In this document: positions 1-64,000 of the stretch, piece after piece
Position numbering within the stretch: position 1 is the first letter of the stretch
Layout of the letters: each line of letters starts with the position of its first letter
Virus record (IMG/VR): IMGVR_UViG_3300025723_000026
Coordinates: 12,301 to 76,300 of that record
Reading direction: 5' to 3' (one strand)
Source: a virus
Lineage: Duplodnaviria > Caudoviricetes
Length of the DNA stretch: 64,000 bases
Notes under the pieces: model-generated
The model's input: the letters and a program-made list of their open reading frames with translations, nothing else
The model's database searches: none
Told to the model about the DNA's origin: nothing
Position numbers and translations under genes: made by a program

Positions 1-315
1 TTCTATTCGTTTGAAAATATACTCCTTATGATCAGCATGATAATCACCACGAACCAGTTCCTGAATGGTAAGCAATGCATTTTCAATATTATCTTCACCT
101 CCACGTTCGTAAGAAGATTTAACAAGAGTATCAGGTTCATAGCTCATGTAATATAACATCTTAGCCTTAATATTAATTTTCTTGAGCAACCTATTATTAT
201 GAAGATTGAATTTACCAAGAATAGGATGGATAGAAGCCTTTACAACAAAAGGTGTGAGATTATTATAAATAATTTTGGCTACTTTAGCTTCAATGGATGG
301 TGACGTTGTATTCAT
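1..315 (-). CDS. Hypothetical protein, truncated at window edge
   Basis: ATG at 315 overlaps the upstream stop; frame open to base 1 (MNTTSPSIEAK...YERGGEDNIEN...). Confidence 0.6.
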   Translation of the reverse strand, partial: MNTTSPSIEAKVAKIIYNNLTPFVVKASIHPILGKFNLHNNRLLKKINIKAKMLYYMSYEPDTLVKSSYERGGEDNIENALLTIQELVRGDYHADHKEYIFKRIE

Positions 316-752
316 TACGACTTAATACTAGGCGAATTTGCACCTGATTGCAACTGAATAATTTCGATCCCATAAAATTTAAATATATCCAAAGCACGCA
401 TATCCTTAGTGTAATTATCTCGATAGACAACTTTCTTTATTCCATGGGAAATAATTTGTCGTGCACAACATGAACATGGTAACAACGTACATGCAATCAA
501 TCGACCTTCCCCGCGCTTAAACAAGGAGAGTAAGTTTGTTTCAGCATGTAAGATATACGGGCGCCTTCCATCCCGATCAGCCCAAAAGTAATCTGACATT
601 GTTGTACCAGGCGCTAGACCATTATACGCTACCCCAAGTACTCTATTATCATAATCTAAAGCACATGCCCCTACTTGAACGTAGGGGTCCTCACTTCTCA
701 TAGCAGCTGTCTCAGCTAAAGCTAAAGCATATTGTTCCCAAGAAGGTCTCAT
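315..752 (-). CDS. dCMP (deoxycytidylate) deaminase
   Basis: RSEDPYVQVGAC, GYNG-like AYNG, HAE and PCxxC zinc-binding motifs. Confidence 0.92.
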   Translation of the reverse strand: MRPSWEQYALALAETAAMRSEDPYVQVGACALDYDNRVLGVAYNGLAPGTTMSDYFWADRDGRRPYILHAETNLLSLFKRGEGRLIACTLLPCSCCARQIISHGIKKVVYRDNYTKDMRALDIFKFYGIEIIQLQSGANSPSIKS

Positions 753-754
753 AA

Positions 755-991
755 TTAAAAATCTAAATGCAAAACGGAATACGTTTTGATAAGCTTAGAA
801 ATAGGATCCTGTATAGTGTACCCGGTCAAAAGTAGTGAATGATCCTTTTTGATATCAAGATTATACTTCTGCTTCATATCAATATTTATAATGTCTAATT
901 TATCGTTAGTAACGTAGGAGATGGTGTTAGTGGTACCGGCAAATATACTGCAAATAGATAAACTTAATGCAGCAATAAACGCTTTATTCAT
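755..991 (-). CDS. Hypothetical protein with signal-peptide-like N-terminus
   Basis: Likely start MNKAFIAALSLSICSIFAG; tightly packed with neighbours. Confidence 0.55.
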   Translation of the reverse strand: MNKAFIAALSLSICSIFAGTTNTISYVTNDKLDIINIDMKQKYNLDIKKDHSLLLTGYTIQDPISKLIKTYSVLHLDF

Positions 992-1147
992 GTTACCGTT
1001 TATAATAGGCTTTCTTTTTCTTAAATGCAAATTGATAAGGCCGACTATCAGGATCGTAAACCTTACACTCCTTACGTCTTTGCTGATACCAAATATATTC
1101 TTCTTTTGTGAGAACTACCTTTTCTATTTTCTCTTCTCTGTACATGC

Positions 1148-1516
1148 TTACAACCGAATGCTCTCTGGTTTTGTAGAGCGGATATAGACCTCTCCGTAAA
1201 CCTCTAAGATACCCATCGCAGCTTGAAATTCACGTTGCGACATTTTATCCCAATCTTTGAGCTTTTTATACGTCTCATCAGCCATCATCTTATAGTGATT
1301 ATCTCTGTTTTCCTTCTTAGCATGTTTAATAGCATCTTTATATGGTTTCATTTTAGCCTTATAATGAATAGCTGTGAGAAGACTGTAGCCACCTTTCTTT
1401 CTGGTCATCGCTTCAATTTTAACGGCTCCAGCTAAGCGCTTGTGAAGAAATTCTAAAAATGATTCTGTTGTATTTAATGCAGATTTAACTGCCTCCATTA
1501 ATGCCTCTAATCTCAT
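1148..1516 (-). CDS. Hypothetical protein
   Basis: 122-aa ORF co-oriented and tightly spaced in the operon. Confidence 0.65.
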   Translation of the reverse strand: MRLEALMEAVKSALNTTESFLEFLHKRLAGAVKIEAMTRKKGGYSLLTAIHYKAKMKPYKDAIKHAKKENRDNHYKMMADETYKKLKDWDKMSQREFQAAMGILEVYGEVYIRSTKPESIRL

Positions 1517-1524
1517 AGAATTAT

Positions 1525-2226
1525 TTATTCGAATTTATTTTTTAAATTAAAATATACAGATTTGCAAAGACTAAAGAATTCTCTATCTGATAAGTCCATC
1601 TTTGCCTGATTATACTGTTTTAACACCAATTGGATATTATCTTTGTGATAACCTAACTTGGAATCTATCCTATCGACCGATACTGTGCTTATCTTCGCAT
1701 CGGCACATAAAAACAACGGCTGCCCTGATAAAGCACATTTTTTATCTTGTGCATTGTATAACGTACAAATATCGTCTGGCGTAATGCTTACTTCAAGATC
1801 TCTGAGCTTAGCATTATTAATAATGTTTGTCCAAAGTCTCGCAGGTACATATTGATGTATTAATTTTGGTTGATTTTTGCGTATACCTAGTTGACGAACT
1901 CGAAGATGTATAAACTGAACAGGCTTATTGAGAGCATCGGCGCAAATTTGCGCACCATGTTTTGAATAATGATCTTTTATAAATTCATCATCTGAAACTA
2001 CATGTTGTATTCTCCATTTTTCGATGCGTTTAAGGTGGCCGCATTGTCGGCATCCCTTGCCTTTAAGGTGCCTGTAAGCATTTTGTTTAAACTGACCATG
2101 CTTGCTACATATAGCTATAATATCTTTTGTATGACCGCTGTACTTGCATAGGGAATAATCGTATAGATTACCGTGAACCGTTATAGCGTCCTTTATGAAC
2201 TGATCAGTATCATACCCTACTTTCAT
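1525..2226 (-). CDS. Free-standing homing endonuclease (Zn-ribbon N-terminus, HNH-like C-terminus)
   Basis: N-terminal HGNLYDYS..C.KHG.F.Q....HL.G.GC..C module; C-terminal CALSG...SVDRIDSKLGYHKDNIQLV...N.AK. Confidence 0.8.
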   Translation of the reverse strand: MKVGYDTDQFIKDAITVHGNLYDYSLCKYSGHTKDIIAICSKHGQFKQNAYRHLKGKGCRQCGHLKRIEKWRIQHVVSDDEFIKDHYSKHGAQICADALNKPVQFIHLRVRQLGIRKNQPKLIHQYVPARLWTNIINNAKLRDLEVSITPDDICTLYNAQDKKCALSGQPLFLCADAKISTVSVDRIDSKLGYHKDNIQLVLKQYNQAKMDLSDREFFSLCKSVYFNLKNKFE

Positions 2227-2233
2227 AAATCAG

Positions 2234-3886
2234 CTACGCCTCGCAAGAGGTGCATGCAAGAATAGAGCGCGCAAGCAACTGACTAGGATTTGCACTACGC
2301 TGATAATATAGGCTCTTTATACCTTGCTCCCACGCAAAGATAATAAGCTCATTGACATCTTTTGGTTTTGTTTCGGGTGGAATCATTAAGTTTAATGATT
2401 GACCTTGATCGATATATTTCTGCCGTGCTGCAGCTTGTATGACAATTTCTTTTTGCGAAATTTCACCAAATGTTTTAAATACATCCTTTTCTTCCTGCGT
2501 TAAAAAGTCTAAATGTTGAACCGATCCTCCATGTTTAAGAATTGATAACCAAGTATCGTCGTCGTGTTTATTTTTTTCTTTAAGAAGCTTTTTAAGGTAA
2601 GGGTTTCTATATGTAAACTTACCCTTTGCAAGATCTTTTGTATAGTACGTCGAATCGAGAGGTTCAATAGAAGGTGAGACTTGACCAAGAATAAATGATG
2701 AGGATGTAGTCGGTGCAACAGCTAGTGTCGTCGTATTTCTACGCTTATAACCTTTAAGAAGAGGTGGTTCGCCTAATAAAACCGCAAGCTGTTCAGTGGC
2801 ATGGTCCGCTTTCTCTCTAATATGCTTCCAAATTTGACCATTAAGCATTTTAGCAGTCATGGTTTCAAATCCAATCATTTTCGATTGAAGAAGCGAATGC
2901 CATCCAAGTACTCCGACACCAAGTGCTCGATGATTAACAGCGAAATTACGAGCATGTTCCATAAATTTAACACCTTCTGTTTTGATAATAAATTCTGTCA
3001 TTACAGCATCTAGGAAATAAACCAGAGTTTCAACAGCATCAGTATCTTTCCATTCATCCCAATGTAATAAATTTAAAGACGATAAATCGCAAACAAACGA
3101 TTCATCTTTTGATGAAGGTAGAAAAATTTCGCTACAAAGATTACTTGCATTAATCCTCATGTTCTTATCTTTATAGATCTGTGGTTTATTATTGTTAGCA
3201 TTATCAGTGAAAAATATATATGGATATCCAGTTTCAAAACGCTTTTGAATAATCCTACCCCAAAGCTTTCTCTTATCCTTATCACCGTCAATCATAGATT
3301 TCATCCAATCATCTGATACACACACGCCAATTGAAAGATTTTGAATTTCATCACCTTCGCCGCGAATTTTAAGAAATTCTTCAATATCTCCATGATCCAC
3401 TGGGAGATAGGCTGCAAATGATCCGCGGCGCACGTTACCTTGTGAAATGTAGTTTGTCAATGATTCAAAAACAGTTAATTGATGATGCACGCCTGTTGCC
3501 TCGCCTCCTGTAGAAATGCTAGCGCCCCGCGGCCGCACGTCACCAAAATAACCTGAAGTACCGCCTCCTACCTTCGACATGACCCCTACTTCAGCCATCT
3601 TATAGAGAATAGAATCCATATCATCTTCTATATGCGAATTAAAACATGATATCGGCATTCCACGCTTACGTCCGAAATTTGACCAAATCGGTGAACTTAA
3701 GCTGAACCATCCTCTCGAGACGTAGTCTTCAAACTTATCAGCAAACCCTTTAACACCTAGATACTTCTCAGCAATTTTAGCGATATCACTAATACGCTGT
3801 TCGGCAGTCTCACCTTCTAAAAGATAGCCTCGCTCAAGAAACTTACGCGAATCTTTGTTAAGCCAATAATATTTTTCTGTTACCAT
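2234..3886 (-). CDS. nrdA: Class I ribonucleotide reductase alpha subunit, short form without ATP-cone
   Basis: PISCF, ASNLCSEI, AVAPTTSSS, DQGQSLNL, KSLYY and C-terminal CxxC. Confidence 0.97.
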   Translation of the reverse strand: MVTEKYYWLNKDSRKFLERGYLLEGETAEQRISDIAKIAEKYLGVKGFADKFEDYVSRGWFSLSSPIWSNFGRKRGMPISCFNSHIEDDMDSILYKMAEVGVMSKVGGGTSGYFGDVRPRGASISTGGEATGVHHQLTVFESLTNYISQGNVRRGSFAAYLPVDHGDIEEFLKIRGEGDEIQNLSIGVCVSDDWMKSMIDGDKDKRKLWGRIIQKRFETGYPYIFFTDNANNNKPQIYKDKNMRINASNLCSEIFLPSSKDESFVCDLSSLNLLHWDEWKDTDAVETLVYFLDAVMTEFIIKTEGVKFMEHARNFAVNHRALGVGVLGWHSLLQSKMIGFETMTAKMLNGQIWKHIREKADHATEQLAVLLGEPPLLKGYKRRNTTTLAVAPTTSSSFILGQVSPSIEPLDSTYYTKDLAKGKFTYRNPYLKKLLKEKNKHDDDTWLSILKHGGSVQHLDFLTQEEKDVFKTFGEISQKEIVIQAAARQKYIDQGQSLNLMIPPETKPKDVNELIIFAWEQGIKSLYYQRSANPSQLLARSILACTSCEA

Positions 3887-3922
3887 AATTTTATTATAAT
3901 TTATAAATTTGCAATTTCTAGC

Positions 3923-4894
3923 TTAGAATAAATCGTCTTCAGAAAAACTTTGCGACTTCTTTGAATAATTTACTGGTCTGGAATGAAAAAAATCTGTTAA
4001 GTTGTTGCCATGTAACTCCTCGTTGAACCAGTTCGAAGCTTTTAACAGCTCTTTATCAACTTCAAATGGTCTATGAAAGCCAATACCCTCTAACGACTCA
4101 TTAATCCTGTTCTTAATAAACTCCTTAAGAAGAGGGGCATTTAGATTTTCTTCATTAATATCGTTTAACATCCAATCAACAATTTTTGCTTCAGCTTTAA
4201 ATGCTTCGTGAGCTTCATGAAGAATCTTATCTTCAAGCTCTTTATCGAAGAGCTCAGGATACTCTTCTCTGATTGTATTGATAATCTTCGTACCAACAAG
4301 ACCATGAATGTTCTCCTCATTGCGTGTATACTTTACTTGTTGATCGGTATCCTTGAGAACGTTCTTAAAACGTGCAAACCAATTGATAACGTAGAACTGA
4401 CTGAAGAGTGATACGTTCTCAATAAGAAGAGTAAAGAGAGCAATAGCATAGAGATACTGCTTCTTAGAATCCTTAAAACAACGCTTTGTATATTTCTTAA
4501 GATACTTTACTCGGCCTTGAATCCAAGGAAGTTCTAAGTTCTTTTCAAAGATATCCTCTAAACCAAGCACGGAAAGAAGACGCTCGTAAGCATTGTTATG
4601 AATAACTTCTGTATTAGCCATAACATATCCAAGATCATAGATAGAGGGATGTGGGAGATTATCACCTAAACGTGCCCAGAATGTCTTAACTGATACTTCA
4701 ATCTGACCAATAGCTGAAAGAACTCTAATTACAGCCTCTCTCTCCTGATCGGTTAAATTAACTTTAAATTGTTGAATATCGGACTTAAAGCTGAATTCCT
4801 TATCTGTCCAGAAGCCATTGTGCATTGCCTCCACGAATTCTTCTGTCCATTTATAGTTGTTTGGTTTGCGGCTAATTTGTTCGTCAAAGATCAT
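3923..4894 (-). CDS. nrdB: Class I ribonucleotide reductase beta subunit (class Id-like)
   Basis: Ferritin-like ligands QIEV, EVIH..AY, IENVSLF, EENIH; C-terminal TDFF...PVNY. Confidence 0.97.
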   Translation of the reverse strand: MIFDEQISRKPNNYKWTEEFVEAMHNGFWTDKEFSFKSDIQQFKVNLTDQEREAVIRVLSAIGQIEVSVKTFWARLGDNLPHPSIYDLGYVMANTEVIHNNAYERLLSVLGLEDIFEKNLELPWIQGRVKYLKKYTKRCFKDSKKQYLYAIALFTLLIENVSLFSQFYVINWFARFKNVLKDTDQQVKYTRNEENIHGLVGTKIINTIREEYPELFDKELEDKILHEAHEAFKAEAKIVDWMLNDINEENLNAPLLKEFIKNRINESLEGIGFHRPFEVDKELLKASNWFNEELHGNNLTDFFHSRPVNYSKKSQSFSEDDLF

Positions 4895-5050
4895 AGTGCT
4901 TAATAGTCGAGTTTATTTATTAGGTTCTCACAGGCCATCTCTTATGTACGATGAAACTTTAGTGTAAAAATCTATACATATATTAGCCTAAATAACGGCT
5001 AAAGCAATTAGTTTTTTACAAATTTATAAAATAACTTAACTCGTTATAAA

Positions 5051-5287
5051 TTAAATGCTTACAACCATTCCTGCATCAGAATTCCAAGCTTGAGAATTAT
5101 ACTTTGAGGTATAGCGCTGAACTTTCTTTTTTGGTTTATAATCTACAATACGATAAGGATTTTCAGTTGTATAATGCCACGAATAATCCCTGAGATGCTT
5201 AGTAACTTCTGACATTGTCTTGTATGGTGAGCATAAAGAAGCACCCCATGCCTTTCCCGTCCAGCGTTCAATGACGTATTGATGCAT
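5051..5287 (-). CDS. Hypothetical protein
   Basis: 78-aa ORF, start overlaps upstream stop. Confidence 0.6.
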   Translation of the reverse strand: MHQYVIERWTGKAWGASLCSPYKTMSEVTKHLRDYSWHYTTENPYRIVDYKPKKKVQRYTSKYNSQAWNSDAGMVVSI

Positions 5288-5487
5288 TAGTCTTTCTTTT
5301 TTGTGCTAATAAAACGGCCTGGCCGTGAAAAGGAATAATACAACATGGCAGAAGCAAACCAAGTTTCAATAGTATATGGAATATGAAAGTTAAACAACGT
5401 ATTAATTGCGGCAATTAAAGCAATTGGACAAATAATAAACAAAAAGATAGCAAATACAATAAGACTAATACCGGAGATAAGTTTCAT
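5287..5487 (-). CDS. Small membrane protein
   Basis: Two hydrophobic segments; GGAG RBS and upstream promoter-like sequence. Confidence 0.6.
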   Translation of the reverse strand: MKLISGISLIVFAIFLFIICPIALIAAINTLFNFHIPYTIETWFASAMLYYSFSRPGRFISTKKKD

Positions 5488-5542
5488 ACTCCTATAATAA
5501 TTTAATAATTAAATAAGGCAAGCAAGCATTTGTCTATTTAAG

Positions 5543-5616
5543 TGCGCCAGGAGAGACTTGAACTCTCGACTCCAAGCTTAAAAGGCTCGTACTCTGACCA
5601 ACTGAGTTACTGGCGC
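5543..5616 (-). tRNA. tRNA-Lys(TTT), CCA not encoded
   Basis: Acceptor GCGCCAG/CTGGCGC; arm CGAGC-CTTTTAA-GCTTG; GTTCAAG T-loop. Confidence 0.93.
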
Positions 5617-5617
5617 G

Positions 5618-6196
5618 TTAAACATTAAAAGACTGACATTCTTTTAATGTTTTTAAAATTGTAAGATTGTTGAGTTGCTTCGTTATAATATCAATTTTAG
5701 CTCGTTGTACATTATATGCAATAGGATTCTTCGGATCGAGGTATAAATTATATTCTGTTAAAAAGAAATCGGGAAAATAATTATGCGTAGTACCATTAAG
5801 ATCTGTCCACGGTATTGGTTGCGTTGGCCGTATCCACGCGATATTAAGTTCATCCAGTCTTTTTGCTAGCGCTTCTTCCCAAGATGAGTCGAGTAGCACT
5901 TCTGTACCGTCTTTGCATTTATATGTACGAGTGGATCTTACTAGTCGACGGTGTGTAGACTTAAGAGCTATAGCTCTTAATTTGTCCTTCGTTTCTTGTG
6001 TTTGTATACGGCCTTTAGTATTGTATTTTGCATTCTCATATTTTCCCTCAGCGTGTGCTTTTCTAACTCTCTCACTAGCACCTATTTTAATACTCTCGCT
6101 GTGCAATTTTTTATTTAAGTCAATATTTGGATTTTCTGAGCACCATCTCATGTGAATACTATTCAATACCTCTTTATCACAATACTTACATTTCAT
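5618..6196 (-). CDS. Putative homing endonuclease (NUMOD3-like motif plus PD-(D/E)XK/TnsA-like domain)
   Basis: QTQETKDKLR NUMOD3-like motif; SSWE..LA..LD, YFPDFFL..YNLYLDPK. Confidence 0.72.
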   Translation of the reverse strand: MKCKYCDKEVLNSIHMRWCSENPNIDLNKKLHSESIKIGASERVRKAHAEGKYENAKYNTKGRIQTQETKDKLRAIALKSTHRRLVRSTRTYKCKDGTEVLLDSSWEEALAKRLDELNIAWIRPTQPIPWTDLNGTTHNYFPDFFLTEYNLYLDPKNPIAYNVQRAKIDIITKQLNNLTILKTLKECQSFNV

Positions 6197-6248
6197 ATAA
6201 GTATTTATTAATGAAGGCGAGTATAATACGATTATTGTTTAAATAAAA

Positions 6249-6325
6249 TGGTACAACCGGAGGGACTTGAACCCCCATAAGCCGAGGTAGAAGCTCGGTA
6301 CTTTATCCAGTTAAGTTACGGTTGC
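6249..6325 (-). tRNA. tRNA-Arg(TCT)
   Basis: Arm CCGAG-CTTCTAC-CTCGG; CCA end. Confidence 0.92.
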
Positions 6326-6403
6326 ATAAATTTATAAAAAAGGCGGGTGTGATACGTCCCCGTTATTCAAACGAATATATTAGCTTAAGAAAAATTTTAC
6401 AAG

Positions 6404-6994
6404 CTAATTTTTAAATTCTTTTAAAAAGATCTCCCAATCAGTAATATTATGCTTATTACGAATATAGAAGGTTGATGGAAGCTCTCTCGGAATTATAGGC
6501 TGCCGTACAAGCTTTAGTCCAGCCTCTTCAGGTGTACGTGATCCTTTCTTTGAATTGACTTCCTTGTGACAGAGAACGCAATTCGTCCAATCAGTCTTAC
6601 CACCTCGGGTACGAGGAATGACATGATCGATATTGGCTTCAGATTTTGAAAGCTTCTTATTAGTATATTGACAGGTGCCGTTATCTCGAGTCCAGATATT
6701 ACTATGGGTAAACTTCGGACGTTTCATTGGTACCTTATCATACTCACAGAGAACAATAACAGTAGGAATCTTAATGCTACCACGAGTTGTTTTAATATAC
6801 GAGGCCTTTTCATCAAAAGGCAAATTAACCCAATCCGACCATTTGAGTGGTACCATCATATCATATCCTCGAATATCTAAAGCTGTTGCTGTATTCTGAT
6901 ACATCATGACAAAAGCATCAGCTGGAGATTTTGTATGAATGGCTTGCCAGTTTCTATTAAGAACTAGCACTGTCTCCTGTTTAAGGTACGACAT
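6404..6994 (-). CDS. HNH endonuclease (McrA-like)
   Basis: VLVLN.NWQAI N-terminus; RDNGTCQY..NIDHVIPRTRGGKTDWTNCV..H..N; start set at MSYLKQ because the longer ORF overlaps tRNA-Val. Confidence 0.9.
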   Translation of the reverse strand: MSYLKQETVLVLNRNWQAIHTKSPADAFVMMYQNTATALDIRGYDMMVPLKWSDWVNLPFDEKASYIKTTRGSIKIPTVIVLCEYDKVPMKRPKFTHSNIWTRDNGTCQYTNKKLSKSEANIDHVIPRTRGGKTDWTNCVLCHKEVNSKKGSRTPEEAGLKLVRQPIIPRELPSTFYIRNKHNITDWEIFLKEFKN

Positions 6995-7025
6995 ATATGT
7001 ATATTTAATTAATTGTAAAGAAAGA

Positions 7026-7101
7026 TGGTACACCAGAAGGGATTCGAACCCCTGACATTCTGCGTGTAAGGCAGACGCTACTACCACTGAGCTACTGGTG
7101 C
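7026..7101 (-). tRNA. tRNA-Val(TAC)
   Basis: Arm TCTGC-CTTACAC-GCAGA; CCA end. Confidence 0.95.
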
Positions 7102-7172
7102 GTTATTATTTTTTTAATATATCAACAAAATGCATGATATGCAAGAAAAATAGAGTAAGATTAAATAATCAT

Positions 7173-7628
7173 ATGCCAATTAGATTAAAAGATTCTAGTA
7201 CGTGGCTGGCTGATGTAATAACTTCGTTCATTGGATCGTGGACATTTATTATTGTACAATCCATTATACTAACAATTTGGATTTTAATCAATGTTCTTAA
7301 TTTGACTCATTTTGATCCTTATCCATTTATTCTTATGAATCTTTTCCTGTCTTTTCAGGCAGCCTACGCTACCCCGCTCATCCTTATGTCTTCCAACAGA
7401 CAAGCCGAGCGCGATAGATTACACATGCAACAAGAGCATGAAATTACAGAAGAAGATCACATTATAATAAAAGATCTTAAAAAGATTTTAGATGACCTAC
7501 AGGAAGATGTTCTCTTAAGTAGACTATCACTTGAACAGCATAAGAGACTAGAGGCCGAACACGAAGAATTAAAAACGGGTATAACCGAAATAAAAGAATT
7601 ACTTCTCAATAAGAAGAGAAAAATTTAA
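7173..7628 (+). CDS. DUF1003-like membrane protein
   Basis: FIGSW.FI...W...N...FDPYPFILMNLFLSFQAAY..PLILMS.NRQ..RDR signature; TAAATA just upstream of the ATG. Confidence 0.85.
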   Translation: MPIRLKDSSTWLADVITSFIGSWTFIIVQSIILTIWILINVLNLTHFDPYPFILMNLFLSFQAAYATPLILMSSNRQAERDRLHMQQEHEITEEDHIIIKDLKKILDDLQEDVLLSRLSLEQHKRLEAEHEELKTGITEIKELLLNKKRKI

Positions 7629-7643
7629 AAATGTCTAGTTGAT

Positions 7644-7717
7644 TGGAGCGGGTAGAGAGAATTGAACTCTCGCATCAAGTTTGGTAAACTCGCAGGCTAC
7701 CATTACATCATACCCGC
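7644..7717 (-). tRNA. tRNA-Gly(ACC), rare A34 anticodon
   Basis: Gly-type body GCGGGTA/TACCCGC, U73, CCA; arm CGAGT-TTACCAA-ACTTG. Confidence 0.9.
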
Positions 7718-7720
7718 ATT

Positions 7721-7805
7721 TGGTACTCATGGTCGGGGTCGAACCGACACTCCTTACGGAACAGGATCCTAAATCCTGCGCGGCTGCCAGTTACGCCACA
7801 TGAGC
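7721..7805 (-). tRNA. tRNA-Leu(TAG)
   Basis: Arm CAGGA-TTTAGGA-TCCTG; long variable arm; CCA. Confidence 0.95.
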
Positions 7806-7813
7806 ATTAAAAT

Positions 7814-7889
7814 TGGCTGCCAAGGTAGGGATCGAACCTACGACCTAGAAGTTAACAGCTTCCCGCTACTACCGCTGAGCTACTTGGCA
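7814..7889 (-). tRNA. tRNA-Asn(GTT)
   Basis: Loop CTGTTAA; acceptor TGCCAAG/CTTGGCA; G73, CCA. Confidence 0.94.
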
Positions 7890-7900
7890 TTTAAAATTTA

Positions 7901-7975
7901 TGGTCGGGCACCTCGGTGCTGCCCCGAGTATTTCCTGGTCCCAAACCAGGCGGATTGCTGTCTTCCTCGTGCCCG
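7901..7975 (-). tRNA. tRNA-Pro(TGG) with atypical T-loop (GGCAGCA)
   Basis: Acceptor CGGGCAC/GTGCCCG; arm CCTGG-TTTGGGA-CCAGG; T-stem CTCGG/CCGAG; CCA. Confidence 0.85.
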
Positions 7976-8005
7976 TTAATATTATTTTATCTTTTTATTT
8001 ATAAA

Positions 8006-8081
8006 TGGCTACGGAGGAAGGGCTCGAACCTTCAACCGGCGGATCCAAATTCCGCTGCGCTACCAATTGCGCCACTCCGTA
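8006..8081 (-). tRNA. tRNA-Gln(TTG)
   Basis: Arm GCGGA-ATTTGGA-TCCGC; acceptor TACGGAG/CTCCGTA; CCA. Confidence 0.92.
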
Positions 8082-8732
8082 TTAAGTCTTATATTTACAA
8101 TTATTGAAATGAAACCGTGCCATAGTATTTTTAGCGCCTTCCTTTAAGCAATAAGGGCATTTAATTTTTTGTCGCTTAAGACCTCTATTACGCCGCCCGC
8201 CAAACGACGGTGACTCTTTGTTTCGCTGTAAAAGTGATTGGCGTATTTTTTCTTTATGCTCTTCAGTTTTATTACCTGATGCAGCTTTTCGTGCATGTTC
8301 ACGCTGCAATTCAGGGTTTTTTCTAGCAAAATTATTTGCTATCATTTTTTTTCTCGTTTCGTCACTTGCTTTGCGATTAGTGGCTTTTAAACGTAAAATA
8401 GCCTTTGTTTCATCAGTATGTCGTTTATTTTGAAACGTTAAATTATTTTTTTCTTTTGATCCGTAACCGCCACCGGGCATTAAATTGTAAGTATCAGATC
8501 GTAGACAAAAATCAGCATCAACAATTTCTGCTTCTCTATAAAGCATCTCTTCTTTGGAGTCAAAATATTCTAATATTTCTTTTGTAAAGCACGCCTTACC
8601 ATATTTGTTAATATCTCTTATAAGAGCTTTACCTGAGCCAAAATAATAATCGTTAATATCGCGGGACTGATGTACACCTATATAAAACTTATTATTAATG
8701 TTATTTGTAATTTTATACAAGTAATATATCAT
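8082..8732 (-). CDS. GIY-YIG homing endonuclease with NUMOD3 repeats (Seg-like)
   Basis: YYLYKITN.IN.KFYIG.H...D.YFGSG; HTDETKAIL and KTEEHKEKIR NUMOD3 motifs; late promoter upstream of MIYY. Confidence 0.92.
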   Translation of the reverse strand: MIYYLYKITNNINNKFYIGVHQSRDINDYYFGSGKALIRDINKYGKACFTKEILEYFDSKEEMLYREAEIVDADFCLRSDTYNLMPGGGYGSKEKNNLTFQNKRHTDETKAILRLKATNRKASDETRKKMIANNFARKNPELQREHARKAASGNKTEEHKEKIRQSLLQRNKESPSFGGRRNRGLKRQKIKCPYCLKEGAKNTMARFHFNNCKYKT

Positions 8733-8776
8733 ATAATAATATTTATGTAAAGGTAGCACATTAATCAATTAAAGAC

Positions 8777-8849
8777 TGGAGAATAGCGGGATCGAACCGC
8801 TGACATTCTGCTTGCAAAGCAGACACTCTACCAACTGAGTTAATTCCCC
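8777..8849 (-). tRNA. tRNA-Ala(TGC), CCA not encoded
   Basis: G3:U70 pair; arm TCTGC-TTTGCAA-GCAGA. Confidence 0.95.
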
Positions 8850-8856
8850 GTAAAAA

Positions 8857-8934
8857 TGGAGCGTCAGGTAGGATTTGCACCTACGGCTTTAGGGTTTTGC
8901 AGACCCTTCCTTTGGGCTTCTCAGGCACTGACGC
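8857..8934 (-). tRNA. tRNA-Cys(GCA)
   Basis: Arm AGGGT-CTGCAAA-ACCCT; U73; T-loop TGCAAAT; CCA. Confidence 0.9.
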
Positions 8935-8938
8935 ATAT

Positions 8939-9029
8939 TGGCGGATAGGGTAGGATTCGAACCCACGGTACCCTTCCGGGTACTTCTGATTTCAAGTCAG
9001 ATGCAATAGACCAACTCTGCCACCTATCC
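8939..9029 (-). tRNA. tRNA-Ser(TGA)
   Basis: Arm TCTGA-CTTGAAA-TCAGA; long variable arm; G73, CCA. Confidence 0.95.
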
Positions 9030-9037
9030 GTAAAAAT

Positions 9038-9211
9038 TTATTGACAATGATAATTGAGGTAACGTTGAGCGGCTTTAGCTGTTAAACCACCTTTACCTTT
9101 TAATGAACGTGCTTTAGAACATGTAAGCTTACCTTTAACCTGACGTTTAAGAATGCCTGGGTGACGTGGTTCATCGATACTTTTTTCTGTTACATATTCC
9201 TTAAAAGTCAT
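9038..9211 (-). CDS. Small basic protein (57 aa) with capsid-targeting-like N-terminus
   Basis: Not in ORF track: MTFKEYVTEKSIDEPRHPGILKRQVKGKLTCSKARSLKGKGGLTAKAAQRYLNYHCQ; TAAATA upstream. Confidence 0.75.
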   Translation of the reverse strand: MTFKEYVTEKSIDEPRHPGILKRQVKGKLTCSKARSLKGKGGLTAKAAQRYLNYHCQ

Positions 9212-9223
9212 AAAGTTATTTAA

Positions 9224-9313
9224 TGGAGGAAGCTGAGGGATTCGAACCCTCGGAGGCGATAAAGCCTCGGTTGTTTAGTAAACAACTCTCTTAAACCGCT
9301 TGAGTAAGCTTCC
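9224..9313 (-). tRNA. tRNA-Ser(ACT), rare A34 anticodon
   Basis: Arm GTTGT-TTACTAA-ACAAC; long Ser-type variable arm; acceptor GGAAGCT/AGCTTCC; CCA. Confidence 0.9.
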
Positions 9314-9319
9314 ATAAAA

Positions 9320-9392
9320 TGGTGTCTCTTGAAGGTAACGCTCCTTCTCATCATCGTTCGTAGCGACGAGTCTAAAGTCTTTTAGAAGAGAC
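9320..9392 (-). tRNA. Atypical tRNA-Arg(ACG)
   Basis: Acceptor GTCTCTT/AAGAGAC plus ACCA; arm CGTCG-CTACGAA-CGATG; aberrant D-arm and T-loop AGCGTTA. Confidence 0.7.
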
Positions 9393-9398
9393 ATAAAA

Positions 9399-9473
9399 TG
9401 GTCAGGAGGCTGGGATTTGCACCCAAACCGATTCTTTCACAGAGAATAATGCTACTATTACACCACAACCTGA
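9399..9473 (-). tRNA. Atypical tRNA-His(GTG)
   Basis: Arm ATTCT-CTGTGAA-AGAAT; two acceptor mismatches; A73; T-loop TGCAAAT; CCA. Confidence 0.75.
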
Positions 9474-9479
9474 TAAAAA

Positions 9480-9556
9480 TGGCGGAGTTAACGGGACTCG
9501 AACCCGCACTCACTCGCGTGACAGGCGAGTGCTTTAACCAATTAAGCTACAACTCC
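9480..9556 (-). tRNA. tRNA-Asp(GTC)
   Basis: Arm CTCGC-CTGTCAC-GCGAG; G73, CCA. Confidence 0.95.
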
Positions 9557-9561
9557 GTTCG

Positions 9562-9635
9562 TAGGACTAGATGGACTCGAACCATCAACCCTTTCGTTAT
9601 CAACGAAATGCTCTGACCGGTTGAGCTATAGTCCT
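9562..9635 (-). tRNA. tRNA-Ile(GAT), CCA not encoded
   Basis: Arm TTTCG-TTGATAA-CGAAA; acceptor AGGACTA/TAGTCCT. Confidence 0.94.
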
Positions 9636-9644
9636 GTAGAAAAT

Positions 9645-9720
9645 TGGTGGCAGGAGCGGGAATCGAACCCGCAATCTTTGCGTTATGAGCGCAACGACTT
9701 AACCGTTTGTCCATCCTGCG
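9645..9720 (-). tRNA. tRNA-Met(CAT), possibly initiator type
   Basis: Loop CTCATAA; C1xC72 mismatch as in formylatable initiators, but no triple G-C anticodon stem. Confidence 0.88.
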
Positions 9721-9731
9721 TCAAAAAAAAA

Positions 9732-9806
9732 TGGTGGAACCGTCGAGACTCGAACTCGAAACCAATTCGTTAAAAGCGAACTGCTCTACCATTGAGCTAC
9801 GATTCC
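9732..9806 (-). tRNA. tRNA-Lys(TTT), second copy
   Basis: Loop CTTTTAA; acceptor GGAATCG/CGGTTCC; CCA. Confidence 0.92.
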
Positions 9807-9813
9807 GAGAATA

Positions 9814-9895
9814 TGGGCAGAGAAGGACTCGAACCTTCGAACTCCGAAGAGAGGAGATTTACAGTCTCCGGCAATTGCCGCTATGCGATCTACCC
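9814..9895 (-). tRNA. tRNA-Tyr(GTA), CCA not encoded
   Basis: Arm GGAGA-CTGTAAA-TCTCC; long variable arm. Confidence 0.94.
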
Positions 9896-9907
9896 TTAAA
9901 AAATGGT

Positions 9908-10321
9908 TTATGACGGTTTTGAACGTCTTTTATGGTAATGAAAATCTGCATGACAGTTTCTACAAAGAGGTATACACTTTTTAATTTCTTCCTGTAAGAG
10001 CTGCGTGTTATATCTATTAACAAAATAAGATATTTCATTTGCTTTCGTACTCGGATCTACATGATGTAAATCTAAACACCAAGGACGATCTTCATTACAC
10101 TTTGTGCATTTAAGTGTAGCTTTATATTCAAGAAATTTATTTCTAAAATTAGCGTTCGATTTATACGCACTAGCAATATATTTTTTCTTATTTGCGTCGT
10201 AATGTTTTCTAGCGTACTTGTTTTTTGCACATTGCTTACAATAGGGAAAATAACCATGCTTTGTATTTTTATAATATGAATTAAGTGACTTTGTCTCTTT
10301 ACATTGACTACAGGTTTTCAT
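9908..10321 (-). CDS. HNH homing endonuclease with N-terminal Zn finger
   Basis: CSQCKETK...YCKQC; CTKC.E...LDLHHVDP..K...CIPLCRNCH..FH. Confidence 0.88.
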   Translation of the reverse strand: MKTCSQCKETKSLNSYYKNTKHGYFPYCKQCAKNKYARKHYDANKKKYIASAYKSNANFRNKFLEYKATLKCTKCNEDRPWCLDLHHVDPSTKANEISYFVNRYNTQLLQEEIKKCIPLCRNCHADFHYHKRRSKPS

Positions 10322-10357
10322 GTCTCCAAATATTTATTGTTTTGGAGGCTATTTTTA

Positions 10358-10434
10358 TGGCACGGAGAGTAAGAATCGAACTTACCCAGTCGGATTTGGA
10401 GTCCAACTCGCCTATCCTTGGAACATTTCTCCGC
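10358..10434 (-). tRNA. tRNA-Trp(CCA)
   Basis: Arm TTGGA-CTCCAAA-TCCGA; G73, CCA. Confidence 0.9.
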
Positions 10435-10450
10435 ATATAAAAATAAAAAA

Positions 10451-10533
10451 TGGAGCCAGTGGAGGGACTCGAACCCCCGTTGTTTGTATACCGCTTTACA
10501 AAAGCGGTGCTGTCGCCGCTGAGCCACACTGGC
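10451..10533 (-). tRNA. tRNA-Thr(TGT) with 12-nt variable region
   Basis: Arm CCGCT-TTTGTAA-AGCGG; acceptor GCCAGTG/CACTGGC; CCA. Confidence 0.9.
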
Positions 10534-10610
10534 ATATTTTAATTTGACAATATGAGTAGTACGCCACGGCCGGTCAAATTAGCGACCGCGGCTCAACAAC
10601 CAACTAGAAA

Positions 10611-10622
10611 TTTCAAGGAACA
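10611..10622 (-). promoter_or_regulatory. boxA-like antitermination element in the tRNA-array leader
   Basis: TGTTCCTTGAAA resembles rrn boxA TGCTCTTTAACA; preceded by a CCCC-TTAAT-GGGG hairpin. Confidence 0.55.
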
Positions 10623-10658
10623 AAAAACCCCATTAAGGGGCTTTCGAATATACTTATG

Positions 10659-10686
10659 ATTATACATACTATCGTGCAATCTACAA
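10659..10686 (-). promoter_or_regulatory. sigma70-type promoter driving the main tRNA array
   Basis: TTGTAG-N16-TATAAT with TG immediately 5' of the -10. Confidence 0.65.
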
Positions 10687-10703
10687 GCTAAAAATAAATT
10701 TTT

Positions 10704-10877
10704 TTATTCGTGATGAAGTTGCGAAGTAGGTAGAGGACGATAGGAGCGAATAAGCTTTCTAACACCACTAATTGTTATTACCGAGCCCATAATAAAAACA
10801 ATGAGGACGCATCCAAGGATTATCCTCATTTTAAGGATTTGAATAAAGTCCTGCTCTCGTTGTTGTTCTAATCTCAT
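10704..10877 (-). CDS. Small single-TM protein (57 aa)
   Basis: Not in track: MRLEQQREQDFIQILKMRIILGCVLIVFIMGSVITISGVRK... Confidence 0.55.
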   Translation of the reverse strand: MRLEQQREQDFIQILKMRIILGCVLIVFIMGSVITISGVRKLIRSYRPLPTSQLHHE

Positions 10878-10878
10878 T

Positions 10879-11133
10879 TTAAGCAGCTACACTCCTCGAA
10901 AAGTTCTTCACACAGCTCCTACTACCAATAGGCTCATAATACATCTTTGTTTCCTTAAAGGATTGAGGAGACATAATTTGAATCTCAGCTCCTGTCTTGT
11001 GAGAAAAAACCATACGACCAAGTCTTGGCTTTACGACGTTATGCTTATGAGCACATGACGAGCAAAATACCGTATTAGGGAGTACTTCAAGTCGTTCAGG
11101 TTCAATAATATTTGTACAAGTTCTACAGTTCAT
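10879..11133 (-). CDS. DksA/TraR-type C4 zinc-finger protein
   Basis: MNCRTCTNIIEPERLEVLPNTVFCSSCA matches CxxC..I...RL..LP....C..C. Confidence 0.75.
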   Translation of the reverse strand: MNCRTCTNIIEPERLEVLPNTVFCSSCAHKHNVVKPRLGRMVFSHKTGAEIQIMSPQSFKETKMYYEPIGSRSCVKNFSRSVAA

Positions 11134-11134
11134 A

Positions 11135-11245
11135 TCACCAAAATTTATGAATAAAATGAATAGCGATATAAATGACACTAGTCCATAGTGCTAAGCTGAG
11201 TAAAAATGCCGTTAACCAGGATAGAAGAATTTGCCAGGATTTCAT
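11135..11245 (-). CDS. Small membrane protein (36 aa)
   Basis: MKSWQILLSWLTAFLLSLALW...; GAGG RBS. Confidence 0.5.
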   Translation of the reverse strand: MKSWQILLSWLTAFLLSLALWTSVIYIAIHFIHKFW

Positions 11246-11246
11246 A

Positions 11247-11402
11247 TTATTTCCTCTTCTTTCCTGCATCTGAGCGTTGAGCTCGAGACTTAACGCCGAA
11301 CAACCGCCGACGTGCGGCGGTTTCCTTTTGCTCTTTTGCTGCAAAACTAGTCTTAGAAGTATTAGCTCCCCAGACTTTTACGATGTTGTTTTTTGTTGCC
11401 AT
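11247..11402 (-). CDS. Small basic protein (51 aa)
   Basis: MATKNNIVKVWG...RSDAGKKRK; longer track ORF overlaps tRNA-Leu. Confidence 0.6.
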   Translation of the reverse strand: MATKNNIVKVWGANTSKTSFAAKEQKETAARRRLFGVKSRAQRSDAGKKRK

Positions 11403-11416
11403 AATTGTAATGAAAT

Positions 11417-11504
11417 TGGTAGTGCGGGTGGGATTTGAACCCACAATGTTTCTAATGTAAGGGATTTTAAGTCCCTTGCGTTTCACCAATTTCGCCACCG
11501 CACC
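11417..11504 (-). tRNA. tRNA-Leu(TAA)
   Basis: Arm AGGGA-CTTAAAA-TCCCT; long variable arm; A73, CCA; no intron. Confidence 0.95.
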
Positions 11505-11519
11505 ATATTTTCTAAATTG

Positions 11520-11843
11520 TCAATACCAGTTTAGATAGACTGGTTGATTATTGCAATCTAAAAATTCATTTTGTTTAAACTCTACACACTTATATGTGCC
11601 TATCTCCTCAAGAAAAAGTTTATCTCCTGATGTCATAGGATTTACATATCGCATACCATCTCTAGTAATTGGAGTTTTATGAACAATATGACCAAGTTCG
11701 CACGCTGCTTTGAGAAGAGTTTTTTCTTTACCAGTTCTTGATACTTTCTTTTGAGCACGTTCAATGACCCGGTGCATCTTCTTAAAAGATCTTTCTAGAT
11801 CTTTAGCTTTAGTATCGATATCCTTAAGAATGTATTGTTTCAT
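11520..11843 (-). CDS. Hypothetical protein
   Basis: 107-aa ORF between two tRNAs. Confidence 0.65.
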   Translation of the reverse strand: MKQYILKDIDTKAKDLERSFKKMHRVIERAQKKVSRTGKEKTLLKAACELGHIVHKTPITRDGMRYVNPMTSGDKLFLEEIGTYKCVEFKQNEFLDCNNQPVYLNWY

Positions 11844-11850
11844 TTTAAAA

Positions 11851-11925
11851 TGGTGCGACAGGTCAGAGTTGAACTGACTTCCTTCCCGTTATGAGCAGGC
11901 CGCTCGACCGTTGAGCTTCTATCGC
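11851..11925 (-). tRNA. tRNA with CAT anticodon (elongator Met or Ile2)
   Basis: Loop CTCATAA; acceptor GCGATAG/CTGTCGC; CCA. Confidence 0.85.
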
Positions 11926-12069
11926 GTTAAATTATTCTTATATATTACCGGAAAAGAAAATATGTTTCAAGCAGCAAAAGCACAACACCGAAAATAATTG
12001 AAGCCTTTATTACTGTAGGATGATTCCAGATATCTTGAAGAAAGATACGAATAGGATTAAGCTTAATCA

Positions 12070-12240
12070 TTAAGGTAGCTGCTCCTCAGGAGGATTCAAA
12101 AGATCCTTAATCTCAGCGTTAATGCGCTTGATCTCATCGCCAAAAGCTTTAGCTGTAGACTTCTTACGTAACTTAGTTTCTTCGAGTTCTTGAACGAGTT
12201 GGTATACCTGGGCTTCTCTGGATGGTTTTGGGTTTGACAT
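12070..12240 (-). CDS. Small coiled-coil protein (56 aa)
   Basis: Not in track: MSNPKPSREAQVYQLVQELEETKLRKK...; promoter TTGCTT-N16-TATAAT just upstream. Confidence 0.6.
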   Translation of the reverse strand: MSNPKPSREAQVYQLVQELEETKLRKKSTAKAFGDEIKRINAEIKDLLNPPEEQLP

Positions 12241-12289
12241 TACTGATGATTATACATATATTTTTGTGTAAAGCAAGCGATTTTTATAG

Positions 12290-12381
12290 TGGTACTCCTG
12301 CCCGGTTCTGCCCCGGGATCGCGCCCTCATCTAGGACTTCTGGTGTATAAGACCAGTGTTTTACTGTTAAACTACAGGAGC
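12290..12381 (-). tRNA. tRNA-Ile(TAT) with 22-nt variable arm and atypical T-loop
   Basis: Acceptor GCTCCTG/CAGGAGT, A73, CCA; arm CTGGT-CTTATAC-ACCAG; extra hairpin GTCCT-AGATG-AGGGC; T-arm CCCGG-GGCAGAA-CCGGG. Confidence 0.82.
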
Positions 12382-12382
12382 A

Positions 12383-13186
12383 TTATGTATCTATAATAGA
12401 TTCTGAACTCGAATCATCAAGCTTTTTTCTCTGAATATTTGTATAAAGCTGTTTTAATTTACTAATAAATTCTTTAAAATACTTTTGATAGGCTGGATTG
12501 GACTTATTACGATAGAGTGTATTAATGAATCCGTTATAGTCAGATAGAAATTGTGGTACAACAACTTCAGAAATCTTTGTAGAGTTAATGAGGTTTGCTA
12601 TTGACTTGAGAAGAAGCATACGTCTGCTCTTCCAAAAGGTTCTTCCTGAACCTGATTTACTACGACGATAGAGTTCTTTTTGCTGAAGATCAATTTCGTG
12701 CAAGATTGCAGCTATCTGAACAGGGAACTCATTTTGTGCTGTATAATAATCTCTCTTACTACCTACCTTATTGCCAGCTGTTGCTTTGAGATAGGCTTCT
12801 GTTGGTTTTTTATAATTCTTAGCATGAAAAAGCTCATGCACTATCTTATTACGTTTTGTATTATTCGGTAGAGCACTATACTTTTGATAGTTTAATGAGA
12901 TAGTATCTGTTTTTCTATCATAGTCAGCATCACCAAGACTCTCGTCAAAATTGACAGATACATATGCTTTACTTTCTTTACGTTTTACCTCATCATAGTA
13001 CTTTATTGACCCCAAGATCATTGTACCGTCTTGCTGTAATCTCTTTGCATACAATTCCTTAGGATCATTATTTCCTATCACTGTAGGATTAAAGAACTTT
13101 AAGTATGTATTATATACAAGACTAACCTGTCTCTCTTCTTCATCTGAGAGAGTACTCTCTACTATAAAGGATTTAAAGGGAAGCAT
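12383..13186 (-). CDS. Hypothetical protein with HExxH (zincin-like) motif
   Basis: IVHELFH; N-terminus MLPFKSFIVE resembles capsid-targeting leaders. Confidence 0.7.
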   Translation of the reverse strand: MLPFKSFIVESTLSDEEERQVSLVYNTYLKFFNPTVIGNNDPKELYAKRLQQDGTMILGSIKYYDEVKRKESKAYVSVNFDESLGDADYDRKTDTISLNYQKYSALPNNTKRNKIVHELFHAKNYKKPTEAYLKATAGNKVGSKRDYYTAQNEFPVQIAAILHEIDLQQKELYRRSKSGSGRTFWKSRRMLLLKSIANLINSTKISEVVVPQFLSDYNGFINTLYRNKSNPAYQKYFKEFISKLKQLYTNIQRKKLDDSSSESIIDT

Positions 13187-13195
13187 TAAAGATAC

Positions 13196-13378
13196 TTATC
13201 GACCCTGCTTTATCTTTCTATCTAACGCCTTTTGCTTGCGCTTACGCTTTTGACCTGATGACTCAAAATATCGGTGATTACGTACTTCCTCTAAAACACT
13301 ATCAGAATCTATTTTAGTTTTAAGACGTCTTAAAACACGATCAATATCTTCACCTTTTCTTACTTCTACCGAATGCAT
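13196..13378 (-). CDS. rpsU: Ribosomal protein bS21 homolog
   Basis: VEVRKGEDIDRVLRRLK.K.....LEEVR..RYFE....KRKRK pattern; 60 aa, basic C-terminus. Confidence 0.85.
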   Translation of the reverse strand: MHSVEVRKGEDIDRVLRRLKTKIDSDSVLEEVRNHRYFESSGQKRKRKQKALDRKIKQGR

Positions 13379-13381
13379 ATT

Positions 13382-13744
13382 CTATTGCTGATGTAAAGCT
13401 AAATCAACAAGCCTATCATACTGATCCTCTTCTATCTCATGATGCTTACCCTCGTCCTTGTATACTACAAAGTAATCATAATAATAACGATCACCATCAC
13501 TATACCTATCATCCCATACAACATAGACTCTACCGTTGTTAATACCTACATGTGCTCTAGCTTGATTTCCAATTGAAACATATTGCTCAACCCAACTTTT
13601 ATCTTGTAACTGTTTTTGTAATTCTTTATGTTCAGCTTCTGGTTCATGTACTTTAGCTGAAGAAGGCATTTGTTCACGGAAATCTGAATCTGATTCCTGA
13701 TAAATTCTTGTGTACGCTTCGGCAATAAGCTGTTCGTCGTTCAT
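13382..13744 (-). CDS. Hypothetical late protein
   Basis: ATAAATA upstream; MNDEQLIAEAY leader. Confidence 0.7.
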   Translation of the reverse strand: MNDEQLIAEAYTRIYQESDSDFREQMPSSAKVHEPEAEHKELQKQLQDKSWVEQYVSIGNQARAHVGINNGRVYVVWDDRYSDGDRYYYDYFVVYKDEGKHHEIEEDQYDRLVDLALHQQ

Positions 13745-13759
13745 ATGTCGAATTATTTA

Positions 13760-14134
13760 TTAAAAATCATCGTTGTTTTCTATAATAGCGGTCTCTGCTT
13801 TTAGTTTTTCAAGATGAGCTACAATTTCTTGGGTTACAAGCTCTTTTGCTTCTTCCTCCATCCATCCATAATGACAAATAGCTTCATTACTCTTTCGTTC
13901 TTCAATAAGATAACAGAGTTCACTGAGCTCAGAGAAAATAGCTTTGACTCTCTGATTATGTCCACGAACAAAATCTGCACGAGATAGCTCATGATTAATG
14001 ATTCTATTCTGTACATACCAGTTATAGATATGCTTATTGAATTCCTCTGTTAGTTCGATTTCTTCTAAGGAATATTCGTTATTCATTTTCAGGTAATTTC
14101 CAAATAATATATCCAGCTCTCTCATCGTATTCAA
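13760..14134 (-). CDS. Hypothetical protein
   Basis: 124-aa ORF in operon. Confidence 0.6.
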   Translation of the reverse strand: MNTMRELDILFGNYLKMNNEYSLEEIELTEEFNKHIYNWYVQNRIINHELSRADFVRGHNQRVKAIFSELSELCYLIEERKSNEAICHYGWMEEEAKELVTQEIVAHLEKLKAETAIIENNDDF

Positions 14135-14279
14135 GAGAAAGCTTCATAAATTTACTATATAGACTCCAGGCAGGCCCTGCAATAAGCTTACGAGTTATTT
14201 CACTCCAATCAGTACGGCAGACGATCTTCCAACAAATATTACCGAGATGGTAAAATAGTAAAGCTAAAAATTTATTCAT
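14079..14279 (-). CDS. Hypothetical protein
   Basis: 66-aa ORF in operon. Confidence 0.55.
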   Translation of the reverse strand: MNKFLALLFYHLGNICWKIVCRTDWSEITRKLIAGPAWSLYSKFMKLSLEYDERAGYIIWKLPENE

Positions 14280-14292
14280 GTAGATATATAAT

Positions 14293-14532
14293 CTACTTTT
14301 TTTGTTTACCGAGCTTCTTTACAAAGAAGTTAATCTTTGCCTGTTCCATAGTCTTCTCGACAACAATCCAGCGAAGTGGTTTTCCTTCGTGCTCGTTTTG
14401 CTCATTAAAAATAGCTCTACGAATAATTGATTCACGTTCATCGTAAGTAGGCTCATACTTAAAGACAATAGTCCTAGTATACTTTGTTTCGTTCTTAGGT
14501 TTTGATTTTGCTTTTAATGGTAATTTAGCCAT
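14293..14532 (-). CDS. Hypothetical protein
   Basis: 79-aa ORF after promoter TTGTAA-N17-TAGTAT. Confidence 0.65.
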   Translation of the reverse strand: MAKLPLKAKSKPKNETKYTRTIVFKYEPTYDERESIIRRAIFNEQNEHEGKPLRWIVVEKTMEQAKINFFVKKLGKQKK

Positions 14533-14576
14533 TTCTATATACTATAGGAATTATATTTTTTTACAAGCTTAAAAAG

Positions 14577-14603
14577 TGCTCCAGGTGCTCAACCAGAAAC
14601 TAA
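14577..14603. repeat. Inverted repeat arm in hsp20 3'UTR (partner 15136-15160)
   Basis: tgctc-c-aggtgctcaacc-a-gaaactaa matches the reverse complement of 15136-15160. Confidence 0.9.
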
Positions 14604-14611
14604 ATTAAACT

Positions 14612-15097
14612 TTATTTAACCTCGATACTAATATTGTGTACCTCCGGTTTCACTGTCGGGACCTTAACTCGTAGTAACCCGTCGGTGTATGTTGATGAGA
14701 TGTTTTTAACATCCGTATTGTCATTAAGAGAGAAGGACAATTGTCCCTTTCTACGGCTAATGCCTTTACGATGGAAGACTACTGTCTCATCATATTCAAC
14801 TTCTTCCTTATCAACAGCGATCACGAGCTTACCCTCCTTGACCGATACGTTGATATTATCCTTTCCTACACCAGCCAATGCTACTTCGATGTAGTAGGTG
14901 ATTGGGTTGCCGTCTGGATCGGTTTCTGATACAATGTTATAAGGATAGACTGCATTTGGAATATCAAATGCTTTATCGAAGTCCTTAATGACATCGGTTA
15001 GCCACTTATCGTTAAACAGCGCAGGGAGGTGACTGAATCCCGTCGCTGTAGCAGGAATGATCCTGCCAATCGTGTATGGTGTTATTGTGTTTGTCAT
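14612..15097 (-). CDS. Small heat-shock protein (Hsp20/alpha-crystallin family)
   Basis: YPYNI...Y.IEVALAG....NI.V.V..G.L.I...HRKGISRR....FSL......A/STYTDGLL.V.VP; AGGAG RBS. Confidence 0.95.
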   Translation of the reverse strand: MTNTITPYTIGRIIPATATGFSHLPALFNDKWLTDVIKDFDKAFDIPNAVYPYNIVSETDPDGNPITYYIEVALAGVGKDNINVSVKEGKLVIAVDKEEVEYDETVVFHRKGISRRKGQLSFSLNDNTDVKNISSTYTDGLLRVKVPTVKPEVHNISIEVK

Positions 15098-15135
15098 ATG
15101 TTTTCTCCTTTGTTAAGCGAGTTAATATGTTCACT

Positions 15136-15160
15136 CTAGTCTCGGTTGAGCACCTGAGCA
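15136..15160. repeat. Inverted repeat arm in hsp20 5'UTR (partner 14577-14603)
   Basis: ctagtctcggttgagcacctgagca, 4 nt downstream of a TATAAATA promoter on the minus strand. Confidence 0.9.
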
Positions 15161-15164
15161 ATAT

Positions 15165-15172
15165 TATTTATA
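15165..15172 (-). promoter_or_regulatory. T4-type late promoter
   Basis: Exact TATAAATA; related TAAATA motifs precede many late genes. Confidence 0.75.
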
Positions 15173-15237
15173 TAGGCTATTCTAAAAAATAGCAATTATT
15201 TTTTATACCGATAATAAAAGTAAAGTGTTATAAGATA

Positions 15238-15468
15238 TCAAACAATACCAAAACAATAATTTACAAATAACCAGAGCTGAAATCCTTTACCTAAGAGATA
15301 AAACATTGCAAACACATACCCTGCTAAAACAAGATAAATCATCGCAGCAGAAAAATCTTTAGCAGATTTTGTTTTAAAGAGTTTATAGAGCTGAGGGAAC
15401 CAACTTACTGCCCAACATATAGACATGAGAAACCCGCTTATTTCAATGGCATCTCTCGTAATCTGCAC
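15238..15468 (-). CDS. PQ-loop / SemiSWEET-family membrane protein, possibly truncated by a TGA
   Basis: SWFPQLYKLFKTKSAKDFS PQ-loop motif; frame continues 13 codons past the TGA. Confidence 0.8.
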   Translation of the reverse strand: MQITRDAIEISGFLMSICWAVSWFPQLYKLFKTKSAKDFSAAMIYLVLAGYVFAMFYLLGKGFQLWLFVNYCFGIV

Positions 15469-15482
15469 GTAAATATTTAAGC

Positions 15483-15641
15483 ATGCTGACAGAATATATA
15501 TTCGAACTTGTGGAGAATGAAACGCCTAAGCTTCTTAATGTTGTAGCTACAACAAAGGAAGAAGCTGAAAAGAAGCTTAAAGCTCGTTACGGAGAACAAG
15601 TAGATTTAAAGTTATTAGATCTTAGAAGACTTATCTACTAA
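15483..15641 (+). CDS. Small hypothetical protein (52 aa)
   Basis: Not in track: MLTEYIFELVENETPKLLNVVATTKEEAEKKLKARYG...; TAAATA upstream. Confidence 0.55.
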   Translation: MLTEYIFELVENETPKLLNVVATTKEEAEKKLKARYGEQVDLKLLDLRRLIY

Positions 15642-16241
15642 ATTTATAGCAACATCGTGGAAATTAATTTGCTTTAGTAGACCATTTACTATTCGTATTT
15701 GTAACTTCACTCTTTCTTCTAAGCTGTATGACTTGACAGGTGTCTCAACCGTTACACTAGGGATATCACGTTTCCTTAATGCTCTTTCAAGTGTCCCTGC
15801 TGTTGGTAGATGGCCACGCACTATAACACCTTTATCAGTCTTATCTCCTATTGCCGACTTTGCCAATGGTACATCCAATTCAGCTAAAACAGCTTGAACT
15901 TTGTCCTTCATACCTGGAGAGCAATAAGCATATACTTCATCAGTTGTATCATCTTCATGAAGTGCTATAACCAATCTTGGCTGAACTTCTTCAATTTTAG
16001 CTAGAATTTCATCTTCTATTGGTAAAGAATCCTTTTTATCAAAATGTCTATTAGGATCAACTCCATCCAATCTTCTCTTACCTGTTGGATTAACATCAGC
16101 AATTACAACAATGTTCTCTTTTCCTTTATACCTTTTAGCTGCTATATTACCAGCTGGTTCATCACCGTGAATACCGCCAATCAAAACAACAGGTCCTTCT
16201 GTTGTCGCTAGAATAGATTCTACTAGAATATCAAACTTCAC
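15615..16241 (-). CDS. M14 / succinylglutamate desuccinylase-aspartoacylase family metallopeptidase
   Basis: GGIHGDE (HxxE), DPNRHF, LHED, TVETP motifs. Confidence 0.82.
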   Translation of the reverse strand: MKFDILVESILATTEGPVVLIGGIHGDEPAGNIAAKRYKGKENIVVIADVNPTGKRRLDGVDPNRHFDKKDSLPIEDEILAKIEEVQPRLVIALHEDDTTDEVYAYCSPGMKDKVQAVLAELDVPLAKSAIGDKTDKGVIVRGHLPTAGTLERALRKRDIPSVTVETPVKSYSLEERVKLQIRIVNGLLKQINFHDVAINLVDKSSKI

Positions 16242-16258
16242 AGAATTATTTAAGTTAA

Positions 16259-16933
16259 TTACACCTTTATCTTTTCTCTATAAGGCTTAAAATGTTCTTT
16301 AAATCCCTTAACTATAGCGTCATAGTTCTTTAGCTCTTTTGTATTGAGCTTTTTATTAGCTTTGAGAGAATTAAAGCCTGTAGTAAGATATGCTTGAAGC
16401 TCATCGTTAAAAACAGCTTTTGTATATCCTAGTTCATAAAGAACATCTTCTGCCTTTTTACGAACTGATTTATTAAGCTTTTTAAGAATATCGTTTGCTT
16501 TCTTTTTATATTCTTTATCTAAAAAGTATAGAGCGTGACAACATTCATGTTCAATTGTATTAGTGTCGTTATTTGATCCAATGAGATAGTAGTTACGACT
16601 TTCAATTTTACCTACAATCTTATCATGAATATCGGTTATAATACTATCGTAAATATTAAAGTCCTCTACCTCATTATCATATAGATCTGAAATAACAGGA
16701 CCAGGTATATTAAACCCACCCCAATCTATAGGATAGGTAAAAGAGCCTTCATTACCTTTTGAATAGATAGCCATGAGCTCTACTAAGGTAAAGCGCTTAC
16801 CGCGGATTTGTTTAAAAGGAGATTCGTAGAATTCTTGTACCCTGCAAAACGTCATAGCAAGATCATACATATCCTCTATCTGACAAAGATAAATTCCTGG
16901 GTATAGATTTTTAAGAGAATATTTGATCTTCAT
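16259..16933 (-). CDS. Hypothetical protein with HExxH motif
   Basis: F.RVQEFYESP, IEHECCHALY, DELQAY. Confidence 0.7.
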   Translation of the reverse strand: MKIKYSLKNLYPGIYLCQIEDMYDLAMTFCRVQEFYESPFKQIRGKRFTLVELMAIYSKGNEGSFTYPIDWGGFNIPGPVISDLYDNEVEDFNIYDSIITDIHDKIVGKIESRNYYLIGSNNDTNTIEHECCHALYFLDKEYKKKANDILKKLNKSVRKKAEDVLYELGYTKAVFNDELQAYLTTGFNSLKANKKLNTKELKNYDAIVKGFKEHFKPYREKIKV

Positions 16934-16944
16934 TTTATATTTAT

Positions 16945-17019
16945 TGGCATCCTCGACGGGATTCGAACCCGTGCTAAGCCCGTGAAAGGGGCTGGTGCTA
17001 ACCGCTACACTACGAGGAC
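16945..17019 (-). tRNA. tRNA-Glu(TTC)
   Basis: Arm AGCCC-CTTTCAC-GGGCT; G73, CCA. Confidence 0.95.
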
Positions 17020-17020
17020 C

Positions 17021-17070
17021 AAAAAAAGACCGGGCGTGAGATAGCTTGCATGTGCAGAGGCCCGCCCGGT
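17021..17070 (-). terminator. Intrinsic terminator-like hairpin with a large loop
   Basis: ACCGGGCG/CGCCCGGT stem, 26-nt loop, then CTTTTTTT. Confidence 0.7.
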
Positions 17071-17083
17071 TTACTTTATTTAC

Positions 17084-18184
17084 TTATGCTTCAAGATTCG
17101 CTGGTTCAACATTACGGAATGGATCCGGTGCTACTGCAGCAAAATCAGGTCCTTTAAAGAACATCTCTGAAGCAAGACGATTGAGCTCCATACGGAATGC
17201 AATATTCTCATCAGATTGAATATGATGGGTTGCAACATTGGTTAGGTTATTGAACAGGTCATACGCATTAACGTTTGAGTTAGCGGTTGACTGCCAACGG
17301 GTACCTTTCTTCGCTGTATCAATTCCAAGAGTCTTATAACGACCCTTGATCTCGTTATCGTTAAACATTGTTACAGCAAGCTCCTTATCTAAATCCATAA
17401 CAAGCTTACGAGCGTTATAGTACTCACGGAGAGAGGCGTTATTGTTACGAAGACGATTAGCGCTAGCTGAAACTTCCTGACGGAGAGCATCTCCAGTCAA
17501 GAACTTACGAACTTGCGTATCGAAGGTACGCTGACTGAAGTCTGCGCTATCAATAAAGCGCTGAGCCATACGATGAACAGCAGTCATTCCGTTAGAGCAG
17601 ACCAAGCGAAGGAGATAGGGGAAGAACTGCGACTTATTCATCGAGAAGTTCATACCAAAACCACCCTTCCACATATCCTTACCATCACCGAAGACATCGA
17701 TATCAGAATCAGGGTTCTTAAAATTAATGTTGATACAAATATTTGTAGGATCGAAATCAAAATTTCGAAGCTCAAGATTGGTATCATTATCGCGCAGATA
17801 AGCCTCTGTATAACGGAGACCGGCAGTAAGGTCAATTGCCTTCTCCTCCTTAATCGGACGATCGAAGATATTAACAATCTCGTTGTTGCTACTGTCCTGA
17901 ATAGCTGTAACACGCTTATTCTGACGGATGTTAGTGAGTGCATTATGGAGCGGGGCCCACTGAGCGTTATCATCTTTAATCTCGTTAACGAGCTTATCCT
18001 TAACACCAAGAACACCAAGCAGACTGCTCAATGACTTAGTACCAAGGCGATTATTATTATAAGAGAACGTATTACCGCTCTTCTCAATGTTTTCAATATC
18101 CAGAGGGACAAGGCTGTAGCCCTGAAGTGTCTGGCGGATTTCTGCGCTTTTAGCGACGAACTGATCTAGTGTTGTTGTACTCAT
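17084..18184 (-). CDS. DUF932-like domain protein
   Basis: YLLRLVCSNGM signature; C-terminal NAYDLFNNLTNVATH; codon bias toward CGT/AAC. Confidence 0.65.
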   Translation of the reverse strand: MSTTTLDQFVAKSAEIRQTLQGYSLVPLDIENIEKSGNTFSYNNNRLGTKSLSSLLGVLGVKDKLVNEIKDDNAQWAPLHNALTNIRQNKRVTAIQDSSNNEIVNIFDRPIKEEKAIDLTAGLRYTEAYLRDNDTNLELRNFDFDPTNICININFKNPDSDIDVFGDGKDMWKGGFGMNFSMNKSQFFPYLLRLVCSNGMTAVHRMAQRFIDSADFSQRTFDTQVRKFLTGDALRQEVSASANRLRNNNASLREYYNARKLVMDLDKELAVTMFNDNEIKGRYKTLGIDTAKKGTRWQSTANSNVNAYDLFNNLTNVATHHIQSDENIAFRMELNRLASEMFFKGPDFAAVAPDPFRNVEPANLEA

Positions 18185-18261
18185 GACCCCTTTATAATAA
18201 AGGCACCTGAGAAGGAATTCCAGAATTATTTTTAAATTCCCGGAAATAGTTTCTAATTTAC

Positions 18262-19320
18262 TTAATAACCAGGTAGTTCCGGAAGATTACAAATTTGTTG
18301 AAATTTATCTCTTACAAGGTTGAACCCTTGCATGATGGTATTTTTATCACTTGTAGCTTTTTCTTCTGAAGCTTTATCCCGCTTTGAGCTTGAAAGATTT
18401 ACATCAGTTTTTGCTTTATAGATATCAAAAAATTTTGTAAGATATTCTGTTTCATTTTGATATTTGGAGAGAGTTCCTTTTCCAAACATATCATTATTAT
18501 AGAAACTTCTAGCAAGTCCCTTAATGCCCTTAATCAGTATTTCAATATCAACATCTTTTGGCTCTTTAGCAATGACACCTGGGTTTTGTATAAGAAGAGG
18601 GTCTGGTGTAGCGTTCTTAACTCCGTTTATTTCCGCTTCATGCTTAAAGATATCTAAAATAAACGAACGAATGCTTGCTGATGCCGTCTTTACTTCAACG
18701 TTTGCACCTCTTGTAGAGCGGAAAGGAGAGCGAACATTATCTTTTAATTTATATTGAGCGCCTGCATGCTGGATACTCATATCAAGAGTATCACCTAATA
18801 CGCTAAACATATTCCCGTATAGAAGTCCCTTTAAACCATGCTGTGGTGTTGTTCTCCACCTACCCCACTCTGCTGTGTCAGATGGATGAATAATAAGATC
18901 AACCTGAACGTAATCGTCACCGCTTACATGAAAAATTGGATGGCCTGAATTACCCTCAGAAACATCTCTTGGCTTGACGTCTTTAATAAATTGATCAAAC
19001 AGTCCCCACCAATAGGTCTGTGCTGCTGAAGGTGTTTTATGTGCTTCGTTTTTTGGAACAATGATTTGAAGATCTAAATCACCGTACGTCTTGTTTTCCT
19101 TGTCGTATTCATAATGTGCAGTACTACCAAGAGGAGACCCCATTTTAATCATTGGAATGCCATGTTTATTAGCATATAAATTAAATTGATCTATAAACTG
19201 TTTAACTTTTGGTAATACCATTCGTATAACTGAAGGGGTTATAACTGTATTTTGTGTTAAAGGAGAATCGTATCCGCCTTCATTTATCTGAGCATAAAAT
19301 TTACTGAACGTTAACGGCAT
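18262..19320 (-). CDS. Putative Pol-beta-fold nucleotidyltransferase
   Basis: LGS-x12-GDLDL and downstream VQVDL catalytic triad pattern; late promoter. Confidence 0.6.
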   Translation of the reverse strand: MPLTFSKFYAQINEGGYDSPLTQNTVITPSVIRMVLPKVKQFIDQFNLYANKHGIPMIKMGSPLGSTAHYEYDKENKTYGDLDLQIIVPKNEAHKTPSAAQTYWWGLFDQFIKDVKPRDVSEGNSGHPIFHVSGDDYVQVDLIIHPSDTAEWGRWRTTPQHGLKGLLYGNMFSVLGDTLDMSIQHAGAQYKLKDNVRSPFRSTRGANVEVKTASASIRSFILDIFKHEAEINGVKNATPDPLLIQNPGVIAKEPKDVDIEILIKGIKGLARSFYNNDMFGKGTLSKYQNETEYLTKFFDIYKAKTDVNLSSSKRDKASEEKATSDKNTIMQGFNLVRDKFQQICNLPELPGY

Positions 19321-19343
19321 AAAAAATATTTATGCTATTTTCT

Positions 19344-19383
19344 AAAAAAAGAAACCCCTATTACCTGATCAGGGCAATAGGGG
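19344..19383 (-). terminator. Intrinsic terminator ending the large ncRNA
   Basis: CCCCTATTG-CCCTGATCAGG-TAATAGGGG followed by TTTCTTTTTTT. Confidence 0.85.
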
Positions 19384-19869
19384 TGAGTTCGAACTCTGTT
19401 TTTCTATTTCTTTATCTCTCTGCATTTTAGGGAGAGCGACTCCTTTCCGGACTTGAGACCGGCAACTGGTAGCATTACTAAAGAAATTTGTGGTATTTGA
19501 AAAGCTTTTGTTCCGGAATTTGTTCTTTCCTCAACGGGACTCGGCATGGAGCCAAGTTTACCGTCCAGTCTGTGTTTACTAAAGCAAAGGATCAAAGCTG
19601 TATGTAAGTTTTTGGCTCCCCTTATGAAAATACGTCTACTAACATACCAACAGACAACTCAACGTATCTCTCCCACGGATTATACCTACAACGCGGGAAC
19701 TTAATTTATATGACTAGAAAACCTCATTCGTTTTCACGGAGATTTATCTTACAGGCTACACGTTCACTCGGCCGAATGCTTCGCTATCACCTATCGCGGG
19801 AGTCCTTTTGCATATCAGACTTGCGCCTAGTCAAATTTTTAAAATGTACTATCAAAGATCAATTCTTAT
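19344..19869 (-). ncRNA. Large (~520 nt) structured non-coding RNA candidate (ROOL/GOLLD-like class, identity unverified)
   Basis: No credible ORF; own promoter, boxA-like motif and terminator; helices TGACTAG/CTAGTCA, GGAGCCAA/TTGGCTCC, TCCCGCG/CGTGGGA, ATACGT/ACGTAT. Confidence 0.75.
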
Positions 19870-19875
19870 TCTTTT

Positions 19876-19904
19876 AATATAGTGACTGAATAAGGAAGTG
19901 GCAA
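19876..19904 (-). promoter_or_regulatory. sigma70-type promoter of the large ncRNA
   Basis: TTGCCA-N17-TATATT. Confidence 0.7.
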
Positions 19905-20061
19905 CTAGAAAATTTGTAAGTCTTTTTGTCCTGATAACTTGAAGCGTCCCTCATTATGTATCAGTTTTGTTATGACTTACGACGAACCGGTTCCATACAT
20001 ACAGCCTTTCGAACAGCTGTAGAGAGGGTTTTACCGATTTCTGTGAATTTATTTATATTTA

Positions 20062-20709
20062 TTAAAATGAATATCCAAGAGTTGTTTCGAGACCATTACC
20101 CTGATAATTCTGACCAAAGGCAGTAATGTATCTTGCTCCAAGCTCTACGTTCTTTGAAATTTTATAGGTTATACCAAACTTAAAGGTATTAACGAACGTA
20201 TCACCGTACTGTGAGTTAAGAGCGCTACCTGGATCATAACGTAGGAACGTGCTCCATCTTTCACTAAGCTTACGCTCAAGCTTAGCCTGCGCTAGCCAAT
20301 ATCCAACGTTAGGTGATGTTGGATCAGTATAGCTATAACCATCACCTAGACCACCACGAAGACTGAACTCCCAATCCTTACCAAGAGCCCATGTATATCG
20401 AAGCTTAAGCTCTGTATAACCATCGGTTTGTTGATCAGGTCCTGTTATACGTGAAGCACCGGTTTCAGCTTCTAGATCCCAACCATTCTTAAAGTTAGCA
20501 CCCATAGAGAGTTGCTCGGTATTGTTCCACTGGTACGGTCCCCATTGACCATCTGTTTTTGTACGCTGATACATACCTGTCCAGTGAGGCTCGATATTAT
20601 ATTCAATTGGTTCATTCGTACTGATGAGTACTACTTTGTTCGTGTCACCAGCGTAAGCAGCGACCGTGGTTAGCGTTGCGACGATTAGTACAATGTATTT
20701 GTTTTTCAT
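20062..20709 (-). CDS. Outer-membrane beta-barrel protein (porin-like)
   Basis: Signal peptide MKNKYIVLIVATLTTVAAYA; alternating aromatic beta-strands; C-terminal LGYSF BAM signal. Confidence 0.8.
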   Translation of the reverse strand: MKNKYIVLIVATLTTVAAYAGDTNKVVLISTNEPIEYNIEPHWTGMYQRTKTDGQWGPYQWNNTEQLSMGANFKNGWDLEAETGASRITGPDQQTDGYTELKLRYTWALGKDWEFSLRGGLGDGYSYTDPTSPNVGYWLAQAKLERKLSERWSTFLRYDPGSALNSQYGDTFVNTFKFGITYKISKNVELGARYITAFGQNYQGNGLETTLGYSF

Positions 20710-20729
20710 ATTTGTGTACGTGGGTTGAA

Positions 20730-21803
20730 TTACTTGATAAATGTAAAGGCAGCTGCGGTTGAAAGCAAAAGCAATACCCAAACACAAAGTGTTGAATAAT
20801 ATGTCCAAAGACTTGTCCCAAAATAGCGTTTACCAATAAGAACACATTCATGAAGCGGGGAGATAAGGTATCCGGCGTAATCCAGAGCAAAGAACCAGAG
20901 AAGATATTCTTTACCAAAGATCGTCGACATAAGGACGGTTAGTGCAGCGAACTTTCCATCAGATCCCATACTATACGAGGCGATAAATGTAATAATACTA
21001 ATTACAATAAAACCAACAGATGTGTGCATTGATACACCAAGATTCTTTACAGACGATTCAATCCAATCATGATGCTCTTGCATATAATCAGATAAGAAGA
21101 AGACAATACCAATTATCCAAATTGTATTCCAGTTAATATAGCTATTAAGTTTTTTGAGATTAAAATTCTTTGTTAGAATCAGATAATAAGCCATTAGCGT
21201 ACCAAATACCGTAAACACAGCCAATGGACCTTCACCACCTAGAAGAATGTACCCAACGATAGCTAGAAGAAACGGTACAACGTTCTTAATAAATCCAAGA
21301 ACATTAAATTTAGGTCTTTCGGTAATCTCTACTTCCTCTTCTTTAACATTAAACCAAATATAATAACCAATAAAGAGAGCAGAAACAGCAATTAACGGCC
21401 AGATCATTCCTAACCAAGCTGTATAACCGATAGAGAAAGCAGCCATCGGTAAAATAACAGGCTTCTCTAACGGTGACCACATATAGAAATGATGGGTAGT
21501 TAAGAAATCAACAATTCCTAGCTTTTTTCGACTTTCTGAATTCTCAGATTCATGATTAGTACAGTTACAATTTGATGTAGCTGTATCAAGAATTCCTGCT
21601 GATACTGTTGCTCTTCCTTCAATAGGAAGGATACCTGATACAAACGAAAGTAGAGATATAACTACTCGATTACTCTTAAACTTTGACTTTAGATATCCGT
21701 AAATATCCTGGAAGATGCCATGCTCTTTAATAGTTCCAGATACAATCATGATCGCAATGAGCACGAATAGATATATCTCGTCTTCTAGATATGACCAATT
21801 CAT
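20730..21803 (-). CDS. Multi-pass inner-membrane permease (ion-transporter superfamily, DUF401/ArsB-NhaD-like)
   Basis: About 10 hydrophobic helices; SGILPIEG and C-terminal SPLHEC....RYF motifs. Confidence 0.75.
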   Translation of the reverse strand: MNWSYLEDEIYLFVLIAIMIVSGTIKEHGIFQDIYGYLKSKFKSNRVVISLLSFVSGILPIEGRATVSAGILDTATSNCNCTNHESENSESRKKLGIVDFLTTHHFYMWSPLEKPVILPMAAFSIGYTAWLGMIWPLIAVSALFIGYYIWFNVKEEEVEITERPKFNVLGFIKNVVPFLLAIVGYILLGGEGPLAVFTVFGTLMAYYLILTKNFNLKKLNSYINWNTIWIIGIVFFLSDYMQEHHDWIESSVKNLGVSMHTSVGFIVISIITFIASYSMGSDGKFAALTVLMSTIFGKEYLLWFFALDYAGYLISPLHECVLIGKRYFGTSLWTYYSTLCVWVLLLLSTAAAFTFIK

Positions 21804-21837
21804 TATTATAATATAATATAAATGTTGATAAATTCAA

Positions 21838-21930
21838 TAAAAAAAACTACAACTAGAGCGAATTCAATCTTTCGGAGGATTACTAGTACCTCGTTCTAAA
21901 CAGGAATTCTACCTGCTCTCTAATTGTAGT
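21838..21930 (-). terminator. Structured 3' trailer / terminator after tmRNA
   Basis: 13-bp stem ACTACAATTAGAG/CTCTAGTTGTAGT enclosing 57 nt, followed by a T-run. Confidence 0.6.
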
Positions 21931-21951
21931 AAATTGGTGGAGGCGAGGGGA

Positions 21952-22157
21952 CACTTAATCTCTAGCTTTCGCTAAAGCGTGGACTATATCTTCACCCTCG
22001 CGGGTGTTGGATGCTCAAGCCGGTACTCCGGTAGTCTCTGCACCTTCCTATTTCTAGGCTCGGCTCAGTATTGCCATGTTGCTTTCGCAATTTAGGTTCC
22101 ACTGAATTCTTCCAATTTATACATTATCTATTGCTAGATAAGTCGACCTGCTTGTTG
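21952..22157 (-). mobile_element. Group I self-splicing intron (206 nt, no ORF) in the tmRNA T-loop
   Basis: P/Q/R/S cores AAATTGGAAGAA, AATACTGAGCC, GTGCAGAGACTA, AAGATATAGTCC; P1 TCGAT/GTCGA with U:G at the 5' splice site; terminal G; five GNRA hairpins. Confidence 0.93.
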
Positions 22158-22384
22158 ATCGAACCCCTGTGTTTATACTGTTACGTTAATATCTCTACAC
22201 GCTTAGATAAGTTTAGCATTTGATTGACTACAGGCTGCTATGGCTTACCGACCTATCTTTTTTAGTCTGCCTATTATAGTGAAGAGTCTACAACCACCCC
22301 CTGTACTATGTTTTCTAAGTATCACAGGTACTACTTTAACCTATTATTATTTCCAAAAGCTTAATAGGATCTGCTTCTGGTTCC

Positions 22385-22492
22385 TTAGGCTGCGATAGCG
22401 AGGGGAGCCATTTCGTCACAGAGACAAAACTCTGTAATTGTGTTGGCTGCCTTCTTTACCTTGGCAAGGATTGCGGAGACCTTAGTCTTTGC
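22385..22492 (-). other. tmRNA tag reading frame (35 codons)
   Basis: After TAAAT: AKTKVSAILAKVKKAANTITEFCLCDEMAPLAIAA-TAA. Confidence 0.85.
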
Positions 22493-22613
22493 ATTTATGT
22501 TTTAATCAGCTTTTATAGTGGCCAACTGATTAACCACTGCGTGCAATACTAATTTCGAGTATAAGTCGAAGCCAGTACGCCCCCAAAATTATTTATCAAA
22601 GAACAAAAATTAT

Positions 22614-23246
22614 TTAGTACATGTTTCTAAGCACCCACATTTGAGCACTACTTAAAGCTTTAGACCATGTTCCAAGAATCTTTGAAATATTCTGCCAAAC
22701 TGTAGACCAGTATCTAAAAGTGATCTTATTAAGAATCTTCTTAGTCTTAGTCCAAGGATGATTTTCATGAGCCTTGAGTCGATCTTGCCAAGCTTTTTCA
22801 TTAGCTGCATTTACTTCAGCTGTTGTTATAATCTCTCCCTTTACAAGTTCTAAAGACTTAAGCTTGCCTTTTACAAATACAGCATCAAATTCAATGTCCC
22901 AGGTATTACCCTCGTCGTCATCACTATAATCGTAGAAGTTAATAGTGTTTGTAATCTCTTCTTTAACTGAGGTACGACTTGACTCTACAAACTCATAAGG
23001 CCAGCAAAATTTGCCCTGCTTCTTAATCTTCTTTTCTTCAGCTTCAGACATTGTACGAACATGTTCTCCCTCTACTTTTTCAGTATAGAGATAACCATTC
23101 TTCTTAATATAATAAGCAGTCATTGTATTATCTAAAGACTTTGTTTGAAAGTCAGCTTTTGTCCAATCCTTGTTAGGAAAGGCCTTTTTAATTGCTTTAA
23201 TCAGAGGAAGCTTACGTTCACAAAATACATAATCAAACATTCCCAT
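22614..23246 (-). CDS. Conserved phage hypothetical protein
   Basis: MGMFDYV.C...LP...FQTK.LD....Y.I pattern; upstream promoter TTGACT..TATTAT. Confidence 0.72.
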   Translation of the reverse strand: MGMFDYVFCERKLPLIKAIKKAFPNKDWTKADFQTKSLDNTMTAYYIKKNGYLYTEKVEGEHVRTMSEAEEKKIKKQGKFCWPYEFVESSRTSVKEEITNTINFYDYSDDDEGNTWDIEFDAVFVKGKLKSLELVKGEIITTAEVNAANEKAWQDRLKAHENHPWTKTKKILNKITFRYWSTVWQNISKILGTWSKALSSAQMWVLRNMY

Positions 23247-23295
23247 TTTTTATACCTCCAAATTTACTTTTCATATTTTTATATAATAGTATATA

Positions 23296-23934
23296 TTAAA
23301 CTAAAGTCAAGGTTTGAATTGGTTTATGACTAGGTTTCATTTCTTCATTAGTTGTATAATTAATGTTTATTGCTACTCTTCTAGACACTGTTGTTGGTGT
23401 ACTACCACTATGATAGAGATGACCATCGAAAATTATCATTCTATTTGCCTTAGGTGTAACTGTTTGTCTAATAGTTAGATTAGGGAGTGTATCATCATCG
23501 ATGATTATATTACCGCCAAAAGCTGTAAGCGAGGGACTAAAGCGCTCGTTATAGATAACCGTATCACCGTCTGAATCATTTAGATAAATTAAAGCGGTTC
23601 GATGTGGTTGATTTAAATCAATATGTGTACCGAAATCATAGTTCTTATCAGCTGGTGTATTTAAAATACAACGAATACGTAAAATTGATTTAATATTTTC
23701 CCCTGCATATCCAAGAGCATATCTTACTGATGCTTCTATTATACCATGAGGATCAAAGACAAGCGTGCCATTATTCATAACAACACGTACAAAACTACAT
23801 AAGAATGGATTTGTTAATATACGTCTATCATCAGCTACTCGTCCATAGTTCCAAGGAAAATCAATTTGCATGATTTCATCATGTAGTCGCTTAAAATCAT
23901 ATGCAGGTAAAATACTATCAAGAACTTTTATCAT
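23296..23934 (-). CDS. 2OG-Fe(II) oxygenase superfamily protein
   Basis: HxD (HID), TALIYLNDSDGDT, PKANR..IFDG..YHSG, RR.AIN. Confidence 0.9.
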   Translation of the reverse strand: MIKVLDSILPAYDFKRLHDEIMQIDFPWNYGRVADDRRILTNPFLCSFVRVVMNNGTLVFDPHGIIEASVRYALGYAGENIKSILRIRCILNTPADKNYDFGTHIDLNQPHRTALIYLNDSDGDTVIYNERFSPSLTAFGGNIIIDDDTLPNLTIRQTVTPKANRMIIFDGHLYHSGSTPTTVSRRVAININYTTNEEMKPSHKPIQTLTLV

Positions 23935-23965
23935 ATCTTATATTATAGATTTTTAATAACAGGAA

Positions 23966-24607
23966 TCAAGCTAAACTCTGTAAGAGTTTATTAACAATAA
24001 TATTAAATGATTCTACCGTTACATCTTCTCCATCAATTTTTTTCTTGGCAGCTAATAGTTTTTTGGTAAGATCACGCTCTATGTCACTAACAGAACTATA
24101 ACTATCTGTACGCATTTCTATTGGCTCACCACCGGCTGCTTTCCATGCTTTAATATATTTTGGAAAATCATCAATAAGAACATTAGGCTTACCTGTTTCT
24201 TTATTAAAAGCTACCTTGGTTTTATCGGTAATAAATCGCATTTCTTCAGGAGGTGGATTAAGATGTTTTTTAATCCATTCTCTTTTACCAGCTTCAGAAG
24301 CTGCACGGTCAATACCAGCAGGGCAGGAACAAATACTATAGCTACCTGCGATGTTTATTACCGTTTTTATTATAGCATGGGTTAGTTCACCATTCTCACC
24401 AAATGGAGGAAGATTAGCGAAGAAATTTTTAACTCCACCATGTTTTTTAAAGAATGCTGGTGCTGCTACTTCCCTATCTCTCCAAATTTGTCGAGTAGAT
24501 TCTTTTTCATGATCTAATAGCTCTTTATAAGGCTTTCCTTCTGTACCTAATGAGACTGTATCAAAAAGGTTAGCAAGTAACCCATCCATGTCGAGATAAA
24601 CTTTCAT
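23966..24607 (-). CDS. 5'(3')-deoxyribonucleotidase (HAD family)
   Basis: YLDMDGLLANL; GKREWI; LIDDFPKYIKAWKAAGG. Confidence 0.88.
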   Translation of the reverse strand: MKVYLDMDGLLANLFDTVSLGTEGKPYKELLDHEKESTRQIWRDREVAAPAFFKKHGGVKNFFANLPPFGENGELTHAIIKTVINIAGSYSICSCPAGIDRAASEAGKREWIKKHLNPPPEEMRFITDKTKVAFNKETGKPNVLIDDFPKYIKAWKAAGGEPIEMRTDSYSSVSDIERDLTKKLLAAKKKIDGEDVTVESFNIIVNKLLQSLA

Positions 24608-24825
24608 TACTCTCTATCCTTTCTATGTGCTCTCTTCCACCACTTGCACCATCCATTAGGTTTAATATCACCTGCTACTGCCGAACATTTATTTGGTGGT
24701 CTCCACATCGTACATACATCACATCGTTGACCTTTAACAGTATGAGCTACATACCCTGCTTCAGCCTTAGAGTGTTTCGCTTTAGCTTCTGCTAAAAATT
24801 CCTGTATTAACTTATTAAAGATCAT
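24607..24825 (-). CDS. HiPIP-like [4Fe-4S] protein
   Basis: SKAEAGY...GQRCDVC.MW.PPNKC.AV.GDI.PNGWC.WW: four-Cys HiPIP pattern. Confidence 0.8.
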   Translation of the reverse strand: MIFNKLIQEFLAEAKAKHSKAEAGYVAHTVKGQRCDVCTMWRPPNKCSAVAGDIKPNGWCKWWKRAHRKDRE

Positions 24826-24827
24826 TA

Positions 24828-25070
24828 TTAAGGTTTATTTGCAAGTATAACAGTAAAACGAAAGAGAAAATATCCTTTGAAGTGTCTGTTTATAAATTCT
24901 TTCTTTGCGCTAACTACAAGTTTTGACTCTTGATCAACAATACGCTTTATTTTATCTTCTAAATTGGTTTGCGCTTGTTCTGTTGTTGCAAAATAACCGC
25001 TCCATTTAATAGTATTACGATCGATCGTCGGAGCTGAAGCATGCGGTGGATAGTGGTCGACGAGTGACAT
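24828..25070 (-). CDS. Hypothetical protein
   Basis: 80-aa ORF with TAAATA upstream. Confidence 0.6.
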   Translation of the reverse strand: MSLVDHYPPHASAPTIDRNTIKWSGYFATTEQAQTNLEDKIKRIVDQESKLVVSAKKEFINRHFKGYFLFRFTVILANKP

Positions 25071-25092
25071 GATGTAAAATATTTAATCCTCT

Positions 25093-25740
25093 TTATGACC
25101 AAAAGAAGTGACGATATCTAACAAGTTGAGATAAAACTTCAGTATCCTTATCTTGAATAAGTTGCTCAAGACGATTTACCTCGCCGTACAGTTCTTCAAA
25201 TGATTCCTTCCGTTCAACCATCTTAAGCATTTTAACCCTACCTTTTTCATCCGTTTCACACGGTATAAACATTTCGTTAAGTGGACGTAGTGGTGGGTAG
25301 GCATTATCCATATCTTTCTCTAGTTGTACACGTTTAATGGTAATATAATCGTAAGCAGATTCTAACCATTTGGCAAATGCTACAGCGTGCTCTCCTGTAC
25401 CCTCCCAATCTGTATGACCGTGAAGATATTCATTTTCATAAAAACCTTTAATAAATTCAAAATTTACAATCTCAATGAGATGCGACACATCAGACCAAAT
25501 ACGAGGTATGACCTTACGATAGCGTTTGTTCTGTGGAACAAAGATTGGACGAATCTTATCATAATAATAAAGATCAGCCCAGCGAGGTACAAATGGAATC
25601 AACTGCCAAAGCTTTCTTGTACCAAACTTTTCATATAAAAAGTTATTAAATTTGTAACGAAAAGATTTTTTATATTCTTCGTAGTCAAAATTATCACAGC
25701 GAAGCTTGTGGTTACGCGCTTCAAATTTTTCTGATGTCAT
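25093..25740 (-). CDS. Hypothetical protein
   Basis: 215-aa ORF after TTGTAA-type promoter. Confidence 0.7.
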   Translation of the reverse strand: MTSEKFEARNHKLRCDNFDYEEYKKSFRYKFNNFLYEKFGTRKLWQLIPFVPRWADLYYYDKIRPIFVPQNKRYRKVIPRIWSDVSHLIEIVNFEFIKGFYENEYLHGHTDWEGTGEHAVAFAKWLESAYDYITIKRVQLEKDMDNAYPPLRPLNEMFIPCETDEKGRVKMLKMVERKESFEELYGEVNRLEQLIQDKDTEVLSQLVRYRHFFWS

Positions 25741-25757
25741 GCTATTATTATAACAGC

Positions 25758-25883
25758 TTAATATTTTTTTACAAGCTTTCCTTTCATCTTTACAAAGCCT
25801 TCGACTTTGCCTGTAGATTTAGGAAAATTTTCCTTGTATTTTTTTTGATCAGTTACGCGTGATTTTGAGCCTTTTCCTGCCAT
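25758..25883 (-). CDS. Small basic protein (41 aa)
   Basis: Not in track: MAGKGSKSRVTDQKKYKENFPK... Confidence 0.55.
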   Translation of the reverse strand: MAGKGSKSRVTDQKKYKENFPKSTGKVEGFVKMKGKLVKKY

Positions 25884-25888
25884 ATATT

Positions 25889-26806
25889 TTAGTGTTTGGT
25901 TATTGTTGCTTCGATCTTATTTACACACCAGCGTGCGTAGGATCCACGCTCGTTATTCTTTTTTAGCTTACCTTCAGTTGTAAGTTCACGCAAAAGGTAG
26001 CCAGCGCGCGAGGCATCTACATTTAGGAGAGAGCAAATATCTGAAACTCCAAACTTACCATTAATTTTAAGAATTTCTTCTTTATCTTTTTCCTTTCTCT
26101 CCGTTTTCTTATTCTTTTTCGGCTCAGCATTCTCAACGTTAGCAGAGACAGCGGTAAAGTCATAACCACGACTCGTAAACGAACATGTATAATCAATACC
26201 AGGACCAAAACGGTTCTTCGAGAAATAAATTCGACGAAGATCAGGTGTCTCTCCCAATTCAACGAACATATTCACATCAACAGCGTAGGTAAGATGATTT
26301 GTACCACGCATTACACCGCCTTTGGTTAAGTGACAAATAATAACTACCGAACATTCCGTTTCCTTTGCACGTTGAATAAGCTTTTCAATAGCTTCCTTCT
26401 CCTCGAGATTACCTTTATCCATTGCCTGAAACGAATCAATAACGATTACATCCATATCTTCCATAAACGAAAGAACTTTGCTAAACTTAGTTTCATTACA
26501 TACACCTACATCTTCAATACCAAGTCGACGGCAACTGAAAGCAACTTGATGAATAGATTCTTCAGCGCTAATGTAGCCGACAGAACGACCTGTTTTAGTC
26601 ATTCCATTAAGAATCTGAAGAACCATCGTAGACTTACCAACACCTGCTTTCGAGGAAAGAGTAATACAAGAACCTGGAAGAATTCCTCCACCAAACATCT
26701 CATCGATTTCAGGGATATTCGACTTTACACGACGAAAGTAGATATCAGGAATCTGAACATCCTTAGCAGCTGTGAACGAAGTGGGTATAATATGATTAAG
26801 TTTCAT
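25889..26806 (-). CDS. RadA/Sms-like RecA-family ATPase (lacks Zn finger and Lon domain)
   Basis: DEMFGGGILPGS, Walker A KAGVGKST, YISAEES..QV, Walker B VIVIDSFQ, KNRFG; C-terminal HTH-like tail. Confidence 0.85.
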   Translation of the reverse strand: MKLNHIIPTSFTAAKDVQIPDIYFRRVKSNIPEIDEMFGGGILPGSCITLSSKAGVGKSTMVLQILNGMTKTGRSVGYISAEESIHQVAFSCRRLGIEDVGVCNETKFSKVLSFMEDMDVIVIDSFQAMDKGNLEEKEAIEKLIQRAKETECSVVIICHLTKGGVMRGTNHLTYAVDVNMFVELGETPDLRRIYFSKNRFGPGIDYTCSFTSRGYDFTAVSANVENAEPKKNKKTERKEKDKEEILKINGKFGVSDICSLLNVDASRAGYLLRELTTEGKLKKNNERGSYARWCVNKIEATITKH

Positions 26807-26856
26807 GCTATTATTATGGTTGGTTTTTGTAAAATCGGCAATAGGAAAAGGGAATT

Positions 26857-27129
26857 TTATTTCAATTTCTTAAACTTTACCTCTGCCATTTTAAGATCTG
26901 TAAAAGTCCACCCGGCTGTGCCCCATTGAGAGGTTGAAGGATAAGCCTCTCCTGGAGGGATTTTCTGGCCACCGAGCTCATAACCGTTATGACGATTAAT
27001 TTTTACGACTTCAAAAGAAACACCTTCTTGTCCCTTTTTTGTTTGTTTGTATATAGCGTTATTACCTATACGCTTTACTTGAGTATAGGTAAATCCCTTT
27101 TTATCGAACTGCTTAGGTAGTGTCTTCAT
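26857..27129 (-). CDS. Hypothetical protein
   Basis: 90-aa ORF; EAYPSTSQWG.AGWT motif. Confidence 0.7.
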   Translation of the reverse strand: MKTLPKQFDKKGFTYTQVKRIGNNAIYKQTKKGQEGVSFEVVKINRHNGYELGGQKIPPGEAYPSTSQWGTAGWTFTDLKMAEVKFKKLK

Positions 27130-27169
27130 GATTCTTTAATAATAGAAGCTCCATTTAGGAAATACAAGC

Positions 27170-27472
27170 TTATTTCCCGTTTATTTCTAGAGCACGTTTT
27201 AGAAAATCACTACCAAGAGCTATTGTTACACCGATTACCCCAAGCTCTTTTCGAACATCAGCTAGGCTCTTACCTTGTTTGAGAAGAGTGAGAGCATCTC
27301 GACAGATGTAGTGTTTGAGAAACTCTTCCTTTGAACCTGCCCTCTTAGCCTTTTCCTCAAGATACTCACTATTTGTAGGGCGCTCCTTGCCTGTAACAAT
27401 ACAAGTAAGAATATTCGAGTCCTTTGCAATCGCTTTCTTAAAGCGTTTATTGATTTCTTCAGCGTTTAACAT
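27170..27472 (-). CDS. Hypothetical protein with CIVTGxER domain (paralog of 28583-29188)
   Basis: Ungapped similarity to the 28583 protein. Confidence 0.7.
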   Translation of the reverse strand: MLNAEEINKRFKKAIAKDSNILTCIVTGKERPTNSEYLEEKAKRAGSKEEFLKHYICRDALTLLKQGKSLADVRKELGVIGVTIALGSDFLKRALEINGK

Positions 27473-27569
27473 TCTTTTATAATAAAAAATTGTGTATTAA
27501 AATGCAATAATAAAGTTGAAAATAAAAGGACCGACCACTAAATCATAGCAGTCGGTCCTCTTCATTATC

Positions 27570-27764
27570 TTAAGCAACGTTAAGTTCGTTGTTCCTAATA
27601 GCACGTGTAATATCACGTGCATCAACGCGCTGGACGGAACGCTTAAATTGATTGGTGCGGTTAAGCACCTTAGCACGCTTTACTGTAAAGCTGCCATCAC
27701 GGTTACGTACCATCTTAACGAAGAACGTCTTAGGACGTAGATTCTTGTTTGAATAATCGATCAT
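27570..27764 (-). CDS. Small basic protein
   Basis: MIDYSNKNLRPK...; GGAGG RBS; CGT-biased codons. Confidence 0.7.
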   Translation of the reverse strand: MIDYSNKNLRPKTFFVKMVRNRDGSFTVKRAKVLNRTNQFKRSVQRVDARDITRAIRNNELNVA

Positions 27765-27824
27765 TTTTATTTCACCTCCTTTTTGTTTTTTCAATAGTGG
27801 TCTCTATTTTTTAATAATCCACTA

Positions 27825-28031
27825 TTAATTTTTAAAACTCTCAGGAATATTAATTTCCTCAGGAACAGGAAGCATATAACTATCGGTCTTTGCCTTCCTG
27901 CTTGTGGCTCTGCGTTTGTAGCCGATAAGATAATGCTTACCGTTTTGCATGCTTTTAATAATTGGAATAAGACGACCTTGTTTAACCAACTTCATAATAT
28001 TATCTGGATTCATCTTGCTCATATGTTTCAA
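27825..28031 (-). CDS. Small basic hypothetical protein
   Basis: 68-aa ORF after promoter-like sequence. Confidence 0.55.
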   Translation of the reverse strand: MKHMSKMNPDNIMKLVKQGRLIPIIKSMQNGKHYLIGYKRRATSRKAKTDSYMLPVPEEINIPESFKN

Positions 28032-28242
28032 TTAGTAGCTTCTTTAATTTGATATATCAACTATTTTTTGGATAATTTTTTAAATTTGTTAAAACATCGT
28101 TAATTGTATGGTAGTTTGTTCTGTTAAACCGAATAACTGTCCAGCCAAGCTCCTCTAACTCTCGCGTTCTTTTTCTATCATTTTCTTGTACGTTTTTCAT
28201 TAAATGTACTTTACCATCATATTCAAATGTATTTGCACTCCA

Positions 28243-28509
28243 TCACCGTGTGTATCCAGGTAAGTCACCATTTTCGGCAATCTTAATCCCTTCATATGGA
28301 GCAACAACACGACGATAGAACTCGATCTTACAACATTCAAGAGAACCAACGATCTCGTTGAGAGTATTATAACAAAGCTTATGATCATCGATGTACTGCT
28401 GACAGATCTTAGTTATAAGATAGTTAAGATCACCAGCGTTTTCAATATTTGGAACAGCCTTCAGAGCTTTTTCAAATTTTGTTCTTTCTTGTTTTTTGAT
28501 ATATGGCAT
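28243..28509 (-). CDS. Conserved phage protein
   Basis: MPYIK...GDLNYLIT....Y......LECCK.EFYRRVVAPYE..KI.ENGD pattern. Confidence 0.78.
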   Translation of the reverse strand: MPYIKKQERTKFEKALKAVPNIENAGDLNYLITKICQQYIDDHKLCYNTLNEIVGSLECCKIEFYRRVVAPYEGIKIAENGDLPGYTR

Positions 28510-28582
28510 GTTTTTATAGTAGAAATATTTTTTTAAAAAATCAAGCTTGAAATTCATTTTCTACCTACATAATATAAAACCA

Positions 28583-29188
28583 ATGAAACATGCCAAGGTA
28601 AAGAAAGTCAAAAAACTTCCTAAACAGAAAGCGAAGCCTGTTATTAAAAAAGCTAAACCTGTTATTAAGAAAACTACCCCCGTTGATAGCAATGGTGGTG
28701 TTAAGAGCAGGTTGATGTCCTGTATTGTAACGGGTATTGAGCGTCGTGTTTCAAAAGCAGGTATAACAAAAGGAATTAAAAAGTTTGGCGATCTTGCTAC
28801 ATTTATTGAAAATTATGTTGGAAATGAAGCAAAGCGTCTTCTTCGTCAGCGTGTCTCGCCGGAAGAGGTACAGAAGCAGCTTCGACCAGAAGGACTTAAA
28901 CCGTTTTCTATTGATCATCAAGCTCTTGCAAGACTTAAGCTGCTTAAAAAGCCTCGTAACAAGAAACTAACAATTGAAGAGGTTCAGCAAATTTCAGTTA
29001 AGTGGATTCCAAAGGAACCACGTACCTACCCTACACAGGAAGCGTACATTATTGATAATACAAAGAATGGTTCTTGTATTGCTCCGCAATTATATCTCGA
29101 TTCAGATCGATGCTGCGATCATTGCAAATATGTTAAGCACTGTCTATCAACAGCTAAACATTTTTCAAAGAAGTACAAAGCAGCTTAG
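28583..29188 (+). CDS. Lys-rich protein with CIVTGxER domain and C-terminal Cys cluster
   Basis: KAKPVIKK repeats; SCI...CCDHCKYVKHC. Confidence 0.75.
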   Translation: MKHAKVKKVKKLPKQKAKPVIKKAKPVIKKTTPVDSNGGVKSRLMSCIVTGIERRVSKAGITKGIKKFGDLATFIENYVGNEAKRLLRQRVSPEEVQKQLRPEGLKPFSIDHQALARLKLLKKPRNKKLTIEEVQQISVKWIPKEPRTYPTQEAYIIDNTKNGSCIAPQLYLDSDRCCDHCKYVKHCLSTAKHFSKKYKAA

Positions 29189-30312
29189 TACCCATCATAG
29201 GTCTTTGTATATTTTACACGGCGTAGATAATTATCTTCCCCTTGAATAACTGGTATAGGTGTTTTTTTCTCGTACCGAATTGTAAACACAATAATAATAT
29301 CGCCTATCTCCATAAGAAAAGCTAAGAAAAAGCAGACAAGTGCAGTAATATCAGCGTGAGTAAGTGCTGTAAAGGATACTTTAATAATATTATCTGTGCC
29401 AAGAATTTTTACAGGTGTGAATTTTGTATTAAGTGTAGAGGCGATAGAAGAAATAAGACTATTCGCATCAATAACAGCTGATTCAAGTTCTTTAAAACTA
29501 TTTGTTTCGTTAATATTCTTTTTGCATGTGATAATTTTATCACCGAGTAGTTTATTTGATTTTTCAAGTGATTGAAGCTGCTCAATTACCTGCTGATCCA
29601 CAGCATCATCCTGTTTTTTAATTTCTGCTTTTGTTCCTTGAAGTTCAATATTTGACTGCGCTTCAAGTCTACGAGCTTGGGCCTGAAGTTCCTTTGATTT
29701 AGGACCGTCTCCGGCTTTACCTTTTACACCAACCCGTTCATCAATAACTTCTTGGTTGGCGTCTTCAACTTTTTGTTTAATTTCTGTAACTTTAACAGTT
29801 AAATTTTTTTCTATTTCAATTTTCTTATCTCGTGCTTGATTGTTTATGTCGAGTTCCTGTGTTTGTACAGCTTTTTTACTTTCAGCTTCAAAATATGATA
29901 ATGTTTCTGTGATTTGTACTTTTGATTCTTGTAAACTATCTCTTACGCCGGTCTCAGAGTATAGACCTGCAAAATCAAAAATAGTTGGTAATAGGCTTAA
30001 AAATAAACTTAAAGTTGCTGCTTTAAGAGGAAATTCTTTTCTACCAAATAAAATTATCTTCACACAATACGGCAAACCAACAACAGCAAAGCTTGCTAAA
30101 GCGATTAAACCCCAATTCCAACTTATAAGAATAACATTAAGAGCGTGAAACGCAAAACAATAAGCTACAAAAATAATAAACCAATATACAATATCAATAG
30201 CTACAGAAGCTATTTTATTGTTTGTATTAAACCCAAAAATTGTATGATACTGTGGTATAACAGTATTTTCAGTTATAGCTTCTCTGCTAAATAAATTTTT
30301 GATAAGCTTCAC
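29185..30312 (-). CDS. Membrane-anchored coiled-coil protein (DUF4407-like)
   Basis: Three N-terminal TM helices, long coiled coil with GKAGDGP, C-terminal TM. Confidence 0.7.
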   Translation of the reverse strand: MKLIKNLFSREAITENTVIPQYHTIFGFNTNNKIASVAIDIVYWFIIFVAYCFAFHALNVILISWNWGLIALASFAVVGLPYCVKIILFGRKEFPLKAATLSLFLSLLPTIFDFAGLYSETGVRDSLQESKVQITETLSYFEAESKKAVQTQELDINNQARDKKIEIEKNLTVKVTEIKQKVEDANQEVIDERVGVKGKAGDGPKSKELQAQARRLEAQSNIELQGTKAEIKKQDDAVDQQVIEQLQSLEKSNKLLGDKIITCKKNINETNSFKELESAVIDANSLISSIASTLNTKFTPVKILGTDNIIKVSFTALTHADITALVCFFLAFLMEIGDIIIVFTIRYEKKTPIPVIQGEDNYLRRVKYTKTYDGY

Positions 30313-30507
30313 GCTAGTATTTAATCGATTTTAAAATACAGCGTATATCTTCTCGTATAATCTCGATCTGTTTATAGAACATTTGATCAAGAAACATTAT
30401 AACTATTCTCATATTTGCATCCTAGGGACACATATATATTTAATCTTTTATAACTAAGTATTCTAGCCTTTGGTATTTTATAGATTTACCCATAAATAAT
30501 TGTAATC

Positions 30508-33393
30508 ATGTCCGATAACGCACGGTTCCATAATAAGCTTCACAGAAAGAATCATCACTCCATCTGTACACCAGGATATCCTGATTCAGCAACAGATCCT
30601 ATTGCCTCACAAGCAGAACCGTTTCAGGGTGATTTTTATATTAACGGTAATATCAACGCAACAGGCGCTCTTAATACTACATTTGTTACTCTCTCAAACA
30701 TTAGTATACCTACTCCTGTTTTATCAGCTACTATTGGATTTAATCCAACAAATTCTCTCATTGTTCAACTATCTGGCACTCAATACGCTATCCCTGTAAC
30801 GTATGTAGGTCCTCTCGGTACATCGGCTCCAGCGATTCTTAGCAACTCTCTTTCTGGTAACCTAGGATTTGGTACAAATGCTCCAAGCTATCCGATAGAC
30901 ATTGTAGGTAGTAATAATGGTATAAAAACGTCATTTTATGGTACTTCAAACAACCTAGGCAATGCTACCTACATGTATCAAAGTTCAGCTGGAAGCGCTA
31001 CTTTTTCAAACAATACATACGAACAAAATGGCTCGAGGATAGCATCTCTCTCTACCGGCGGTTGGATGACTATAAGTCAAGCAGGTCAATTTCGCTTTCA
31101 TCAATTCAGCGGTCAAGTAGCAGGTCAAACTGTAACTTCAACAACTCCTGTTATTATTTTATCCTCCGGTCAAGTTGGTATAGGAACAACTACACCTAAT
31201 AAGGCACTAACCGTCTCCGGCGATATTAGTGCAGCGAATGCTATCTATGATGCGACTGGTAATAGTAATAATTGGAACACTACCTATACAACAGTATGTG
31301 CAAATAGTGCAAGTTGGCAATCTAGTTTAGTTGTTGATAGTTACGTAATATCAAATAGTGCTACCTTCGATAGTTCATATAATGTTACTGTATACGCTAA
31401 GCTTTCTTCCCAGCCCTATACCCTCACGAATGTAAACTCAATTCAAGCAAATATAGGTGGTAACAATGCATTAAGTGCTTATTCAGGTGTACTTGCCGGC
31501 TACTACAATACATCATCAGGCTATGGATCATTAGTCGTAGGTGGTGGTAATAATATGGCGTCAGGCTATTTTTCAAATGTTCATGGTGGTGTTAGTAACA
31601 ATGCATTAAGCGCATATTCCGCTGTTCTTGCAGGCTTTAACAATACATCATCAGGCTACGGGTCCTTAGTCGTAGGTGGTGGTAATAATACGGCATCAGG
31701 CTGTGGAGCGATAATTGCCGGTGGTGGTAATAATACGGCATCAGGCTGTGGAGCGATAATTGCCGGTGGTTATAATAATGTAGCTTCAGGATACCTATCC
31801 AATATTCTTGGAGGTACTGGTAATAGTCTTTCAGGCAATAATTCATTTGCCTTAGGGTCAAATATTGTATCAACTACACCTAATTATACATTTGTAAATA
31901 ATCTATCCTCTCAATCCCTAGTACAGTCATCTAGTTCATGTACTGGCTATCTCAATGTAAGTCAAAATAGTGTCGGAGCAGCGCTATCAAATGTTCGTGC
32001 ACAATTTACTTCTAATCTTAATAGTTTTTCACAAATTAATCATCAAAATACAAACAGTGGAACATATGCATCGACAGATGTTGTTGTTACAGCTGATAAC
32101 GGTAATGATACACAAAACTATCTCGATTTAGGTATTAATAGTAGTACGTATTCTTCGCCCTCTTATACTATTACCGGTCCTAACGATGCGTATCTGTATA
32201 CACAAAATTGCAACATTGCAATAGGTACGGCGTCAAACGCCAATATACTCTTTCATACCGGTGGCACACTTGCAAGTAATGAACGTATGCGTGTTACAGG
32301 TTCAGGATGCGTTGGTATAGGTACAAGTACACCGAACAACACATTGACCGTTGTAGGTAATATCTCAGCAACAGGTAATGCATATTTTACAAATACCGTT
32401 TACTGTGCAGGTATAAACCAGGGTTCAATACAACCAGCAAATACAACAAATACTGCATCAAACGTTTATACACTTATCGCTGGTGGTAGTAATAATATTG
32501 TCACAGGAGCCGGTTCAACTGTGGTTGGTGGTTATTGTAATATTGTGTCAAGCTGCTGTGGTAGTATTCTCGGTGGTTTGTGTAATAATAATAGCGGTAC
32601 TCTATCTATAATAGGTGGTGGTAATAATAATATTACTTTCTCCGGTTACGGTAGTATTCTAGGCGGAAGTAATAACAAAACATGCTGTTATAGCGTAGTA
32701 GTAGGAGGTTACAATAACAGTGCTTATGGCTGTTACTCAGTAACTGGGGGCGGGCTTGGTAATACAAGCTCTGGTACTTATAGTAGTGTAGTAGGTGGAT
32801 GCTGTAATGTAAACAATGGAAGTCTTAGCTTTATTGCTGGTGGTTATAATAATACCATACAAAATGGTGTAAACGATGCTTTTATATTAGGTTCTAATAT
32901 AAACGCTACATGTTCAAACTACACCTACGTAGAGGGAATTATTGCAAATAACGGTATAAATGCAAACTGCGCTACTATTAATAGCATTTACAGTAATGTC
33001 TCAATTTGCACGTACAGTCTCAGTGCGTTTAGCGTTAATGCATATAGTACAAATATCTGTGATTCTACTGTTAATAGAAATAGTGTTATTGGTGGTAATT
33101 TAACAGTATTAGGTAATATCTATTCACCTTTATTCTCATCTCTAACCGGTACAGGTTCATTTGTACTCTCAGGTGGTAGTAAATATTCAACTGTATTTGG
33201 CGATGGTGTTGCATCAACCTTTATTATTAACCATAACTTAAACACAAGCGATATAGTAATGACAGTTATTGACTTTAATACAGCTCAGGTTGTATATCCG
33301 ACTGTTACGATTAATAATTTAAATCAGGTACAAATTAATTTCTCTTTTGTACCGCCACCATTAAGTTATAAGATATCAATCATAGGTCTTTAA
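30508..33393 (+). CDS. Tail fibre / adhesin-like protein with GG-N (YadA-head-like) repeats
   Basis: 15-aa GGxxN repeats; GIGTTTP..LTV.G.ISA spacers; C-terminal F.INHNL.T.D..V domain. Confidence 0.75.
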   Translation: MSDNARFHNKLHRKNHHSICTPGYPDSATDPIASQAEPFQGDFYINGNINATGALNTTFVTLSNISIPTPVLSATIGFNPTNSLIVQLSGTQYAIPVTYVGPLGTSAPAILSNSLSGNLGFGTNAPSYPIDIVGSNNGIKTSFYGTSNNLGNATYMYQSSAGSATFSNNTYEQNGSRIASLSTGGWMTISQAGQFRFHQFSGQVAGQTVTSTTPVIILSSGQVGIGTTTPNKALTVSGDISAANAIYDATGNSNNWNTTYTTVCANSASWQSSLVVDSYVISNSATFDSSYNVTVYAKLSSQPYTLTNVNSIQANIGGNNALSAYSGVLAGYYNTSSGYGSLVVGGGNNMASGYFSNVHGGVSNNALSAYSAVLAGFNNTSSGYGSLVVGGGNNTASGCGAIIAGGGNNTASGCGAIIAGGYNNVASGYLSNILGGTGNSLSGNNSFALGSNIVSTTPNYTFVNNLSSQSLVQSSSSCTGYLNVSQNSVGAALSNVRAQFTSNLNSFSQINHQNTNSGTYASTDVVVTADNGNDTQNYLDLGINSSTYSSPSYTITGPNDAYLYTQNCNIAIGTASNANILFHTGGTLASNERMRVTGSGCVGIGTSTPNNTLTVVGNISATGNAYFTNTVYCAGINQGSIQPANTTNTASNVYTLIAGGSNNIVTGAGSTVVGGYCNIVSSCCGSILGGLCNNNSGTLSIIGGGNNNITFSGYGSILGGSNNKTCCYSVVVGGYNNSAYGCYSVTGGGLGNTSSGTYSSVVGGCCNVNNGSLSFIAGGYNNTIQNGVNDAFILGSNINATCSNYTYVEGIIANNGINANCATINSIYSNVSICTYSLSAFSVNAYSTNICDSTVNRNSVIGGNLTVLGNIYSPLFSSLTGTGSFVLSGGSKYSTVFGDGVASTFIINHNLNTSDIVMTVIDFNTAQVVYPTVTINNLNQVQINFSFVPPPLSYKISIIGL
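31675..31764 (+). repeat. 45-bp tandem duplication (GGGNNTASGCGAIIA x2)
   Basis: Direct DNA repeat within the fibre gene. Confidence 0.85.
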
Positions 33394-33415
33394 CTTGTAT
33401 TATAGAATAATACTG

Positions 33416-33423
33416 TATAAATA
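33416..33423 (+). promoter_or_regulatory. T4-type late promoter
   Basis: TATAAATA 9 nt before the ATG at 33433. Confidence 0.75.
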
Positions 33424-33432
33424 TTAGAGTAT

Positions 33433-35217
33433 ATGCCTAATAATATTAATGCATTACCATCTTCTGGTCCTATCTCTCTACAAGATATAGCGAACGCGTT
33501 CTATTTATATAAATCATATTCAGATGGTGGTTCTGTTGATCTTTCCGTATATTATGGAGACAATATACGGAAATATAATTCACCATCTGGGCCTAATATA
33601 CCGTTCCTATCAACGTATTCGCCGTCTGCTCCACCAATTGCTACATCATTTACAAAAAAACTTGATGTTGACCCTTTTCATGGTAAGCGTTTTACGTTTC
33701 CTATTAATCTTATTGTCAATACCCCGATTAAAAACTATAACGTTTATGATCAAGCAGCACTTTCAGCAAAAAATGCATATGGGTTTAATTTAAACACACC
33801 TGGTATTCCGTTTAATATTACTGTAATAAACAATAGTACTATATCATCATCTGCAACAACAGGACCTGGTATAACACCAGGATCATATTCCGTGTCAACA
33901 CCAGGTACTACATATACTTGGACAATACCAGCTAATACAACATCAGTAAATATACTCGTTGCCGGCGCCGGTGGTGGTGGCGGCGGTGGTGGCGGTGTCA
34001 GTGGCGCTGTTGGAGGCGGTGGTGGTGGCGGTGGTGGTGTTATAGTTACAAACAATATTCCTGTTATACCGGGTATGCCTGTAACTATAACTGTAGGTAA
34101 GGGGGGTCAAGCAGGTACATTTACTACTCAAGGAGATTCAGGTGGTACCTCAACACTTACAATAGGTACTAGTAGTTTTAGTGCGTTAGGCGGTGGAGGT
34201 GGTTACCCAGCTCCTAATGGACCAGGTGGTAACTACGGAGGACCAGGTGGTGCAACAGGTGGAACCGGTACTACTAAAGGAGGATCAGGTGGACTCTCAC
34301 TTACATCTCCAGCTGGCACTGGTGGTGCTGGTGGAGGTGGTAATGGAAGCGGTGGTTGGACAGCAGATGGTATACCAGGTAATAATGGCATTATCACTAT
34401 TACTTGGGCCAATGTAAATAGTAACACAACTAACACCCTAGGTACAGCTGCAATGGTTATTGGTACAAGTTCTGATGGATCAAAAGTATTCAATCAAAAT
34501 ACAATTGCATGTTTTATTAACGGTAATAGTGGCACCATAGTAGGTGCTGCAGATACGTCTCCAGTAGTGACTTGTACTGGAGCAGGTAGTTTTTACGTGA
34601 ATCAAGGTGAAGCAAACATATGTTATAAACTATTAGGGGGAGGAGGCCAGGGCGGACATGGAGGCGCTGCTGATCACCATGTTGGTCAAGGTCAACATGG
34701 TGGAACGGGCGGTTGTATAACCGGTTCTGTATCCGTTAAACAGGGCGATCTTGTATGTTACGGGGGGGGAAGCGGTGGTACAGGTGGTAGTTATGTTGGT
34801 ATCGATGGAAGTCCGGCTGTGCTCTGTATCAACGGTAATGTAGCAGCTTGTGCCCCTGGAGGGGGAGGTGGCGGAGGTTACGGTACTGATGGTCAAACGT
34901 ATTACGCAGGTAGTAATGGGGTTTCATATAGTGGTGGAGGATGTGGAGGCAGCTATGGTGGTTATACTGATGGAAATTGGAGTGGTCACTGCGGGGGCAG
35001 CGGTTACCCTGGTAGTGCTACAGTGTGTTATCAACCAAACCTACCAGGAGGACCAGCACTCTACCTTACGAAAAAAACAAGTATTACAAACAACGGTAAT
35101 ATAATTGGTGGATCGAGTTCAATCGGTACAGTAGGTGCTGGTAATGCTATTATCGGTTGTTCCTGTATAGATGGTACAATACAGGGTAGTGGTAAGATTT
35201 ACGGCCATCAGATATAG
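33433..35217 (+). CDS. Glycine-rich structural / tail-associated protein
   Basis: Poly-Gly V.GAGGGGG domains; N-terminal LPSSGPISL.DI motif. Confidence 0.75.
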   Translation: MPNNINALPSSGPISLQDIANAFYLYKSYSDGGSVDLSVYYGDNIRKYNSPSGPNIPFLSTYSPSAPPIATSFTKKLDVDPFHGKRFTFPINLIVNTPIKNYNVYDQAALSAKNAYGFNLNTPGIPFNITVINNSTISSSATTGPGITPGSYSVSTPGTTYTWTIPANTTSVNILVAGAGGGGGGGGGVSGAVGGGGGGGGGVIVTNNIPVIPGMPVTITVGKGGQAGTFTTQGDSGGTSTLTIGTSSFSALGGGGGYPAPNGPGGNYGGPGGATGGTGTTKGGSGGLSLTSPAGTGGAGGGGNGSGGWTADGIPGNNGIITITWANVNSNTTNTLGTAAMVIGTSSDGSKVFNQNTIACFINGNSGTIVGAADTSPVVTCTGAGSFYVNQGEANICYKLLGGGGQGGHGGAADHHVGQGQHGGTGGCITGSVSVKQGDLVCYGGGSGGTGGSYVGIDGSPAVLCINGNVAACAPGGGGGGGYGTDGQTYYAGSNGVSYSGGGCGGSYGGYTDGNWSGHCGGSGYPGSATVCYQPNLPGGPALYLTKKTSITNNGNIIGGSSSIGTVGAGNAIIGCSCIDGTIQGSGKIYGHQI

Positions 35218-35255
35218 ATCTCGCACAGGTCAATATATAAATACTAATAAGATAT

Positions 35256-37208
35256 ATGTCACTTAATTTATTAGATAATGCTTATGTTATTGGTACACTT
35301 AGCGCTTCGTCGGATGTAGCTACATCTGGAAGATTTCTCTCCGGTGGTGTCGATATAAGCTCGATTATAAGCGCTATTAACATCAGTCCGTATTCTTATA
35401 AATTAAGTACATCATCTATACAGACATTATATAACAGTAATAATGCTTTAGGTCAATTTTCTGTATCTACAGGTGGTAGCAACAATACAACCACCGGAGC
35501 ATATTCTTTTATTGCTGGTGGGTCTGCTAATTATACAAATTATACTAATACTTTTATCTTAGGAACTGGTTTAAGCGCTTCTAAAGCTAATACAACATTT
35601 GTTAATAATTTAAGCACTCCCGGTACTATAACAGCAGGCATTGTAAGTGCAACCGGAAGTATTTATGCTGGTGGAAACGGTGGTATATTTTATGGTGATG
35701 CTGCAATTCTTGCTCTACGTCCACCAGTTGCTACAGCTCCTAATGGTGCAACATTTTTTCAAGATAATGTAGGTAGTATTACCACAATGTATGTTGACAG
35801 TAATACTAATTACCGTGTCGGTATTGGCACTGTTACACCCAATCAGTTATTAACTGTTGCTGGTAATATTAGTGCGGCTGGTAATTTTTTTACTTCAGCA
35901 GCAACAATTACATCTAACAACTCAGCTACTAATGCTTTTAATACTAGTCTTTTAACTATAGTAGGCGCTGCTAGTGGTTCTGTATTTGAGTCATTGCAAA
36001 ATACTGTAGCAGGGGTTAGTGCAAGTACAGATATATCTATATATAACGATTTAAACAATTATATTGATTTAGGTATTAATAGTTCTAAGTATAATGGTAA
36101 TTTGTATGGACCAGCCTTTAACGTTGTAGGTCCTGGAGACGGTTATCTCTATACAACTAATAACAATTTAGCTCTTGGTACAGCAGGTACTACAGGTAAT
36201 GTCAGTATCTTTACTGGAGGTACATTGTCTGGTTCTAATATAAGAGCTAATTTTACAAATGCAGGGTTAACTGTTAATGGTTATATAAGTGCATCCGGGG
36301 CTGTTTTTTATAATTCAAATTTTAATACAACTAATTTCACAACTAATGGTACTTATATTGTACCAGCTACCGCTTCTTTCGTAAGAATTCAATGTATTGG
36401 TGGTGGTGGAGGCGGTGGAGGCGGATCAGCTAATATAGCAGGGACATCTCACTACGGTGGTGCCGGTGGTGGTGGTGGTGGTTATGTTGATATAACAATA
36501 CCTGCAAGCCAATTAACCTCAACTAATTTAACTATTGGAGTTGGAACTAGTGGAGCTGGTGGAGCTGGCGTTGGACTTACAACTGTAGCTACAGCAGGTA
36601 CTACCGGTTCAGATGGATTATCTAGCTATGTTGCATATACCGCATCTGGTATAAAAATAGCTCTCGCGCCTGGTGGAAGGGGAGGACGCTCTTCGTTAGC
36701 GTCAACAGCTATAATTGGTGGTGGCGGTGGTGGAGGAAATGGAGGAAATGGGGGTTCTGCCGTTCAAGCATCTGAAACCGGTCTTCCTGGAGGAGATTCT
36801 ATGTATGGCGGCGGTGGGGGTGGTGCTGGTGGAGGAACCTTAACTAGTAACAATGGATTAGCTGGAGGAATCGCGTATCCTGGTGGATCTGCTGGTGGTA
36901 ATATAACAAACTCTACAGGAGGTACAGCCGGTACATCTGGTATTGCAGGTGGAGCAGGTGGAGCAGGTTCTGCGTCAGTTGCCTTCTCGACTAATGGTAT
37001 AATTTTTGGTGGTACAGGTGGTGGCGGTGGGGGAGGTAGTTATGGTGGAGCAACTGCTTCTGCAGGTGGCAATGGTGGTGTTGGAGCTTTATATGGTGGT
37101 GGTGGAGGAGGAGGTGGATCCGGTACAGCAGGCACAGCACCACAACAAGCAGCTGGTGGAGCAGGTGGTAATGGAGCAAACGGATACGTAAGAATAACAG
37201 TTTATTAA
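35256..37208 (+). CDS. Glycine-rich tail fibre-like protein
   Basis: FTTNGTYIVP..A.FVRIQCIGGGGGGG...GANGYVRIT glycine-rich domain; shares modules with 30508 and 38313. Confidence 0.75.
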   Translation: MSLNLLDNAYVIGTLSASSDVATSGRFLSGGVDISSIISAINISPYSYKLSTSSIQTLYNSNNALGQFSVSTGGSNNTTTGAYSFIAGGSANYTNYTNTFILGTGLSASKANTTFVNNLSTPGTITAGIVSATGSIYAGGNGGIFYGDAAILALRPPVATAPNGATFFQDNVGSITTMYVDSNTNYRVGIGTVTPNQLLTVAGNISAAGNFFTSAATITSNNSATNAFNTSLLTIVGAASGSVFESLQNTVAGVSASTDISIYNDLNNYIDLGINSSKYNGNLYGPAFNVVGPGDGYLYTTNNNLALGTAGTTGNVSIFTGGTLSGSNIRANFTNAGLTVNGYISASGAVFYNSNFNTTNFTTNGTYIVPATASFVRIQCIGGGGGGGGGSANIAGTSHYGGAGGGGGGYVDITIPASQLTSTNLTIGVGTSGAGGAGVGLTTVATAGTTGSDGLSSYVAYTASGIKIALAPGGRGGRSSLASTAIIGGGGGGGNGGNGGSAVQASETGLPGGDSMYGGGGGGAGGGTLTSNNGLAGGIAYPGGSAGGNITNSTGGTAGTSGIAGGAGGAGSASVAFSTNGIIFGGTGGGGGGGSYGGATASAGGNGGVGALYGGGGGGGGSGTAGTAPQQAAGGAGGNGANGYVRITVY

Positions 37209-37228
37209 AATAACTAATATTAACACTG

Positions 37229-38269
37229 ATGTATACACTGCCTCCAAATACTGTTGCGGGTTCAATTATATTTTCACCACAACATCTTGGTATACCACAA
37301 TATCTTGACGTATCGAGAGATATTGTAATTTCATTTGATTACGCTTGCTATGGGCCAACGGTAAGCGGTAGTGAAGGTTTTTGTGTATTTTTTGGAGATA
37401 CTTTCAATCCAGCTATCTATGGCGGTGGTCCAGGACCAGGATTAGCGTATAGTTCCGTGTATTCTGTTGATCCTAGTCAGGTAACACCTACGGTACCAGG
37501 GTTAAGTGGGTTGACATGCGGTGTATTAGGTGTTGGTTTTGATATAACGGGTAATTTTGGTTGCAGTGCTTATTCAAGCTCTGGTTACATTGACCGAGTT
37601 CAAAACTCTATTGCTTTGCGCTCTTCCTATAATAGCGATTTTAATATTATAACAAGAACTCTCAATTTAAATGATACGTCGTTTACAAAAAATATCAATC
37701 TCTACCAGCAAGTAACAGGGAGTGACGTCCCGGTCTTTAAACGTGTACGTGTTAGATTAACAGACTTCGGGCAGCGTATCGTTGTTGACATGAAATTATT
37801 GGATGATTTGTATTTTACAAACTACTTAGATTATAATTTTGCTAATTATAATAATTCACTTTTATCAAGTACAGTTACTGTATTCGGTATACCATTGAGT
37901 ACAATACCAGTCGCTTTCCCGTCTACAGTTAGATGTGGATTAGGTTTTTCAACAGGACAAGACACAACTACTACCTTTAAAATTAAAAACTTTAATACAA
38001 ATGGTTCATTTACCACAGCATATGCTTCTGGTACATACATGTATGATGTTGATACTACGACATTGAGTGCAATTAGAACATATCTTGATACAGCTGCACC
38101 GTACTTCTATCAAGGGGACAGGTTTAATATATTTAATTATGACCCCGATACCACAAATCCTATTGTTACAGGTGGTAACCCACTTATTGTTGCAGGTACA
38201 AATGGTGTTGACATTGGTGCGCCTTATGTTCCGGGTGATAACTATGTAGTTATTACTGAACATTATTAA
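37229..38269 (+). CDS. L-type (legume-like) lectin domain protein
   Basis: ISFDY...GSEGFCVFF...GGGPG.GLAY...LGVGFD..GNF. Confidence 0.7.
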   Translation: MYTLPPNTVAGSIIFSPQHLGIPQYLDVSRDIVISFDYACYGPTVSGSEGFCVFFGDTFNPAIYGGGPGPGLAYSSVYSVDPSQVTPTVPGLSGLTCGVLGVGFDITGNFGCSAYSSSGYIDRVQNSIALRSSYNSDFNIITRTLNLNDTSFTKNINLYQQVTGSDVPVFKRVRVRLTDFGQRIVVDMKLLDDLYFTNYLDYNFANYNNSLLSSTVTVFGIPLSTIPVAFPSTVRCGLGFSTGQDTTTTFKIKNFNTNGSFTTAYASGTYMYDVDTTTLSAIRTYLDTAAPYFYQGDRFNIFNYDPDTTNPIVTGGNPLIVAGTNGVDIGAPYVPGDNYVVITEHY

Positions 38270-38312
38270 GGAAGCTTAAAAAACAAATACTAAGGAATAA
38301 ATAATCATAGTC

Positions 38313-40973
38313 ATGTCTAATATTGCAGCTACTCTCTCATTAAACGTTCCTGCTATTACTGCCCTCTGCAAGGGTCCGAGAGGGAGCCTGTTCTACGCTG
38401 CATCAGGTCTACCAACAAATCCAAATAATATTTATAGCGGTACTGTCGGTGTGTCCGGTGATTATTATATTGATACATCAACGAGCTTACTATATGGTCC
38501 GTTCGGTGCAACATGGCCGACGACGCCTCTTTTTGCTTTAAATCTACCTGTTAGTGCTTATCCAATTCAAATTATTCCAGGTACAACCTCACTTGTTATA
38601 CCTACATACGGGTCAAATTCCATATCTCAACCAAGCTCATATGTTACTATTCTCGGTGGCTTTAATAATTCTATAACTGGTCTTAATTCTTTTGTTTTAG
38701 GATCGAATATTACTGCAGCTGTTACCGGCTTTACATTATTAAACAATCTTTCATCAACCGGTACTATTTTTGCTAGCGCGGGTAACAGCAATCAATGGTA
38801 TAATACCTATACCGCTGTTTCACCTAATAGTGGTAACTGGTTTTCAACTTATACATCTGTAGGTAGTAATAGTGGTAACTGGAATAGCACTTATACATCT
38901 GTAGGTAGTAATAGTGGTAACTGGAATAATACCTATTCTTCTGTTTTTGCTAATAGTGGCTGTTGGTCTAGTGCTTATTCTCTAGTTAGTGCCGTTGGGT
39001 ATCAAACATACTATGCAAATAATTCTTGCGCTATTCTACCATTTCAACAAACAAATTTTGCTACAGGAACAGCGAGCAATATTGGCGGTGGTAATTGCAA
39101 TAATGTTTCAGGTTGTTTTTCAGGTATTTTAAATGGTGTTTGTAATACAGCATCCGGTAATTATAGTAATATCACAGGTGGCTTTAGTAGTAATGCCATA
39201 GCTAATTATTCAAATGTGGCTGGTGGTGTAAAAAATACAGCATCTGGTTACGGCTCTACCATAGGTGGTGGTATATACAATATTGCTTGTGGTTATAATG
39301 CTGCTGTAGCGGCTGGTGCATATAATTGTTCAAATTGTTGTAGTACCTTTATCGGCGGTGGTAAGTATAATACAGCGTCCGGTATTCGTTCTGCTGTTGT
39401 AGCAGGTCAAAATAATACAGCTTCCGGTCATTACTCTTATATAGCAGCTGGTTCAGCTAACGACACAAAAGGATATGCTAATACCTTTATCTTAGGTACA
39501 GGATTAAGCGCAACACAAGCTAATTACACATACATCAATAACTTAAGTGTACAAGGTAGTATAAGTGTTAATGGTGGTATTAATACTGGCGGTACCGGTG
39601 GCGCTACATTTAATTCATTGGGTGTTACAAATAATGCTACTGTAGGTGGTACATTGAGTAGTGTTGGTGCTGCTACACTAAATTCGCTAAACGTTACCAA
39701 CAGCGCTACTGTCAGTGGTACATTAAAGGTTGCAGGTGCTTCTACTCTTGCTTCATTAGGTGTAACAAATAATGCTACAGTAGGTGGTACATTAGGTGTA
39801 ACAAGTAATGCTACAGTAGGTGGTACATTAGGTGTAACAAGTAATGCTACAGTAGGTGGTACATTAGGTGTAACAAGTAATGCTACAGTAGGTGGTAGTG
39901 CAACTATTACAGGTAGTGTTGGAATTGGAAGTTCAGGTTCATCAAAATTGAATATATCAAGAAATGTAGGAAACTCATCAACTGCTGATATACATACAAC
40001 AGATGGTACCCAGTGGATTGATATTAATAGTAATCAGTCTGTAGGGTCATGGAATCCTTTAACACAAAATAACGATGCTTCAGTAATTTATTCCGCTGGT
40101 ACAATTGACAATGCAAGCAGTGCTCTTGTCATTGGTCCGCACGCTTCAACAGCAAAAGGTATAAGAATAGATAATAACGGTAACGTTGGTATTGGCATTG
40201 CAGTACCAAATTCTAAGTTAACTGTAGCAGGTACAATTTCTGCGACAACAGCAGTATATGCAAACGGCTATTTGTTAGGTTCTGGAAGTGCCAATTCTCT
40301 CCCACTCTCTGGTGGTACGTTAACAGGCGGTCTTTCAGCTCCTTCTTTAAGTGCAAACAGCATTTATAGTATTGGAAACCAAACAGTAATGACCGATGGT
40401 AGTAATACCACTGGAGCCGGTGCTGGTACTATTTCAATAAATTACCAGAATGGTGCATATATTGGATCAAACGGTTCAGGTGCTTTATATGCTTTAGGTG
40501 TATCAAGATACGGTGCTTATCTTGTAGCAAACGGTACTGCCTTCGGTCCAACAGGAGCTGCTTATTTTACGGCAGCGCCGACAGATACGCTTGTATCAAA
40601 TGGTGTGTATGAATACGAAGCACAGCTTACATTTCAAAAAACCACATCTGCTACTGTTACTACATCTCTTGTTCCGAGTGTGGCGGCAGGTACCAGTATT
40701 GCAGCTGGTATAATGTTGTTTAGCTTTCCATCTTATTCAGGAACGACAACATTATCTCAGACTATAAGTACTAACGCAATTGTAACAAATAATATAACCC
40801 CGTACGTTTTAGGCGTTACACCAACGCTTATAAGCGGTAACTATATGATGAAAATTAAAGGTATGATTGTATCACCAGCTGGTGGAACGACTATACAGTT
40901 AAATATGAGCTGTGGTGCCGGTACGATTACTCCTCTTGCTGGTAGTTATAGAAAACTTACTAGAATTGCTTAA
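38313..40973 (+). CDS. Tail fibre / adhesin-like protein
   Basis: GGxxN repeats, NSGNW helical repeats, NATVGGTLGVTS repeats. Confidence 0.75.
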   Translation: MSNIAATLSLNVPAITALCKGPRGSLFYAASGLPTNPNNIYSGTVGVSGDYYIDTSTSLLYGPFGATWPTTPLFALNLPVSAYPIQIIPGTTSLVIPTYGSNSISQPSSYVTILGGFNNSITGLNSFVLGSNITAAVTGFTLLNNLSSTGTIFASAGNSNQWYNTYTAVSPNSGNWFSTYTSVGSNSGNWNSTYTSVGSNSGNWNNTYSSVFANSGCWSSAYSLVSAVGYQTYYANNSCAILPFQQTNFATGTASNIGGGNCNNVSGCFSGILNGVCNTASGNYSNITGGFSSNAIANYSNVAGGVKNTASGYGSTIGGGIYNIACGYNAAVAAGAYNCSNCCSTFIGGGKYNTASGIRSAVVAGQNNTASGHYSYIAAGSANDTKGYANTFILGTGLSATQANYTYINNLSVQGSISVNGGINTGGTGGATFNSLGVTNNATVGGTLSSVGAATLNSLNVTNSATVSGTLKVAGASTLASLGVTNNATVGGTLGVTSNATVGGTLGVTSNATVGGTLGVTSNATVGGSATITGSVGIGSSGSSKLNISRNVGNSSTADIHTTDGTQWIDINSNQSVGSWNPLTQNNDASVIYSAGTIDNASSALVIGPHASTAKGIRIDNNGNVGIGIAVPNSKLTVAGTISATTAVYANGYLLGSGSANSLPLSGGTLTGGLSAPSLSANSIYSIGNQTVMTDGSNTTGAGAGTISINYQNGAYIGSNGSGALYALGVSRYGAYLVANGTAFGPTGAAYFTAAPTDTLVSNGVYEYEAQLTFQKTTSATVTTSLVPSVAAGTSIAAGIMLFSFPSYSGTTTLSQTISTNAIVTNNITPYVLGVTPTLISGNYMMKIKGMIVSPAGGTTIQLNMSCGAGTITPLAGSYRKLTRIA
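39771..39896 (+). repeat. 36-bp tandem repeat, 3.5 copies (NATVGGTLGVTS)
   Basis: aatgctacagtaggtggtacattaggtgtaacaagt repeated exactly. Confidence 0.92.
39996..40138 (+). repeat. 143-bp dispersed direct repeat, copy 1 (copy 2 at 50586-50728)
   Basis: Two mismatches between copies by manual comparison. Confidence 0.92.
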
Positions 40974-40985
40974 TTATTATTAGCA

Positions 40986-42101
40986 ATGTCTAATTCTCTA
41001 CAAATTTTAAATTCTCTTACATATACAGGGACATCTAACTTTAGTGCAGCTAAAATAATTAGCTCTAAAAACGGGAGCGATTATCTAAATCATGCAATAA
41101 GCTCCTGGAATACTATATCACCGCCTTTAACCAGTCTTGGTCGTTTTACTTGGTCACAAGTTGAATTTGTAAATGATAAATTTTTTACGACAGTTACCGG
41201 TAAACCTTCAGCCGCATGGTCATATGATGGTAAAAATTGGAATTCTATAACAGTTCCAATGACTGCACTTAAAGACGGTATTGCGTACGGTGGTGGCATG
41301 TATACTGGTTTATCTAATTTTCAAGGTGCTACTACTTACATGACACCAGAGTCGTACTATTCCACCGACGGTATAAATTGGTCTATAAACAATTCTTACA
41401 ATACTCCAATAGTTCAGTTAAACTGGGCAACACCTGTATACGGTGTAGTAAATGGTACAGGTATATTTGTATCGGTTGGTGGATCAAATACTTCTGGCTA
41501 TGGTGCGTATTCATACGATGGAATAAATTGGACATTTAATACATCATTTGCCGGTGGTGGTGGTAATAGTATAGCATATGGTATAGTAAACGGTCAGGGT
41601 ATATTTGTAACTGTTCCGCCTCATTCAGCAACGTATTTCATGTATTCAACAGACGGTGTAACTTGGAAACAGGGTAATAGCTTTACTTCATTAGGTAACA
41701 GTTGGAGTTCTGTTACATACGGTTATAATGATGTCGGTACACCGATGTTTGTAGCTGTATCTAATAGTACGACAGGTTACCCAGCGAATGTTTTGTATTC
41801 TTATGATGGTAAAAATTGGGCATACGGTAGTATTCCTGATTATTACTGGATAAATGTAATATATACACCTAACGGACTCTTTATAGCTACAGCGACTACA
41901 TCTACAGCATATGGTATTTATGCTTATTCCTACGATGGTATAACATTTAATACAGCACCGTACATTACAGCTAGCTACATTTTGCCAAAAATAGCTTACG
42001 GTAATGGTGTAGTTGTTGCAGCACCATATTATGGTGCCGCTAACCAATTTGCCTACGCAACACTACCTGTAATTACTAGTACAGGCATATTAACACATTA
42101 A
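40986..42101 (+). CDS. Beta-propeller protein with BNR/Asp-box-like repeats
   Basis: Repeated (Y/W)S.DG.(N/T)W motifs and IAYG. Confidence 0.75.
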   Translation: MSNSLQILNSLTYTGTSNFSAAKIISSKNGSDYLNHAISSWNTISPPLTSLGRFTWSQVEFVNDKFFTTVTGKPSAAWSYDGKNWNSITVPMTALKDGIAYGGGMYTGLSNFQGATTYMTPESYYSTDGINWSINNSYNTPIVQLNWATPVYGVVNGTGIFVSVGGSNTSGYGAYSYDGINWTFNTSFAGGGGNSIAYGIVNGQGIFVTVPPHSATYFMYSTDGVTWKQGNSFTSLGNSWSSVTYGYNDVGTPMFVAVSNSTTGYPANVLYSYDGKNWAYGSIPDYYWINVIYTPNGLFIATATTSTAYGIYAYSYDGITFNTAPYITASYILPKIAYGNGVVVAAPYYGAANQFAYATLPVITSTGILTH

Positions 42102-42174
42102 ACTCAATACTAGCTACTAGAGAAAAATAAAACCGAAGACTTGTAGCTGAATTAAGTTGTATTAAATAATTACT

Positions 42175-43899
42175 GTGAAGTCATACACTGTTACATTACA
42201 AAGTTATGTACCTTATGGGCTACCAGCTGTTCTAGATGGTGGATTTCATTATAATGGTAGCCAATATGATCCTATTGGAAATGGATATTATTATCTATCA
42301 GGTGCTGATGGTGATGCTAATCCTTATACAGGTTTTTTTCCAACCGATAGCTATACAGGAGCTATTACAGCTGATGATCAACAATTTAAACCATGGAGCT
42401 ACCACGCACAAGATGTATTTGTTGATATACCTGTAGGTCCACTTAAAGGACCATATACAATTAACTTTGATCCTTCAGGTTTATATACACCGTACGTAGA
42501 TATTCTCAAGATAGCATACGATTTCGGAGATGGTTCATCGGTATACGTGGTTAATAACAGCATTAACGCTTTACAGAATTATAATCAAAATACGCAAGGC
42601 GAACCACTATCAGCTGTTACACCGGCTGCAAATATTGTTAGTCATGATTATTACCCACAAAATGATTATCAGATAACGACGTTTACACCTAGCGTTACAG
42701 CGTATTATAGTAATGTTTCTCGCTGGATTTATAATATTAGTATATCATCGGCACCGATTTCAATTTATGAATTTGATGATATACATCTCATTAGCGCTAC
42801 GCAGCAGTTGACAGCTATTGAAACACAAAATATATTTGAGGTCGAGAGTCCTGACTACCTAACCGTTGCAAGAGTAGTAAGTGCAGTTGATGCTAATTAT
42901 TCTACTGTTATACCATTTGATCCCAATACATCAGTATTAAGTTATGACCTTATTACTTGGCTTGATGCGTCAGATGGTTCAACACTTGGCAGAGACTCTA
43001 ATGATAGAGTCTTTATTTGGTATGATAAGAGTTCTTATCAAAATAATTATTTCTGTAATGCTAGTGACGGTTCGGATGCACCGGTGTTTTTAACGCCAAG
43101 AGAGAGTCAATCTAAAAGAAAGTGCGTACACTTTCAAGCAAAGCCAATAAATGGTGGACCGGGTCAGTATCTTTACGCATTACCTATAGGACCTGGTCCG
43201 AACGGATCTGCTGGCGGTTATGTTGATAATATTTTTTATACATACGGGCAAGGCTTTACAGTATTTGCCGTAATGAAATTAAATCAAATCGGAAGCCATG
43301 ATACACTCTTTGCATATGATTTAAATACTAATGAACAGGCCTATAACAACGATCCTGCTCAATTAGCATTAGGTAACGGTCAGAACTACCTACCATATCT
43401 TAATATATCTTTTACTAATAACAATTCTATTACAATAGAACAGGGTGATACAAGTTATTATTTCGGAACAAGTGCATACGATTCAAATAATGGTATATAC
43501 AATCCTACAACAACAGGTACAATATCTCAAAATCTACTAAATTATAGCTTGTTTTCTACAACCATTAGCGGTAATCAAAATGCAACAGCATATATTACTG
43601 CAGATACAGCAGTAATTCAAAGAAAAAAACAAAATTATCAAAACTCATACACAACATTAAGTGCGTTTCTTTCTGGTGGTTATAATGTAGCGACAGGAAA
43701 AACTATTCCACCTGGACAGTATGACTACAATCTTGTTTACGGTCTTTTAGGTACTAGTGATGCGTATTTTAATAGTTTCTTAACAGATGCTGAAATTTCT
43801 GAATTCATGATATATGATAGACCGCTAAATCCGAATGAAATTGCATCTGTACAGGCATATCTTATTAATAAGTGGGGATTAACATTACAAACGAACTAG
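42175..43899 (+). CDS. Structural protein with PKD-like and LamG/ConA-like domains
   Basis: YDFGDG; WLDASD...W.DKS; EISE..IYDR.L....I..V..YL..KWG. Confidence 0.72.
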   Translation: MKSYTVTLQSYVPYGLPAVLDGGFHYNGSQYDPIGNGYYYLSGADGDANPYTGFFPTDSYTGAITADDQQFKPWSYHAQDVFVDIPVGPLKGPYTINFDPSGLYTPYVDILKIAYDFGDGSSVYVVNNSINALQNYNQNTQGEPLSAVTPAANIVSHDYYPQNDYQITTFTPSVTAYYSNVSRWIYNISISSAPISIYEFDDIHLISATQQLTAIETQNIFEVESPDYLTVARVVSAVDANYSTVIPFDPNTSVLSYDLITWLDASDGSTLGRDSNDRVFIWYDKSSYQNNYFCNASDGSDAPVFLTPRESQSKRKCVHFQAKPINGGPGQYLYALPIGPGPNGSAGGYVDNIFYTYGQGFTVFAVMKLNQIGSHDTLFAYDLNTNEQAYNNDPAQLALGNGQNYLPYLNISFTNNNSITIEQGDTSYYFGTSAYDSNNGIYNPTTTGTISQNLLNYSLFSTTISGNQNATAYITADTAVIQRKKQNYQNSYTTLSAFLSGGYNVATGKTIPPGQYDYNLVYGLLGTSDAYFNSFLTDAEISEFMIYDRPLNPNEIASVQAYLINKWGLTLQTN

Positions 43900-43929
43900 C
43901 GTCTGTTTTAGTTTAAGATAAATAAAGAC

Positions 43930-46900
43930 ATGGAGGTTATTTCCTTAAATTCTACAAATTATATTGGTCTTTCGACCAAATATAGCCCTGATAATTTATT
44001 ACAGTTTAGTCAAAACGTTTATTGCACTGAACAAGGTATAAATCTGCCTCTCTCTCAAGTTCTATCTCAAGCTAACGATACATCTACAAATAATTATTCA
44101 AATTTATTTTTATCACAAACCATACCACTTACAAGCGCTGCGTATATCGAGAATCTTGAATATATACCTGATGACGGGTTTACGACGTATCTTGTTGCTA
44201 ACGCACAAGACGGAATCACCGAAACGTCTAATTTTCTTGTCGTTCAGGAGCCTGCGTCAAGTACTTCAACTGCTTCAATATCGATGTCTGGTTTATCAGC
44301 GTATCTCGATAATAGATACATGTTTACTATTAAGTTTCATACTTTTGATCTCTGTAAAATAGAGCACGTAAACGCAAACGTGGTACGATATTTAACGGTA
44401 GGTTCAGATTTAGGTTTATACTTTAGATCTGATATGAGCGAAGATTATCTAGGTGATCAAAGCCATCAGATGTTTAATTATCTCTATAATCGACAGGATA
44501 ATATTTTTATATTATCGAAAAAACTTCAAGATGTTCCGCATTATTTTGGGTACGATGCTGTAACACAGACATTAACTGGTTTGCCTGCTGTATCAGGTTT
44601 ACCTTCATGGCCCTCGTCAGCTGAATTAGTATGCATAGGTCGACCAGTTGAACCTAACAATACTGTTTTACTTGATCCTTGGGTTAGTTATAATCAAAAT
44701 TTTCTTACAAATACTCAAGATATTAATATAGGTGGTTCAACTCAGAGTATTAATTCTAACCTTCTCCTTCATAGTCAATATCTCAATCTAACAGGTGGCT
44801 CCCTTGACGTTAATGCTATATCACTAAAAACAACCAATACACCTGAAAACTATCAATCAAGAAATAACCCGTTTCAAGCCAATAAATCGCAATTTTTAAA
44901 TGAAAGTGATGCAGAGATGCGAGATTATAAAGCTTTATTTACAGGTTCAAATCAAACGTTTGGTAATGATAACATTACACTTGGTTATGAATCATATACC
45001 ACAGATGTTGTACTAAAAGGTGACAAAGTAACGTACTTTCATATACCACAATCCCTTTACCCGTTCCTTCAGCTTAATGTTAATGATTCAGGTTTAATTC
45101 AGGCAGGTGCTATCGCTGGTGATCACCCTGTTAAGTCTGATAAAGTTTTTAAAAAGCTTGCTGATGCAAAAAATACATCACCTTACGGTAATACATCAGG
45201 TGAGACAAACGGAACATTTCTTTGCAGTTGGTTATCAGGTAGTACAGATATTACAGCGCTACCAATTTGGGTGGATAGGTATTACAACCCTTCTAAGGTA
45301 TCATTTGTAGCAGCACTAACAACAAGATCACTTAGAGCTGTTACATATTCGACGGCATTTGAAGGATTAGTTCAGGAATCCGGTCCTATTCCAGATACTG
45401 ATATTGTAATAGATGTTCCTTCAAGTCTTACTTTTGAGCCTGGTGCTTATTATGCTTATCACCACTATGGTCCTAATGATGTAGTAAATTATTTAAAAAT
45501 ATTTTCTCCTTTTATTGCTGAAAAAGATCTTCCCAACTATTACACTACGAATGACGCTGATGCGGTACCTAATTATACACCTGAGCTCGAGTATACATTT
45601 AATGGTAACGAGTATGCTGTGACAGACTCACTATCTAGTATACAGAACTCTAATCAATTTACACTGTGTTTTGATATGCATAATCAAAATTGGAAAGTAC
45701 CGTTTGCCAATCAAATTGTAGGTAATTTATTAAATGATGGGTTCGGTGTTTTTAACGAAAATATTATTACACCAACTATTTTTGTCAATACTCTTACAAG
45801 TCTTGACGTACTTAATACTGATTTGGTAAAATTAGATACAGTAACCTATCCAACAACAGCTCTTGCTTTCATTCGCCCTAATTTTATTGAAAATTATTCG
45901 GTTGTTTTTAGTGATGGTTACTTGAGACAGTATACATGTAACAATCAATTAATACGTCAAACGTTCTCACCATATCTATCGAACACAATTTTTGTAACAA
46001 ATACAGATACTACTGCGTATATATTATGTCCTAATACAACTTCTGCGATAATACTCTCAGCAAATTTAATTACTAACACTGTTACACCTATTAACCTATC
46101 AAATATTGCTTATAACTCTTATGTTGCAGGGTCAGGACAAACATTACCAACACAAGCATCGCATTCTGTAGCTGTATACAATAATAATTTCTATTTTACG
46201 CCTAGCCATACAGCTAAACGTGCAGGAAATAACATTTACTATCGTGACTCTAGTACAGGCTACCGCTCTCTTATAAAATGGGATATAAGCAATACTAACT
46301 CACGCCCTGTTACAGCCTTCAACATACCCTCTTCTGCAGGTACAACAATAAATGATTTTAATATTGACTTTAACGGTAACATTTGGATTTTAAATAGCGC
46401 AAACAAATATTATAAGTTTACACAAAATAATGAATTAGTACTTTCAGGTACATTGACATCAAATACACCGATTACAACCGTACAGTCATTAACAGGAAAT
46501 GGTACAACAACGATATATTCTATTTCTGCTTCAACTGTACTTACATCCAATGATCTTACAGTAACCGTTAATAACACCATATTAAGACCAACCTTTGATT
46601 ATAACTTAAGTGGTTATAATGTTATTTTTTCTAATCCACCACTATCAGGTGTATACGGTACTATTTCATATACTCAAAATCTTGATACATTTACAAATAC
46701 AAGTGTTAATTTTATATCAGAGTTTTATAATAGCATATATTATAATAATGTTGTTTTTGCTCGAAAAGGTCAAGCATATCAAACACTATCCAATACTGTT
46801 ACTGCTCTCTCGACATCGCCCGCCTATCAGTTTCTAATATATGATACTTTAGGTAATCAATTATCAAGTATATTTTACTTTACACCTACTGCAACACCGT

Positions 46901-47592
46901 TAAACGGGCTATCGCTTACAAATTCTAACTACTTACGTGAATTTATTCAGGGTACATATCCAGCATCAAATTTTAATATTAAGGCTGTCACCACAAATAT
47001 ATACGATAAAGCCGATGTAAGTACAAATGAGATTATATTTGACCTCTCGACTCTAGATCCCGGTTACCATCATTTTGCTATTCGGTTTGATAGCTATAAC
47101 GGGTATATGTCACTCTTTGTTGATGCTCAACTCGTACAATCCATTCAATTTACACCAAGAAAGTATCAGTTTAGTAACTTACTTTATAGACCATTCCTTA
47201 TAGGCTCATCAAACTTTAATAACTCCGAGCCCTTATTTAAATATCTTCAAAAGAATCTATATCTTGCTGAAAATATTAAGATAAAAAATTTCTATCTGTA
47301 TGACACACCTTTAAATGATTACGATATTATCATGCACGCACGACAGAGTGGTAGTATGCATGATATACACTTCGACATACCCTGTGGTCGTAGAAGCTAT
47401 CTTGAAGAAATAGAACGATACTTTAAAGCAGATATACCTGGCTCGAAGTCAACACTCTATAACATAGTATTACGCAATACAGGTATTACTGATCCAGTAT
47501 TAAAGCATTCTATCGAGCAACGTGTACTCAAGACACTATCGAATTCAGCTCCGGTGTATTCTAAACTAAATACAATTAAGTGGGTCAATTAA
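43930..47592 (+). CDS. Large structural (baseplate/tail) protein with C-terminal LamG-like domain
   Basis: 1220 aa; GYHHFAIRFD....MSLFVD, IKNFYLYDTPL. Confidence 0.7.
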   Translation: MEVISLNSTNYIGLSTKYSPDNLLQFSQNVYCTEQGINLPLSQVLSQANDTSTNNYSNLFLSQTIPLTSAAYIENLEYIPDDGFTTYLVANAQDGITETSNFLVVQEPASSTSTASISMSGLSAYLDNRYMFTIKFHTFDLCKIEHVNANVVRYLTVGSDLGLYFRSDMSEDYLGDQSHQMFNYLYNRQDNIFILSKKLQDVPHYFGYDAVTQTLTGLPAVSGLPSWPSSAELVCIGRPVEPNNTVLLDPWVSYNQNFLTNTQDINIGGSTQSINSNLLLHSQYLNLTGGSLDVNAISLKTTNTPENYQSRNNPFQANKSQFLNESDAEMRDYKALFTGSNQTFGNDNITLGYESYTTDVVLKGDKVTYFHIPQSLYPFLQLNVNDSGLIQAGAIAGDHPVKSDKVFKKLADAKNTSPYGNTSGETNGTFLCSWLSGSTDITALPIWVDRYYNPSKVSFVAALTTRSLRAVTYSTAFEGLVQESGPIPDTDIVIDVPSSLTFEPGAYYAYHHYGPNDVVNYLKIFSPFIAEKDLPNYYTTNDADAVPNYTPELEYTFNGNEYAVTDSLSSIQNSNQFTLCFDMHNQNWKVPFANQIVGNLLNDGFGVFNENIITPTIFVNTLTSLDVLNTDLVKLDTVTYPTTALAFIRPNFIENYSVVFSDGYLRQYTCNNQLIRQTFSPYLSNTIFVTNTDTTAYILCPNTTSAIILSANLITNTVTPINLSNIAYNSYVAGSGQTLPTQASHSVAVYNNNFYFTPSHTAKRAGNNIYYRDSSTGYRSLIKWDISNTNSRPVTAFNIPSSAGTTINDFNIDFNGNIWILNSANKYYKFTQNNELVLSGTLTSNTPITTVQSLTGNGTTTIYSISASTVLTSNDLTVTVNNTILRPTFDYNLSGYNVIFSNPPLSGVYGTISYTQNLDTFTNTSVNFISEFYNSIYYNNVVFARKGQAYQTLSNTVTALSTSPAYQFLIYDTLGNQLSSIFYFTPTATPLNGLSLTNSNYLREFIQGTYPASNFNIKAVTTNIYDKADVSTNEIIFDLSTLDPGYHHFAIRFDSYNGYMSLFVDAQLVQSIQFTPRKYQFSNLLYRPFLIGSSNFNNSEPLFKYLQKNLYLAENIKIKNFYLYDTPLNDYDIIMHARQSGSMHDIHFDIPCGRRSYLEEIERYFKADIPGSKSTLYNIVLRNTGITDPVLKHSIEQRVLKTLSNSAPVYSKLNTIKWVN

Positions 47593-47596
47593 AACA

Positions 47597-49219
47597 ATGA
47601 ATATAAACGATATTATAACCCAACAAGGCATTATTTACGATCGTTATCTCGGTTCTACATTAAGTTTACCGTATTCGAGTTTTGAATCAATTAAAATTCA
47701 ACCAAACGAAACAGTAAACAATTTTAATATTAATAATATTATTACAAAGTTGTATGATAATTATCTTTATTTGTATAAATCCGCTCATGTTGCATCAAAT
47801 GTTATTCCTATTACATCTGTCGCTGTAGCTGGTAATTATAATGGTAAATTTAACTGGTATAGTGGTCTTAGTTCAAAACAATTTAGTTCATTAGCGTCTG
47901 CATTAGGATTTGATCTTCAGGATAATCCTGGTGTACTTGCTGTCAAATATAATAGTGATCTCGATCAATATGTACTTGTTACAACAACAGGTACCGATAT
48001 TATCATTTTAAATAGCAACTCAACGTTTACCAGTATTACATCCACACTTAGCACAGGTATCACGTTTCAAGGCTCTAGTATTAATTGGCAAAAAATTCAA
48101 GATATTACGTTTGGTGATAATGATACAATGTATGTATTAGATCAAAAGGCTAATAATATCTTTTTATATGATGCCTCAGGGTTCTTAACTAGTGATAATC
48201 TATTAAAAAATATTCTTGTGTATCAAAATAGTATAGGTGGGTACGGTACGTTTATTGATAATACTAAATTTAATAATCCAGTTAGTATTGATTATTATAA
48301 TTCAACACTTTATGTTTTAGATGCAAGCAATAAATGTATAAAAACGTATGATAAAAATTTAAACTGGCTTATTACATATCGACTTTTTCAAGACTTTTTA
48401 TCCGCTGGCCCTGTTCAAATTACACATGATCAATTCGGCTATAATTATGTTCTTAACAGTAATTGGACTGTATACAAATATAGTAATGAGTTTAACACTA
48501 AAAAGTTACTCGACTTTACGGCACTATCAGCATCAGGCGATACAGTTAAACGACTTGTTTTTTCGCAATCCGATCCAAATGTTTTCTATTTTGTAACTCA
48601 AAACAATATCTATAAAAAGCTTGTAGATATACCAGGTGATACGGTAGGTAAATACAACTTAAGCGGGTTTAATATTACAAATCAATATTTTGCAACTTTT
48701 GCTACAGTATCAGCAGCAATTAATAATATGCCTTACGATTACAATTTTACAATCAGTACTCAAGCAGGTACAGTAAATAGAATTTCTCTTTTTCAAGATA
48801 ATCTCAATGTAGTGAGTATTTTAACTAACGATGTTTTTGATGTTTATCCTCTAAGCGGTATTACTATTAATAAAGAAGAATATTTACAAAATTGGGTTAT
48901 TAACAAGTCAATCTCTAAGCTCTTAATGAATCATATGAGACTCAGAGATAACATCTCGAGTAAATTTCTTTTCACACAGGATACAATTCCTGGTGATACG
49001 CTTTTAGCTGGTACTAGATATCTGCGGCCGAGTGAACTAACAAATCTACAGTTTACCCAAGACATTACAAACTTTATTGGTGTAAATGAGATTTTTCAAA
49101 ATAATATTATAAACAGACCATTTGAAAATATCTTTAATATACAGACTAACCTACTATCTGCGCTCGCTGATGATGTACGTAACTACAGTAATGTACCGCA
49201 AATTGTATATCTAAACTAA
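47597..49219 (+). CDS. NHL-type beta-propeller structural protein
   Basis: MYVLDQ..N.I and F.NPVSIDY...LYVLD..N..IK repeats. Confidence 0.7.
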   Translation: MNINDIITQQGIIYDRYLGSTLSLPYSSFESIKIQPNETVNNFNINNIITKLYDNYLYLYKSAHVASNVIPITSVAVAGNYNGKFNWYSGLSSKQFSSLASALGFDLQDNPGVLAVKYNSDLDQYVLVTTTGTDIIILNSNSTFTSITSTLSTGITFQGSSINWQKIQDITFGDNDTMYVLDQKANNIFLYDASGFLTSDNLLKNILVYQNSIGGYGTFIDNTKFNNPVSIDYYNSTLYVLDASNKCIKTYDKNLNWLITYRLFQDFLSAGPVQITHDQFGYNYVLNSNWTVYKYSNEFNTKKLLDFTALSASGDTVKRLVFSQSDPNVFYFVTQNNIYKKLVDIPGDTVGKYNLSGFNITNQYFATFATVSAAINNMPYDYNFTISTQAGTVNRISLFQDNLNVVSILTNDVFDVYPLSGITINKEEYLQNWVINKSISKLLMNHMRLRDNISSKFLFTQDTIPGDTLLAGTRYLRPSELTNLQFTQDITNFIGVNEIFQNNIINRPFENIFNIQTNLLSALADDVRNYSNVPQIVYLN

Positions 49220-49253
49220 TTGGATTTCATTACTTTTCAACTAAATAATCATA

Positions 49254-51302
49254 ATGGCCACAAATACGATTAATGTTACATCTGATACAGTAATTAAGCT
49301 TCTCATTAGACGCGGCACCGATGCAGATAGACAGAATATTATTCTTAATTCAGGAGAGTTTGGTTATGCTTATGATACAAAGCGTGTTTTTATAGGTGAT
49401 GGTGTAACGCTCGGTGGTAATATTGTTGGTAACATAAATTTTGGTATTGTACAAGGTATTGAGAATTACACATCACCATCAGTATTACCTGGTGATATGA
49501 TATATCAGTATATAACTAGTAGTGGTCAAGCTGATAATACATTATATACGTTTAACGCTGGTGAGTGGCAGTCCATAAGTCCAAAGTATAGCTTGCCTGG
49601 AAACCCTGGTACACCGGGTCCTCTTACTAATGCTCAGGGCTACGTTAATTTTAACCCGACATATTTTTATCTAGATACAACAAATTCAATTTTTAATGTA
49701 TATGGTGATCTCAATATTAAACGCGGTATAACATCCAGTACATTAAAATCAACTACTATGTCTACTGACATGGTAACTATTAATAATGAACCTGTTCACG
49801 GTACTGATGGCGTAAACCTCATTGCCTTATTGTCAGGTATTGATATTGCTGAAGCGTACGCAAGAAGTTATAATGGTGCTTACTACGTTCCGTTAAGTGG
49901 TAAAGCTACAATGTACGGTACCTTAAGTAGTACTAAAAATATCGTAGTCCCGACACCGCCTGCCAACGGCAATGACGTAACTAATAGAACATATGTGGAT
50001 AGCGTAGCTAGTAGCTCTTATGATAACGCTGTAGCTTACACGGCAAACAGGTACTTACCGCTTTCCGGTGGTACGATAAGTCATGCTAACAATACACCTG
50101 CCGTAATTATTAATCAAACTGGTGGTGGTCCAGGTGTTCCGGGTATAGCTCTTCAAATCAATGATACAAATTATGGCGCAAATCCATTTATTGTTGATAA
50201 CTTTGGTAGTGTAGGGGTCGGTGGTATTCCAGCCCCAGGTGGGGTCACACAGTTATCTATATTTGGTACGACGAGTGCGCAGGGAGATACTATACTCAAT
50301 GGAAGTCTTTCTATCAATAAAAATAACAGCGCTACTATAACTCTTGGAAGAGATGTTACTCCATATGGAAGCTTTGAGATAACAAAGGATGGCAGTAGTA
50401 ATACTTTTGATATTTCATCAAATGCCGCAGGATCTATTAGTAAGCGCTTTAGTATTGATCAATCTGGTAATGTTTCAGCAGCTATAAACGGTGGACGTAT
50501 TAATATTGGTGCTATACCTACCTCCACAACAAATAAAGTTTATGTTCAAAGAGATATTAGCAATAGTTCAACAGCCGATATACGTACAACAGATGGTACC
50601 CAGTGGATTGATATTAATAGTAATCAGTCTGTAGGGTCATGGAATCCTTTAATACAAAATAATGATGCTTCAGTAATTTATTCCGCTGGTACAATTGACA
50701 ATGCAAGCAGTGCTCTTGTCATTGGTCCTTGGTCTGCATCATCTAAGGGGCTAAGAATAGATAATAGTGGACGTATTGCTATTAATACATCTTTTACAGG
50801 TGCTACCCTTACATTAAACGGCTCATTAAGTTCCAATAGTACTATTAGTACTACAGGTGATATTAATGCAACTGGTGCTCTCCGCGTTACAGGAAATATT
50901 ACTACTGCGGGTACTATTAGCGCTACAGGAAATATTACTACTACAGGTACCATTAGCGCTGCAGGTAATATTACTACTGCAGGTAATATTAATGCTGCAG
51001 GTGATATTACAGCTTTCTACACCTCTGATAAACGTCTTAAAAATAATATTAAGTCAATTACATCAGCTCTTGATAAAATTGAAGTAATAAACGGTGTAGA
51101 ATATGACTGGAATACTGAACTTCAAGATAATCACGCCGGACACGATGTCGGTGTAATCGCTCAAGAGATTGAACATGTGTTACCTGAAGCTGTTACAACC
51201 CGTAAAGATGGGTATAAGGCGGTAAACTACGATAAGGTTATACCTCTTTTACTACAAGCTATTAAAGAACTTAAAGCCGAAGTTCAATTACTTAAAAAAT
51301 AA
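49254..51302 (+). CDS. Tail fibre with C-terminal peptidase S74 intramolecular chaperone
   Basis: N-terminal IRRGT....L..GE.GY..DTKR..IGDG...GG; C-terminal SDKRLK.NI...GVIAQE...V.Y..V..LL..AIKEL. Confidence 0.9.
   Translation: MATNTINVTSDTVIKLLIRRGTDADRQNIILNSGEFGYAYDTKRVFIGDGVTLGGNIVGNINFGIVQGIENYTSPSVLPGDMIYQYITSSGQADNTLYTFNAGEWQSISPKYSLPGNPGTPGPLTNAQGYVNFNPTYFYLDTTNSIFNVYGDLNIKRGITSSTLKSTTMSTDMVTINNEPVHGTDGVNLIALLSGIDIAEAYARSYNGAYYVPLSGKATMYGTLSSTKNIVVPTPPANGNDVTNRTYVDSVASSSYDNAVAYTANRYLPLSGGTISHANNTPAVIINQTGGGPGVPGIALQINDTNYGANPFIVDNFGSVGVGGIPAPGGVTQLSIFGTTSAQGDTILNGSLSINKNNSATITLGRDVTPYGSFEITKDGSSNTFDISSNAAGSISKRFSIDQSGNVSAAINGGRINIGAIPTSTTNKVYVQRDISNSSTADIRTTDGTQWIDINSNQSVGSWNPLIQNNDASVIYSAGTIDNASSALVIGPWSASSKGLRIDNSGRIAINTSFTGATLTLNGSLSSNSTISTTGDINATGALRVTGNITTAGTISATGNITTTGTISAAGNITTAGNINAAGDITAFYTSDKRLKNNIKSITSALDKIEVINGVEYDWNTELQDNHAGHDVGVIAQEIEHVLPEAVTTRKDGYKAVNYDKVIPLLLQAIKELKAEVQLLKK
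50586..50728 (+). repeat. 143-bp dispersed direct repeat, copy 2
   Basis: Matches 39996-40138. Confidence 0.92.
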
Positions 51303-51309
51303 AATTATC

Positions 51310-51338
51310 TTGACCTATAGTGGTACATAGCCTATTAT
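51310..51338 (+). promoter_or_regulatory. sigma70-type promoter
   Basis: TTGACC-N17-TATTAT. Confidence 0.7.
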
Positions 51339-51344
51339 AGGTAC

Positions 51345-52217
51345 ATGACCAAGATTCTCTGCATAGGCGATATTCACAATAGGTGGGTAGCTGCTGAGGC
51401 TATTGCATCGAAGTATGATGCTACTCATACCATTGTATTTGTTGGCGACTACTTCGATAACTTTCATGATACAGCTATTGACGCAGATCAAACTGCTCGT
51501 TGGTTGAAGGAGTCATTGTCAAAGCCTAATCGAATTCATCTAATGGGTAACCATGATGTTAACTACGATTACAGAAATGTTCGTGATAGTGGTCAGATTT
51601 ATCATTGTTCTGGTTATTCACCCGCTAAGGATGACGCTATTAATAGGAATATGACCAATGAAGATTGGGATAAAATCGAGATAGCTTATTATAAGAATGG
51701 TTTTTGGTTTTCTCATGCTGGATTCCATCCTTTCTGGTTTGGTAATCCTGTAACTGGGATGACTAATGAGTCTATTATAAAAAAGCTTGATAAGATTAGA
51801 CAGGACATTAAGGACAGAACTTATAGTAATGAGCTCTGTGGTGCTGGTCGATGCAGAGGAGGCAGTCATCGAGTAGGTGGTCTTCTCTGGAGAGATCAGT
51901 ATCAGGAGTCATATACTGGTGAGTACTGGAATGATCAGTCTGGTATTAAACAAGTCTGTGGTCATACTCCAATGCGCAAGGGTATTGATATAGAGGAGAC
52001 TCGAAATAAAGGACTCTGTATTGATATTGATTGTGGTCTTCAACAAGTTCTTGAAATCCTAGAAGATGGTACCTATAATATCATTGATACAGGAGTAGAG
52101 AACTTTTATCAAGAATCAGAAAGAAAGTTCCAAGAGGAGCTAATAGCTGCTAAAAAGAAACAGTATGCTTCTCTTGGAGCTTATGATGGTATCTATAACT
52201 CTTTAAACAAATCATGA
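51345..52217 (+). CDS. Calcineurin-like metallophosphoesterase
   Basis: GDIH, GDYFD, GNHD, SHAG, GHT motifs. Confidence 0.92.
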   Translation: MTKILCIGDIHNRWVAAEAIASKYDATHTIVFVGDYFDNFHDTAIDADQTARWLKESLSKPNRIHLMGNHDVNYDYRNVRDSGQIYHCSGYSPAKDDAINRNMTNEDWDKIEIAYYKNGFWFSHAGFHPFWFGNPVTGMTNESIIKKLDKIRQDIKDRTYSNELCGAGRCRGGSHRVGGLLWRDQYQESYTGEYWNDQSGIKQVCGHTPMRKGIDIEETRNKGLCIDIDCGLQQVLEILEDGTYNIIDTGVENFYQESERKFQEELIAAKKKQYASLGAYDGIYNSLNKS

Positions 52218-52570
52218 AAAAAGTAATTGTCCCAGAACAAAGAGAAGAAGCAAATTATTATTCTGATTTTTCAGGTCAGCCTCTTGGAGATGGTTACGAA
52301 CCTCCTGTTATACTAAAGCTTGAGTTTAGCTATGGATCAGAGTATGATGGATCTGAAATTACTCTACATTTGTCAGACAGAGATGTAGCACCAATTCTAG
52401 AATTAATTAGTTCAAAACTTAATCCAGATGTTCAAAAGATCTTAAAAGTTGCATTTAATGAAAATGATGAAGAGTATTTCAATGCCATTGAGGCAAGAGA
52501 TCCTATGGAGTGTGAGCATAGGATCTCTTGTAATAATCTATACAAAAAGCTTTTAGGACATGAGCGATAA
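52214..52570 (+). CDS. Hypothetical protein
   Basis: 118 aa; overlaps both neighbours. Confidence 0.7.
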   Translation: MKKVIVPEQREEANYYSDFSGQPLGDGYEPPVILKLEFSYGSEYDGSEITLHLSDRDVAPILELISSKLNPDVQKILKVAFNENDEEYFNAIEARDPMECEHRISCNNLYKKLLGHER

Positions 52571-52829
52571 AGCAAAAGACGAAGATTTTATTCCTGTATT
52601 CAGTGTAGGAATGTATAAAGGAAACCCTGCTGTAAGGACTTTAGATTATGAAGATAATCTAAGAAGTACTCAAATAGCAGGCTTTATGACAGCAATTCTA
52701 GATTGTGTAGTTGATATGGTTGATGAACAAGATCAAACAGAATTTGAAGAACAAATCCTAGAAGCATTTGAGATCTTTGTTGCTAATAGATTTGAGAACA
52801 CAAACAAATATAAAATAGAAGAAGAATAA
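52560..52829 (+). CDS. Hypothetical acidic protein
   Basis: 89 aa in operon. Confidence 0.65.
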   Translation: MSDKAKDEDFIPVFSVGMYKGNPAVRTLDYEDNLRSTQIAGFMTAILDCVVDMVDEQDQTEFEEQILEAFEIFVANRFENTNKYKIEEE

Positions 52830-52867
52830 GCTTGAAGTGTCCTAGGGTTGGATATACTATTATTGGT

Positions 52868-53524
52868 ATGAAGGATGTATTTTATAAACCTGTAAAGGTT
52901 AGCTCAACAGATCATGATGTTCTGTTCTGGGGCTGTATGCACTATGGTCATGATCCAAAATGGGATGTTCCTATCTGGAAGACCAGAGGATATAATAGTT
53001 CTGAGGAGCATGATGAGGGTCTGATTAAAAACTGGAACACAAAAGCTAATAAGAATACTATTGGTTTCCTTCTAGGTGACACTATCTTTGGCTATAAGGC
53101 TGATGAGAGGCTATTGAAGCTTTTTAACAGACTTAACTTTAAAGAGCTCTATATTCTCCCTGGTAACCATCAGGCTGGATATAAGCAGATCTTTGATTCA
53201 TTGCATGAGAATGTTCTTAATGTTGATGGTCATGAGAAGCTGATTCATTTTGTTCCAAACTATCTAGAGGTTGTAGTGAATGGGCAGGCTATTGTGCTAA
53301 GCCATTTTCCTATAATTTCTTGGAATGCTCAGGCTAAAGGATCTTATCATCTTTTTGCTCATGTTCATGGTAATCTTGGAAGATCTGAGCTTGGTAGACT
53401 CTATCTAAGCACTGGATTGAACCATGAGGTTTCTGTAGAGGTTAATCCTTTTCCTTTGACCTTTGGTGAGATTCGAGCTATCATGAGGGCAAAGAAACAA
53501 ACAGTACCAGATCATCATGAGTAA
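52868..53524 (+). CDS. Metallophosphoesterase with a Cys-substituted first motif
   Basis: FWGCMHYGH (normally DxH), LGD, PGNH, SHFP, AHVH. Confidence 0.85.
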   Translation: MKDVFYKPVKVSSTDHDVLFWGCMHYGHDPKWDVPIWKTRGYNSSEEHDEGLIKNWNTKANKNTIGFLLGDTIFGYKADERLLKLFNRLNFKELYILPGNHQAGYKQIFDSLHENVLNVDGHEKLIHFVPNYLEVVVNGQAIVLSHFPIISWNAQAKGSYHLFAHVHGNLGRSELGRLYLSTGLNHEVSVEVNPFPLTFGEIRAIMRAKKQTVPDHHE

Positions 53525-53837
53525 GAAACCAACACTAAAAGATAAAGTTAAAGTATATGAGCAATTTCTGCACAAGATTAGTATGGCTTGTACCTGTATG
53601 GATAATTTAGCCATTCAAGAGCTTGTGCAGAATGCTGATGCTTTCAGCTATGCTCATAGGCAGGGTAATGGAGAGCTTTCTGACAGACAGCAACAAGAGC
53701 TTATTAATGCTAAGTTCTGGATGCTTTTATATACACCTAAAGCAGATAAGACTAGAGAAGAGCGAAGAAAAAGGAGAGCTGAAAACAGTGATCCTGAGAT
53801 CATTAATAAAGTTTTGAGAGAGGAGGGATTAATATGA
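53517..53837 (+). CDS. Hypothetical protein
   Basis: 106 aa, overlapping neighbours. Confidence 0.7.
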   Translation: MSKKPTLKDKVKVYEQFLHKISMACTCMDNLAIQELVQNADAFSYAHRQGNGELSDRQQQELINAKFWMLLYTPKADKTREERRKRRAENSDPEIINKVLREEGLI

Positions 53838-54106
53838 AACAGGCGCCTAATCTCAGAGCTAATGAAAATGGATGTATCTTTGAAAAAGATATTCTAAAGG
53901 CTTTACCTGAAGAGCTAATCCCTTTGTGGGAGAATTATATGAGAGGTAAGACAGTTCAGGATGCAGGTTTTGATGAATGGGAGATCTATGCATATGACTA
54001 TACAACTTTTCAGGACCATATTTTAAACCTTATATGGAAGGAAGAAAGGGCTGTGTCATTAAATGAATTAACTAAACAGGCTCAAGAACTTGATATGGGA
54101 TACTAA
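53834..54106 (+). CDS. Hypothetical protein
   Basis: 90 aa; GGAGG RBS. Confidence 0.65.
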   Translation: MKQAPNLRANENGCIFEKDILKALPEELIPLWENYMRGKTVQDAGFDEWEIYAYDYTTFQDHILNLIWKEERAVSLNELTKQAQELDMGY

Positions 54107-54107
54107 T

Positions 54108-54341
54108 ATGAAAGCAGTAAGAGTTGAGTATGATTCAGATGGTGGTATAGGTAATGATGTAATGCACATTGTTGGTGCTGGTATGGTTCAAAAGTCTATG
54201 ACTAATCCTAGATTTATTATTATCAGAGCAGTTGATGAAAATAATCATATAGTAGGAGAGCCTATCAAAATTGATATGGACATTGATGTGAACTCAGTAT
54301 TAGAAACAGAATACCCTTATGAAGATTATGACAAATCATGA
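54108..54341 (+). CDS. Hypothetical protein
   Basis: MKAVRVEY..., start 1 nt after the previous stop. Confidence 0.6.
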   Translation: MKAVRVEYDSDGGIGNDVMHIVGAGMVQKSMTNPRFIIIRAVDENNHIVGEPIKIDMDIDVNSVLETEYPYEDYDKS

Positions 54342-54346
54342 TAAGA

Positions 54347-55123
54347 TTAATTTAGTTCACCCATACCAAGTATAAACCCATCAGGTATAGGAACATCTCT
54401 TTCTATTCTTTTCTTTTGTTTAAGTGTTGGATGGTAAATCCAAATTCTACCTTTAACAGCTTTATTGCCTTTATTTCTATAATTTCCTTTAACCCATCCA
54501 ACAGGTATTGATTCATCAGGTCTTATTCTTCTTGTTTCTTTTGTTTCAAAGTTACAGATACTAATCATACCTTTTGTATTCAAAGGACAGCCTAATACCC
54601 ATCCTTCTGGTAAGTCATCTTTTGATTTGATTCTTGTTCTTTTAAGTGTTATAGGATTGTAGCAGTGCTTGAGATTATTTGTCCTCTTTTGTCTTTTGGC
54701 ATTATATGCAGCTCTTTCAGAAAAATATTTTCTATAATAACTGAACAAATGAGAATTATAGTATCTGTTTGGCAAATCTTTATTGCCTATTGTCTTCATT
54801 CTAAGAAAAGCATTGATCATTTTCATTCTATAGACATCAATAAACATTTTAACCAAAATGGCATGAATAATAAAATGTTCTCTGGATGTTAAGAATGCAA
54901 TGTTTTCAGGATCTTTATTACCACCTCTTTTAAAGGATGTTGGTAAGATATGATGGCCTTCGACATAACCTAATAAGGCTTTGGCATCTGTTCTGTTTCT
55001 AGATCTTTCTAATGCTCTAGAAATAATATTAAAATACCATCTTGTATATTTGTTTTTTAATGCTATATTACAAACAAGAGTAAGATAGTGATTGGAGTGA
55101 GTATAAGTATTTGTGCTGGTCAT
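54347..55123 (-). CDS. HNH homing endonuclease (Mob-like)
   Basis: Y..WY..II..A..R; YVEGHHILP.S..GG......N...LT.REHFI.H.IL; C-terminal P.GW..G repeats. Confidence 0.9.
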   Translation of the reverse strand: MTSTNTYTHSNHYLTLVCNIALKNKYTRWYFNIISRALERSRNRTDAKALLGYVEGHHILPTSFKRGGNKDPENIAFLTSREHFIIHAILVKMFIDVYRMKMINAFLRMKTIGNKDLPNRYYNSHLFSYYRKYFSERAAYNAKRQKRTNNLKHCYNPITLKRTRIKSKDDLPEGWVLGCPLNTKGMISICNFETKETRRIRPDESIPVGWVKGNYRNKGNKAVKGRIWIYHPTLKQKKRIERDVPIPDGFILGMGELN

Positions 55124-55149
55124 AGTGTTTAAGGATATGGTGACTAGAG

Positions 55150-55177
55150 CCTGTGAGGGTTGCAGCCCTGTGACAGG
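55150..55177 (-). promoter_or_regulatory. Hairpin in the HNH gene leader, downstream of a late promoter
   Basis: CCTGT-CAC-AGGG-CTGCAA-CCCT-C-ACAGG; ATAAATA near 55200. Confidence 0.55.
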
Positions 55178-55242
55178 TATTTTTTATTAGTACCAATATT
55201 ATTTATTCTTGACATCCTAGATATTCGAGCTATATTTTAGGG

Positions 55243-55605
55243 ATGACCAATCATGAAAAGATTATAGAATTGATTAAGATTTGGCGTAATCTTATCTCTT
55301 GTAATCATTGCAAAGATAGGGATTTTCATTTCAGAATTAATACTCATTATTACTACGATGGGTTGTGCGAATATGAAGTCGAGCATCATGGCTATATTTT
55401 ACATGATATAAGAGATGAAGAATTTAAGACATTATATGAAGCTGAAGTTCATCTCATTCATAATGTTCTAAGATTTGGTATTCTTCAAGAACTTGATTGG
55501 TATATTGAGCATTATGGGGATCCTGAATGGGATCAGCATGATAGATACAATAAGCAGGATCTTGAGAGTCTTAGAAAAGCTGTTCTTGATATAGCACCAG
55601 AGTAA
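55243..55605 (+). CDS. Hypothetical protein
   Basis: After promoter TTGACA-N16-TATATT (55209-55236). Confidence 0.7.
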   Translation: MTNHEKIIELIKIWRNLISCNHCKDRDFHFRINTHYYYDGLCEYEVEHHGYILHDIRDEEFKTLYEAEVHLIHNVLRFGILQELDWYIEHYGDPEWDQHDRYNKQDLESLRKAVLDIAPE

Positions 55606-55606
55606 T

Positions 55607-55762
55607 ATGAACCAGCCTGTACAAAAAGCTCTAGAACATTTATCAGACTTTTCGGCTGATGTTATAGCATCATTAACATTAGCTGAGAATTATGATCTTA
55701 AACAAATTGCCTATGATCTGGATTTAGTATTAACTGAATTAAGATATAAACTAGAAGATTAA
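55607..55762 (+). CDS. Small hypothetical protein (51 aa)
   Basis: Not in track: MNQPVQKALEHLSDF... Confidence 0.5.
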   Translation: MNQPVQKALEHLSDFSADVIASLTLAENYDLKQIAYDLDLVLTELRYKLED

Positions 55763-55770
55763 ATAATAAT

Positions 55771-55968
55771 ATGACACCTTTTGAACTCATTGGACATATT
55801 ACAATGGGTTTGTTTGCTGTAGGAATGATTCTATTCTTCTTAATGATCTTTAAGGGAGTTAAGAAAGTAAAGAAGAGAGGTAGAAAAGCTGATAGAAGGC
55901 TTAGAAGGTTTAATGTCTGGTTAAGAGAGTTTGAAAAGTTTAAGAAGAGTTGGTTCTATGAGATTTGA
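55771..55968 (+). CDS. Small single-TM protein
   Basis: N-terminal hydrophobic helix then basic tail. Confidence 0.6.
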   Translation: MTPFELIGHITMGLFAVGMILFFLMIFKGVKKVKKRGRKADRRLRRFNVWLREFEKFKKSWFYEI

Positions 55969-56005
55969 GTCAAAAAAAAAACATTTTAGTATAAATAATA
56001 TTAAT

Positions 56006-56272
56006 ATGAAATTTGATAAACTCACAGAAGCCTATTTGAAGGTTGTTAATGAAATGGGTATGAGTAATGTACCCACAACATTAAACAGTGTTGGTCTCAC
56101 TTATGTACCTTATAGAAATGAACAAGAAGCAGGAGCAATTCCTCATTTTGTGAGAGATGAAGGGTACACTTCGATAATTCCTCTTGAACATGGATGGGCT
56201 TGTGAGGCTAAGATGTTAAAGAGACATCAATCAGAAATTAAAAATTTTATAAAAAATTATTGGCTTGATTAA
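56006..56272 (+). CDS. Late hypothetical protein
   Basis: TATAAATA at 55990-55997; MKFDKLTEAYLKVVNE leader. Confidence 0.7.
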   Translation: MKFDKLTEAYLKVVNEMGMSNVPTTLNSVGLTYVPYRNEQEAGAIPHFVRDEGYTSIIPLEHGWACEAKMLKRHQSEIKNFIKNYWLD

Positions 56273-56346
56273 GCTTGATCTGTCCTTAGATGTCCTATAG
56301 AACAAATAAAAGTAACAGCAATTGTTAACTTTGAAATAACAAAAGC

Positions 56347-57018
56347 CTAAATCTCTTTCAAAGTAACCTTACCTTCCTTGTCTATTATTAGATAGTGACA
56401 AGGTTCATCACAAAAAGAGCCTGAGTTGTGATACTCTTTTCCTGATTCTAAGCATACAAAGCTTTCAGCAAAATGGATATGCCCTCCAAAAATGGCATCA
56501 TAGTTTTTGTCTTTAATATAGTTTAGAGCTTTGTCTCTTATATTGGTTTTGATCTTTAAGAACCTTTTAGATGTCCTCTTTAACCATCTACTAAATGTTT
56601 TGGTTCTATCAATGCTCTGGAAAAAATAATAAATCCTTTCAGCAATATCTGTTATCCAAGGGTGCTTAAAAATAAATGGATCAAATTGATGAAAATGAAT
56701 AAACAACATCTTCTTTCCATTTACTTCAAGTTCTAACTTCTCAACAAACTCGAGTCCTAGAATCTTGATAATGTTCTTTGACTTTAGATCATGATTACCA
56801 AGAATAAAAGTAACTTTCTTCTTCTTTGATATCTTTCTTAATAGGCTCAGAATATTCCAATGTCTCTTTTTATATCTTTCTATATACTTTGAGTCAAATA
56901 CATCCCCATTAAGGATTAAATGATCATACTTTTCATTCTTTAGAACTTTAGCCAAAGATTTAACTTTAGAAACAGGACTCCCTAGATGAATATCTGAAAT
57001 GACTAAAATATTGGACAT
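56347..57018 (-). CDS. Metallophosphoesterase, UDP-2,3-diacylglucosamine hydrolase-like family
   Basis: ISDIHLG, NGDVFD, GNHD, GHIH, NSGSF. Confidence 0.85.
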   Translation of the reverse strand: MSNILVISDIHLGSPVSKVKSLAKVLKNEKYDHLILNGDVFDSKYIERYKKRHWNILSLLRKISKKKKVTFILGNHDLKSKNIIKILGLEFVEKLELEVNGKKMLFIHFHQFDPFIFKHPWITDIAERIYYFFQSIDRTKTFSRWLKRTSKRFLKIKTNIRDKALNYIKDKNYDAIFGGHIHFAESFVCLESGKEYHNSGSFCDEPCHYLIIDKEGKVTLKEI

Positions 57019-57066
57019 CTTAACTATTTATTTGACTTTCCTCTGCTTTGCTCTATAATTTTAAAT

Positions 57067-58707
57067 ATGTTCAATCTATTCGGACCTGATAAAAGCACAC
57101 AAGAGATTATTGATGATACTCTAGGTACTAATCCTTTTGGTTGGCAATATGTACCTAAGGAATCAGTTGAGCATCTTAAAGGAGAGGCTGAGAAGTTCTA
57201 TAAAGAAATTCAAAGTCTCAAAGCACTTCAAAAAGGCTATATTCACGAGAGAGATGCAGCAAGAGAGATTAATGCTAAACTCTTGAAAGAAAAGGAAGAG
57301 CTCAAAGCTCAACTTAAGTCTATTGAGGAAGATGGAACAGAGGAGCACAATGCAGCTATTAAGCTCAGACAGGAGAATACTCATTTAAAAGATATAATCG
57401 ACAAGTATAGAAATGCTTTTAAATTAGAGTCCTTTAAAGACACATGGAAGACTCAATATGACCAAGAAGTAGCTAAGAATACTAAGCTTGAAGATAAGGT
57501 TAAAGAGCTCGAGAATGAAATTAAAAACTGGAGAACAGGTGTTATGCACTGGAAGGATCTATATGATGAAAAGGCAGATTATGTAGATGAGCTAGTGAAG
57601 GAGGTTAATGGTCTTAGACATCTTAAGAAAGAAAATGTTGAGTTAATGGAGAGAGTTAGTGAGATTGATAGTGATCAAAATGAAGCATATAGAGCTGAGA
57701 TCTTTACTCTTAAGAATGATATTGCTGTATTGAAGGCAAAATATCAAATCCTTGATCATAATTACCAAGGTTGTACAAAGTATAGAGATGAATATAAGCA
57801 TCAGCTTAATGCAGCTAATAAGGAGAATGAAGCTTTGAAGAACAAGTTAAGAGAATATCAAGATAGGTTAGCTGAGAGTTTTAGCTATAGCGATATGAAA
57901 AAGTTACAGAATAAGATTGATGAGCAAAAAGAAGAGATTGAAAAGCTAAAGAAAGATATTGTTGATTATGTCTTTGAAAAGGATAATAAGATTAACAATC
58001 TTCAGAAAGAACTTAATCATATGAAAGCTGTTGCAGAAGGTGCAATTAGTTTGTGTGATTTATCTGATAAAACAGATTATGATTTAGCTGTAGATGAAAT
58101 TAAGAAGACTCAGGATTGGAAAGAGACAATCGATGTTCTTAAAAATATGAAGTCTCAGGGATTTGAAGATTATGATCCTACGGATTTTGTGAAGACAGAA
58201 GAGACAACAGCTGAGAACTTAGAACAAAAGCATCCTATGTACCCTATTCACTGGGGTGGTTACGAGCCTGAAAAATGGAGTACAACAAAGGTTGCTGTAG
58301 ATGATGCTGTTCAAGCAAAGTTGAAGGAGGTATATGGTATTGAAGAGAAAAAGAATTTTAAGCCTTGGGTTGAAGAGCCTATTAACTGGAAGGAAGAGGA
58401 AGTAGAGTTTAACGCTAAAGAGCTTCTGAAGAGAGTTACAGAATGTGCAGAATCTCTGCCTGTGTCACTTCCTAATGAGCTTCAGGAAGATAAAGAGTGG
58501 ATCTGTCCATGTAATATGTGTAAACATGCAAGGGAAGAAAATACAGAAAAGTCTTGGGAACAGACAGCATCCGATTTAGCTTTGAGAGTTGTAAAGCTTG
58601 AAAAGAAGATAGAAGAGCTTACAATCATCAAACACCCTAGTAATTCAAACTTTAAGTACTTTCTTGAGCACGGAAAGTGGCCTTGGAATAACGAACATAA
58701 AGAATAA
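57067..58707 (+). CDS. Long coiled-coil protein
   Basis: E/K-rich heptads; promoter TTGACT-N16-TATAAT at 57032-57059. Confidence 0.8.
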   Translation: MFNLFGPDKSTQEIIDDTLGTNPFGWQYVPKESVEHLKGEAEKFYKEIQSLKALQKGYIHERDAAREINAKLLKEKEELKAQLKSIEEDGTEEHNAAIKLRQENTHLKDIIDKYRNAFKLESFKDTWKTQYDQEVAKNTKLEDKVKELENEIKNWRTGVMHWKDLYDEKADYVDELVKEVNGLRHLKKENVELMERVSEIDSDQNEAYRAEIFTLKNDIAVLKAKYQILDHNYQGCTKYRDEYKHQLNAANKENEALKNKLREYQDRLAESFSYSDMKKLQNKIDEQKEEIEKLKKDIVDYVFEKDNKINNLQKELNHMKAVAEGAISLCDLSDKTDYDLAVDEIKKTQDWKETIDVLKNMKSQGFEDYDPTDFVKTEETTAENLEQKHPMYPIHWGGYEPEKWSTTKVAVDDAVQAKLKEVYGIEEKKNFKPWVEEPINWKEEEVEFNAKELLKRVTECAESLPVSLPNELQEDKEWICPCNMCKHAREENTEKSWEQTASDLALRVVKLEKKIEELTIIKHPSNSNFKYFLEHGKWPWNNEHKE

Positions 58708-58708
58708 T

Positions 58709-58936
58709 ATGCCAAAAGCAATCCTTGAATTTGATCTTAACGAAGATCAGTACGAATTTGAACAAGCAGTTAATGCTAGTAAATATCGTTCTGTTCTCTG
58801 GGACTTAGATCAGTTTCTTAGAAACATAACAAAATATCCTTCTGATGATATGAAAGAGGATCGACTCACTCCTTATTATGCCCTTCGCGAAGAACTCCAT
58901 AAACTAATGGACGAATATAATATAACTCTTGACTAA
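58709..58936 (+). CDS. Conserved phage hypothetical protein
   Basis: MPKAILEF.L.ED..EF..A.NA......LWD.DQ.LR. Confidence 0.7.
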   Translation: MPKAILEFDLNEDQYEFEQAVNASKYRSVLWDLDQFLRNITKYPSDDMKEDRLTPYYALREELHKLMDEYNITLD

Positions 58937-59088
58937 TAATATGTTTTGGCTATTTGATAAAATTATAGACTCTATTACTTGTTTTATACTCAATGTAGTT
59001 TCTGGCGAGGATCATTCCTATCTTTTTAGAGAAGATAAAGAAATTATAGAAAAGAAAGATAAAGATACATATATTTGGAATTTTTAAT

Positions 59089-59646
59089 ATGAAACCCACT
59101 GTTGTTTGGATTACAGGTTTATCAGGTGCTGGTAAGACTACTACCGCTAATGCTTTAAATGAAAAGCTTAAAGCTGAAGGTTATAGGTCTGCTGTAGCTG
59201 ATGCTGATACTTTAAGATACAATTCAAAAACTCCGATTGGATTTGATATTGAAGGTAGATGGAAAGCTGTTAACACAATGATCTATGCTGTAAGAAATAT
59301 GATTGAATTTCAGAGAGCTGAAGTTGTTATTGTTGCAAGTATTTCACCTCTTAAACAAATGAGAGCATTAGCACGAGATATTTTAACGAAATATTGTAAT
59401 GCTAAGTTTATTGAAGTCTATATGGATACACCTCTCGAGATATGCGAAGAGAGAGATCCTAAAGGATTGTATAAAAAATTTAGAGCAGGCCTTATTAAGG
59501 ATATGTCTGGAATTGACTCTCCTTATGAAGTACCAGAGTGGCCCGATGTAAGAATTCATCCAAGATCTACAGCTTATGGTAAAATGACAGTTGCACGAGC
59601 TGTAGATATAATCTATAATCAAATTTACAACAAAACAACATTATGA
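59089..59646 (+). CDS. cysC: Adenylyl-sulfate (APS) kinase
   Basis: VVWITGLSGAGKTT, ASISP...R, EVYMDTPLEICEERDPKGLYKK.RAG.I..MSGIDSPYE.P. Confidence 0.95.
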   Translation: MKPTVVWITGLSGAGKTTTANALNEKLKAEGYRSAVADADTLRYNSKTPIGFDIEGRWKAVNTMIYAVRNMIEFQRAEVVIVASISPLKQMRALARDILTKYCNAKFIEVYMDTPLEICEERDPKGLYKKFRAGLIKDMSGIDSPYEVPEWPDVRIHPRSTAYGKMTVARAVDIIYNQIYNKTTL

Positions 59647-60038
59647 CAAAAAAGACACTACTACCTACTAACGACCTCTATCTTCAATTTACAGATGAGG
59701 AGATTCAAGAACTTGGCTGGGAAGCTGGTCAAAAGCTTGAAGTTAAACAACATGATGATGGTTCCATCGAGCTTCGTCCCTACGTAAAGCTTGAACTTGA
59801 TATAGAAGAGTGGCCGAGAGAAGTTCTCGAGATGATTATTAAAGAATCAGTTGAGCAAGATATTTCTGCTAACGACGTTATTACTAATATGGTTAAAGAA
59901 GGTATTGAACTTCTTAATAAGAAAGAAGACACTTTAAAGAACTCTTCTAAAGAGCTTCTACTTGAAAAGGATTATCTCTATAACGCAGAAATAGATCCTA
60001 ACTTTACTAACAACGATACTAGCATTTATAGCGCTTAG
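59643..60038 (+). CDS. AbrB/MazE-like DNA-binding protein
   Basis: LYLQF..E....LGW..G..LE......G.I.L pattern. Confidence 0.55.
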   Translation: MTKKTLLPTNDLYLQFTDEEIQELGWEAGQKLEVKQHDDGSIELRPYVKLELDIEEWPREVLEMIIKESVEQDISANDVITNMVKEGIELLNKKEDTLKNSSKELLLEKDYLYNAEIDPNFTNNDTSIYSA

Positions 60039-60052
60039 TCATAATTATCTTT

Positions 60053-60634
60053 ATGAAAAGATTTTTATTGTTATTTACTTTATTAATAGCTAGCTGTACA
60101 TATTACACAGAGAAACAATCAGAAGCTCTTAGTCAGAATGTATATGCGACTAATGATTCTTTAGGGAAAGCAAGAGTTGACCTTGCTTATTTTTATTCTA
60201 ACGAAACAACAAAGTTTGTCAAACCACCAAAACATCCAGTTAAGATAAATGCTGTTTATCAGGCAGGAGATGTTGTTAAAAATTCAAAATCAGCTGAAAA
60301 AACGAGAGTTGTTATTGTTCCTGATCAATATCGAAACGACAAAGTTGTTGTTGTTGGCTCTACTGAGTATCAAGAGTTACTAAAAGATAGAGAAATAAAG
60401 AAGCAGTTAGAGCAAGATAACAAAAATATGACTAAGCAGTTAGATATCAATAAAGATGAAATTAAAAAACAAAACGATATGCGTGATAAAATGGTAAAGG
60501 ATCTAAATCATCTTCAATCTGAAATATATAAGAAGGATTTAGCTATTCTTTGGAGAAATATTATTATTATTAGTTTGCTTGGTCTCATTGGTGGGTATAT
60601 CTACTTACGAATGAATAAGTTATTCTTTTTTTAA
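60053..60634 (+). CDS. Lipoprotein with C-terminal TM helix (unimolecular-spanin-like)
   Basis: Lipobox IASC at Cys15; coiled coil; C-terminal TM IIIISLLGLIGGYIYL; in lysis cassette. Confidence 0.65.
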   Translation: MKRFLLLFTLLIASCTYYTEKQSEALSQNVYATNDSLGKARVDLAYFYSNETTKFVKPPKHPVKINAVYQAGDVVKNSKSAEKTRVVIVPDQYRNDKVVVVGSTEYQELLKDREIKKQLEQDNKNMTKQLDINKDEIKKQNDMRDKMVKDLNHLQSEIYKKDLAILWRNIIIISLLGLIGGYIYLRMNKLFFF

Positions 60635-60667
60635 TAATAAAACCTACCTTTTTGATTAAATATATGT

Positions 60668-60862
60668 ATGGATACGTTTATACATACATTAACATCCGTA
60701 GAGACAGCTGTTACAAGTGATGTAACCGCTACTAAATCCTATTTCGATAAGACAGCTCCGGTTGTTCTTACTAATATTGAAAACTGGATTATTGCTAATC
60801 CGAAGAAAGCATGTGCTATTATATTCTTTGTTGTTGGCTTTATCCTTGGAACCTTAATCTAA
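60668..60862 (+). CDS. Tail-anchored membrane protein (ElaB/YqjD-like C-terminus)
   Basis: WIIANPKKACAIIFFVVGFILGTLI. Confidence 0.55.
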   Translation: MDTFIHTLTSVETAVTSDVTATKSYFDKTAPVVLTNIENWIIANPKKACAIIFFVVGFILGTLI

Positions 60863-61038
60863 GGTTCTTAACAAAGCTATGGAATATTATCCTTCACGCT
60901 CTCCCTATCTCTTTATTCTCTTGTGTATATACGCCCTATTACTTGGGTTCGTTATAGCACACTGTATTTTATTTCACTTAAATAAAGTTAGTTTATTCTT
61001 TTATTGATATAGATAAGTATTTTTATTGCGCATAATTT

Positions 61039-61401
61039 ATGGAAAGGAGAAAATTATTTCAAAAAGAGAATTTCATGGAAGGTAATCGCCAAAGATGGGT
61101 GTTTATTTTTCTCGTGTTTATGATTCTTATTATTAGTCTCGATGCGTTGCATCTTCTCAAAGATCCAACACCATACTTGACATTCCTTACATTTTTAGCA
61201 GGTTCGTTTATATTAGGCTATTCAGGTACATCTGTAATGCAATTATTCCGGTCTAGTAGTATAAATGAGAATCAAAATATCGATCAAACCGTTGATGAGC
61301 ACAAGGATATTAACGAAACTAAGAATATTAATTTAAATGAACAGACATTTTCTAATAACGCTAAGGAAAATGACTACAATATACAGGATATTAATATATG
61401 A
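61039..61401 (+). CDS. Two-TM protein, candidate holin or antiholin
   Basis: Two TM helices and a hydrophilic tail; overlaps the lysozyme start. Confidence 0.55.
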   Translation: MERRKLFQKENFMEGNRQRWVFIFLVFMILIISLDALHLLKDPTPYLTFLTFLAGSFILGYSGTSVMQLFRSSSINENQNIDQTVDEHKDINETKNINLNEQTFSNNAKENDYNIQDINI

Positions 61402-62009
61402 AACAACCATCACCTGAAGCTTTAAATCTAATTCTTGAATATGAGGTTGGCGGTGGTAAAAGTTATTATGAAAAGCTTTTATTGCACCCTACTTGGCCAG
61501 GAGGCGCCTCTGGAACCACTTTAGCTGTTGGTGTTGATTGTGGTTATTATACACCTGATGAATTAGAAAAAATATTTTATTTTTTACCATCAAATCAGCT
61601 CGATGCCGTAAAGAAGGCATCCGGTAAAACAGGAGAAGCTGGTAAAAACTATGTCAAACAAATAAAACCTCTCAATATTACTGTAACTTGGGATCAAGCT
61701 ATCGAAATATTCAATACACTCACCTGGCCTAAATTTGCACGTCTTGCTGAACATACGTTCCCAGGGCTAGATCAGCTTTGCGACAATGCTTATGGTGCTT
61801 TAGTTTCATTAGTTTTTAATAGAGGCACTAGTCTTAGTGGTTCTAGTCGTGCTGAAATGAGGACAATACGTGAATTGGTTCCTAAGAAGGATTATAAAGG
61901 TATAGCAGAAGAACTACGTAGTATGAAGCGTATTTGGGAAGGGAAAAATCTCGATGGACTATTAGCTAGGCGTGAAGCCGAAGCTAAATTAGTAGAATCT
62001 TGTATATAA
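61398..62009 (+). CDS. Lysozyme-fold endolysin (pesticin / T4-lysozyme-like)
   Basis: ILEYE.GG...Y...P.WPGGASG.T...G.D.GY; ALVSLVFNRG; GL..RR.AEA. Confidence 0.85.
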   Translation: MKQPSPEALNLILEYEVGGGKSYYEKLLLHPTWPGGASGTTLAVGVDCGYYTPDELEKIFYFLPSNQLDAVKKASGKTGEAGKNYVKQIKPLNITVTWDQAIEIFNTLTWPKFARLAEHTFPGLDQLCDNAYGALVSLVFNRGTSLSGSSRAEMRTIRELVPKKDYKGIAEELRSMKRIWEGKNLDGLLARREAEAKLVESCI

Positions 62010-62010
62010 A

Positions 62011-62211
62011 ATGGCTAACAATATAATAGAAGAGTTCTTTGATTTTAAGCAATCTTGTCCTGATAAGATTCCCAATTGTAGAGAGCTTCGTGAGCAGTAT
62101 CAAAAGGATGTACAAACTGTACGAGATGCAAAATGTAGACCATGTGCTGAAACAAGAATAAGAATAAGATATATGGAGATAGTATGGAAAGCTTTTATGG
62201 ATTCTCTTTAA
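62011..62211 (+). CDS. Small Cys-containing hypothetical protein
   Basis: CP..IPNC and CRPC. Confidence 0.6.
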   Translation: MANNIIEEFFDFKQSCPDKIPNCRELREQYQKDVQTVRDAKCRPCAETRIRIRYMEIVWKAFMDSL

Positions 62212-62212
62212 G

Positions 62213-62689
62213 TTAAGATGTCTGCTTAAATGTTCTATAATATTTGTAAAATTTAGCTGCATGTGCACGTTCAAATTGTCTAGCATCTATTTCACATTCA
62301 TTTCGATAATATGCATTTGTATTACGCTCTACATCTTCATCGGTATAATTTATCCTCGATATACCCACCTTGTAAACTCTTGATTGCATCCAATGACGAA
62401 ATTCATGAAGAAAATGATTAAAAAAAGCTCGCCTCATTTGTATATTTGACGGTCGATTGCTTTTGGTAGGATTACAACATAAACGAATTTTATCAGTTTT
62501 AAAGGTATAACAACTAAAATCCGAATCAAACATTATTTGTAATGTTAATGTTTTTTGTCTCGTACTCGTCGTTGGTTCAAGTTCGGCAAAAAGTAAAGAG
62601 ATAGCTGCCTCCATAGCGTGAAGATTTACTTTATTTTCTTCAAACCATGTAGTAGACTTTTTTGTAGGTCTTAACTTAAAAATAATCAT
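62213..62689 (-). CDS. HExxH metallopeptidase-like protein
   Basis: FLHEFRHWMQ; N..EIDAR. Confidence 0.7.
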   Translation of the reverse strand: MIIFKLRPTKKSTTWFEENKVNLHAMEAAISLLFAELEPTTSTRQKTLTLQIMFDSDFSCYTFKTDKIRLCCNPTKSNRPSNIQMRRAFFNHFLHEFRHWMQSRVYKVGISRINYTDEDVERNTNAYYRNECEIDARQFERAHAAKFYKYYRTFKQTS

Positions 62690-62729
62690 GATGGATTATT
62701 AGCTGTATACACTATAATATAATATATTA

Positions 62730-62924
62730 ATGGAAAACACAACTAAAAACAACGATATAATTGAAGTTACTACAGAACTTACGGTCTCTGACGTTAAAAC
62801 GTTAGATTTTATTCTCGATACCTGCTTAACAGCTAAAATGTTCGCAGAACAAAGTATACCAGTTGTTGAAAAATTAAGTTTAAAGCTTAAACAGCTTGTA
62901 GCTAATTTAGAACTCTCGTCTTAG
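62730..62924 (+). CDS. Hypothetical protein
   Basis: 64-aa ORF. Confidence 0.55.
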   Translation: MENTTKNNDIIEVTTELTVSDVKTLDFILDTCLTAKMFAEQSIPVVEKLSLKLKQLVANLELSS

Positions 62925-62953
62925 AGATGTTCGTTGGCAATATTCATAAATAT

Positions 62954-63169
62954 ATGAATATAATGTCAGCTTTAATAGCCATAGCGTCAGTTTGCGAGGA
63001 ATTTACGGATACTATTCTTGTCGATAAAAAAAAGAATAGTATTATTGTTAACGTAAAAAAGCAGTGGTTTGCTGTACTAAACAAACGCTTACTCTCTATG
63101 CGCTGTACTTTGGTTCATAAGACTCCTATTAATACAGGCTATACCTGTACATACATTTATACAGAATAG
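62954..63169 (+). CDS. Hypothetical protein
   Basis: TAAATA upstream of MNIMSAL. Confidence 0.55.
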   Translation: MNIMSALIAIASVCEEFTDTILVDKKKNSIIVNVKKQWFAVLNKRLLSMRCTLVHKTPINTGYTCTYIYTE

Positions 63170-63211
63170 TAGTTGATATTATCAATATTGTTATTTATAA
63201 TATACTCAAAT

Positions 63212-63901
63212 ATGTTAGTCTTTGACCCTATTGCCCATTCTTATAAAAACGAATTTACAAGTGAGATTTATACATCAGCTTCTGCTGTTTTAGGTAAATT
63301 TAAAAAACCTTTTGATGCTGATACTGTTGCTGAGCGGGTTGCTAAAAAAAGAAAATGCACGGTTGAAGAAATTAAAGCGGAATGGAAGCAGTCAAACGAC
63401 TTTAGTAAAACATACGGAACAGAAATTCATGCAGCTATTGAGCAATATAATAAACTAGGTACATATGATATAAAATATGTCGATATTATACAGGCATACA
63501 TCGATTTAAATATTATTGATAATAAACGTGACAGTCTTCTTATTGAACAACAGGTTTATAACCATGAATTTAAGATTGCAGGTACAGCCGATATTATTAG
63601 AGTTGAAGATAAGGGGGGGTTTAGTATCTTTGACTTAAAGACAAATAAAAAATTTAATTTATATAGCCAGTACAATGATTATCTCCTTGAACCTGTTAGT
63701 CATTTACCAGCTTGTGAGTATTCAAATTATGCACTACAGCTCTCTCTATACGCGTATATGTATCAAGGGATAACAGGTAGAAGAGTAAATCAGCTCGGTG
63801 TTCTTTATTTTGATAGAGAGAGCTGTAAGTTTACACATTACCCTGTAAATTATATGAAGCATGAAATAGTGTCTATGCTTAATTATATAAAAAACAAATG
63901 A
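63212..63901 (+). CDS. PD-(D/E)XK nuclease (RecB/Cas4-like exonuclease)
   Basis: GT..H, IAGTADII, IFDLKT, YALQLSLYAYM. Confidence 0.88.
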   Translation: MLVFDPIAHSYKNEFTSEIYTSASAVLGKFKKPFDADTVAERVAKKRKCTVEEIKAEWKQSNDFSKTYGTEIHAAIEQYNKLGTYDIKYVDIIQAYIDLNIIDNKRDSLLIEQQVYNHEFKIAGTADIIRVEDKGGFSIFDLKTNKKFNLYSQYNDYLLEPVSHLPACEYSNYALQLSLYAYMYQGITGRRVNQLGVLYFDRESCKFTHYPVNYMKHEIVSMLNYIKNK

Positions 63902-64000
63902 AATTTATAGACGTAATATTCGAAAATAGTCAAATTAAAGAGGCTAAACTTTACGGGCCATCGAAAAAAGCTGCTGAAAGACCAGAAACAGGAATTACCA
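63898..64000 (+). CDS. Hypothetical protein, truncated at window edge
   Basis: ATGA-coupled start MKFIDVIFENSQIKEAK... Confidence 0.6.
   Translation, partial: MKFIDVIFENSQIKEAKLYGPSKKAAERPETGIT

Follow-up and report, generated by a model that had tools for sequence, protein, structure and literature searches.

The stretch of DNA analysed here, called the window throughout (64,000 nucleotides, GC 36%), belongs to a linear viral contig of 76.3 kb that comes from an uncultured, AT-rich, T4-like phage and is estimated to hold about 35% of its genome. The contig encodes ribonucleotide reductase (RNR), dCMP deaminase, Hsp20 and T4-like fibre and baseplate proteins. The window carries a large tRNA array with homing and HNH endonuclease genes scattered among the tRNAs, and within this array lies a tRNA-Gly gene with the anticodon ACC. 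The features of this region are as follows.

5542..17019, minus strand: tRNA array, 21 tRNAs called by ARAGORN and 2 found by Rfam only, all on one strand
7644..7717, minus strand: tRNA-Gly, anticodon ACC (A34 at 7684, T on the plus strand), 74 nt, CCA encoded (ARAGORN; Rfam RF00005)
7721..7805, minus strand: tRNA-Leu(UAG), 3 nt upstream of the tRNA-Gly (ARAGORN; Rfam, 48.2 bits)
9224..9313, minus strand: tRNA-Ser(ACU), the second A34 tRNA of the array (ARAGORN; Rfam, 51 bits)
9645-9720: tRNA-Met(CAU)
11854-11925, minus strand: tRNA with anticodon CAU (Rfam, 50.5 bits; no ARAGORN call)
12293-12381, minus strand: tRNA with anticodon UAU and a long variable region (Rfam, 47 bits; no ARAGORN call)
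5618-6196, 6404-7087, 8082-8768 and 1525-2226, minus strand: homing/HNH endonuclease genes, at least four, in or beside the tRNA array and the RNR genes
21960-22184, minus strand: group I catalytic intron (Rfam RF00028, 77.7 bits, full-length model)

The tRNA-Gly(ACC) is a real gene, an unusual one-base variant of a known phage tRNA family. ARAGORN, Rfam and direct reading of the sequence all support the clean cloverleaf, Gly identity and ACC anticodon that a previous sequence-only reading had described, and the match to RF00005 (56.5 bits, E 3.4e-10, gathering score 29) spans the full model from 1 to 71. As read from the sequence, the acceptor stem GCGGGTA/TACCCGC supplies G1-C72, C2-G71 and G3-C70, the 3′ end consists of U73 followed by an encoded CCA, the anticodon stem CGAGT/ACTTG closes the loop UU-ACC-AA, G18G19 is present and the T-loop is TTCAATT. 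A single mismatch in the D-stem, U11.C24, is constant in all relatives of the gene and is thus a family trait and no sign of decay. Bacterial GlyRS relies on an identity set of U73, G1-C72, C2-G71, G3-C70, C35 and C36; the window tRNA carries this set in full, and the same elements are invariant in the family alignment described below.

Each codon box has a single tRNA in the array: those for Val, Ala, Thr, Leu(CUN) and Ser(UCN) carry U34, those of the two-codon boxes G34, and those for Gly and Ser(AGY) A34. The tRNA-Gly(ACC) had been called the only Gly tRNA in the window, and it is: none of the other ARAGORN tRNAs or the two Rfam-only tRNAs (CAU and UAU) is a Gly tRNA. It is likewise the only one among the 23 tRNAs of the contig, as ARAGORN and Rfam found no second Gly tRNA in the 76.3 kb that represent about 35% of the genome, and ARAGORN found no tRNAs in the 12.3 kb that precede the window on the contig. 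Because the tRNA-Gly lies only 3 nt downstream of tRNA-Leu(UAG) on the same strand, the two are probably made on one precursor transcript; the other neighbour, a DUF1003 membrane-protein gene, is on the opposite strand. The tRNA-Ser(ACU), which the sequence-only reading had missed, places A34 in the split AGN box, and ARAGORN and Rfam detected no Ser(GCU) in the window array. Its ACT anticodon is kept, with compensatory stem changes, in the relatives L002 (15394-15485) and L003 (20314-20404). Two further tRNAs of the array are unusual in other respects. There are two CAU genes (11854-11925 and 9645-9720), one of which could be an initiator tRNA or an Ile tRNA of the lysidine type; and the UAU tRNA at 12293-12381 has a non-canonical T-arm, CCCGG-GGCAGAA-CCGGG, with GG in place of T54 and T55, which recurs on a UCC tRNA of the metagenome contig L405 (1238-1308, minus strand).

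Glycine is the most used amino acid in the 70 long ORFs of the contig, with 1737 codons divided into GGT (61%), GGA (21%), GGC (12%) and GGG (7%); overall, only one codon is used more than GGT, and AGA is the main Arg codon (41%). The largest local demand for GGU decoding is in two neighbouring fibre-like genes, both with 23-24% Gly, mostly GGT, and with PHROG tail-fibre matches.

33433-35217, plus strand: fibre-like gene, GGT/GGC/GGA/GGG counts 82/20/34/9
35256-37208, plus strand: fibre-like gene, GGT/GGC/GGA/GGG counts 85/12/45/8

The GGT runs previously noticed at 33970-34040 and 36400-36480 are real. From such runs the tRNA had been proposed to be a GGU decoder tailored to late structural genes, a proposal of which the GGT dominance stands and the tailoring does not: Gly makes up 11.6% of structural genes, where GGT accounts for 64% of Gly codons against 57% in the remaining genes, so that the bias is genome-wide and gives no sign of late-gene tailoring.

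Control loci found in IMG/VR with GCC and TCC patterns include, among the matches listed, a family of phage tRNA-Gly(GCC) genes. The window gene aligns without gaps to 11 phage tRNA-Gly(GCC) genes from these matches at 80-86% identity, and the mean column identity of the alignment is 90%. Members such as L313 1516-1589, L303 1417-1490 and L221 2863-2936 have the same length, an identical acceptor stem and D-arm, the U32/A37/A38 loop and an encoded CCA, and reside in endonuclease-rich tRNA arrays of uncultured IMG/VR phages; L313 also shares the T-loop TTCAATT. The window gene has the family backbone (acceptor, D-arm with U11.C24, T-arm) and differs from it in A34 for G34 and in G30-C40 for C-G. 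Position 34 is G in 11/11 of the relatives among the matches listed and A in the window alone, which marks A34 as a derived singleton in the family; judged by this alignment, the window gene is a G34-to-A34 transition variant of the tRNA-Gly(GCC) family and not an ordinary member. Covariation across the family is strong, with 95% of cells paired, 9 pairs changed on both sides and 0/500 shuffles reaching such a level. Pair 30-40 is a compensatory G-C in the window and C-G in all other members, indicating that the window lineage stayed under structural selection.

Orthologues of the window gene are scarce. Relatives of the phage were located through the RNR large subunit, and their tRNA arrays are very different from that of the window, even in L001, where it differs completely beside an RNR region of 92% nucleotide identity; such reshuffling fits the endonuclease genes in and beside the window array. 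The five contigs nearest by RNR (L001, L002, L003, L005 and L015) contain no homologue of the window tRNA-Gly. IMG/VR has no match to a 30-nt pattern that surrounds the anticodon and leaves position 34 open (N), and neither IMG/VR nor the metagenome contigs yielded an A34 orthologue. Among GenBank phages, BLAST searches with the window tRNA and with two of the ACC families gave GCC genes, TCC genes or no match at all, and revealed no cultured phage that carries Gly(ACC). A 23-nt version of the pattern matched one short metagenome contig, L405 (VFSW01336528.1), in which the UCC tRNA at 1238-1308 nearly matches the window tRNA-Gly over its 5′ two-thirds, with positions 8-46 almost identical, G30-C40 included, but has U34. 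We rejected this tRNA as a clean orthologue, since its U34, A73/G1.U72 acceptor and non-canonical GGCAGAA T-loop mark it as chimeric or odd; its U34 suggests that the wobble base is labile in the sub-lineage of the window gene. A T-arm-anchored pattern, also discarded, gave only two TCC genes of a different backbone.

One way to explain these observations is that A34 has no adaptive meaning: in a fast-turnover array, an ordinary tRNA-Gly(GCC) would have undergone a recent G34A substitution, selectively neutral or slightly deleterious, or the A would be a minority variant or an error of the consensus. The invariant G34 of the listed relatives, the lack of an A34 orthologue in our searches and an array full of homing endonucleases, completely different in L001, are all as expected from such an event, and family members in the GGT-rich phages L246 (63%) and L295 (59%) retain GCC. 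Against it, the rest of the gene is intact and carries its own compensatory pair, the clade also maintains Ser(ACU), and an error falling precisely on the wobble base of the sole Gly tRNA is a priori very unlikely.

The distribution of the anticodon among phages bears on the same question. We scanned IMG/VR with a generic pattern for a canonical tRNA-Gly with a YTACCAA loop, for which the list of matches is complete, and obtained 95 stretches, 86 of them on separate contigs confirmed by ARAGORN as tRNA-Gly(acc) and comprising 42 distinct sequences. These genes resemble that of the window in the TTACCAA loop and the Gly identity set. The closest among the ACC genes found, at 84% identity, is L141 1827-1901 on a 304-kb contig rated 100% complete, and the different backbones (at most 84% identity) imply that the window gene and the other ACC genes have independent origins. 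By backbone, 12 of the 42 distinct genes are nearer GCC, 5 are nearer TCC and 25 are ambiguous. A repeat search for one ACC family that allowed any base at position 34 found A in 21/21 members, drawn from many different samples, plus a single extra match, a TCC gene on an unrelated backbone. A second, array-embedded family (L081 type versus L106 type) retains ACC despite many substitutions, some of them compensatory. Some families consist of solitary genes, whereas the window gene lies in an array.

We then compared arrays of at least 8 tRNAs with control loci, which are a sample among the matches listed to the GCC and TCC patterns (at least 120 each); contigs entered these counts without correction for relatedness. 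GCC occurs in 0/17 ACC arrays compared with 63/81 control arrays among the matches listed, and in 0/15 compared with 14/32 TCC-selected control arrays drawn in the same way. The window array likewise has no GCC. Gly(UCC) accompanies ACC in 15/17 ACC arrays, in contrast to the window, where the contig (about 35% of the genome) has no second Gly tRNA. Ser(ACU) is found alongside Gly(ACC) in 4/17 ACC arrays and in 1/81 control arrays among the matches listed, and the window shares this combination. ACC loci, like the window, are AT-rich and GGT-rich: median GC is 36% against 40% in control loci (p 2e-16) and the GGT share is 54% against 42% (p 6e-8), with tests that ignore contig relatedness and controls taken among the matches listed. 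The retention of GCC in L246 and L295 shows that codon usage favours the switch to ACC and does not by itself force it.

In cellular genomes the anticodon is exceedingly rare, as the sequence-only reading had held. A stricter pattern that recovers 61 of the IMG/VR loci matched 24 stretches in 185,579 species-representative bacterial and archaeal genomes; ARAGORN confirmed 22, nearly all in metagenome-assembled genomes (MAGs) and several in phage-like arrays. In a few MAGs (L414, L418, L425, L428 and L429) the tRNA-Gly(ACC) lies between tRNA-Tyr and tRNA-Thr, the place where the thrU-tyrU-glyT-thrT cluster of bacteria normally has Gly(UCC), and these genes are either rare cellular U34A variants or assembly errors. 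The literature accordingly describes Gly-tRNA(ACC) as 'universally absent' (bioRxiv 10.64898/2026.05.15.725136; PMC4928997).

In phages, then, ACC recurs, is maintained and takes the place of GCC, while cells almost never have it. A proposed search for ACC in related phages had a divided outcome: the relatives nearest by RNR lack the gene and those of the GCC family have G34, and yet the anticodon recurs across IMG/VR. Sporadic ACC in cellular MAGs, some of it at the usual Tyr-Gly-Thr position, does resemble the kind of accident that a neutral change or consensus error would produce. As this change has persisted in many phage lineages independently, to the exclusion of GCC, we consider an accidental A34 in the window unlikely, though it is the main rival of the functional reading given next.

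We lean instead towards a functional role, in which the window gene stands in for GCC as a functioning decoder of GGU, its A34 probably unmodified. A G34-to-A34 transition in a phage tRNA-Gly(GCC) would have produced an ACC gene that took over the role of GCC. Charging by GlyRS is still expected, because the Gly identity set is complete and does not include position 34. A34 would most likely stay unmodified and pair in Watson-Crick fashion with GGU, the codon for most of the Gly in this phage, and weaker reading of the other GGN codons may be possible through the 'undiscriminating' A34 of tRNA-Gly or some superwobble. ACC may bring a fitness benefit. Engineered tRNA-Gly(ACC) is charged by GlyRS (PMC4928997), and tRNA-Gly(ACC) is reported to be active in elongation, to lack modification in E. 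coli and to be poorly accepted by a deaminase (bioRxiv 10.64898/2026.05.15.725136; PMC4928997). U is the preferred partner of unmodified A34, and the other bases pair with it less well (PMC11066159); A34 tRNA-Gly reads all four codons according to Boren et al. 1993, as cited in bioRxiv 10.64898/2026.05.15.725136. The engineered E. coli and human versions (Boren et al. 1993, as so cited; Saint-Leger et al. 2016, PMC4928997; Raval et al. 2026 preprint) have the same anticodon on a native Gly backbone and are charged, translation-active and unmodified or poorly deaminated; they are laboratory mutants, whereas the window gene is natural and known here from its sequence. Several points count against the decoder reading: over-expressed Gly-tRNA(ACC) is reported to have slowed E. 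coli growth (bioRxiv 10.64898/2026.05.15.725136), A34 is a singleton in its family, our searches of IMG/VR and metagenome contigs gave no A34 orthologue, the relatives nearest by RNR lack the gene, and L246 and L295 keep GCC.

The nearest cellular parallel is the bacterial tRNA-Arg(ACG) with TadA, the sole A34 tRNA gene routine in bacteria, which replaces its G34 isoacceptor as Gly(ACC) does. That tRNA depends on I34, and A34 of the window tRNA could similarly be deaminated to inosine, by host TadA or by an unseen phage enzyme, and read GGU, GGC and GGA. One tRNA would then cover three of the four Gly codons, and E. coli is reported to modify some engineered ANN tRNAs of two-codon boxes (bioRxiv 10.64898/2026.05.15.725136). 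The tests of engineered tRNA-Gly(ACC) argue against efficient deamination, however, as it is reported to stay unmodified in E. coli and to be a very poor substrate of ADAT (bioRxiv 10.64898/2026.05.15.725136; PMC4928997). No phage tRNA deaminase gene was found in the 76.3-kb contig, where the sole CDA-fold gene is a dCMP deaminase (PHROG 174, E 1e-33; 20 bits to the TadA model against a cut-off of 150 bits). The conserved Ser(ACU) further argues against broad A34 deamination here, because I34 in that tRNA would misread AGA, the codon for 41% of Arg. On the published tests, the type of the only deaminase and the conservation of Ser(ACU), we regard inosine as improbable.

Two other proposals depart from an unmodified decoder of GGU. 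The sequence-only reading had suggested that A34 lets the phage tRNA-Gly escape a host anticodon nuclease or tRNA-targeting defence that recognizes G34 or U34 tRNA-Gly. A near-complete private set of phage tRNAs is what would be expected if the host tRNA pool were attacked, but the window holds nothing else that bears on the idea, escape does not predict the link of ACC to AT-rich, GGT-rich genomes, and we know of no tRNA-Gly-specific anticodon nuclease; this explanation seems to us very improbable. The tRNA might otherwise serve mainly as a private glycine carrier for a Mom-type DNA-modifying enzyme, and not as a codon reader, given that Mom uses Gly-tRNA(Gly) (PMC13219725) and that 4/40 Gly(ACC)-bearing IMG/VR contigs encode a Mom-family protein. 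Yet a search of the 76.3-kb contig, which covers about 35% of the genome, for the Mom family PF25680 gave nothing even at E<=1, the neighbours of the gene are DUF1003, tRNA-Leu and homing endonucleases with nothing transferase-like among them, and the gene itself is canonical and sits inside a decoding array beside tRNA-Leu. Three ACC-bearing records that are at least 90% complete, including the 304-kb L141 contig, also lack Mom. Since Mom accepts all E. coli tRNA-Gly isoacceptors (PMC13219725), ACC is not needed for it, and we think a carrier role very improbable.

Decoding by unmodified A34 may extend beyond this gene. It is possible, although we put it forward tentatively, that AT-rich phages repeatedly and adaptively adopt unmodified A34 tRNAs, with Gly(ACC) for GCC and Ser(ACU) for GCU, as a strategy for U-ending codons that cells avoid, and that in the window's phage G34A arose anew and independently, in a lineage already maintaining Ser(ACU). 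Reviews and a 2026 preprint (bioRxiv 10.64898/2026.05.15.725136) single out tRNA-Gly(ACC) among the A34 tRNAs of four-codon boxes as missing from every domain of life, and ask why, given that engineered versions work. We found no description of phage Gly(ACC) in the searchable literature, where the phage-wide pattern seems to be unreported. Intact natural phage copies show that the ACC anticodon is viable in nature, and if its adoption is adaptive, these phages would be a natural system for studying why cells exclude ANN anticodons. The window gene, beside its conserved Ser(ACU), and the dozens of ACC genes found elsewhere in place of GCC provide test material for whether A34 is unmodified and which GGN codons it reads, and for whether ACC pays only with extreme GGU usage or only during a short infection. 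In annotation, such genes should not be dismissed as errors. Within this pattern the window gene adds one more independent origin and no new principle.

A34 is seen with other anticodons as well. Gly(ACC)-bearing arrays include Ser(AGA), Leu(AAG) and Pro(AGG), and L405 has a tRNA-Phe with the anticodon AAA at 574-648 (minus strand), in the company of Ile(UAU), Leu(UAA), Gly(GCC) and the odd UCC tRNA.

Follow-up and report, generated by a model that had tools for sequence, protein, structure and literature searches.

AUA is the one sense codon that nearly all bacteria read only after TilS rewrites the anticodon, and phages with a UAU tRNA sidestep that rewriting; an unmodified U34 would read AUG too, a point against such a decoder. 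A gene for a tRNA of this kind, here called tRNA(UAU), lies in the window, i.e., the whole 64,000-nucleotide stretch of DNA that was analysed, which belongs to a viral contig of IMG/VR (76.3 kb, G+C of 36%, approximately 35% complete according to CheckV). The gene raises the question of which amino acid, if any, is brought to AUA by a tRNA with a second hairpin behind its anticodon arm and with a T-loop that departs from the usual sequence. The reading preferred here, to which a probability of about 0.7 is assigned, is that tRNA(UAU) is a working elongator tRNA, predicted to be charged with isoleucine and to decode AUA.

The initial annotation had reported a 92-nt UAU tRNA with intact stems, A73, CCA, a 22-nt region between the anticodon stem and the T-stem, and a GGCAGAA T-loop, all of which are present on the minus strand (Table 1). 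The gene scores 47.0 bits with the Rfam tRNA model RF00005 (gathering score, 29; E = 6.8e-7 over the whole window), and its MFE fold is exactly a cloverleaf with one additional hairpin (-30.8 kcal/mol, z = -2.15); R1, a covariance model of the two-hairpin family described below, gives it 93.8 bits, while ARAGORN makes no call at 12290-12381. The acceptor stem comprises 7 bp with G1-U72 as the top pair and is followed by U8 and A9, and the 3' end consists of discriminator A73 and a CCA encoded in the DNA. As in a canonical elongator, the four stems have 7, 4, 5, and 5 bp, and the 7-nt anticodon loop contains U33 and a purine at position 37. The canonical elbow residues (G18 G19 in the D-loop; U54 U55 C56 and A58 in the T-loop) are not found, their places being taken by A18 G19 and G54 G55 C56 A57 G58. 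The 22 nt between the anticodon stem and the T-stem are made up of the linker AA, a 5-bp hairpin, and the tail GCGAU, in which U48 would lie opposite A15 and a purine occupies position 46, residues whose presumed tertiary roles follow standard tRNA architecture. With its U-A pair opened, the additional hairpin is reduced to a stem of 4 bp that closes the 7-nt loop UAGAUGA.

Table 1. Positions in the window of tRNA(UAU), its parts, and other genes of the surrounding tRNA array
Feature	Position	Strand	Description
tRNA(UAU), whole gene including encoded CCA (12292-12290)	12290..12381	-	92 nt; Rfam, sequence, and cloverleaf MFE
D-arm	12358..12372	-	4-bp stem GUUU/AAAC, 7-nt loop AACAGUA, A at position 18, G19 kept
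Anticodon arm	12340..12356	-	5-bp stem, loop CUUAUAC, U33, A37, anticodon UAU at 12349-12347
Extra hairpin	12323..12337	-	5-bp stem GUCCU/AGGGC, loop AGAUG, GAU at 12331-12329; sequence and MFE
Tail between hairpin and T-stem	12318..12322	-	GCGAU, 5 nt; reads as a class-I-type variable loop (44-48)
T-arm	12301..12317	-	5-bp stem CCCGG/CCGGG, loop GGCAGAA (12312-12306) = G54, G55, C56, A57, G58
Upstream ORF	12383..13186	-	267 aa; stop codon ends one base before G1 of tRNA(UAU)
tRNA-Pro(UGG)	7901..7975	-	Unannotated; T-loop GGCAGCA, A18; z = -3.55
tRNA-His	9399..9472	-	A18 with T-loop UGCAAAU: G55, but U54 and A58 kept
tRNA-Cys	8857..8934	-	A18 with T-loop UGCAAAU: G55, but U54 and A58 kept

The gene is not a solitary oddity. 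Exact-pattern scans retrieve more than 60 viral-contig loci with the same D-arm and UAU loop, every one of which carries a long insert, and the search for homologues that had been suggested at the outset leads to a family of 53 distinct sequences, mostly from phages, which were gathered by scans of viral contigs, metagenomes, and genomes and aligned by covariance model. The family is found in uncultured phages and a few bacterial MAGs as well as in cultured phages of Lactobacillus; for instance, phages Semele, ENFP1, LpeD, Lpa804, and 3-521 of Lactobacillus/Levilactobacillus are carriers in which the annotated copies are labelled tRNA-Ile, and the ENFP1 copy has GAU in its extra loop. Long-arm tRNA(UAU) copies are also found in Pyrinomonadaceae MAGs. 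In two further loci, L234 (~2390-2419) and L238 (~2518-2547) of Saccharibacteria and Parcubacteria MAGs, the tRNA(UAU) seems to stop just past the anticodon, and the 5' half of a second tRNA-like sequence, again with a UAU loop, comes next; an intron or a partial copy in tandem could account for this arrangement.

Across the 53-sequence alignment, 95% of the cells are paired and changes on both sides are seen in 24 of 26 pairs, which none of 500 shuffles matches, and pairing falls to 34-54% when the 3' partners are slid along the alignment. All five helices covary, including every one of the five pairs in the anticodon stem; similarly, double changes occur at all five stem pairs of the extra hairpin, the innermost of which is usually open, leaving for the most part a 4-bp stem and a 7-nt loop. 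The anticodon loop reads CUUAUA(C/A/U) in 53/53 members, as the search patterns demanded, the discriminator is A73 in 52/53, and the tail before the T-stem has 5 nt with the consensus NNRAU in nearly all. The loop of the extra hairpin contains GAU, the ordinary Ile anticodon, in 50/53 members (typically CAGAUUA or UAGAUGA); GAC is found in L129, L007, and L012, and GAA in phage Semele. Where an anticodon loop would have U33, this loop has A, and its position 37 is not consistently a purine. The window gene shares each of these family traits, namely the UAU loop, the GAU-bearing second hairpin, the 5-nt NNRAU tail, and A73. Among 146 long tRNAs called by ARAGORN in the gathered loci, the GAU extra loop is present in 36 of 42 UAU tRNAs and in 0 of 104 Leu, Ser, Tyr, or other tRNAs, a comparison in which the 42 were pattern-selected, so that its weight lies with the control zero. 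The literature searched contains no description of a two-hairpin tRNA(UAU).

The insert had been called a class-II-like variable arm, a description that does not agree with how it is placed and built. Judged from sequence, the insert does not belong to the class II variable arms, because its hairpin stands directly after the anticodon stem, a 5-nt tail separates the hairpin from the T-stem, and the remaining body is of class I type. In the phage's own tRNAs for Leu, Ser, and Tyr, the D-stem has 3 bp, the D-loop is long, and the arm reaches nearly to the T-stem; the D-stem of 4 bp, the D-loop of 7 nt, and the tail of 5 nt in tRNA(UAU) do not fit the D-arm and arm of class II tRNAs or nev-tRNAs. 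Nor is tRNA(UAU) simply a class I tRNA whose variable loop is short, given the 17 nt of linker and hairpin that precede the 5-nt loop. Instead, two hairpins stand between positions 26 and 44, the first a textbook anticodon arm and the second resembling the anticodon arm of tRNA-Ile(GAU). The D-arm is identical in short class I tRNA(UAU) genes of CPR bacteria, which were found with a pattern that itself required this D-arm; because the family has its D-arm in common with these ordinary CPR tRNAs, the comparison points to an origin from an Ile-type class I tRNA.

Several other accounts of the insert were rejected. An 8/4 or 9/3 arrangement of the acceptor stem and T-stem is ruled out by the 7/5 pairing, which is perfect and covaries, and a recent copy of the anticodon arm of the phage's own tRNA-Ile(GAU) is ruled out by unrelated stems. 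Removal of the arm by splicing, which the initial annotation had named as a possible refutation of its account, is countered by the hairpin itself: at 15 nt and with no Rfam match it is no group I intron, and its stem covaries within the mature fold. To our knowledge, bulge-helix-bulge splicing is absent from bacteria.

The amino acid expected at AUA can be approached from the codons of the phage. AUA is heavily used, amounting to 20.5 per 1000 codons and 28% of the Ile codons of the 76-kb contig. The ORFs of the contig were aligned at codon level to related contigs, mostly L219 and L177, with subject AUA codons excluded; a profile-based codon test was set aside, as the Pfam coverage of the structural proteins in the window is too low. 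The 172 AUA sites face Ile 45 times, Val 41, Tyr 15, Leu 13, and Ser 8, and with substitution profiles taken from the same alignments the log-likelihood (lnL) is -437 for Ile, -453 for Val, and -527 for Leu, so that Val fits nearly as well as Ile. Because Ile is the best fit at these aligned sites, the proteome treats AUA as Ile, a result that reports what the proteome expects and not what the tRNA carries. A UAU anticodon, which is seen directly, in company with AUA sites that fit Ile best is what a tRNA-Ile(UAU) would present.

Alternatively, tRNA(UAU) could be an identity-mismatched tRNA in the manner of nev-tRNA-Ile(UAU), charged by LeuRS, or by SerRS through the arm, and hence inserting Leu or Ser at AUA. 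Its UAU anticodon, A73, and long extra arm together match the nev-tRNA pattern exactly, nev-tRNAs being charged only with Leu (PMC3333845), and UAU is the commonest anticodon of the SerRS-type allo-tRNAs (PMC5389517). Against such a mismatch, the D-arm (4-bp stem, 7-nt loop) is unlike those of the phage's own tRNA-Leu and tRNA-Ser and identical to that of class I tRNA(UAU), the hairpin, in contrast to the arms of class II, stands before a complete variable loop of 5 nt, and the acceptor and T-stems are 7/5 rather than 8/4 or 9/3. Reading AUA as Leu is 90 lnL units worse than reading it as Ile, and Ser faces AUA at 8/172 sites. Moreover, the sequence of the extra loop is conserved, though we know of no requirement for it by bacterial LeuRS or SerRS. 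A mismatched identity is therefore very improbable, and the earlier suggestion of Leu insertion at AUA/AUG is not supported, in view of the class-I-type D-arm, the normal 5-nt loop behind the hairpin, and the far poorer fit of the AUA sites to Leu.

A use for the second hairpin can be proposed, albeit tentatively and with more doubt than confidence: as a detached identity element, it might offer IleRS a GAU loop while the UAU arm decodes. The A at its position-33 equivalent would bar the ribosome from using the GAU loop. IleRS binds the anticodon arm itself, and therefore this proposal needs the two hairpins to swap places under the D-stem. They could alternate in stacking there: the first hairpin, coming after position 26, is canonical on its 5' side, and the second is canonical on its 3' side, where a normal 5-nt variable loop comes next. 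The GAC and GAA variants of the family count against the proposal. If true, tRNA(UAU) would be a natural tRNA in which the synthetase's anticodon and the ribosome's anticodon are physically apart, and charging directed by the GAU hairpin would amount to a new way of splitting identity from decoding as well as a ready-made design for tRNA engineering.

The second departure from a standard tRNA concerns the elbow, and here the possibility of a decaying pseudo-tRNA, with its D-loop and T-loop mutated, has to be weighed. ARAGORN rejects the gene, and G18 is changed together with three near-universal T-loop bases. However, all stems are intact at an Rfam score of 47 bits, and the pattern of change within the family is orderly. 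The D-loop reads AACGGUA in 46/53 members and AACAGUA in 5/53, and its state is matched in the T-loop, with G55 in all five A18 members and U55 in all 48 G18 members. The A18 members have the T-loop GGCAGAA in the window, L177, and L223, and UGCGAAU in L129 and L222. The three GGCAGAA copies differ at 7 positions, 6 of which form three compensatory pairs (6:67, 29:41, and 30:40) and the seventh of which lies in the tail. Because 6/7 differences are compensatory and none breaks a stem, purifying selection is read to act on the fold of these copies, and decay is close to refuted.

The coupling of D-loop and T-loop recurs in many tRNAs and tmRNAs, which likewise speaks against decay. Among the unique ARAGORN tRNAs of all gathered loci, an AG D-loop occurs with G55 in 18 and a GG D-loop with U55 in ~600, apart from a handful of tRNAs, some of them due to errors of parsing. 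When a scan is anchored on the A18 D-arm alone, G55 T-loops appear in 10 of 11 distinct tRNAs; when it is anchored on the T-arm alone, the informative tRNAs and tmRNAs all have A for the first G of the D-loop GG, in a 15-mer scan whose matches are mostly due to chance in GC-rich contigs, the AT-rich ones (tmRNAs and a few tRNAs) alone being informative. GGCAG T-loops also occur, always with A18, in tRNAs of six other anticodon types (Pro, Val, Gly, Ala, Asp, and Thr).

The GGCAGAA T-loop is accordingly half of a matched redesign of the elbow and not a product of decay, as far as comparison of sequences can tell. tRNA(UAU) has the A18/G55 combination with G19-C56 kept, and G54/G58 in addition. 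In the predicted geometry the redesign would be isosteric and would keep the G19-C56 platform, G18/pseudouridine-55 being swapped for A18/G55 and U54/A58 for G54/G58, with the sites for m5U54 and pseudouridine-55 gone; because the swap is matched and G19-C56 is kept, the L-shape would be preserved. The replacement of three near-universal T-loop residues by G54, G55, and G58 counts against a working decoder, and we know of no demonstration that a tRNA with these residues functions on the ribosome. The elbow may have been rebuilt for the loss of TrmA and TruB target sites or for escape from enzymes that recognise the UUC loop. In the literature searched, no natural A18/G55 elbow is described. 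The A18/G55 and G54/G58 pairs would imply that tRNA positions regarded as universal are exchangeable together, and that a rebuilt elbow takes away the sites on which two near-universal modification enzymes, TrmA and TruB, act.

The same design is present elsewhere in the array. The tRNA-Pro(UGG) with a GGCAGCA T-loop is the only Pro tRNA in the array, and it further has G8/G14 in place of U8/A14, i.e., a G-G replaces a second reverse-Hoogsteen U-A position. The gene is missed by ARAGORN, and by Rfam even at E <= 10; blastn among the gathered loci gives no match for it, and a pattern scan finds a homologue in L242 (6976-7047) that differs by two compensatory acceptor-stem pairs. The tRNA-His and tRNA-Cys genes show a partial version of the design (Table 1). 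Overall, 2 of the ~24 tRNA genes of the window are missed by ARAGORN because of their rebuilt elbow, one of them by Rfam as well; since standard finders miss such tRNAs, phage tRNA sets are under-counted.

The design is also found in tmRNA. In L219, the tmRNA (2133-2578, plus strand) has the T-loop GGCAGUA and A for the first G of the D-loop GG, while the tmRNA of the window (~22584-21935, split by a group I intron) has canonical GG and UUCGA; tmRNAs thus switch between the two elbow designs among orthologues. The consensus T-loop of the Rfam alpha_tmRNA family (RF01849) is GGCgGUA. A tmRNA was considered as the donor of the T-arm of tRNA(UAU) and rejected; because the T-loop of the window's own tmRNA is canonical, there is no local donor.

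Two further observations belong with these RNAs. In L129, a bacterial class A RNase P RNA (2590-2867, minus strand; Rfam, 143 bits) lies inside a phage tRNA array with many A18/G55 tRNAs, which may thus be served by an RNase P RNA that the phage itself supplies. L017, L030, L032, L059, L060, and other viral contigs of ~46-52% GC share a tRNA-like unit of ~165 nt that is closed by an acceptor-like helix of 7 bp and has a T-arm with GGCAGAA, with CCA or CAA past the discriminator.

A rebuilt T-loop would also suit a tRNA look-alike that works outside decoding, e.g., as a decoy or replacement that counters a defence nuclease which cuts tRNAs, or as an amino-acid carrier for a phage enzyme, the altered loop keeping the RNA off the ribosome or host enzymes. 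The UUC/pseudouridine T-loop is indeed absent from tRNA(UAU), and ARAGORN and Rfam both miss some rebuilt-elbow genes. However, the T-loops of 48/53 family members are ordinary, so the family as a whole looks translational, and the anticodon loop is fully canonical and invariant. The occurrence of the GGCAG design in the phage's only tRNA-Pro argues for use in decoding, and the retained G19-C56 pair is the elbow platform used by the ribosome and RNase P. A role as look-alike is accordingly considered unlikely, if somewhat less so than a mismatched identity.

The genomic setting is that of a phage tRNA array. tRNA(UAU) is found at one end of a minus-strand array of ~24 tRNA genes that are interleaved with HNH and other homing endonucleases and adjoined by ribonucleotide reductase genes. 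The ORF immediately upstream has no family in Pfam or PHROGs; a homologue with 72% identity in L219 is likewise upstream of a tRNA(UAU), and the ORF and tRNA(UAU) are probably co-transcribed. A megablast search of cultured phages with the 2-kb neighbourhood of tRNA(UAU) gives no match, i.e., there is no close cultured relative, and blastn with the tRNA itself gives just a chance-level match to crAss-like tRNAs. The array also carries a tRNA-Ile(GAU) and two CAU tRNAs. The first of these (9645-9720, minus strand), called Met(CAU), has a C1-C72 mismatch, A11, and an anticodon stem without the three G-C pairs, and from these sequence features it looks initiator-like. The second (11851-11925, minus strand; Rfam, 50.5 bits) is missed by ARAGORN, has a G-A mismatch as the first anticodon-stem pair, and could be an elongator Met tRNA or tRNA-Ile2. 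The array includes, in addition, tRNA-Gly(ACC) at 7644-7717 and tRNA-Ser(ACU) at 9224-9313 (both minus strand), whose A34 anticodons are unusual for bacteria-type tRNA sets. No TilS domain is encoded in the 76 kb of this ~35% complete contig, and TilS or tRNA-Ile2 could lie elsewhere.

In the preferred reading of a working, isoleucine-charged decoder, RNase P would release tRNA(UAU) from the transcript of the array, the tRNA would accept Ile, and its genomic UAU anticodon would read AUA without the lysidine (TilS) step, adding for an AT-rich phage to an AUA reader that is scarce in the host. In this account we infer the expression of the tRNA, its charging with Ile, any modification of U34, and the part played by the GAU hairpin. 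The initial annotation had offered a TilS-independent AUA decoder as one of its two options, and this prediction is consistent with the canonical UAU loop, the compensatory conservation, the location in a tRNA array, and the heavy, Ile-like use of AUA.

Compared with known systems, tRNA(UAU) has likenesses to several of them. The nematode nev-tRNA-Ile(UAU) is derived from tRNA-Leu, keeps the Leu-type D-arm and V-arm tip, and is charged with Leu (Hamashima et al. 2012, PMC3333845); it has UAU, a long extra arm, and A73 in common with the phage tRNA, whereas the latter has a class-I-type body, an arm located elsewhere, and Ile-like AUA sites. The allo-tRNAs of Acidobacteria and phages, with 8/4 or 9/3 acceptor and T-stems, Ser identity, and a predominance of UAU (Mukai et al. 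2017, PMC5389517), likewise combine a long extra arm with UAU but differ from tRNA(UAU) and its 7/5 stems; GAU has 0 occurrences in the main text of that paper (PMC5389517). The alphaproteobacterial tmRNAs (RF01849) and phage tmRNAs (L016-L041 and L219) resemble it in the GGC(A/G)G T-loop, the same stem context, and A in place of the first G of the D-loop GG, although the design resides there in tmRNAs and here in ordinary tRNAs. The functional analogue is the TilS-independent class I tRNA-Ile(UAU), or tRNA-Ile3, of Mycoplasma mobile, Bifidobacterium, Neorickettsia, and lactic acid bacteria (bioRxiv 10.1101/614032; references 44-45 of PMC9976931). Both tRNAs have UAU in the gene for AUA and would need no lysidine; tRNA-Ile3 is an ordinary class I tRNA, to which the tRNA(UAU) of the window adds a conserved second hairpin and a rebuilt elbow.

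Follow-up and report, generated by a model that had tools for sequence, protein, structure and literature searches.

The message of a small heat-shock gene (hsp20) in a large tailed phage, a freshwater myovirus represented by a 76.3-kb viral contig, is closed in folding models by a 31-bp RNA helix that joins the extreme 5' end of the transcript to its whole 3' untranslated region (UTR). Judging from its conservation in related phages, this panhandle is a selected feature kept by compensatory changes. As to its function, the comparative evidence favours end protection over other roles. The panhandle may be a clamp that protects both ends and defines the 3' end of the hsp20 message, and we give this explanation about an even chance of being correct.

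The analysis was centered on a stretch of 64,000 nucleotides of this contig (the window). The genes of the contig include those for a baseplate wedge, long tail fibres, ribonucleotide reductase and bS21, as well as 21 tRNA genes. No similarity to cultured phages was found at the DNA level; at the protein level the only similarity was to hsp20 of cyanophages, with identity of 35% or less.

Structure of the hsp20 Transcript

The hsp20 orf (14612–15097, minus strand) encodes a protein of 161 amino acids (Pfam PF00011, E 7e-16; PHROG 432 Hsp20, E 8.6e-21) and is enclosed by the panhandle as its loop. An exact match to the T4-type late-promoter-like element TATAAATA (15165–15172, minus strand) immediately precedes the 5' arm of the helix. 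The 5' arm itself (32 nt; 15129–15160, minus strand) begins five bases past this octamer and, taken alone, forms the first hairpin of the leader (hairpin I). The start codon is separated from this arm by a ROSE-like hairpin (15105–15121, minus strand), in which an anti-Shine-Dalgarno strand with UCGCU is placed opposite the Shine-Dalgarno (SD) sequence AAGGAG, with a bulged G and a 4-nt loop; it was predicted in every fold. The 3' arm (34 nt; 14577–14610, minus strand) begins 2 nt past the stop codon, and a run of five U (14571–14575, minus strand) follows one base (C) beyond it. Both the promoter-like element just before the leader and the C and U5 after the trailer had been pointed out in a first-pass annotation of this DNA, and both are present as described there, the function of the former being putative.

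According to RNAduplex, 15129–15160 pairs with 14577–14610 in 31 pairs (28 Watson–Crick and three G:U), with two 1-nt bulges, one mismatch and a free energy of about -45 kcal/mol. The arms include a perfect core repeat of 13 nt (14582–14594 with 15144–15156), and in the 3' arm one G is extrahelical, at a distance of four to five pairs from the outer end of the helix. The 25-pair helix between the ends of the hsp20 message that the first-pass annotation had drawn by hand was reproduced by RNAduplex and turned out to be the outer part of the 31-pair helix, which extends further inward. In comparison with 100 shuffles of the 3' flank, the pairing had a z-score of -7.8. The helix was present in both the minimum free energy (MFE) structure and the centroid of the whole 593-nt transcript, and in the full-transcript fold the predicted arms made no contact with the SD or the start codon.

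When flank-to-flank pairing was ranked for the 84 putative genes of the window, hsp20 came first (z -7.0, with a median of 0.13), and no other gene among them had a convincing enclosing helix. The hsp20 arms were second among 1732 seeded inverted-repeat pairs located up to 4 kb apart. No further copy of the arm motif was found in the window or the contig.

The runner-up in the ranking of genes was bS21 (13196–13378, minus strand), with pairing between 13149–13195 and 13432–13478 (z -3.8, -35.1 kcal/mol). Its arms are located within neighbouring orfs and pair only in patches, and this pairing is therefore probably a result of chance. At 33600–42100 on the plus strand, the search for seeded inverted repeats also revealed several strong pairs 0.3–3.8 kb apart (e.g., 34322 with 37135, -49.8 kcal/mol). 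All of them are located within long structural orfs of the tail-fibre type and probably represent repeated coding modules.

Conservation of the Pairing in Related Phages

In total, 128 hsp20 loci were gathered by protein and protein-alignment searches from viral and metagenome contigs, almost all of them from lakes, and 81 loci with distinct flanks were used to count arm complementarity. Complementarity between the 5' and 3' flanks was kept in 58 of the 81 (the window and about 57 distinct relatives). The hsp20 proteins of these panhandle loci are from 100% to about 48% identical to that of the window, and the z-scores of their pairing range from -4.1 to -9.4; in these and the other locus statistics related loci are treated as independent, with shared ancestry uncorrected.

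The sequences of the arms diverge widely between clades, and therefore the pairing has been kept through changes on both sides. Cognate arms pair with a mean energy of -34.7 kcal/mol, compared with -21.2 kcal/mol for arms taken from different loci. In an alignment of 13 sequences, 87.8% of the cells were paired versus 83.2% after shuffling, and two-sided changes were found in 10 pairs (24 cells), with slid controls at 30–51%; neither the paired fraction nor the number of two-sided changes was reached in any of 500 shuffles. The extrahelical G of the 3' arm recurs across many clades with different arm sequences. On the hsp20 tree, the panhandle trait needs only one or two changes, and a loss was seen in none of the 57 rows. 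The covarying flanks in orthologous loci, on which the first-pass annotation had staked the helix, were thus found, the 58 distinct loci retaining the pairing with compensatory changes.

About 20 relatives have the octamer TATAAATA at -75 to -78 relative to the ATG; in more distant ones, ATAAATA variants are found. In most loci the first helix pair containing G or C lies 5–7 nt past the ATAAATA-type element, near the place at which a transcript from a late promoter would be expected to begin. Window-wide, the late-promoter octamer is not enriched (11 copies found, 13.9 expected), so that we infer a promoter function for TATAAATA and, with it, the 5' end of the transcript from the conserved position before hsp20 only. 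It should be mentioned that a small A+U-rich hairpin with a 6-bp stem and a 6-nt loop is located directly upstream of the octamer (15176–15193, minus strand) and recurs at the equivalent position in several relatives (L004, L009 and L016); it may be the end of the transcript of the upstream PQ-loop gene or a part of the promoter context.

Selection at the RNA or the DNA Level

Inverted repeats around a gene could also act in DNA, as sites of crossover for a cassette that carries hsp20 and is invertible or mobile, the repeats being kept alike through gene conversion. Crossover sites of the Gin/Hin type are about 30 bp long, and the hsp20 arms are of about this size. Moreover, the upstream neighbours of hsp20 vary between phages, and the wobble mismatches of the panhandle have no strand bias. 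The latter finding bears on an argument of the first-pass annotation, according to which the substitutions are G:U-compatible on the transcribed strand only, as expected for RNA. This is correct for the window, where three mismatches are sense-compatible and none antisense-compatible, but it does not extend to the family: over the 58 loci, 48 wobble/transition mismatches are compatible with the sense strand and 44 with the antisense strand (p 0.75 in this strand-symmetric count). An energy-based strand test of the panhandle was weakly sense-favouring (33/58). Because the wobble mismatches are unbiased, the panhandle helix alone gives no direct proof of the RNA level.

A clear difference between the strands was revealed in the local folding of the 5' arm alone, with a mean z-score of -2.05 for the sense and -0.99 for the antisense strand and a lower sense value in 46 of 57 loci. 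Since this local hairpin favours the sense strand, RNA-level selection on the transcribed strand holds on the sequence evidence. The local fold of the 3' arm alone was unremarkable (z -0.64), without strand bias. Several other observations lead to the same reading. The limits of the arms match those of the UTRs, with the helix beginning 5–7 nt past the promoter-like element. The extrahelical G persists across differing arms, and identical bulges are retained from clade to clade; gene conversion would erase them. The wide divergence of the arms between clades is itself unlike that of a recombinase site. Finally, no inverted form was seen, no recombinase family was found among the 10 neighbouring orfs, and in 22 loci the flanking tRNA genes, 65 in total, are all on the hsp20 strand. 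An invertible DNA segment of the Gin/Hin type was rejected on the latter grounds. A DNA switch is thus an unlikely explanation of the hsp20 inverted repeats, and by our own estimate an extremely unlikely one.

Hairpin I and the ROSE-like Hairpin

The 5' arm alone folds into hairpin I with an energy of -9.4 kcal/mol, and this hairpin is predicted in all clades. At 37°C the full-length transcript has a probability of 0.95 for the panhandle and 0.00 for hairpin I; in the transcript without the 3' arm, hairpin I has a probability of 0.88–0.99 up to 37°C (these and the other folding values are nearest-neighbour predictions). No covariation of hairpin I was detected among 13 close relatives, in which 72.4% of the cells were paired versus 71.6% after shuffling.

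The ROSE-like hairpin is invariant in all 13 aligned relatives. All 58 panhandle loci and seven of 10 outgroup loci contain the motif U(U/C)GCU opposite the SD, as do the cultured cyanophages Syn9, S-CRM01 and S-SCSM1. Such an arrangement is characteristic of the ROSE-like thermometers found before small heat-shock genes (PMC3669281). The ROSE covariance models of Rfam gave no match among the hits up to E 10. The first-pass annotation knew of no named motif for this structure, and this agrees with the Rfam search, in which all hits were sub-threshold. The best of them was freshwater-2 (15095–15175, minus strand; 22.9 bits at a threshold of 49.9, E 0.54), the others being preQ1-II and BTnc049, and 20 divergent loci gave no hit at the gathering score. 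The sub-threshold match to freshwater-2, a motif from lake metagenomes, is carried mainly by the stretch from the SD to the AUG; the motif may precede genes with a similar ribosome-binding context.

At 5, 37 and 50°C the SD hairpin has a predicted probability of 0.96, 0.86 and 0.53, respectively, and the ROSE-like hairpin at 15105–15121 is likely to be a temperature sensor in this folding model. The predicted probability of the panhandle is at least 0.93 up to 50°C and still 0.64 at 80°C. This does not agree with the heat-melting switch that the first-pass annotation had listed among possible roles of the helix, and we rejected the panhandle as a heat sensor on its predicted stability. Pairing of the anti-SD with the SD at 37°C has a probability of 0.86 with the 3' arm and 0.80 without it, and a panhandle that gates the SD was likewise rejected in silico. 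Since the helix is predicted to be stable to 50°C and the occupancy of the SD does not depend on the 3' arm, the panhandle would be neither a heat sensor nor a gate of the ribosome-binding site.

The same predictions bear on a translational lock or thermometer helper similar to that of hok, in which pairing of the ends would silence the message or adjust the ROSE-like hairpin, an effect lifted by trimming or melting of the 3' arm. The topology is indeed hok-like, with paired 5' and 3' ends and a transient local 5' hairpin, and within the ingroup the panhandle and the ROSE motif go together, with both in all 58 panhandle loci and neither in the other 13. However, the predicted occupancy of the SD hairpin is nearly equal with and without the 3' arm, the arms touch neither the SD nor the start codon, and the helix is predicted to be stable far above physiological temperatures. 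In addition, outgroup phages and cyanophages have the ROSE motif without a panhandle. We therefore consider a lock of this kind very unlikely; sequestration of the SD by the fold-back, as in hok, was not found in silico.

The 3' End of the Message in Sister Lineages

A local terminator-like hairpin (-12 kcal/mol or better, within 75 nt of the stop codon) was found in none of the 58 panhandle loci. The minus strand of the window contains no intrinsic terminator at this place: the best local hairpin has only -5.4 kcal/mol, and the U5 run adjoins the long-range helix instead. A local intrinsic terminator was accordingly rejected for the window. The situation is different in 13 ingroup loci (46–53% identity) that have no panhandle, of which 10 contain, past the stop codon, a strong terminator hairpin (-18 to -23 kcal/mol) followed by a U run. 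Among the panhandle-less loci inspected, most have a local 5'-terminal hairpin formed by the motif homologous to the 5' arm. Syn9, S-CRM01 and S-SCSM1 have the 5' hairpin and the ROSE motif and no panhandle, with a terminator in S-CRM01 and S-SCSM1. Thus, one long-range helix appears to occupy the place of two ordinary end hairpins of related phages, in a trade-off that reflects only one or two evolutionary events.

The panhandle-less ingroup lineages (L038, L045, L049, L065, L110, L112, L114, L116, L117, and L118) also differ in their leaders. They have no SD-like GGAG before the start codon, and the ROSE motif is present in none of the 13 loci. This suggests hosts with SD-independent initiation and a leader that was rebuilt together with the 3' end.

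The exchange of helix for terminator raises the question of whether a distant 5' segment could act in transcription termination. The panhandle would then be a long-range intrinsic terminator, whose stem would have the 5' end of the transcript as its first strand, and the polymerase would be released by the 3' arm together with the U run; if so, read-through into the downstream tRNA or gene would depend on a free 5' arm. The absence of local terminators from all 58 panhandle loci and the strong ones at the equivalent place in 10 of 13 panhandle-less loci are in line with this possibility, and so is the C and U5 after the 3' arm of the window. A U run is also found right beyond the arm in L017, L064, L119 and others. 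Such runs, however, occur in a minority of relatives only, and most of them have a TATAAT-like element at this position; the helix stops just short of one or the other, a U run or the next promoter. Furthermore, the partner of the nascent 3' arm is 550 nt away and held in hairpin I, and would have to find it within the pause, and the helix reaches inward to the stop codon, far past what a terminator stem needs. We know of no natural example of a long-range terminator that uses the transcript's own 5' end. Altogether, we regard termination by the panhandle as improbable.

Location Among tRNA Genes

As noted above, the tRNA genes around hsp20 are co-oriented with it, and the distance from the hsp20 stop codon to the start of a tRNA is below 150 nt in 14 loci. 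This location may explain the need for end protection: processing of the surrounding tRNAs removes flanking RNA, and protected ends would matter for a gene in such a position. It should be mentioned that two tRNA genes of the window, tRNA-Ser with the anticodon ACT (9224–9313, minus strand) and tRNA-Gly with the anticodon ACC (7644–7717, minus strand), have A at position 34. Apart from tRNA-Arg(ACG), an A34 is unusual among bacterial tRNAs. In many relatives, including L003–L015, the position directly past the 3' arm of hsp20 is occupied by a conserved Ser(ACT) gene.

The same surroundings are compatible with a processing stem for RNase III. The host enzyme would cut the hsp20 mRNA out of transcripts that read through the tRNA region, or would trigger its decay, as in icaR. 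RNase III needs a duplex of roughly 20 bp, which is exceeded by the 31 bp of the panhandle with its bulges. Besides the embedding of hsp20 among tRNA genes of the same strand, most relatives have no U run past the 3' arm, so that read-through into the tRNAs is likely, and the extrahelical G is conserved across clades. On the other hand, the promoter-like element directly precedes the 5' arm, and the main transcript would therefore need no processing at its 5' end. Neither the contig nor a complete 218-kb relative was found to contain an RNase III gene, and the enzyme would therefore have to come from the host, and the sister lineages have two ordinary end hairpins instead of another double-stranded cleavage site. 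For these reasons, excision or decay through RNase III seems to us rather unlikely, with a better prospect than the long-range terminator.

A Model of End Protection

The clamp that we propose could work as follows. While hsp20 is being transcribed, the 5' arm would be held in the local hairpin I. Once the 3' arm has been made, the far more stable panhandle would displace this hairpin. The closed message would leave no single-stranded 5' end for 5'-end-dependent decay (of the RppH or RNase E type), and the helix would block 3' exonucleases at the other end. In this way, a single long-range helix may do the job for which the sister lineages and cyanophages use a 5'-terminal hairpin and a terminator hairpin, and temperature control would be left to the separate ROSE-like hairpin within the loop.

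The conservation and covariation of the helix, its start near the presumed 5' end, the sense bias of hairpin I, the predicted folds and the tRNA surroundings all speak for the clamp. For an effect of the pairing on stability or on access of ribonucleases, the mutual exclusion of the panhandle and local terminator hairpins is an indirect indication. Several findings do not fit it equally well. A 30-bp duplex is also a substrate for RNase III and could destabilise the message instead, the wobble mismatches are unbiased by strand (48 vs. 44), and hairpin I, which the model includes, has no covariation support among the 13 close relatives.

If the model is correct, the natural swap between the panhandle and the pair of a 5' hairpin and a terminator hairpin would offer a clean system for studying end sequestration and the life of mRNA in infected cells. 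The phage would have packaged a thermometer-controlled chaperone gene as a self-contained message in a tRNA cluster.

Comparison with Known Systems

To our knowledge, end-to-end pairing of mRNA has been documented for a handful of bacterial messages only (hok, hbs, icaR, and RNAIII), each in one or a few species. The hsp20 panhandle adds to them a case with deep comparative support, with dozens of arm sequences and no losses in the 57 rows of the tree. We found no report in the literature of a panhandle in a phage mRNA or of a UTR structure of cyanophage hsp20. By its base pairing between the 5' and 3' UTRs, the phage hsp20 message belongs with the end-pairing mRNAs of the hbs and hok type.

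In hbs of Bacillus subtilis, the 3' UTR pairs with the message's own 5' UTR and protects the mRNA from ribonuclease (Braun, Durand and Condon, 2017, PMC5737220; PMC7821165). Both systems pair 5' and 3' UTRs within one bacterial-type mRNA, and in hbs the effect is on stability and not on blocking of the SD. The extent of the pairing differs: 14 nt of hbs shield an internal RNase Y site, whereas the phage helix has about 31 bp and includes the ends of the message. Unlike that of hbs, it also replaces a terminator hairpin, and its protective effect is what we propose from comparison.

The hok mRNA of the hok/Sok system of plasmid R1 has a tac/fbi fold-back, in which the extreme 5' end pairs with the 3' end (PMC9841398). 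The closed full-length form is shared with the phage message, and so is a transient local 5' hairpin that precedes the synthesis of the 3' end. In hok, however, the fold-back enforces sequestration of the SD, which is relieved by 3' trimming, after which the antisense RNA acts. The phage message differs in that, by prediction, its SD is occupied to nearly the same extent with and without the 3' arm, and in that it encodes a chaperone and not a toxin.

In the case of icaR of Staphylococcus aureus, pairing of the 3' UTR with the SD prevents translation and leads to decay of the message (PMC3868564; PMC7821165). Here too, a long-range duplex between the UTRs of one mRNA is a potential substrate for RNase III. 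The difference is that the 3' arm of the phage message pairs at least 30 nt upstream of the SD and not with the SD itself.

The 16S and 23S rRNAs are flanked by RNase III processing stems that are removed in maturation. These stems are similar to the panhandle in that a long helix surrounds a whole gene product, in a unit that also contains tRNAs. They enclose stable RNAs, whereas the phage helix surrounds an orf that is translated, and its start is at the presumed 5' end of the transcript.

The leader within the loop, as distinct from the panhandle, can be compared with that of ibpA of Pseudomonas, in which short ROSE-like thermometers consist of two hairpins (PMC3669281). Although the phage leader has no match to the ROSE models of Rfam, it is similar in its length of about 63 nt, in its order of elements (hairpin I, then U(U/C)GCU imperfectly paired with the SD) and in its position before a small heat-shock gene. 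What distinguishes the phage clade from ibpA is the additional complementarity of the 3' UTR to both strands of hairpin I.

Follow-up and report, generated by a model that had tools for sequence, protein, structure and literature searches.

The element at positions 19344-19904 of the window (the whole 64,000-nt stretch of viral DNA that was analysed) represents a real, recurrent and uncatalogued phage RNA family that is coupled to a divergent twister ribozyme. It is a modular stable-RNA operon, in which a four-way junction (module A′) is followed by a conserved core (module C), a twister ribozyme of type P1 and a terminator, and it is not one RNA of 520 nt. The operon model overall, with its leader, its independent modules, a module C that would pair with itself and a 3′ end that would be made by the twister, is given a probability of about 0.72.

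The window was taken from a 76.3-kb IMG/VR virus record, for which a completeness of 35% was estimated. The element is carried by a large, uncultured phage of the T4 type; one copy of module C is present in each of four related genomes that are 91-100% complete (170-218 kb), and a T4-type gp23 major capsid protein is encoded in three of these four complete relatives.

The original prediction had described a structured, separately transcribed non-coding RNA in a phage stable-RNA island, and this was borne out by the promoter, the terminator, the covariation and the tRNA/tmRNA context. Its view of a single RNA of ~520 nt did not hold up, as the modules are shuffled independently and, in three of the five clades, the 220-nt core occurs by itself with tRNAs on its flanks.

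Locus and transcription signals

The element, its flanking genes and the 21 tRNAs are all on the minus strand, and the following features were assigned:

19876-19904, minus strand: sigma-70-type promoter TTGCCA-N17-TATATT, a 10/12 match
19849-19862, minus strand: boxA-like leader motif TTGATCTTTGATAG, the sole exact match in 64 kb
19711-19833, minus strand: module A′, the variable domain at the 5′ end, whose four-way junction has TGACTAG/CTAGTCA as its closing stem
19488-19706, minus strand: module C, conserved double-pseudoknot core of ~220 nt (covariance model R1, 223 bits; 42 homologues)
19670-19699, minus strand: H1 hairpin of module C, 97% paired, with two-sided changes in 6 of 8 pairs
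19630-19667, minus strand: H2 hairpin, whose loop (19655-19646) pairs with 19575-19568 (pseudoknot 1, H3)
19585-19626, minus strand: H9 helix (19626-19620 with 19590-19585), which encloses the partner strand of pseudoknot 2
19533-19565, minus strand: extended hairpin of H5 and H6 (loop 19550-19546), bearing the invariant loop motif GGCUCCAUGCC
19499-19530, minus strand: H7 hairpin, a 20-nt A-rich loop with the palindrome UUCCGGAA (19518-19511), candidate symmetric kissing loop
19410-19483, minus strand: twister ribozyme, type P1, with a vestigial P3 and a small P5, assigned by the RF03160 match and covariation
19385-19396, minus strand: palindromic mini-hairpin of 12 nt that separates the twister from the terminator, visible in the sequence itself
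19344-19384, minus strand: intrinsic terminator with a 12-bp stem, a 7-nt loop and a T-run, the stem covarying between loci

The promoter that had been proposed is the top sigma-70 match within 16.5-22.5 kb, and its hexamers and spacing are kept in related loci; transcription is predicted to start at ~19869. The strong terminator was also confirmed, and the mini-hairpin that precedes it is kept in most loci of clades I and II.

The boxA-like motif was found in the leader as described, exact and unique in the window. Written as TG[AT]TCTTTGA[TCA]A, it has two occurrences in the 64-kb window, one in the leader of the non-coding RNA and one upstream of the tmRNA (22605-22594), where it ends 10 nt 5′ of the tmRNA start. 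The motif is invariant in the leaders of clades I and II. It is also found ahead of both RNAs in two other loci (L164 and L046), and in these loci and the window it is located ahead of stable-RNA units only. It appears to resemble the boxA of bacterial rRNA operons, and a role in antitermination is offered as a suggestion. In three other large viral contigs (L180, L200 and L211; 142-197 kb) the motif is present twice, 113-178 nt apart, and these doubled motifs may be further stable-RNA leaders.

A tmRNA-like 5′ end (GGGGGCG...) is located at 22584 on the minus strand, just after the boxA-like motif at 22605-22594, and a group I intron was identified with Rfam at 22184-21960. The region 21935-22605 on the minus strand, where a tmRNA was called by neither ARAGORN nor Rfam, fits an intron-split tmRNA. 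Between the tmRNA and the RNA operon, at 20062-21803, there are two genes of cell-envelope type with an ORF overlap of 79 nt; the first encodes a membrane protein similar to DUF401/citrate transporters and the second has a weak match to an outer-membrane beta-barrel. Elsewhere in the window, ARAGORN called tRNA-Gly(ACC) at 7644-7717 and tRNA-Ser(ACT) at 9224-9313, both with a wobble A that is uncommon in bacteria and phages.

The element was said to lack a credible ORF, and we agree: no ORF of more than 63 codons is present between promoter and terminator, none is conserved in the alignment of homologues, and the sole notable frame is stopped in relatives. A small peptide starting from an ATG in the invariant loop was considered and rejected, with its frame open here and stopped in clade II. 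The downstream ORF (19320-18262) begins 24 nt past the T-run of the terminator and had no tblastn match among 50,697 phage records. Its homologues in L002-L005 have neither this RNA nor a tRNA adjoining them, so the ORF and the RNA are not considered to be linked.

Taken as single sequences, neither the body (z = -0.89) nor the 3′ part (z = -0.53) folds with an energy that stands apart from shuffles, therefore the case for structure was built on the comparison with relatives. A pairing between leader and tail, which appears in the minimum-energy fold, was not supported, the tail segment being deleted in several relatives.

Homologues and modular organisation

The first homologous loci were found with an exact 17-mer from the ribozyme, and more were recovered by nhmmer screening of loosely matched loci; two loose 16-base patterns gave mostly chance matches and were useful only after this screening. 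A specific degenerate pattern for the core detected 27 viral loci, 39 metagenome loci and 1 true locus in the genome collection. After removal of duplicates and truncated copies from the pattern, nhmmer and covariance-model searches, 42 distinct copies of module C were retained, falling into five clades. All 42 come from contigs of uncultured phages or metagenomes, and every copy is located within a tRNA/tmRNA island. Module C has no match in Rfam 15, and blastn of the element and of the clade III and V cores against 50,697 GenBank phage records returned none. Twister is not mentioned in a published catalogue that covers ~10,000 candidate structured RNAs of viruses (PMC10690425).

From the alignments, the locus is arranged as a promoter and leader, an optional tRNA-Met(CAU), a 5′ module, an optional module B (~110 nt) and module C. 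The twister, the 12-nt palindromic hairpin and the terminator come after module C in clades I and II, with a tRNA-like insert ahead of them in two loci. The 5′ module is one of two unrelated types, A′, which is the one present in this element, or A, and in either case the closing stem starts with UGAC. Among close relatives the 5′ modules can be swapped, doubled or replaced by a tRNA, and whether A or A′ is present does not depend on the clade to which module C belongs. This makes the transcript a string of cassettes and not a single co-evolving molecule.

In module A′, 39 predicted pairs were followed across 8 homologues, and 5 of these pairs show compensatory changes. The long-range helix TGACTAG/CTAGTCA, one of those originally proposed, is real and closes this 5′ domain, with TGACCG/CGGTCA or TGACAG/CTGTCA as its counterpart in module A. 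The middle hairpin of module A′ carries a GGCC tetraloop (19773-19770), which is UGCA in L216; this palindromic GGCC/UGCA tetraloop is a weaker hint of a second self-contact site.

Structure of module C

Comparison of the 42 copies supports a fold of module C into seven covarying helices, two of which would be pseudoknots. When the copies were realigned with covariance model R1 (alignment A2), the 43-pair model that was tested showed 90.0% pairing, compared with 75.9% in shuffles and 36-46% when the partners were slid. The alignment contained 272 compensatory cells vs 97 in shuffles, although with 42 copies in five clades there are fewer independent events than these counts suggest. The covariation score was 0.452 vs 0.199 in shuffles, and two-sided changes were seen in 26 pairs.

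Pseudoknot 1 (H3) is 99.4% paired, and three of its adjacent pairs occur in five compensatory combinations. Pseudoknot 2 joins the H1 loop (19689-19684) to 19609-19604. Its partners are GUAGG/CCUAC, GCAGC/GCUGC, GUAGC/GCUAC or AUGAC/GUCAU depending on the clade, with both sides switching together. The duplexes formed within a clade have energies of -7.3 to -9.6 kcal/mol; when strands of different clades are combined, 10 of 12 values are only 0.3 to -5.2. Counted by column, pseudoknot 2 is 88.8% paired vs 82.8%; this modest difference can be explained by misalignment of the loops between clades. When the clades were folded separately, the segment enclosed by H9 was closed by a helix in all of them, although the helix sequence differed, and the three core pairs of H9 are 89.7% paired with AU/GC exchanges. 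H5 is 100% paired, and the closing pair of H6 (columns 174/186) is formed in 42/42 copies by four pair types. The 11-mer loop motif GGCUCCAUGCC above these helices is invariant in all copies of module C. An alternative pairing, UUGGU/GCCAA, fails in part of clade III.

Two more of the proposed long-range helices can be placed on this fold. TCCCGCG/CGTGGGA is real and covaries. ATACGT/ACGTAT is also real and covaries, but the G:U-rich stem that it was thought to enclose is paired as in shuffles (86.7% vs 87.4%); the 5′ strand of this stem takes part instead in the pseudoknot with 19575-19568, which is 99.4% paired. A further helix, GGAGCCAA/TTGGCTCC (19612-19619 with 19548-19555), can be read in the sequence but had no support from covariation, with 82.8% pairing vs 81.0% in shuffles. 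As it would destroy the covarying H6 hairpin, it is regarded as a competing pairing.

The invariant GGCUCCAU together with the GAGGAAAG of this copy is reminiscent of the core of RNase P. This identity was rejected, since GAGGAAAG is unconserved and is one strand of the covarying H7 stem, and no RNase P model matched at E <= 10.

The palindromic loop of H7

A perfect Watson-Crick palindrome of 6 nt is found at the same columns of the H7 loop in 41 of the 42 copies, and the sole exception is palindromic when G-U pairs are allowed. The next-best window for palindromes elsewhere in the alignment reaches 38%. Six variants were seen: UCCGGA, ACUAGU, CCUAGG, UCUAGA, CUCGAG and CGGCCG. Self-duplexes of the loop have energies of -9.5 to -15.7 kcal/mol and duplexes between variants only -0.1 to -5.7, so the loop would be expected to prefer partners of its own lineage.

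Adjacent bases of a palindrome are unable to pair with each other within one loop. A palindrome that switches and remains a palindrome points to a symmetric loop-loop contact between two copies. Switching of this kind supported the intermolecular kissing loops of OLE and GOLLD that were seen by cryo-EM (Kretsch et al., 10.1101/2024.12.08.627333). From the comparison of the aligned loops, module C probably self-associates through such a contact of H7. Pairing of the H7 loop with P4 of the twister, both of which have UCCGGAA, was also considered; it was rejected because ACUAGU loops are found beside unchanged P4 stems, without co-variation.

A divergent twister ribozyme

The 3′ 74 nt belong to a known family, the twister ribozymes, which the original prediction had missed. 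The RF03160 (twister-P1) model matches 19481-19412 over its full length (1-68) with 32.4 bits and an E-value of 5.8e-5, under the gathering threshold of 67.2. Pseudoknots are not scored by this model, which also penalises the P5 insert, the lack of a P3 and the bases exchanged in pairs. At the gathering score, the whole window contains Rfam matches to tRNAs and a group I intron only.

We conclude from its match and its covariation that the 3′ part folds as a genuine twister, in which both tertiary pairs carry an exchange specific to this lineage. The type-P1 order is kept, with P1, P2 and P4 present and covarying, and the minimum-energy fold of the 3′ part also gives P1, P2, P4 and P5. Among the 20 distinct variants, P2 is UGC/GCA or UAC/GUA (the second pair being GC in 18 and AU in 2), P4 occurs as seven different stems and P1 also covaries, while P5 has three compensatory pairs in L012. 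Here P1 consists of five A-U-rich pairs and P3 is down to a few bases. The CTCTC/GAGAG pairing that had been proposed is located within the twister; the strands are present, but they are used differently there.

The two tertiary pairings, T1 and T2, connect the loop of P4 with strands that flank P2; their bases were assigned after the twister crystal structures, and this assignment is presumed to apply here. On this assignment, T1 has A-U and C-G in 20/20 variants, where the consensus has G-C, and T2 pairs CUC with GAG (18 variants, U-A as the exchanged pair) or GGG (2 variants, U-G), where the consensus has CCC/GGG. The departures from the consensus are thus four bases that form two complementary pairs (GCC/AAGCC to ACC/AAGUC, and CCC/GGG to CUC/GAG). 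The core bases UAA (19477-19475), AAAA (19428-19425) and G19420-A19419 after P2′ are kept. Cleavage is predicted between U19477 and A19476, with G19420 as the predicted catalytic base. Twisters are described as having two pseudoknots and cleaving at U-A, with P1 being dispensable (PMC6154101).

Compact twisters (~54-60 nt) with the identical CUC/GAG and A-U exchanges were found in unrelated viral contigs (L016 and L025), which indicates that this twister subtype is wider than the module C family.

Genomic context and formation of the 3′ end

A tRNA is located within 0-5 nt of module C, upstream, downstream or on both sides, in clades III-V and in L024, and none of these tRNA-adjoined copies has a twister. 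In clades III-V, which are three of the five, module C stands by itself between tRNAs. A twister follows module C in 24 of the 25 copies of clades I and II, where there is no downstream tRNA, and in none of clades III-V. Where tRNAs adjoin module C, its ends would be made by tRNA-processing enzymes (RNase P and tRNA 3′ processing). The exclusion between twister and downstream tRNA suggests that the twister is the most likely maker of the 3′ end of module C in the other clades. The simplest reading of these contexts is that the twister would act as a portable 3′-end maker, which by its predicted cleavage would remove the terminator and leave a cyclic phosphate.

Circularisation by RtcB was considered and was not supported, as five related records (four of them 91-100% complete) contained no RtcB, matches to RNA ligases were inconsistent and there was no 5′ ribozyme.

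Other modules were seen in the same region. In clades III and IV, a conserved folded module of ~110-120 nt is found at the position of the twister, before the next tRNA (L060 1400-1512, L243 1843-1956 and six more). It has 22 predicted pairs, 9 of them compensatory, and a hairpin loop CUCUUAACAAU; one copy is just below the Rfam cut-off for abiF. In L278 and L261, module C and the twister are separated by an insert of ~100 nt, which resembles a tRNA in its acceptor, D and T arms but contains a long internal insertion and was not called by ARAGORN. In G001, the complete 218-kb relative (L009 1880-2204), the only twister is 6 kb from module C. It is located ~140 nt past an ORF of 321 codons, in the 3′ untranslated region and ~70 nt before a terminator, and this placement indicates that the twister-then-terminator cassette is also used on mRNA.

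Proposed mechanism and alternative explanations

In the operon model, the sigma-70-type promoter would direct an untranslated transcript of ~525 nt from the minus strand. The boxA-like leader could recruit host Nus factors and so spare this long untranslated RNA from early termination, as in rRNA operons. The pseudoknots of module C would tie its first two hairpin loops to downstream strands, and two copies could then join through the 6-8-nt palindrome of H7, giving a symmetric dimer or a larger assembly. Cleavage by the twister at U19477/A19476 would release an RNA of ~393 nt (leader, A′ and C) ending in a 2′,3′-cyclic phosphate, with a ribozyme-plus-terminator piece of ~130 nt as by-product. 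The twister would in this way replace tRNA-processing enzymes at the 3′ side of module C in clades I and II.

Placement in a phage tRNA/tmRNA island, as for ROOL and GOLLD, would suit a single ornate RNA of that class, ~520 nt long and working as one molecule. So would the presence of a single promoter and a single terminator, a loop that is self-complementary as in the GOLLD and OLE assemblies, and the palindromic A′ tetraloop (GGCC/UGCA), with which the whole precursor could assemble. This explanation is nevertheless quite unlikely, because the ROOL and GOLLD models give no match up to E <= 10, close relatives differ in the kind and number of their 5′ modules or have a tRNA instead, module C stands by itself between tRNAs in clades III-V, and the 3′ part is a predicted self-cleaving ribozyme. 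Still less credence is given to the idea that there is no RNA gene at all and that the region is a long regulatory leader of the ORF at 19320-18262, or decayed coding or mobile DNA. The start of this ORF is indeed only 24 nt after the T-run, but a strong terminator separates it from the element, its homologues in L002-L005 have no such RNA next to them, and the RNA travels with tRNAs and not with the ORF. Covariation that includes G-U pairs also fits a minus-strand RNA only, which makes this last explanation very improbable.

The two inferred activities of the RNA have alternatives of their own. The twister-like motif could be a relic, or a regulated or inactive ribozyme, in which case the RNA would end at the terminator with the 3′ part attached. 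Retention of all core positions, including the A of the cleavage site and the catalytic G, makes this unlikely, as do tertiary pairs held by paired changes, helices that covary in 20 variants, and the occurrence of the twister just where a downstream tRNA processing site is missing. The relic explanation draws on the Rfam score under the cut-off, on a terminator that already sets a 3′ end, and on a weak P1 and a nearly missing P3; that P1 is reported to be dispensable for cleavage (PMC6154101) speaks against it. Similarly, palindromes are classic sites for dimeric proteins, and the H7 loop could be bound by such a protein, or be a site at the DNA level, without any RNA-RNA contact. A protein site would be expected to keep its sequence, whereas six palindromes are found at one loop position; the stem that supports this loop shows covariation of an RNA kind, G-U pairs included, the self-duplexes are stable and specific to each variant, and the identical pattern is seen at the proven intermolecular loops of OLE and GOLLD (10.1101/2024.12.08.627333). 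We therefore consider a protein or DNA site improbable and prefer the loop-loop contact between two RNAs.

Whether module C should be regarded as a new class of self-assembling phage RNA, with a lineage-specific kissing loop and ends that come from either the tRNA machinery or a dedicated twister, is a more tentative proposal, to which we give less than even odds. As a guess, the mature RNA could be a self-assembling RNA or an RNA-protein particle that acts on the tRNA or translation machinery of the host.

If this new-class proposal is true, the twister would gain a defined natural job, which is to provide a stable RNA with a 3′ end capped by a cyclic phosphate. To our knowledge, the natural roles of bacterial and phage twisters are largely unknown, and the context described here offers a testable one: freeing a structured stable RNA from its terminator where no downstream tRNA serves. 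Module C would also be a compact and tractable relative, in spirit, of ROOL and GOLLD within T4-type phages, and its 220 nt put it within reach of direct structural studies of RNA-only assemblies.

Comparison with known systems

The ribozyme shares with twister-P1 (RF03160) the order of P1, U-A site, P2, P4 with an 8-nt loop, optional P5, A-rich strand, P2′, G-A and P1′, as well as the two tertiary pairings and a predicted cut at the 5′ edge, which would leave ~7 nt on the upstream RNA. It differs in that one pair of each pseudoknot is exchanged (A-U for G-C and U-A for C-G) and P3 is reduced. Its location between a structured phage RNA and a terminator is also different, suggesting a concrete job.

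The loop of H7 can be compared with the DIS kissing loop of HIV-1, a 9-nt hairpin loop with a purine-flanked 6-nt palindrome that is lineage-specific and specifies self-pairing. The H7 loop is longer (20 nt vs 9) and belongs to a phage non-coding RNA, not to a genome; no role in packaging is implied.

Membership of the ROOL or GOLLD class, as originally suggested, was not supported, as neither matched at E <= 10 within 19200-20100 or at the gathering score over the window. OLE and RNase P, which were to be checked in Rfam as well, were likewise without a match at E <= 10, and the ROOL and GOLLD models had no match at E <= 1 in six related loci. Like ROOL and GOLLD (10.1101/2024.12.08.627333), the element is encoded by a phage close to tRNA islands, contains pseudoknots and has no assigned function, and it has palindromes that switch and remain palindromic, from which symmetric kissing loops are predicted here. 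It differs from them in having no similarity in sequence or covariance model, in the size of module C (~220 nt vs ~580-800 nt) and in the tRNAs or ribozyme that flank it.

Stable RNAs that adjoin tRNA genes are also found in T4 itself, where the tRNA operon finishes with rnaC and rnaD (species 1 and 2); these are presumed to be released by tRNA-processing enzymes and have no assigned function. These RNAs are 119-139 nt long, with no known twister or palindromic loop. When R1 was run with filters off on T4 66-76 kb, its best score was 11 bits in a coding region, with none at rnaC or rnaD; as R1 recognises neither, the likeness is positional only. Module C joins the unexplained stable RNAs of T4-type tRNA operons, and provides a richer comparative way into rnaC and rnaD.

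A parallel for the ribozyme is given by the HDV-like theta ribozymes, which adjoin phage tRNAs and have been proposed to mature tRNA ends (PMC10879173). In both cases a small self-cleaving ribozyme adjoins a phage stable RNA whose end it is proposed to mature, but the ribozyme family is a different one, and the substrate is a tRNA there and a large structured RNA here.
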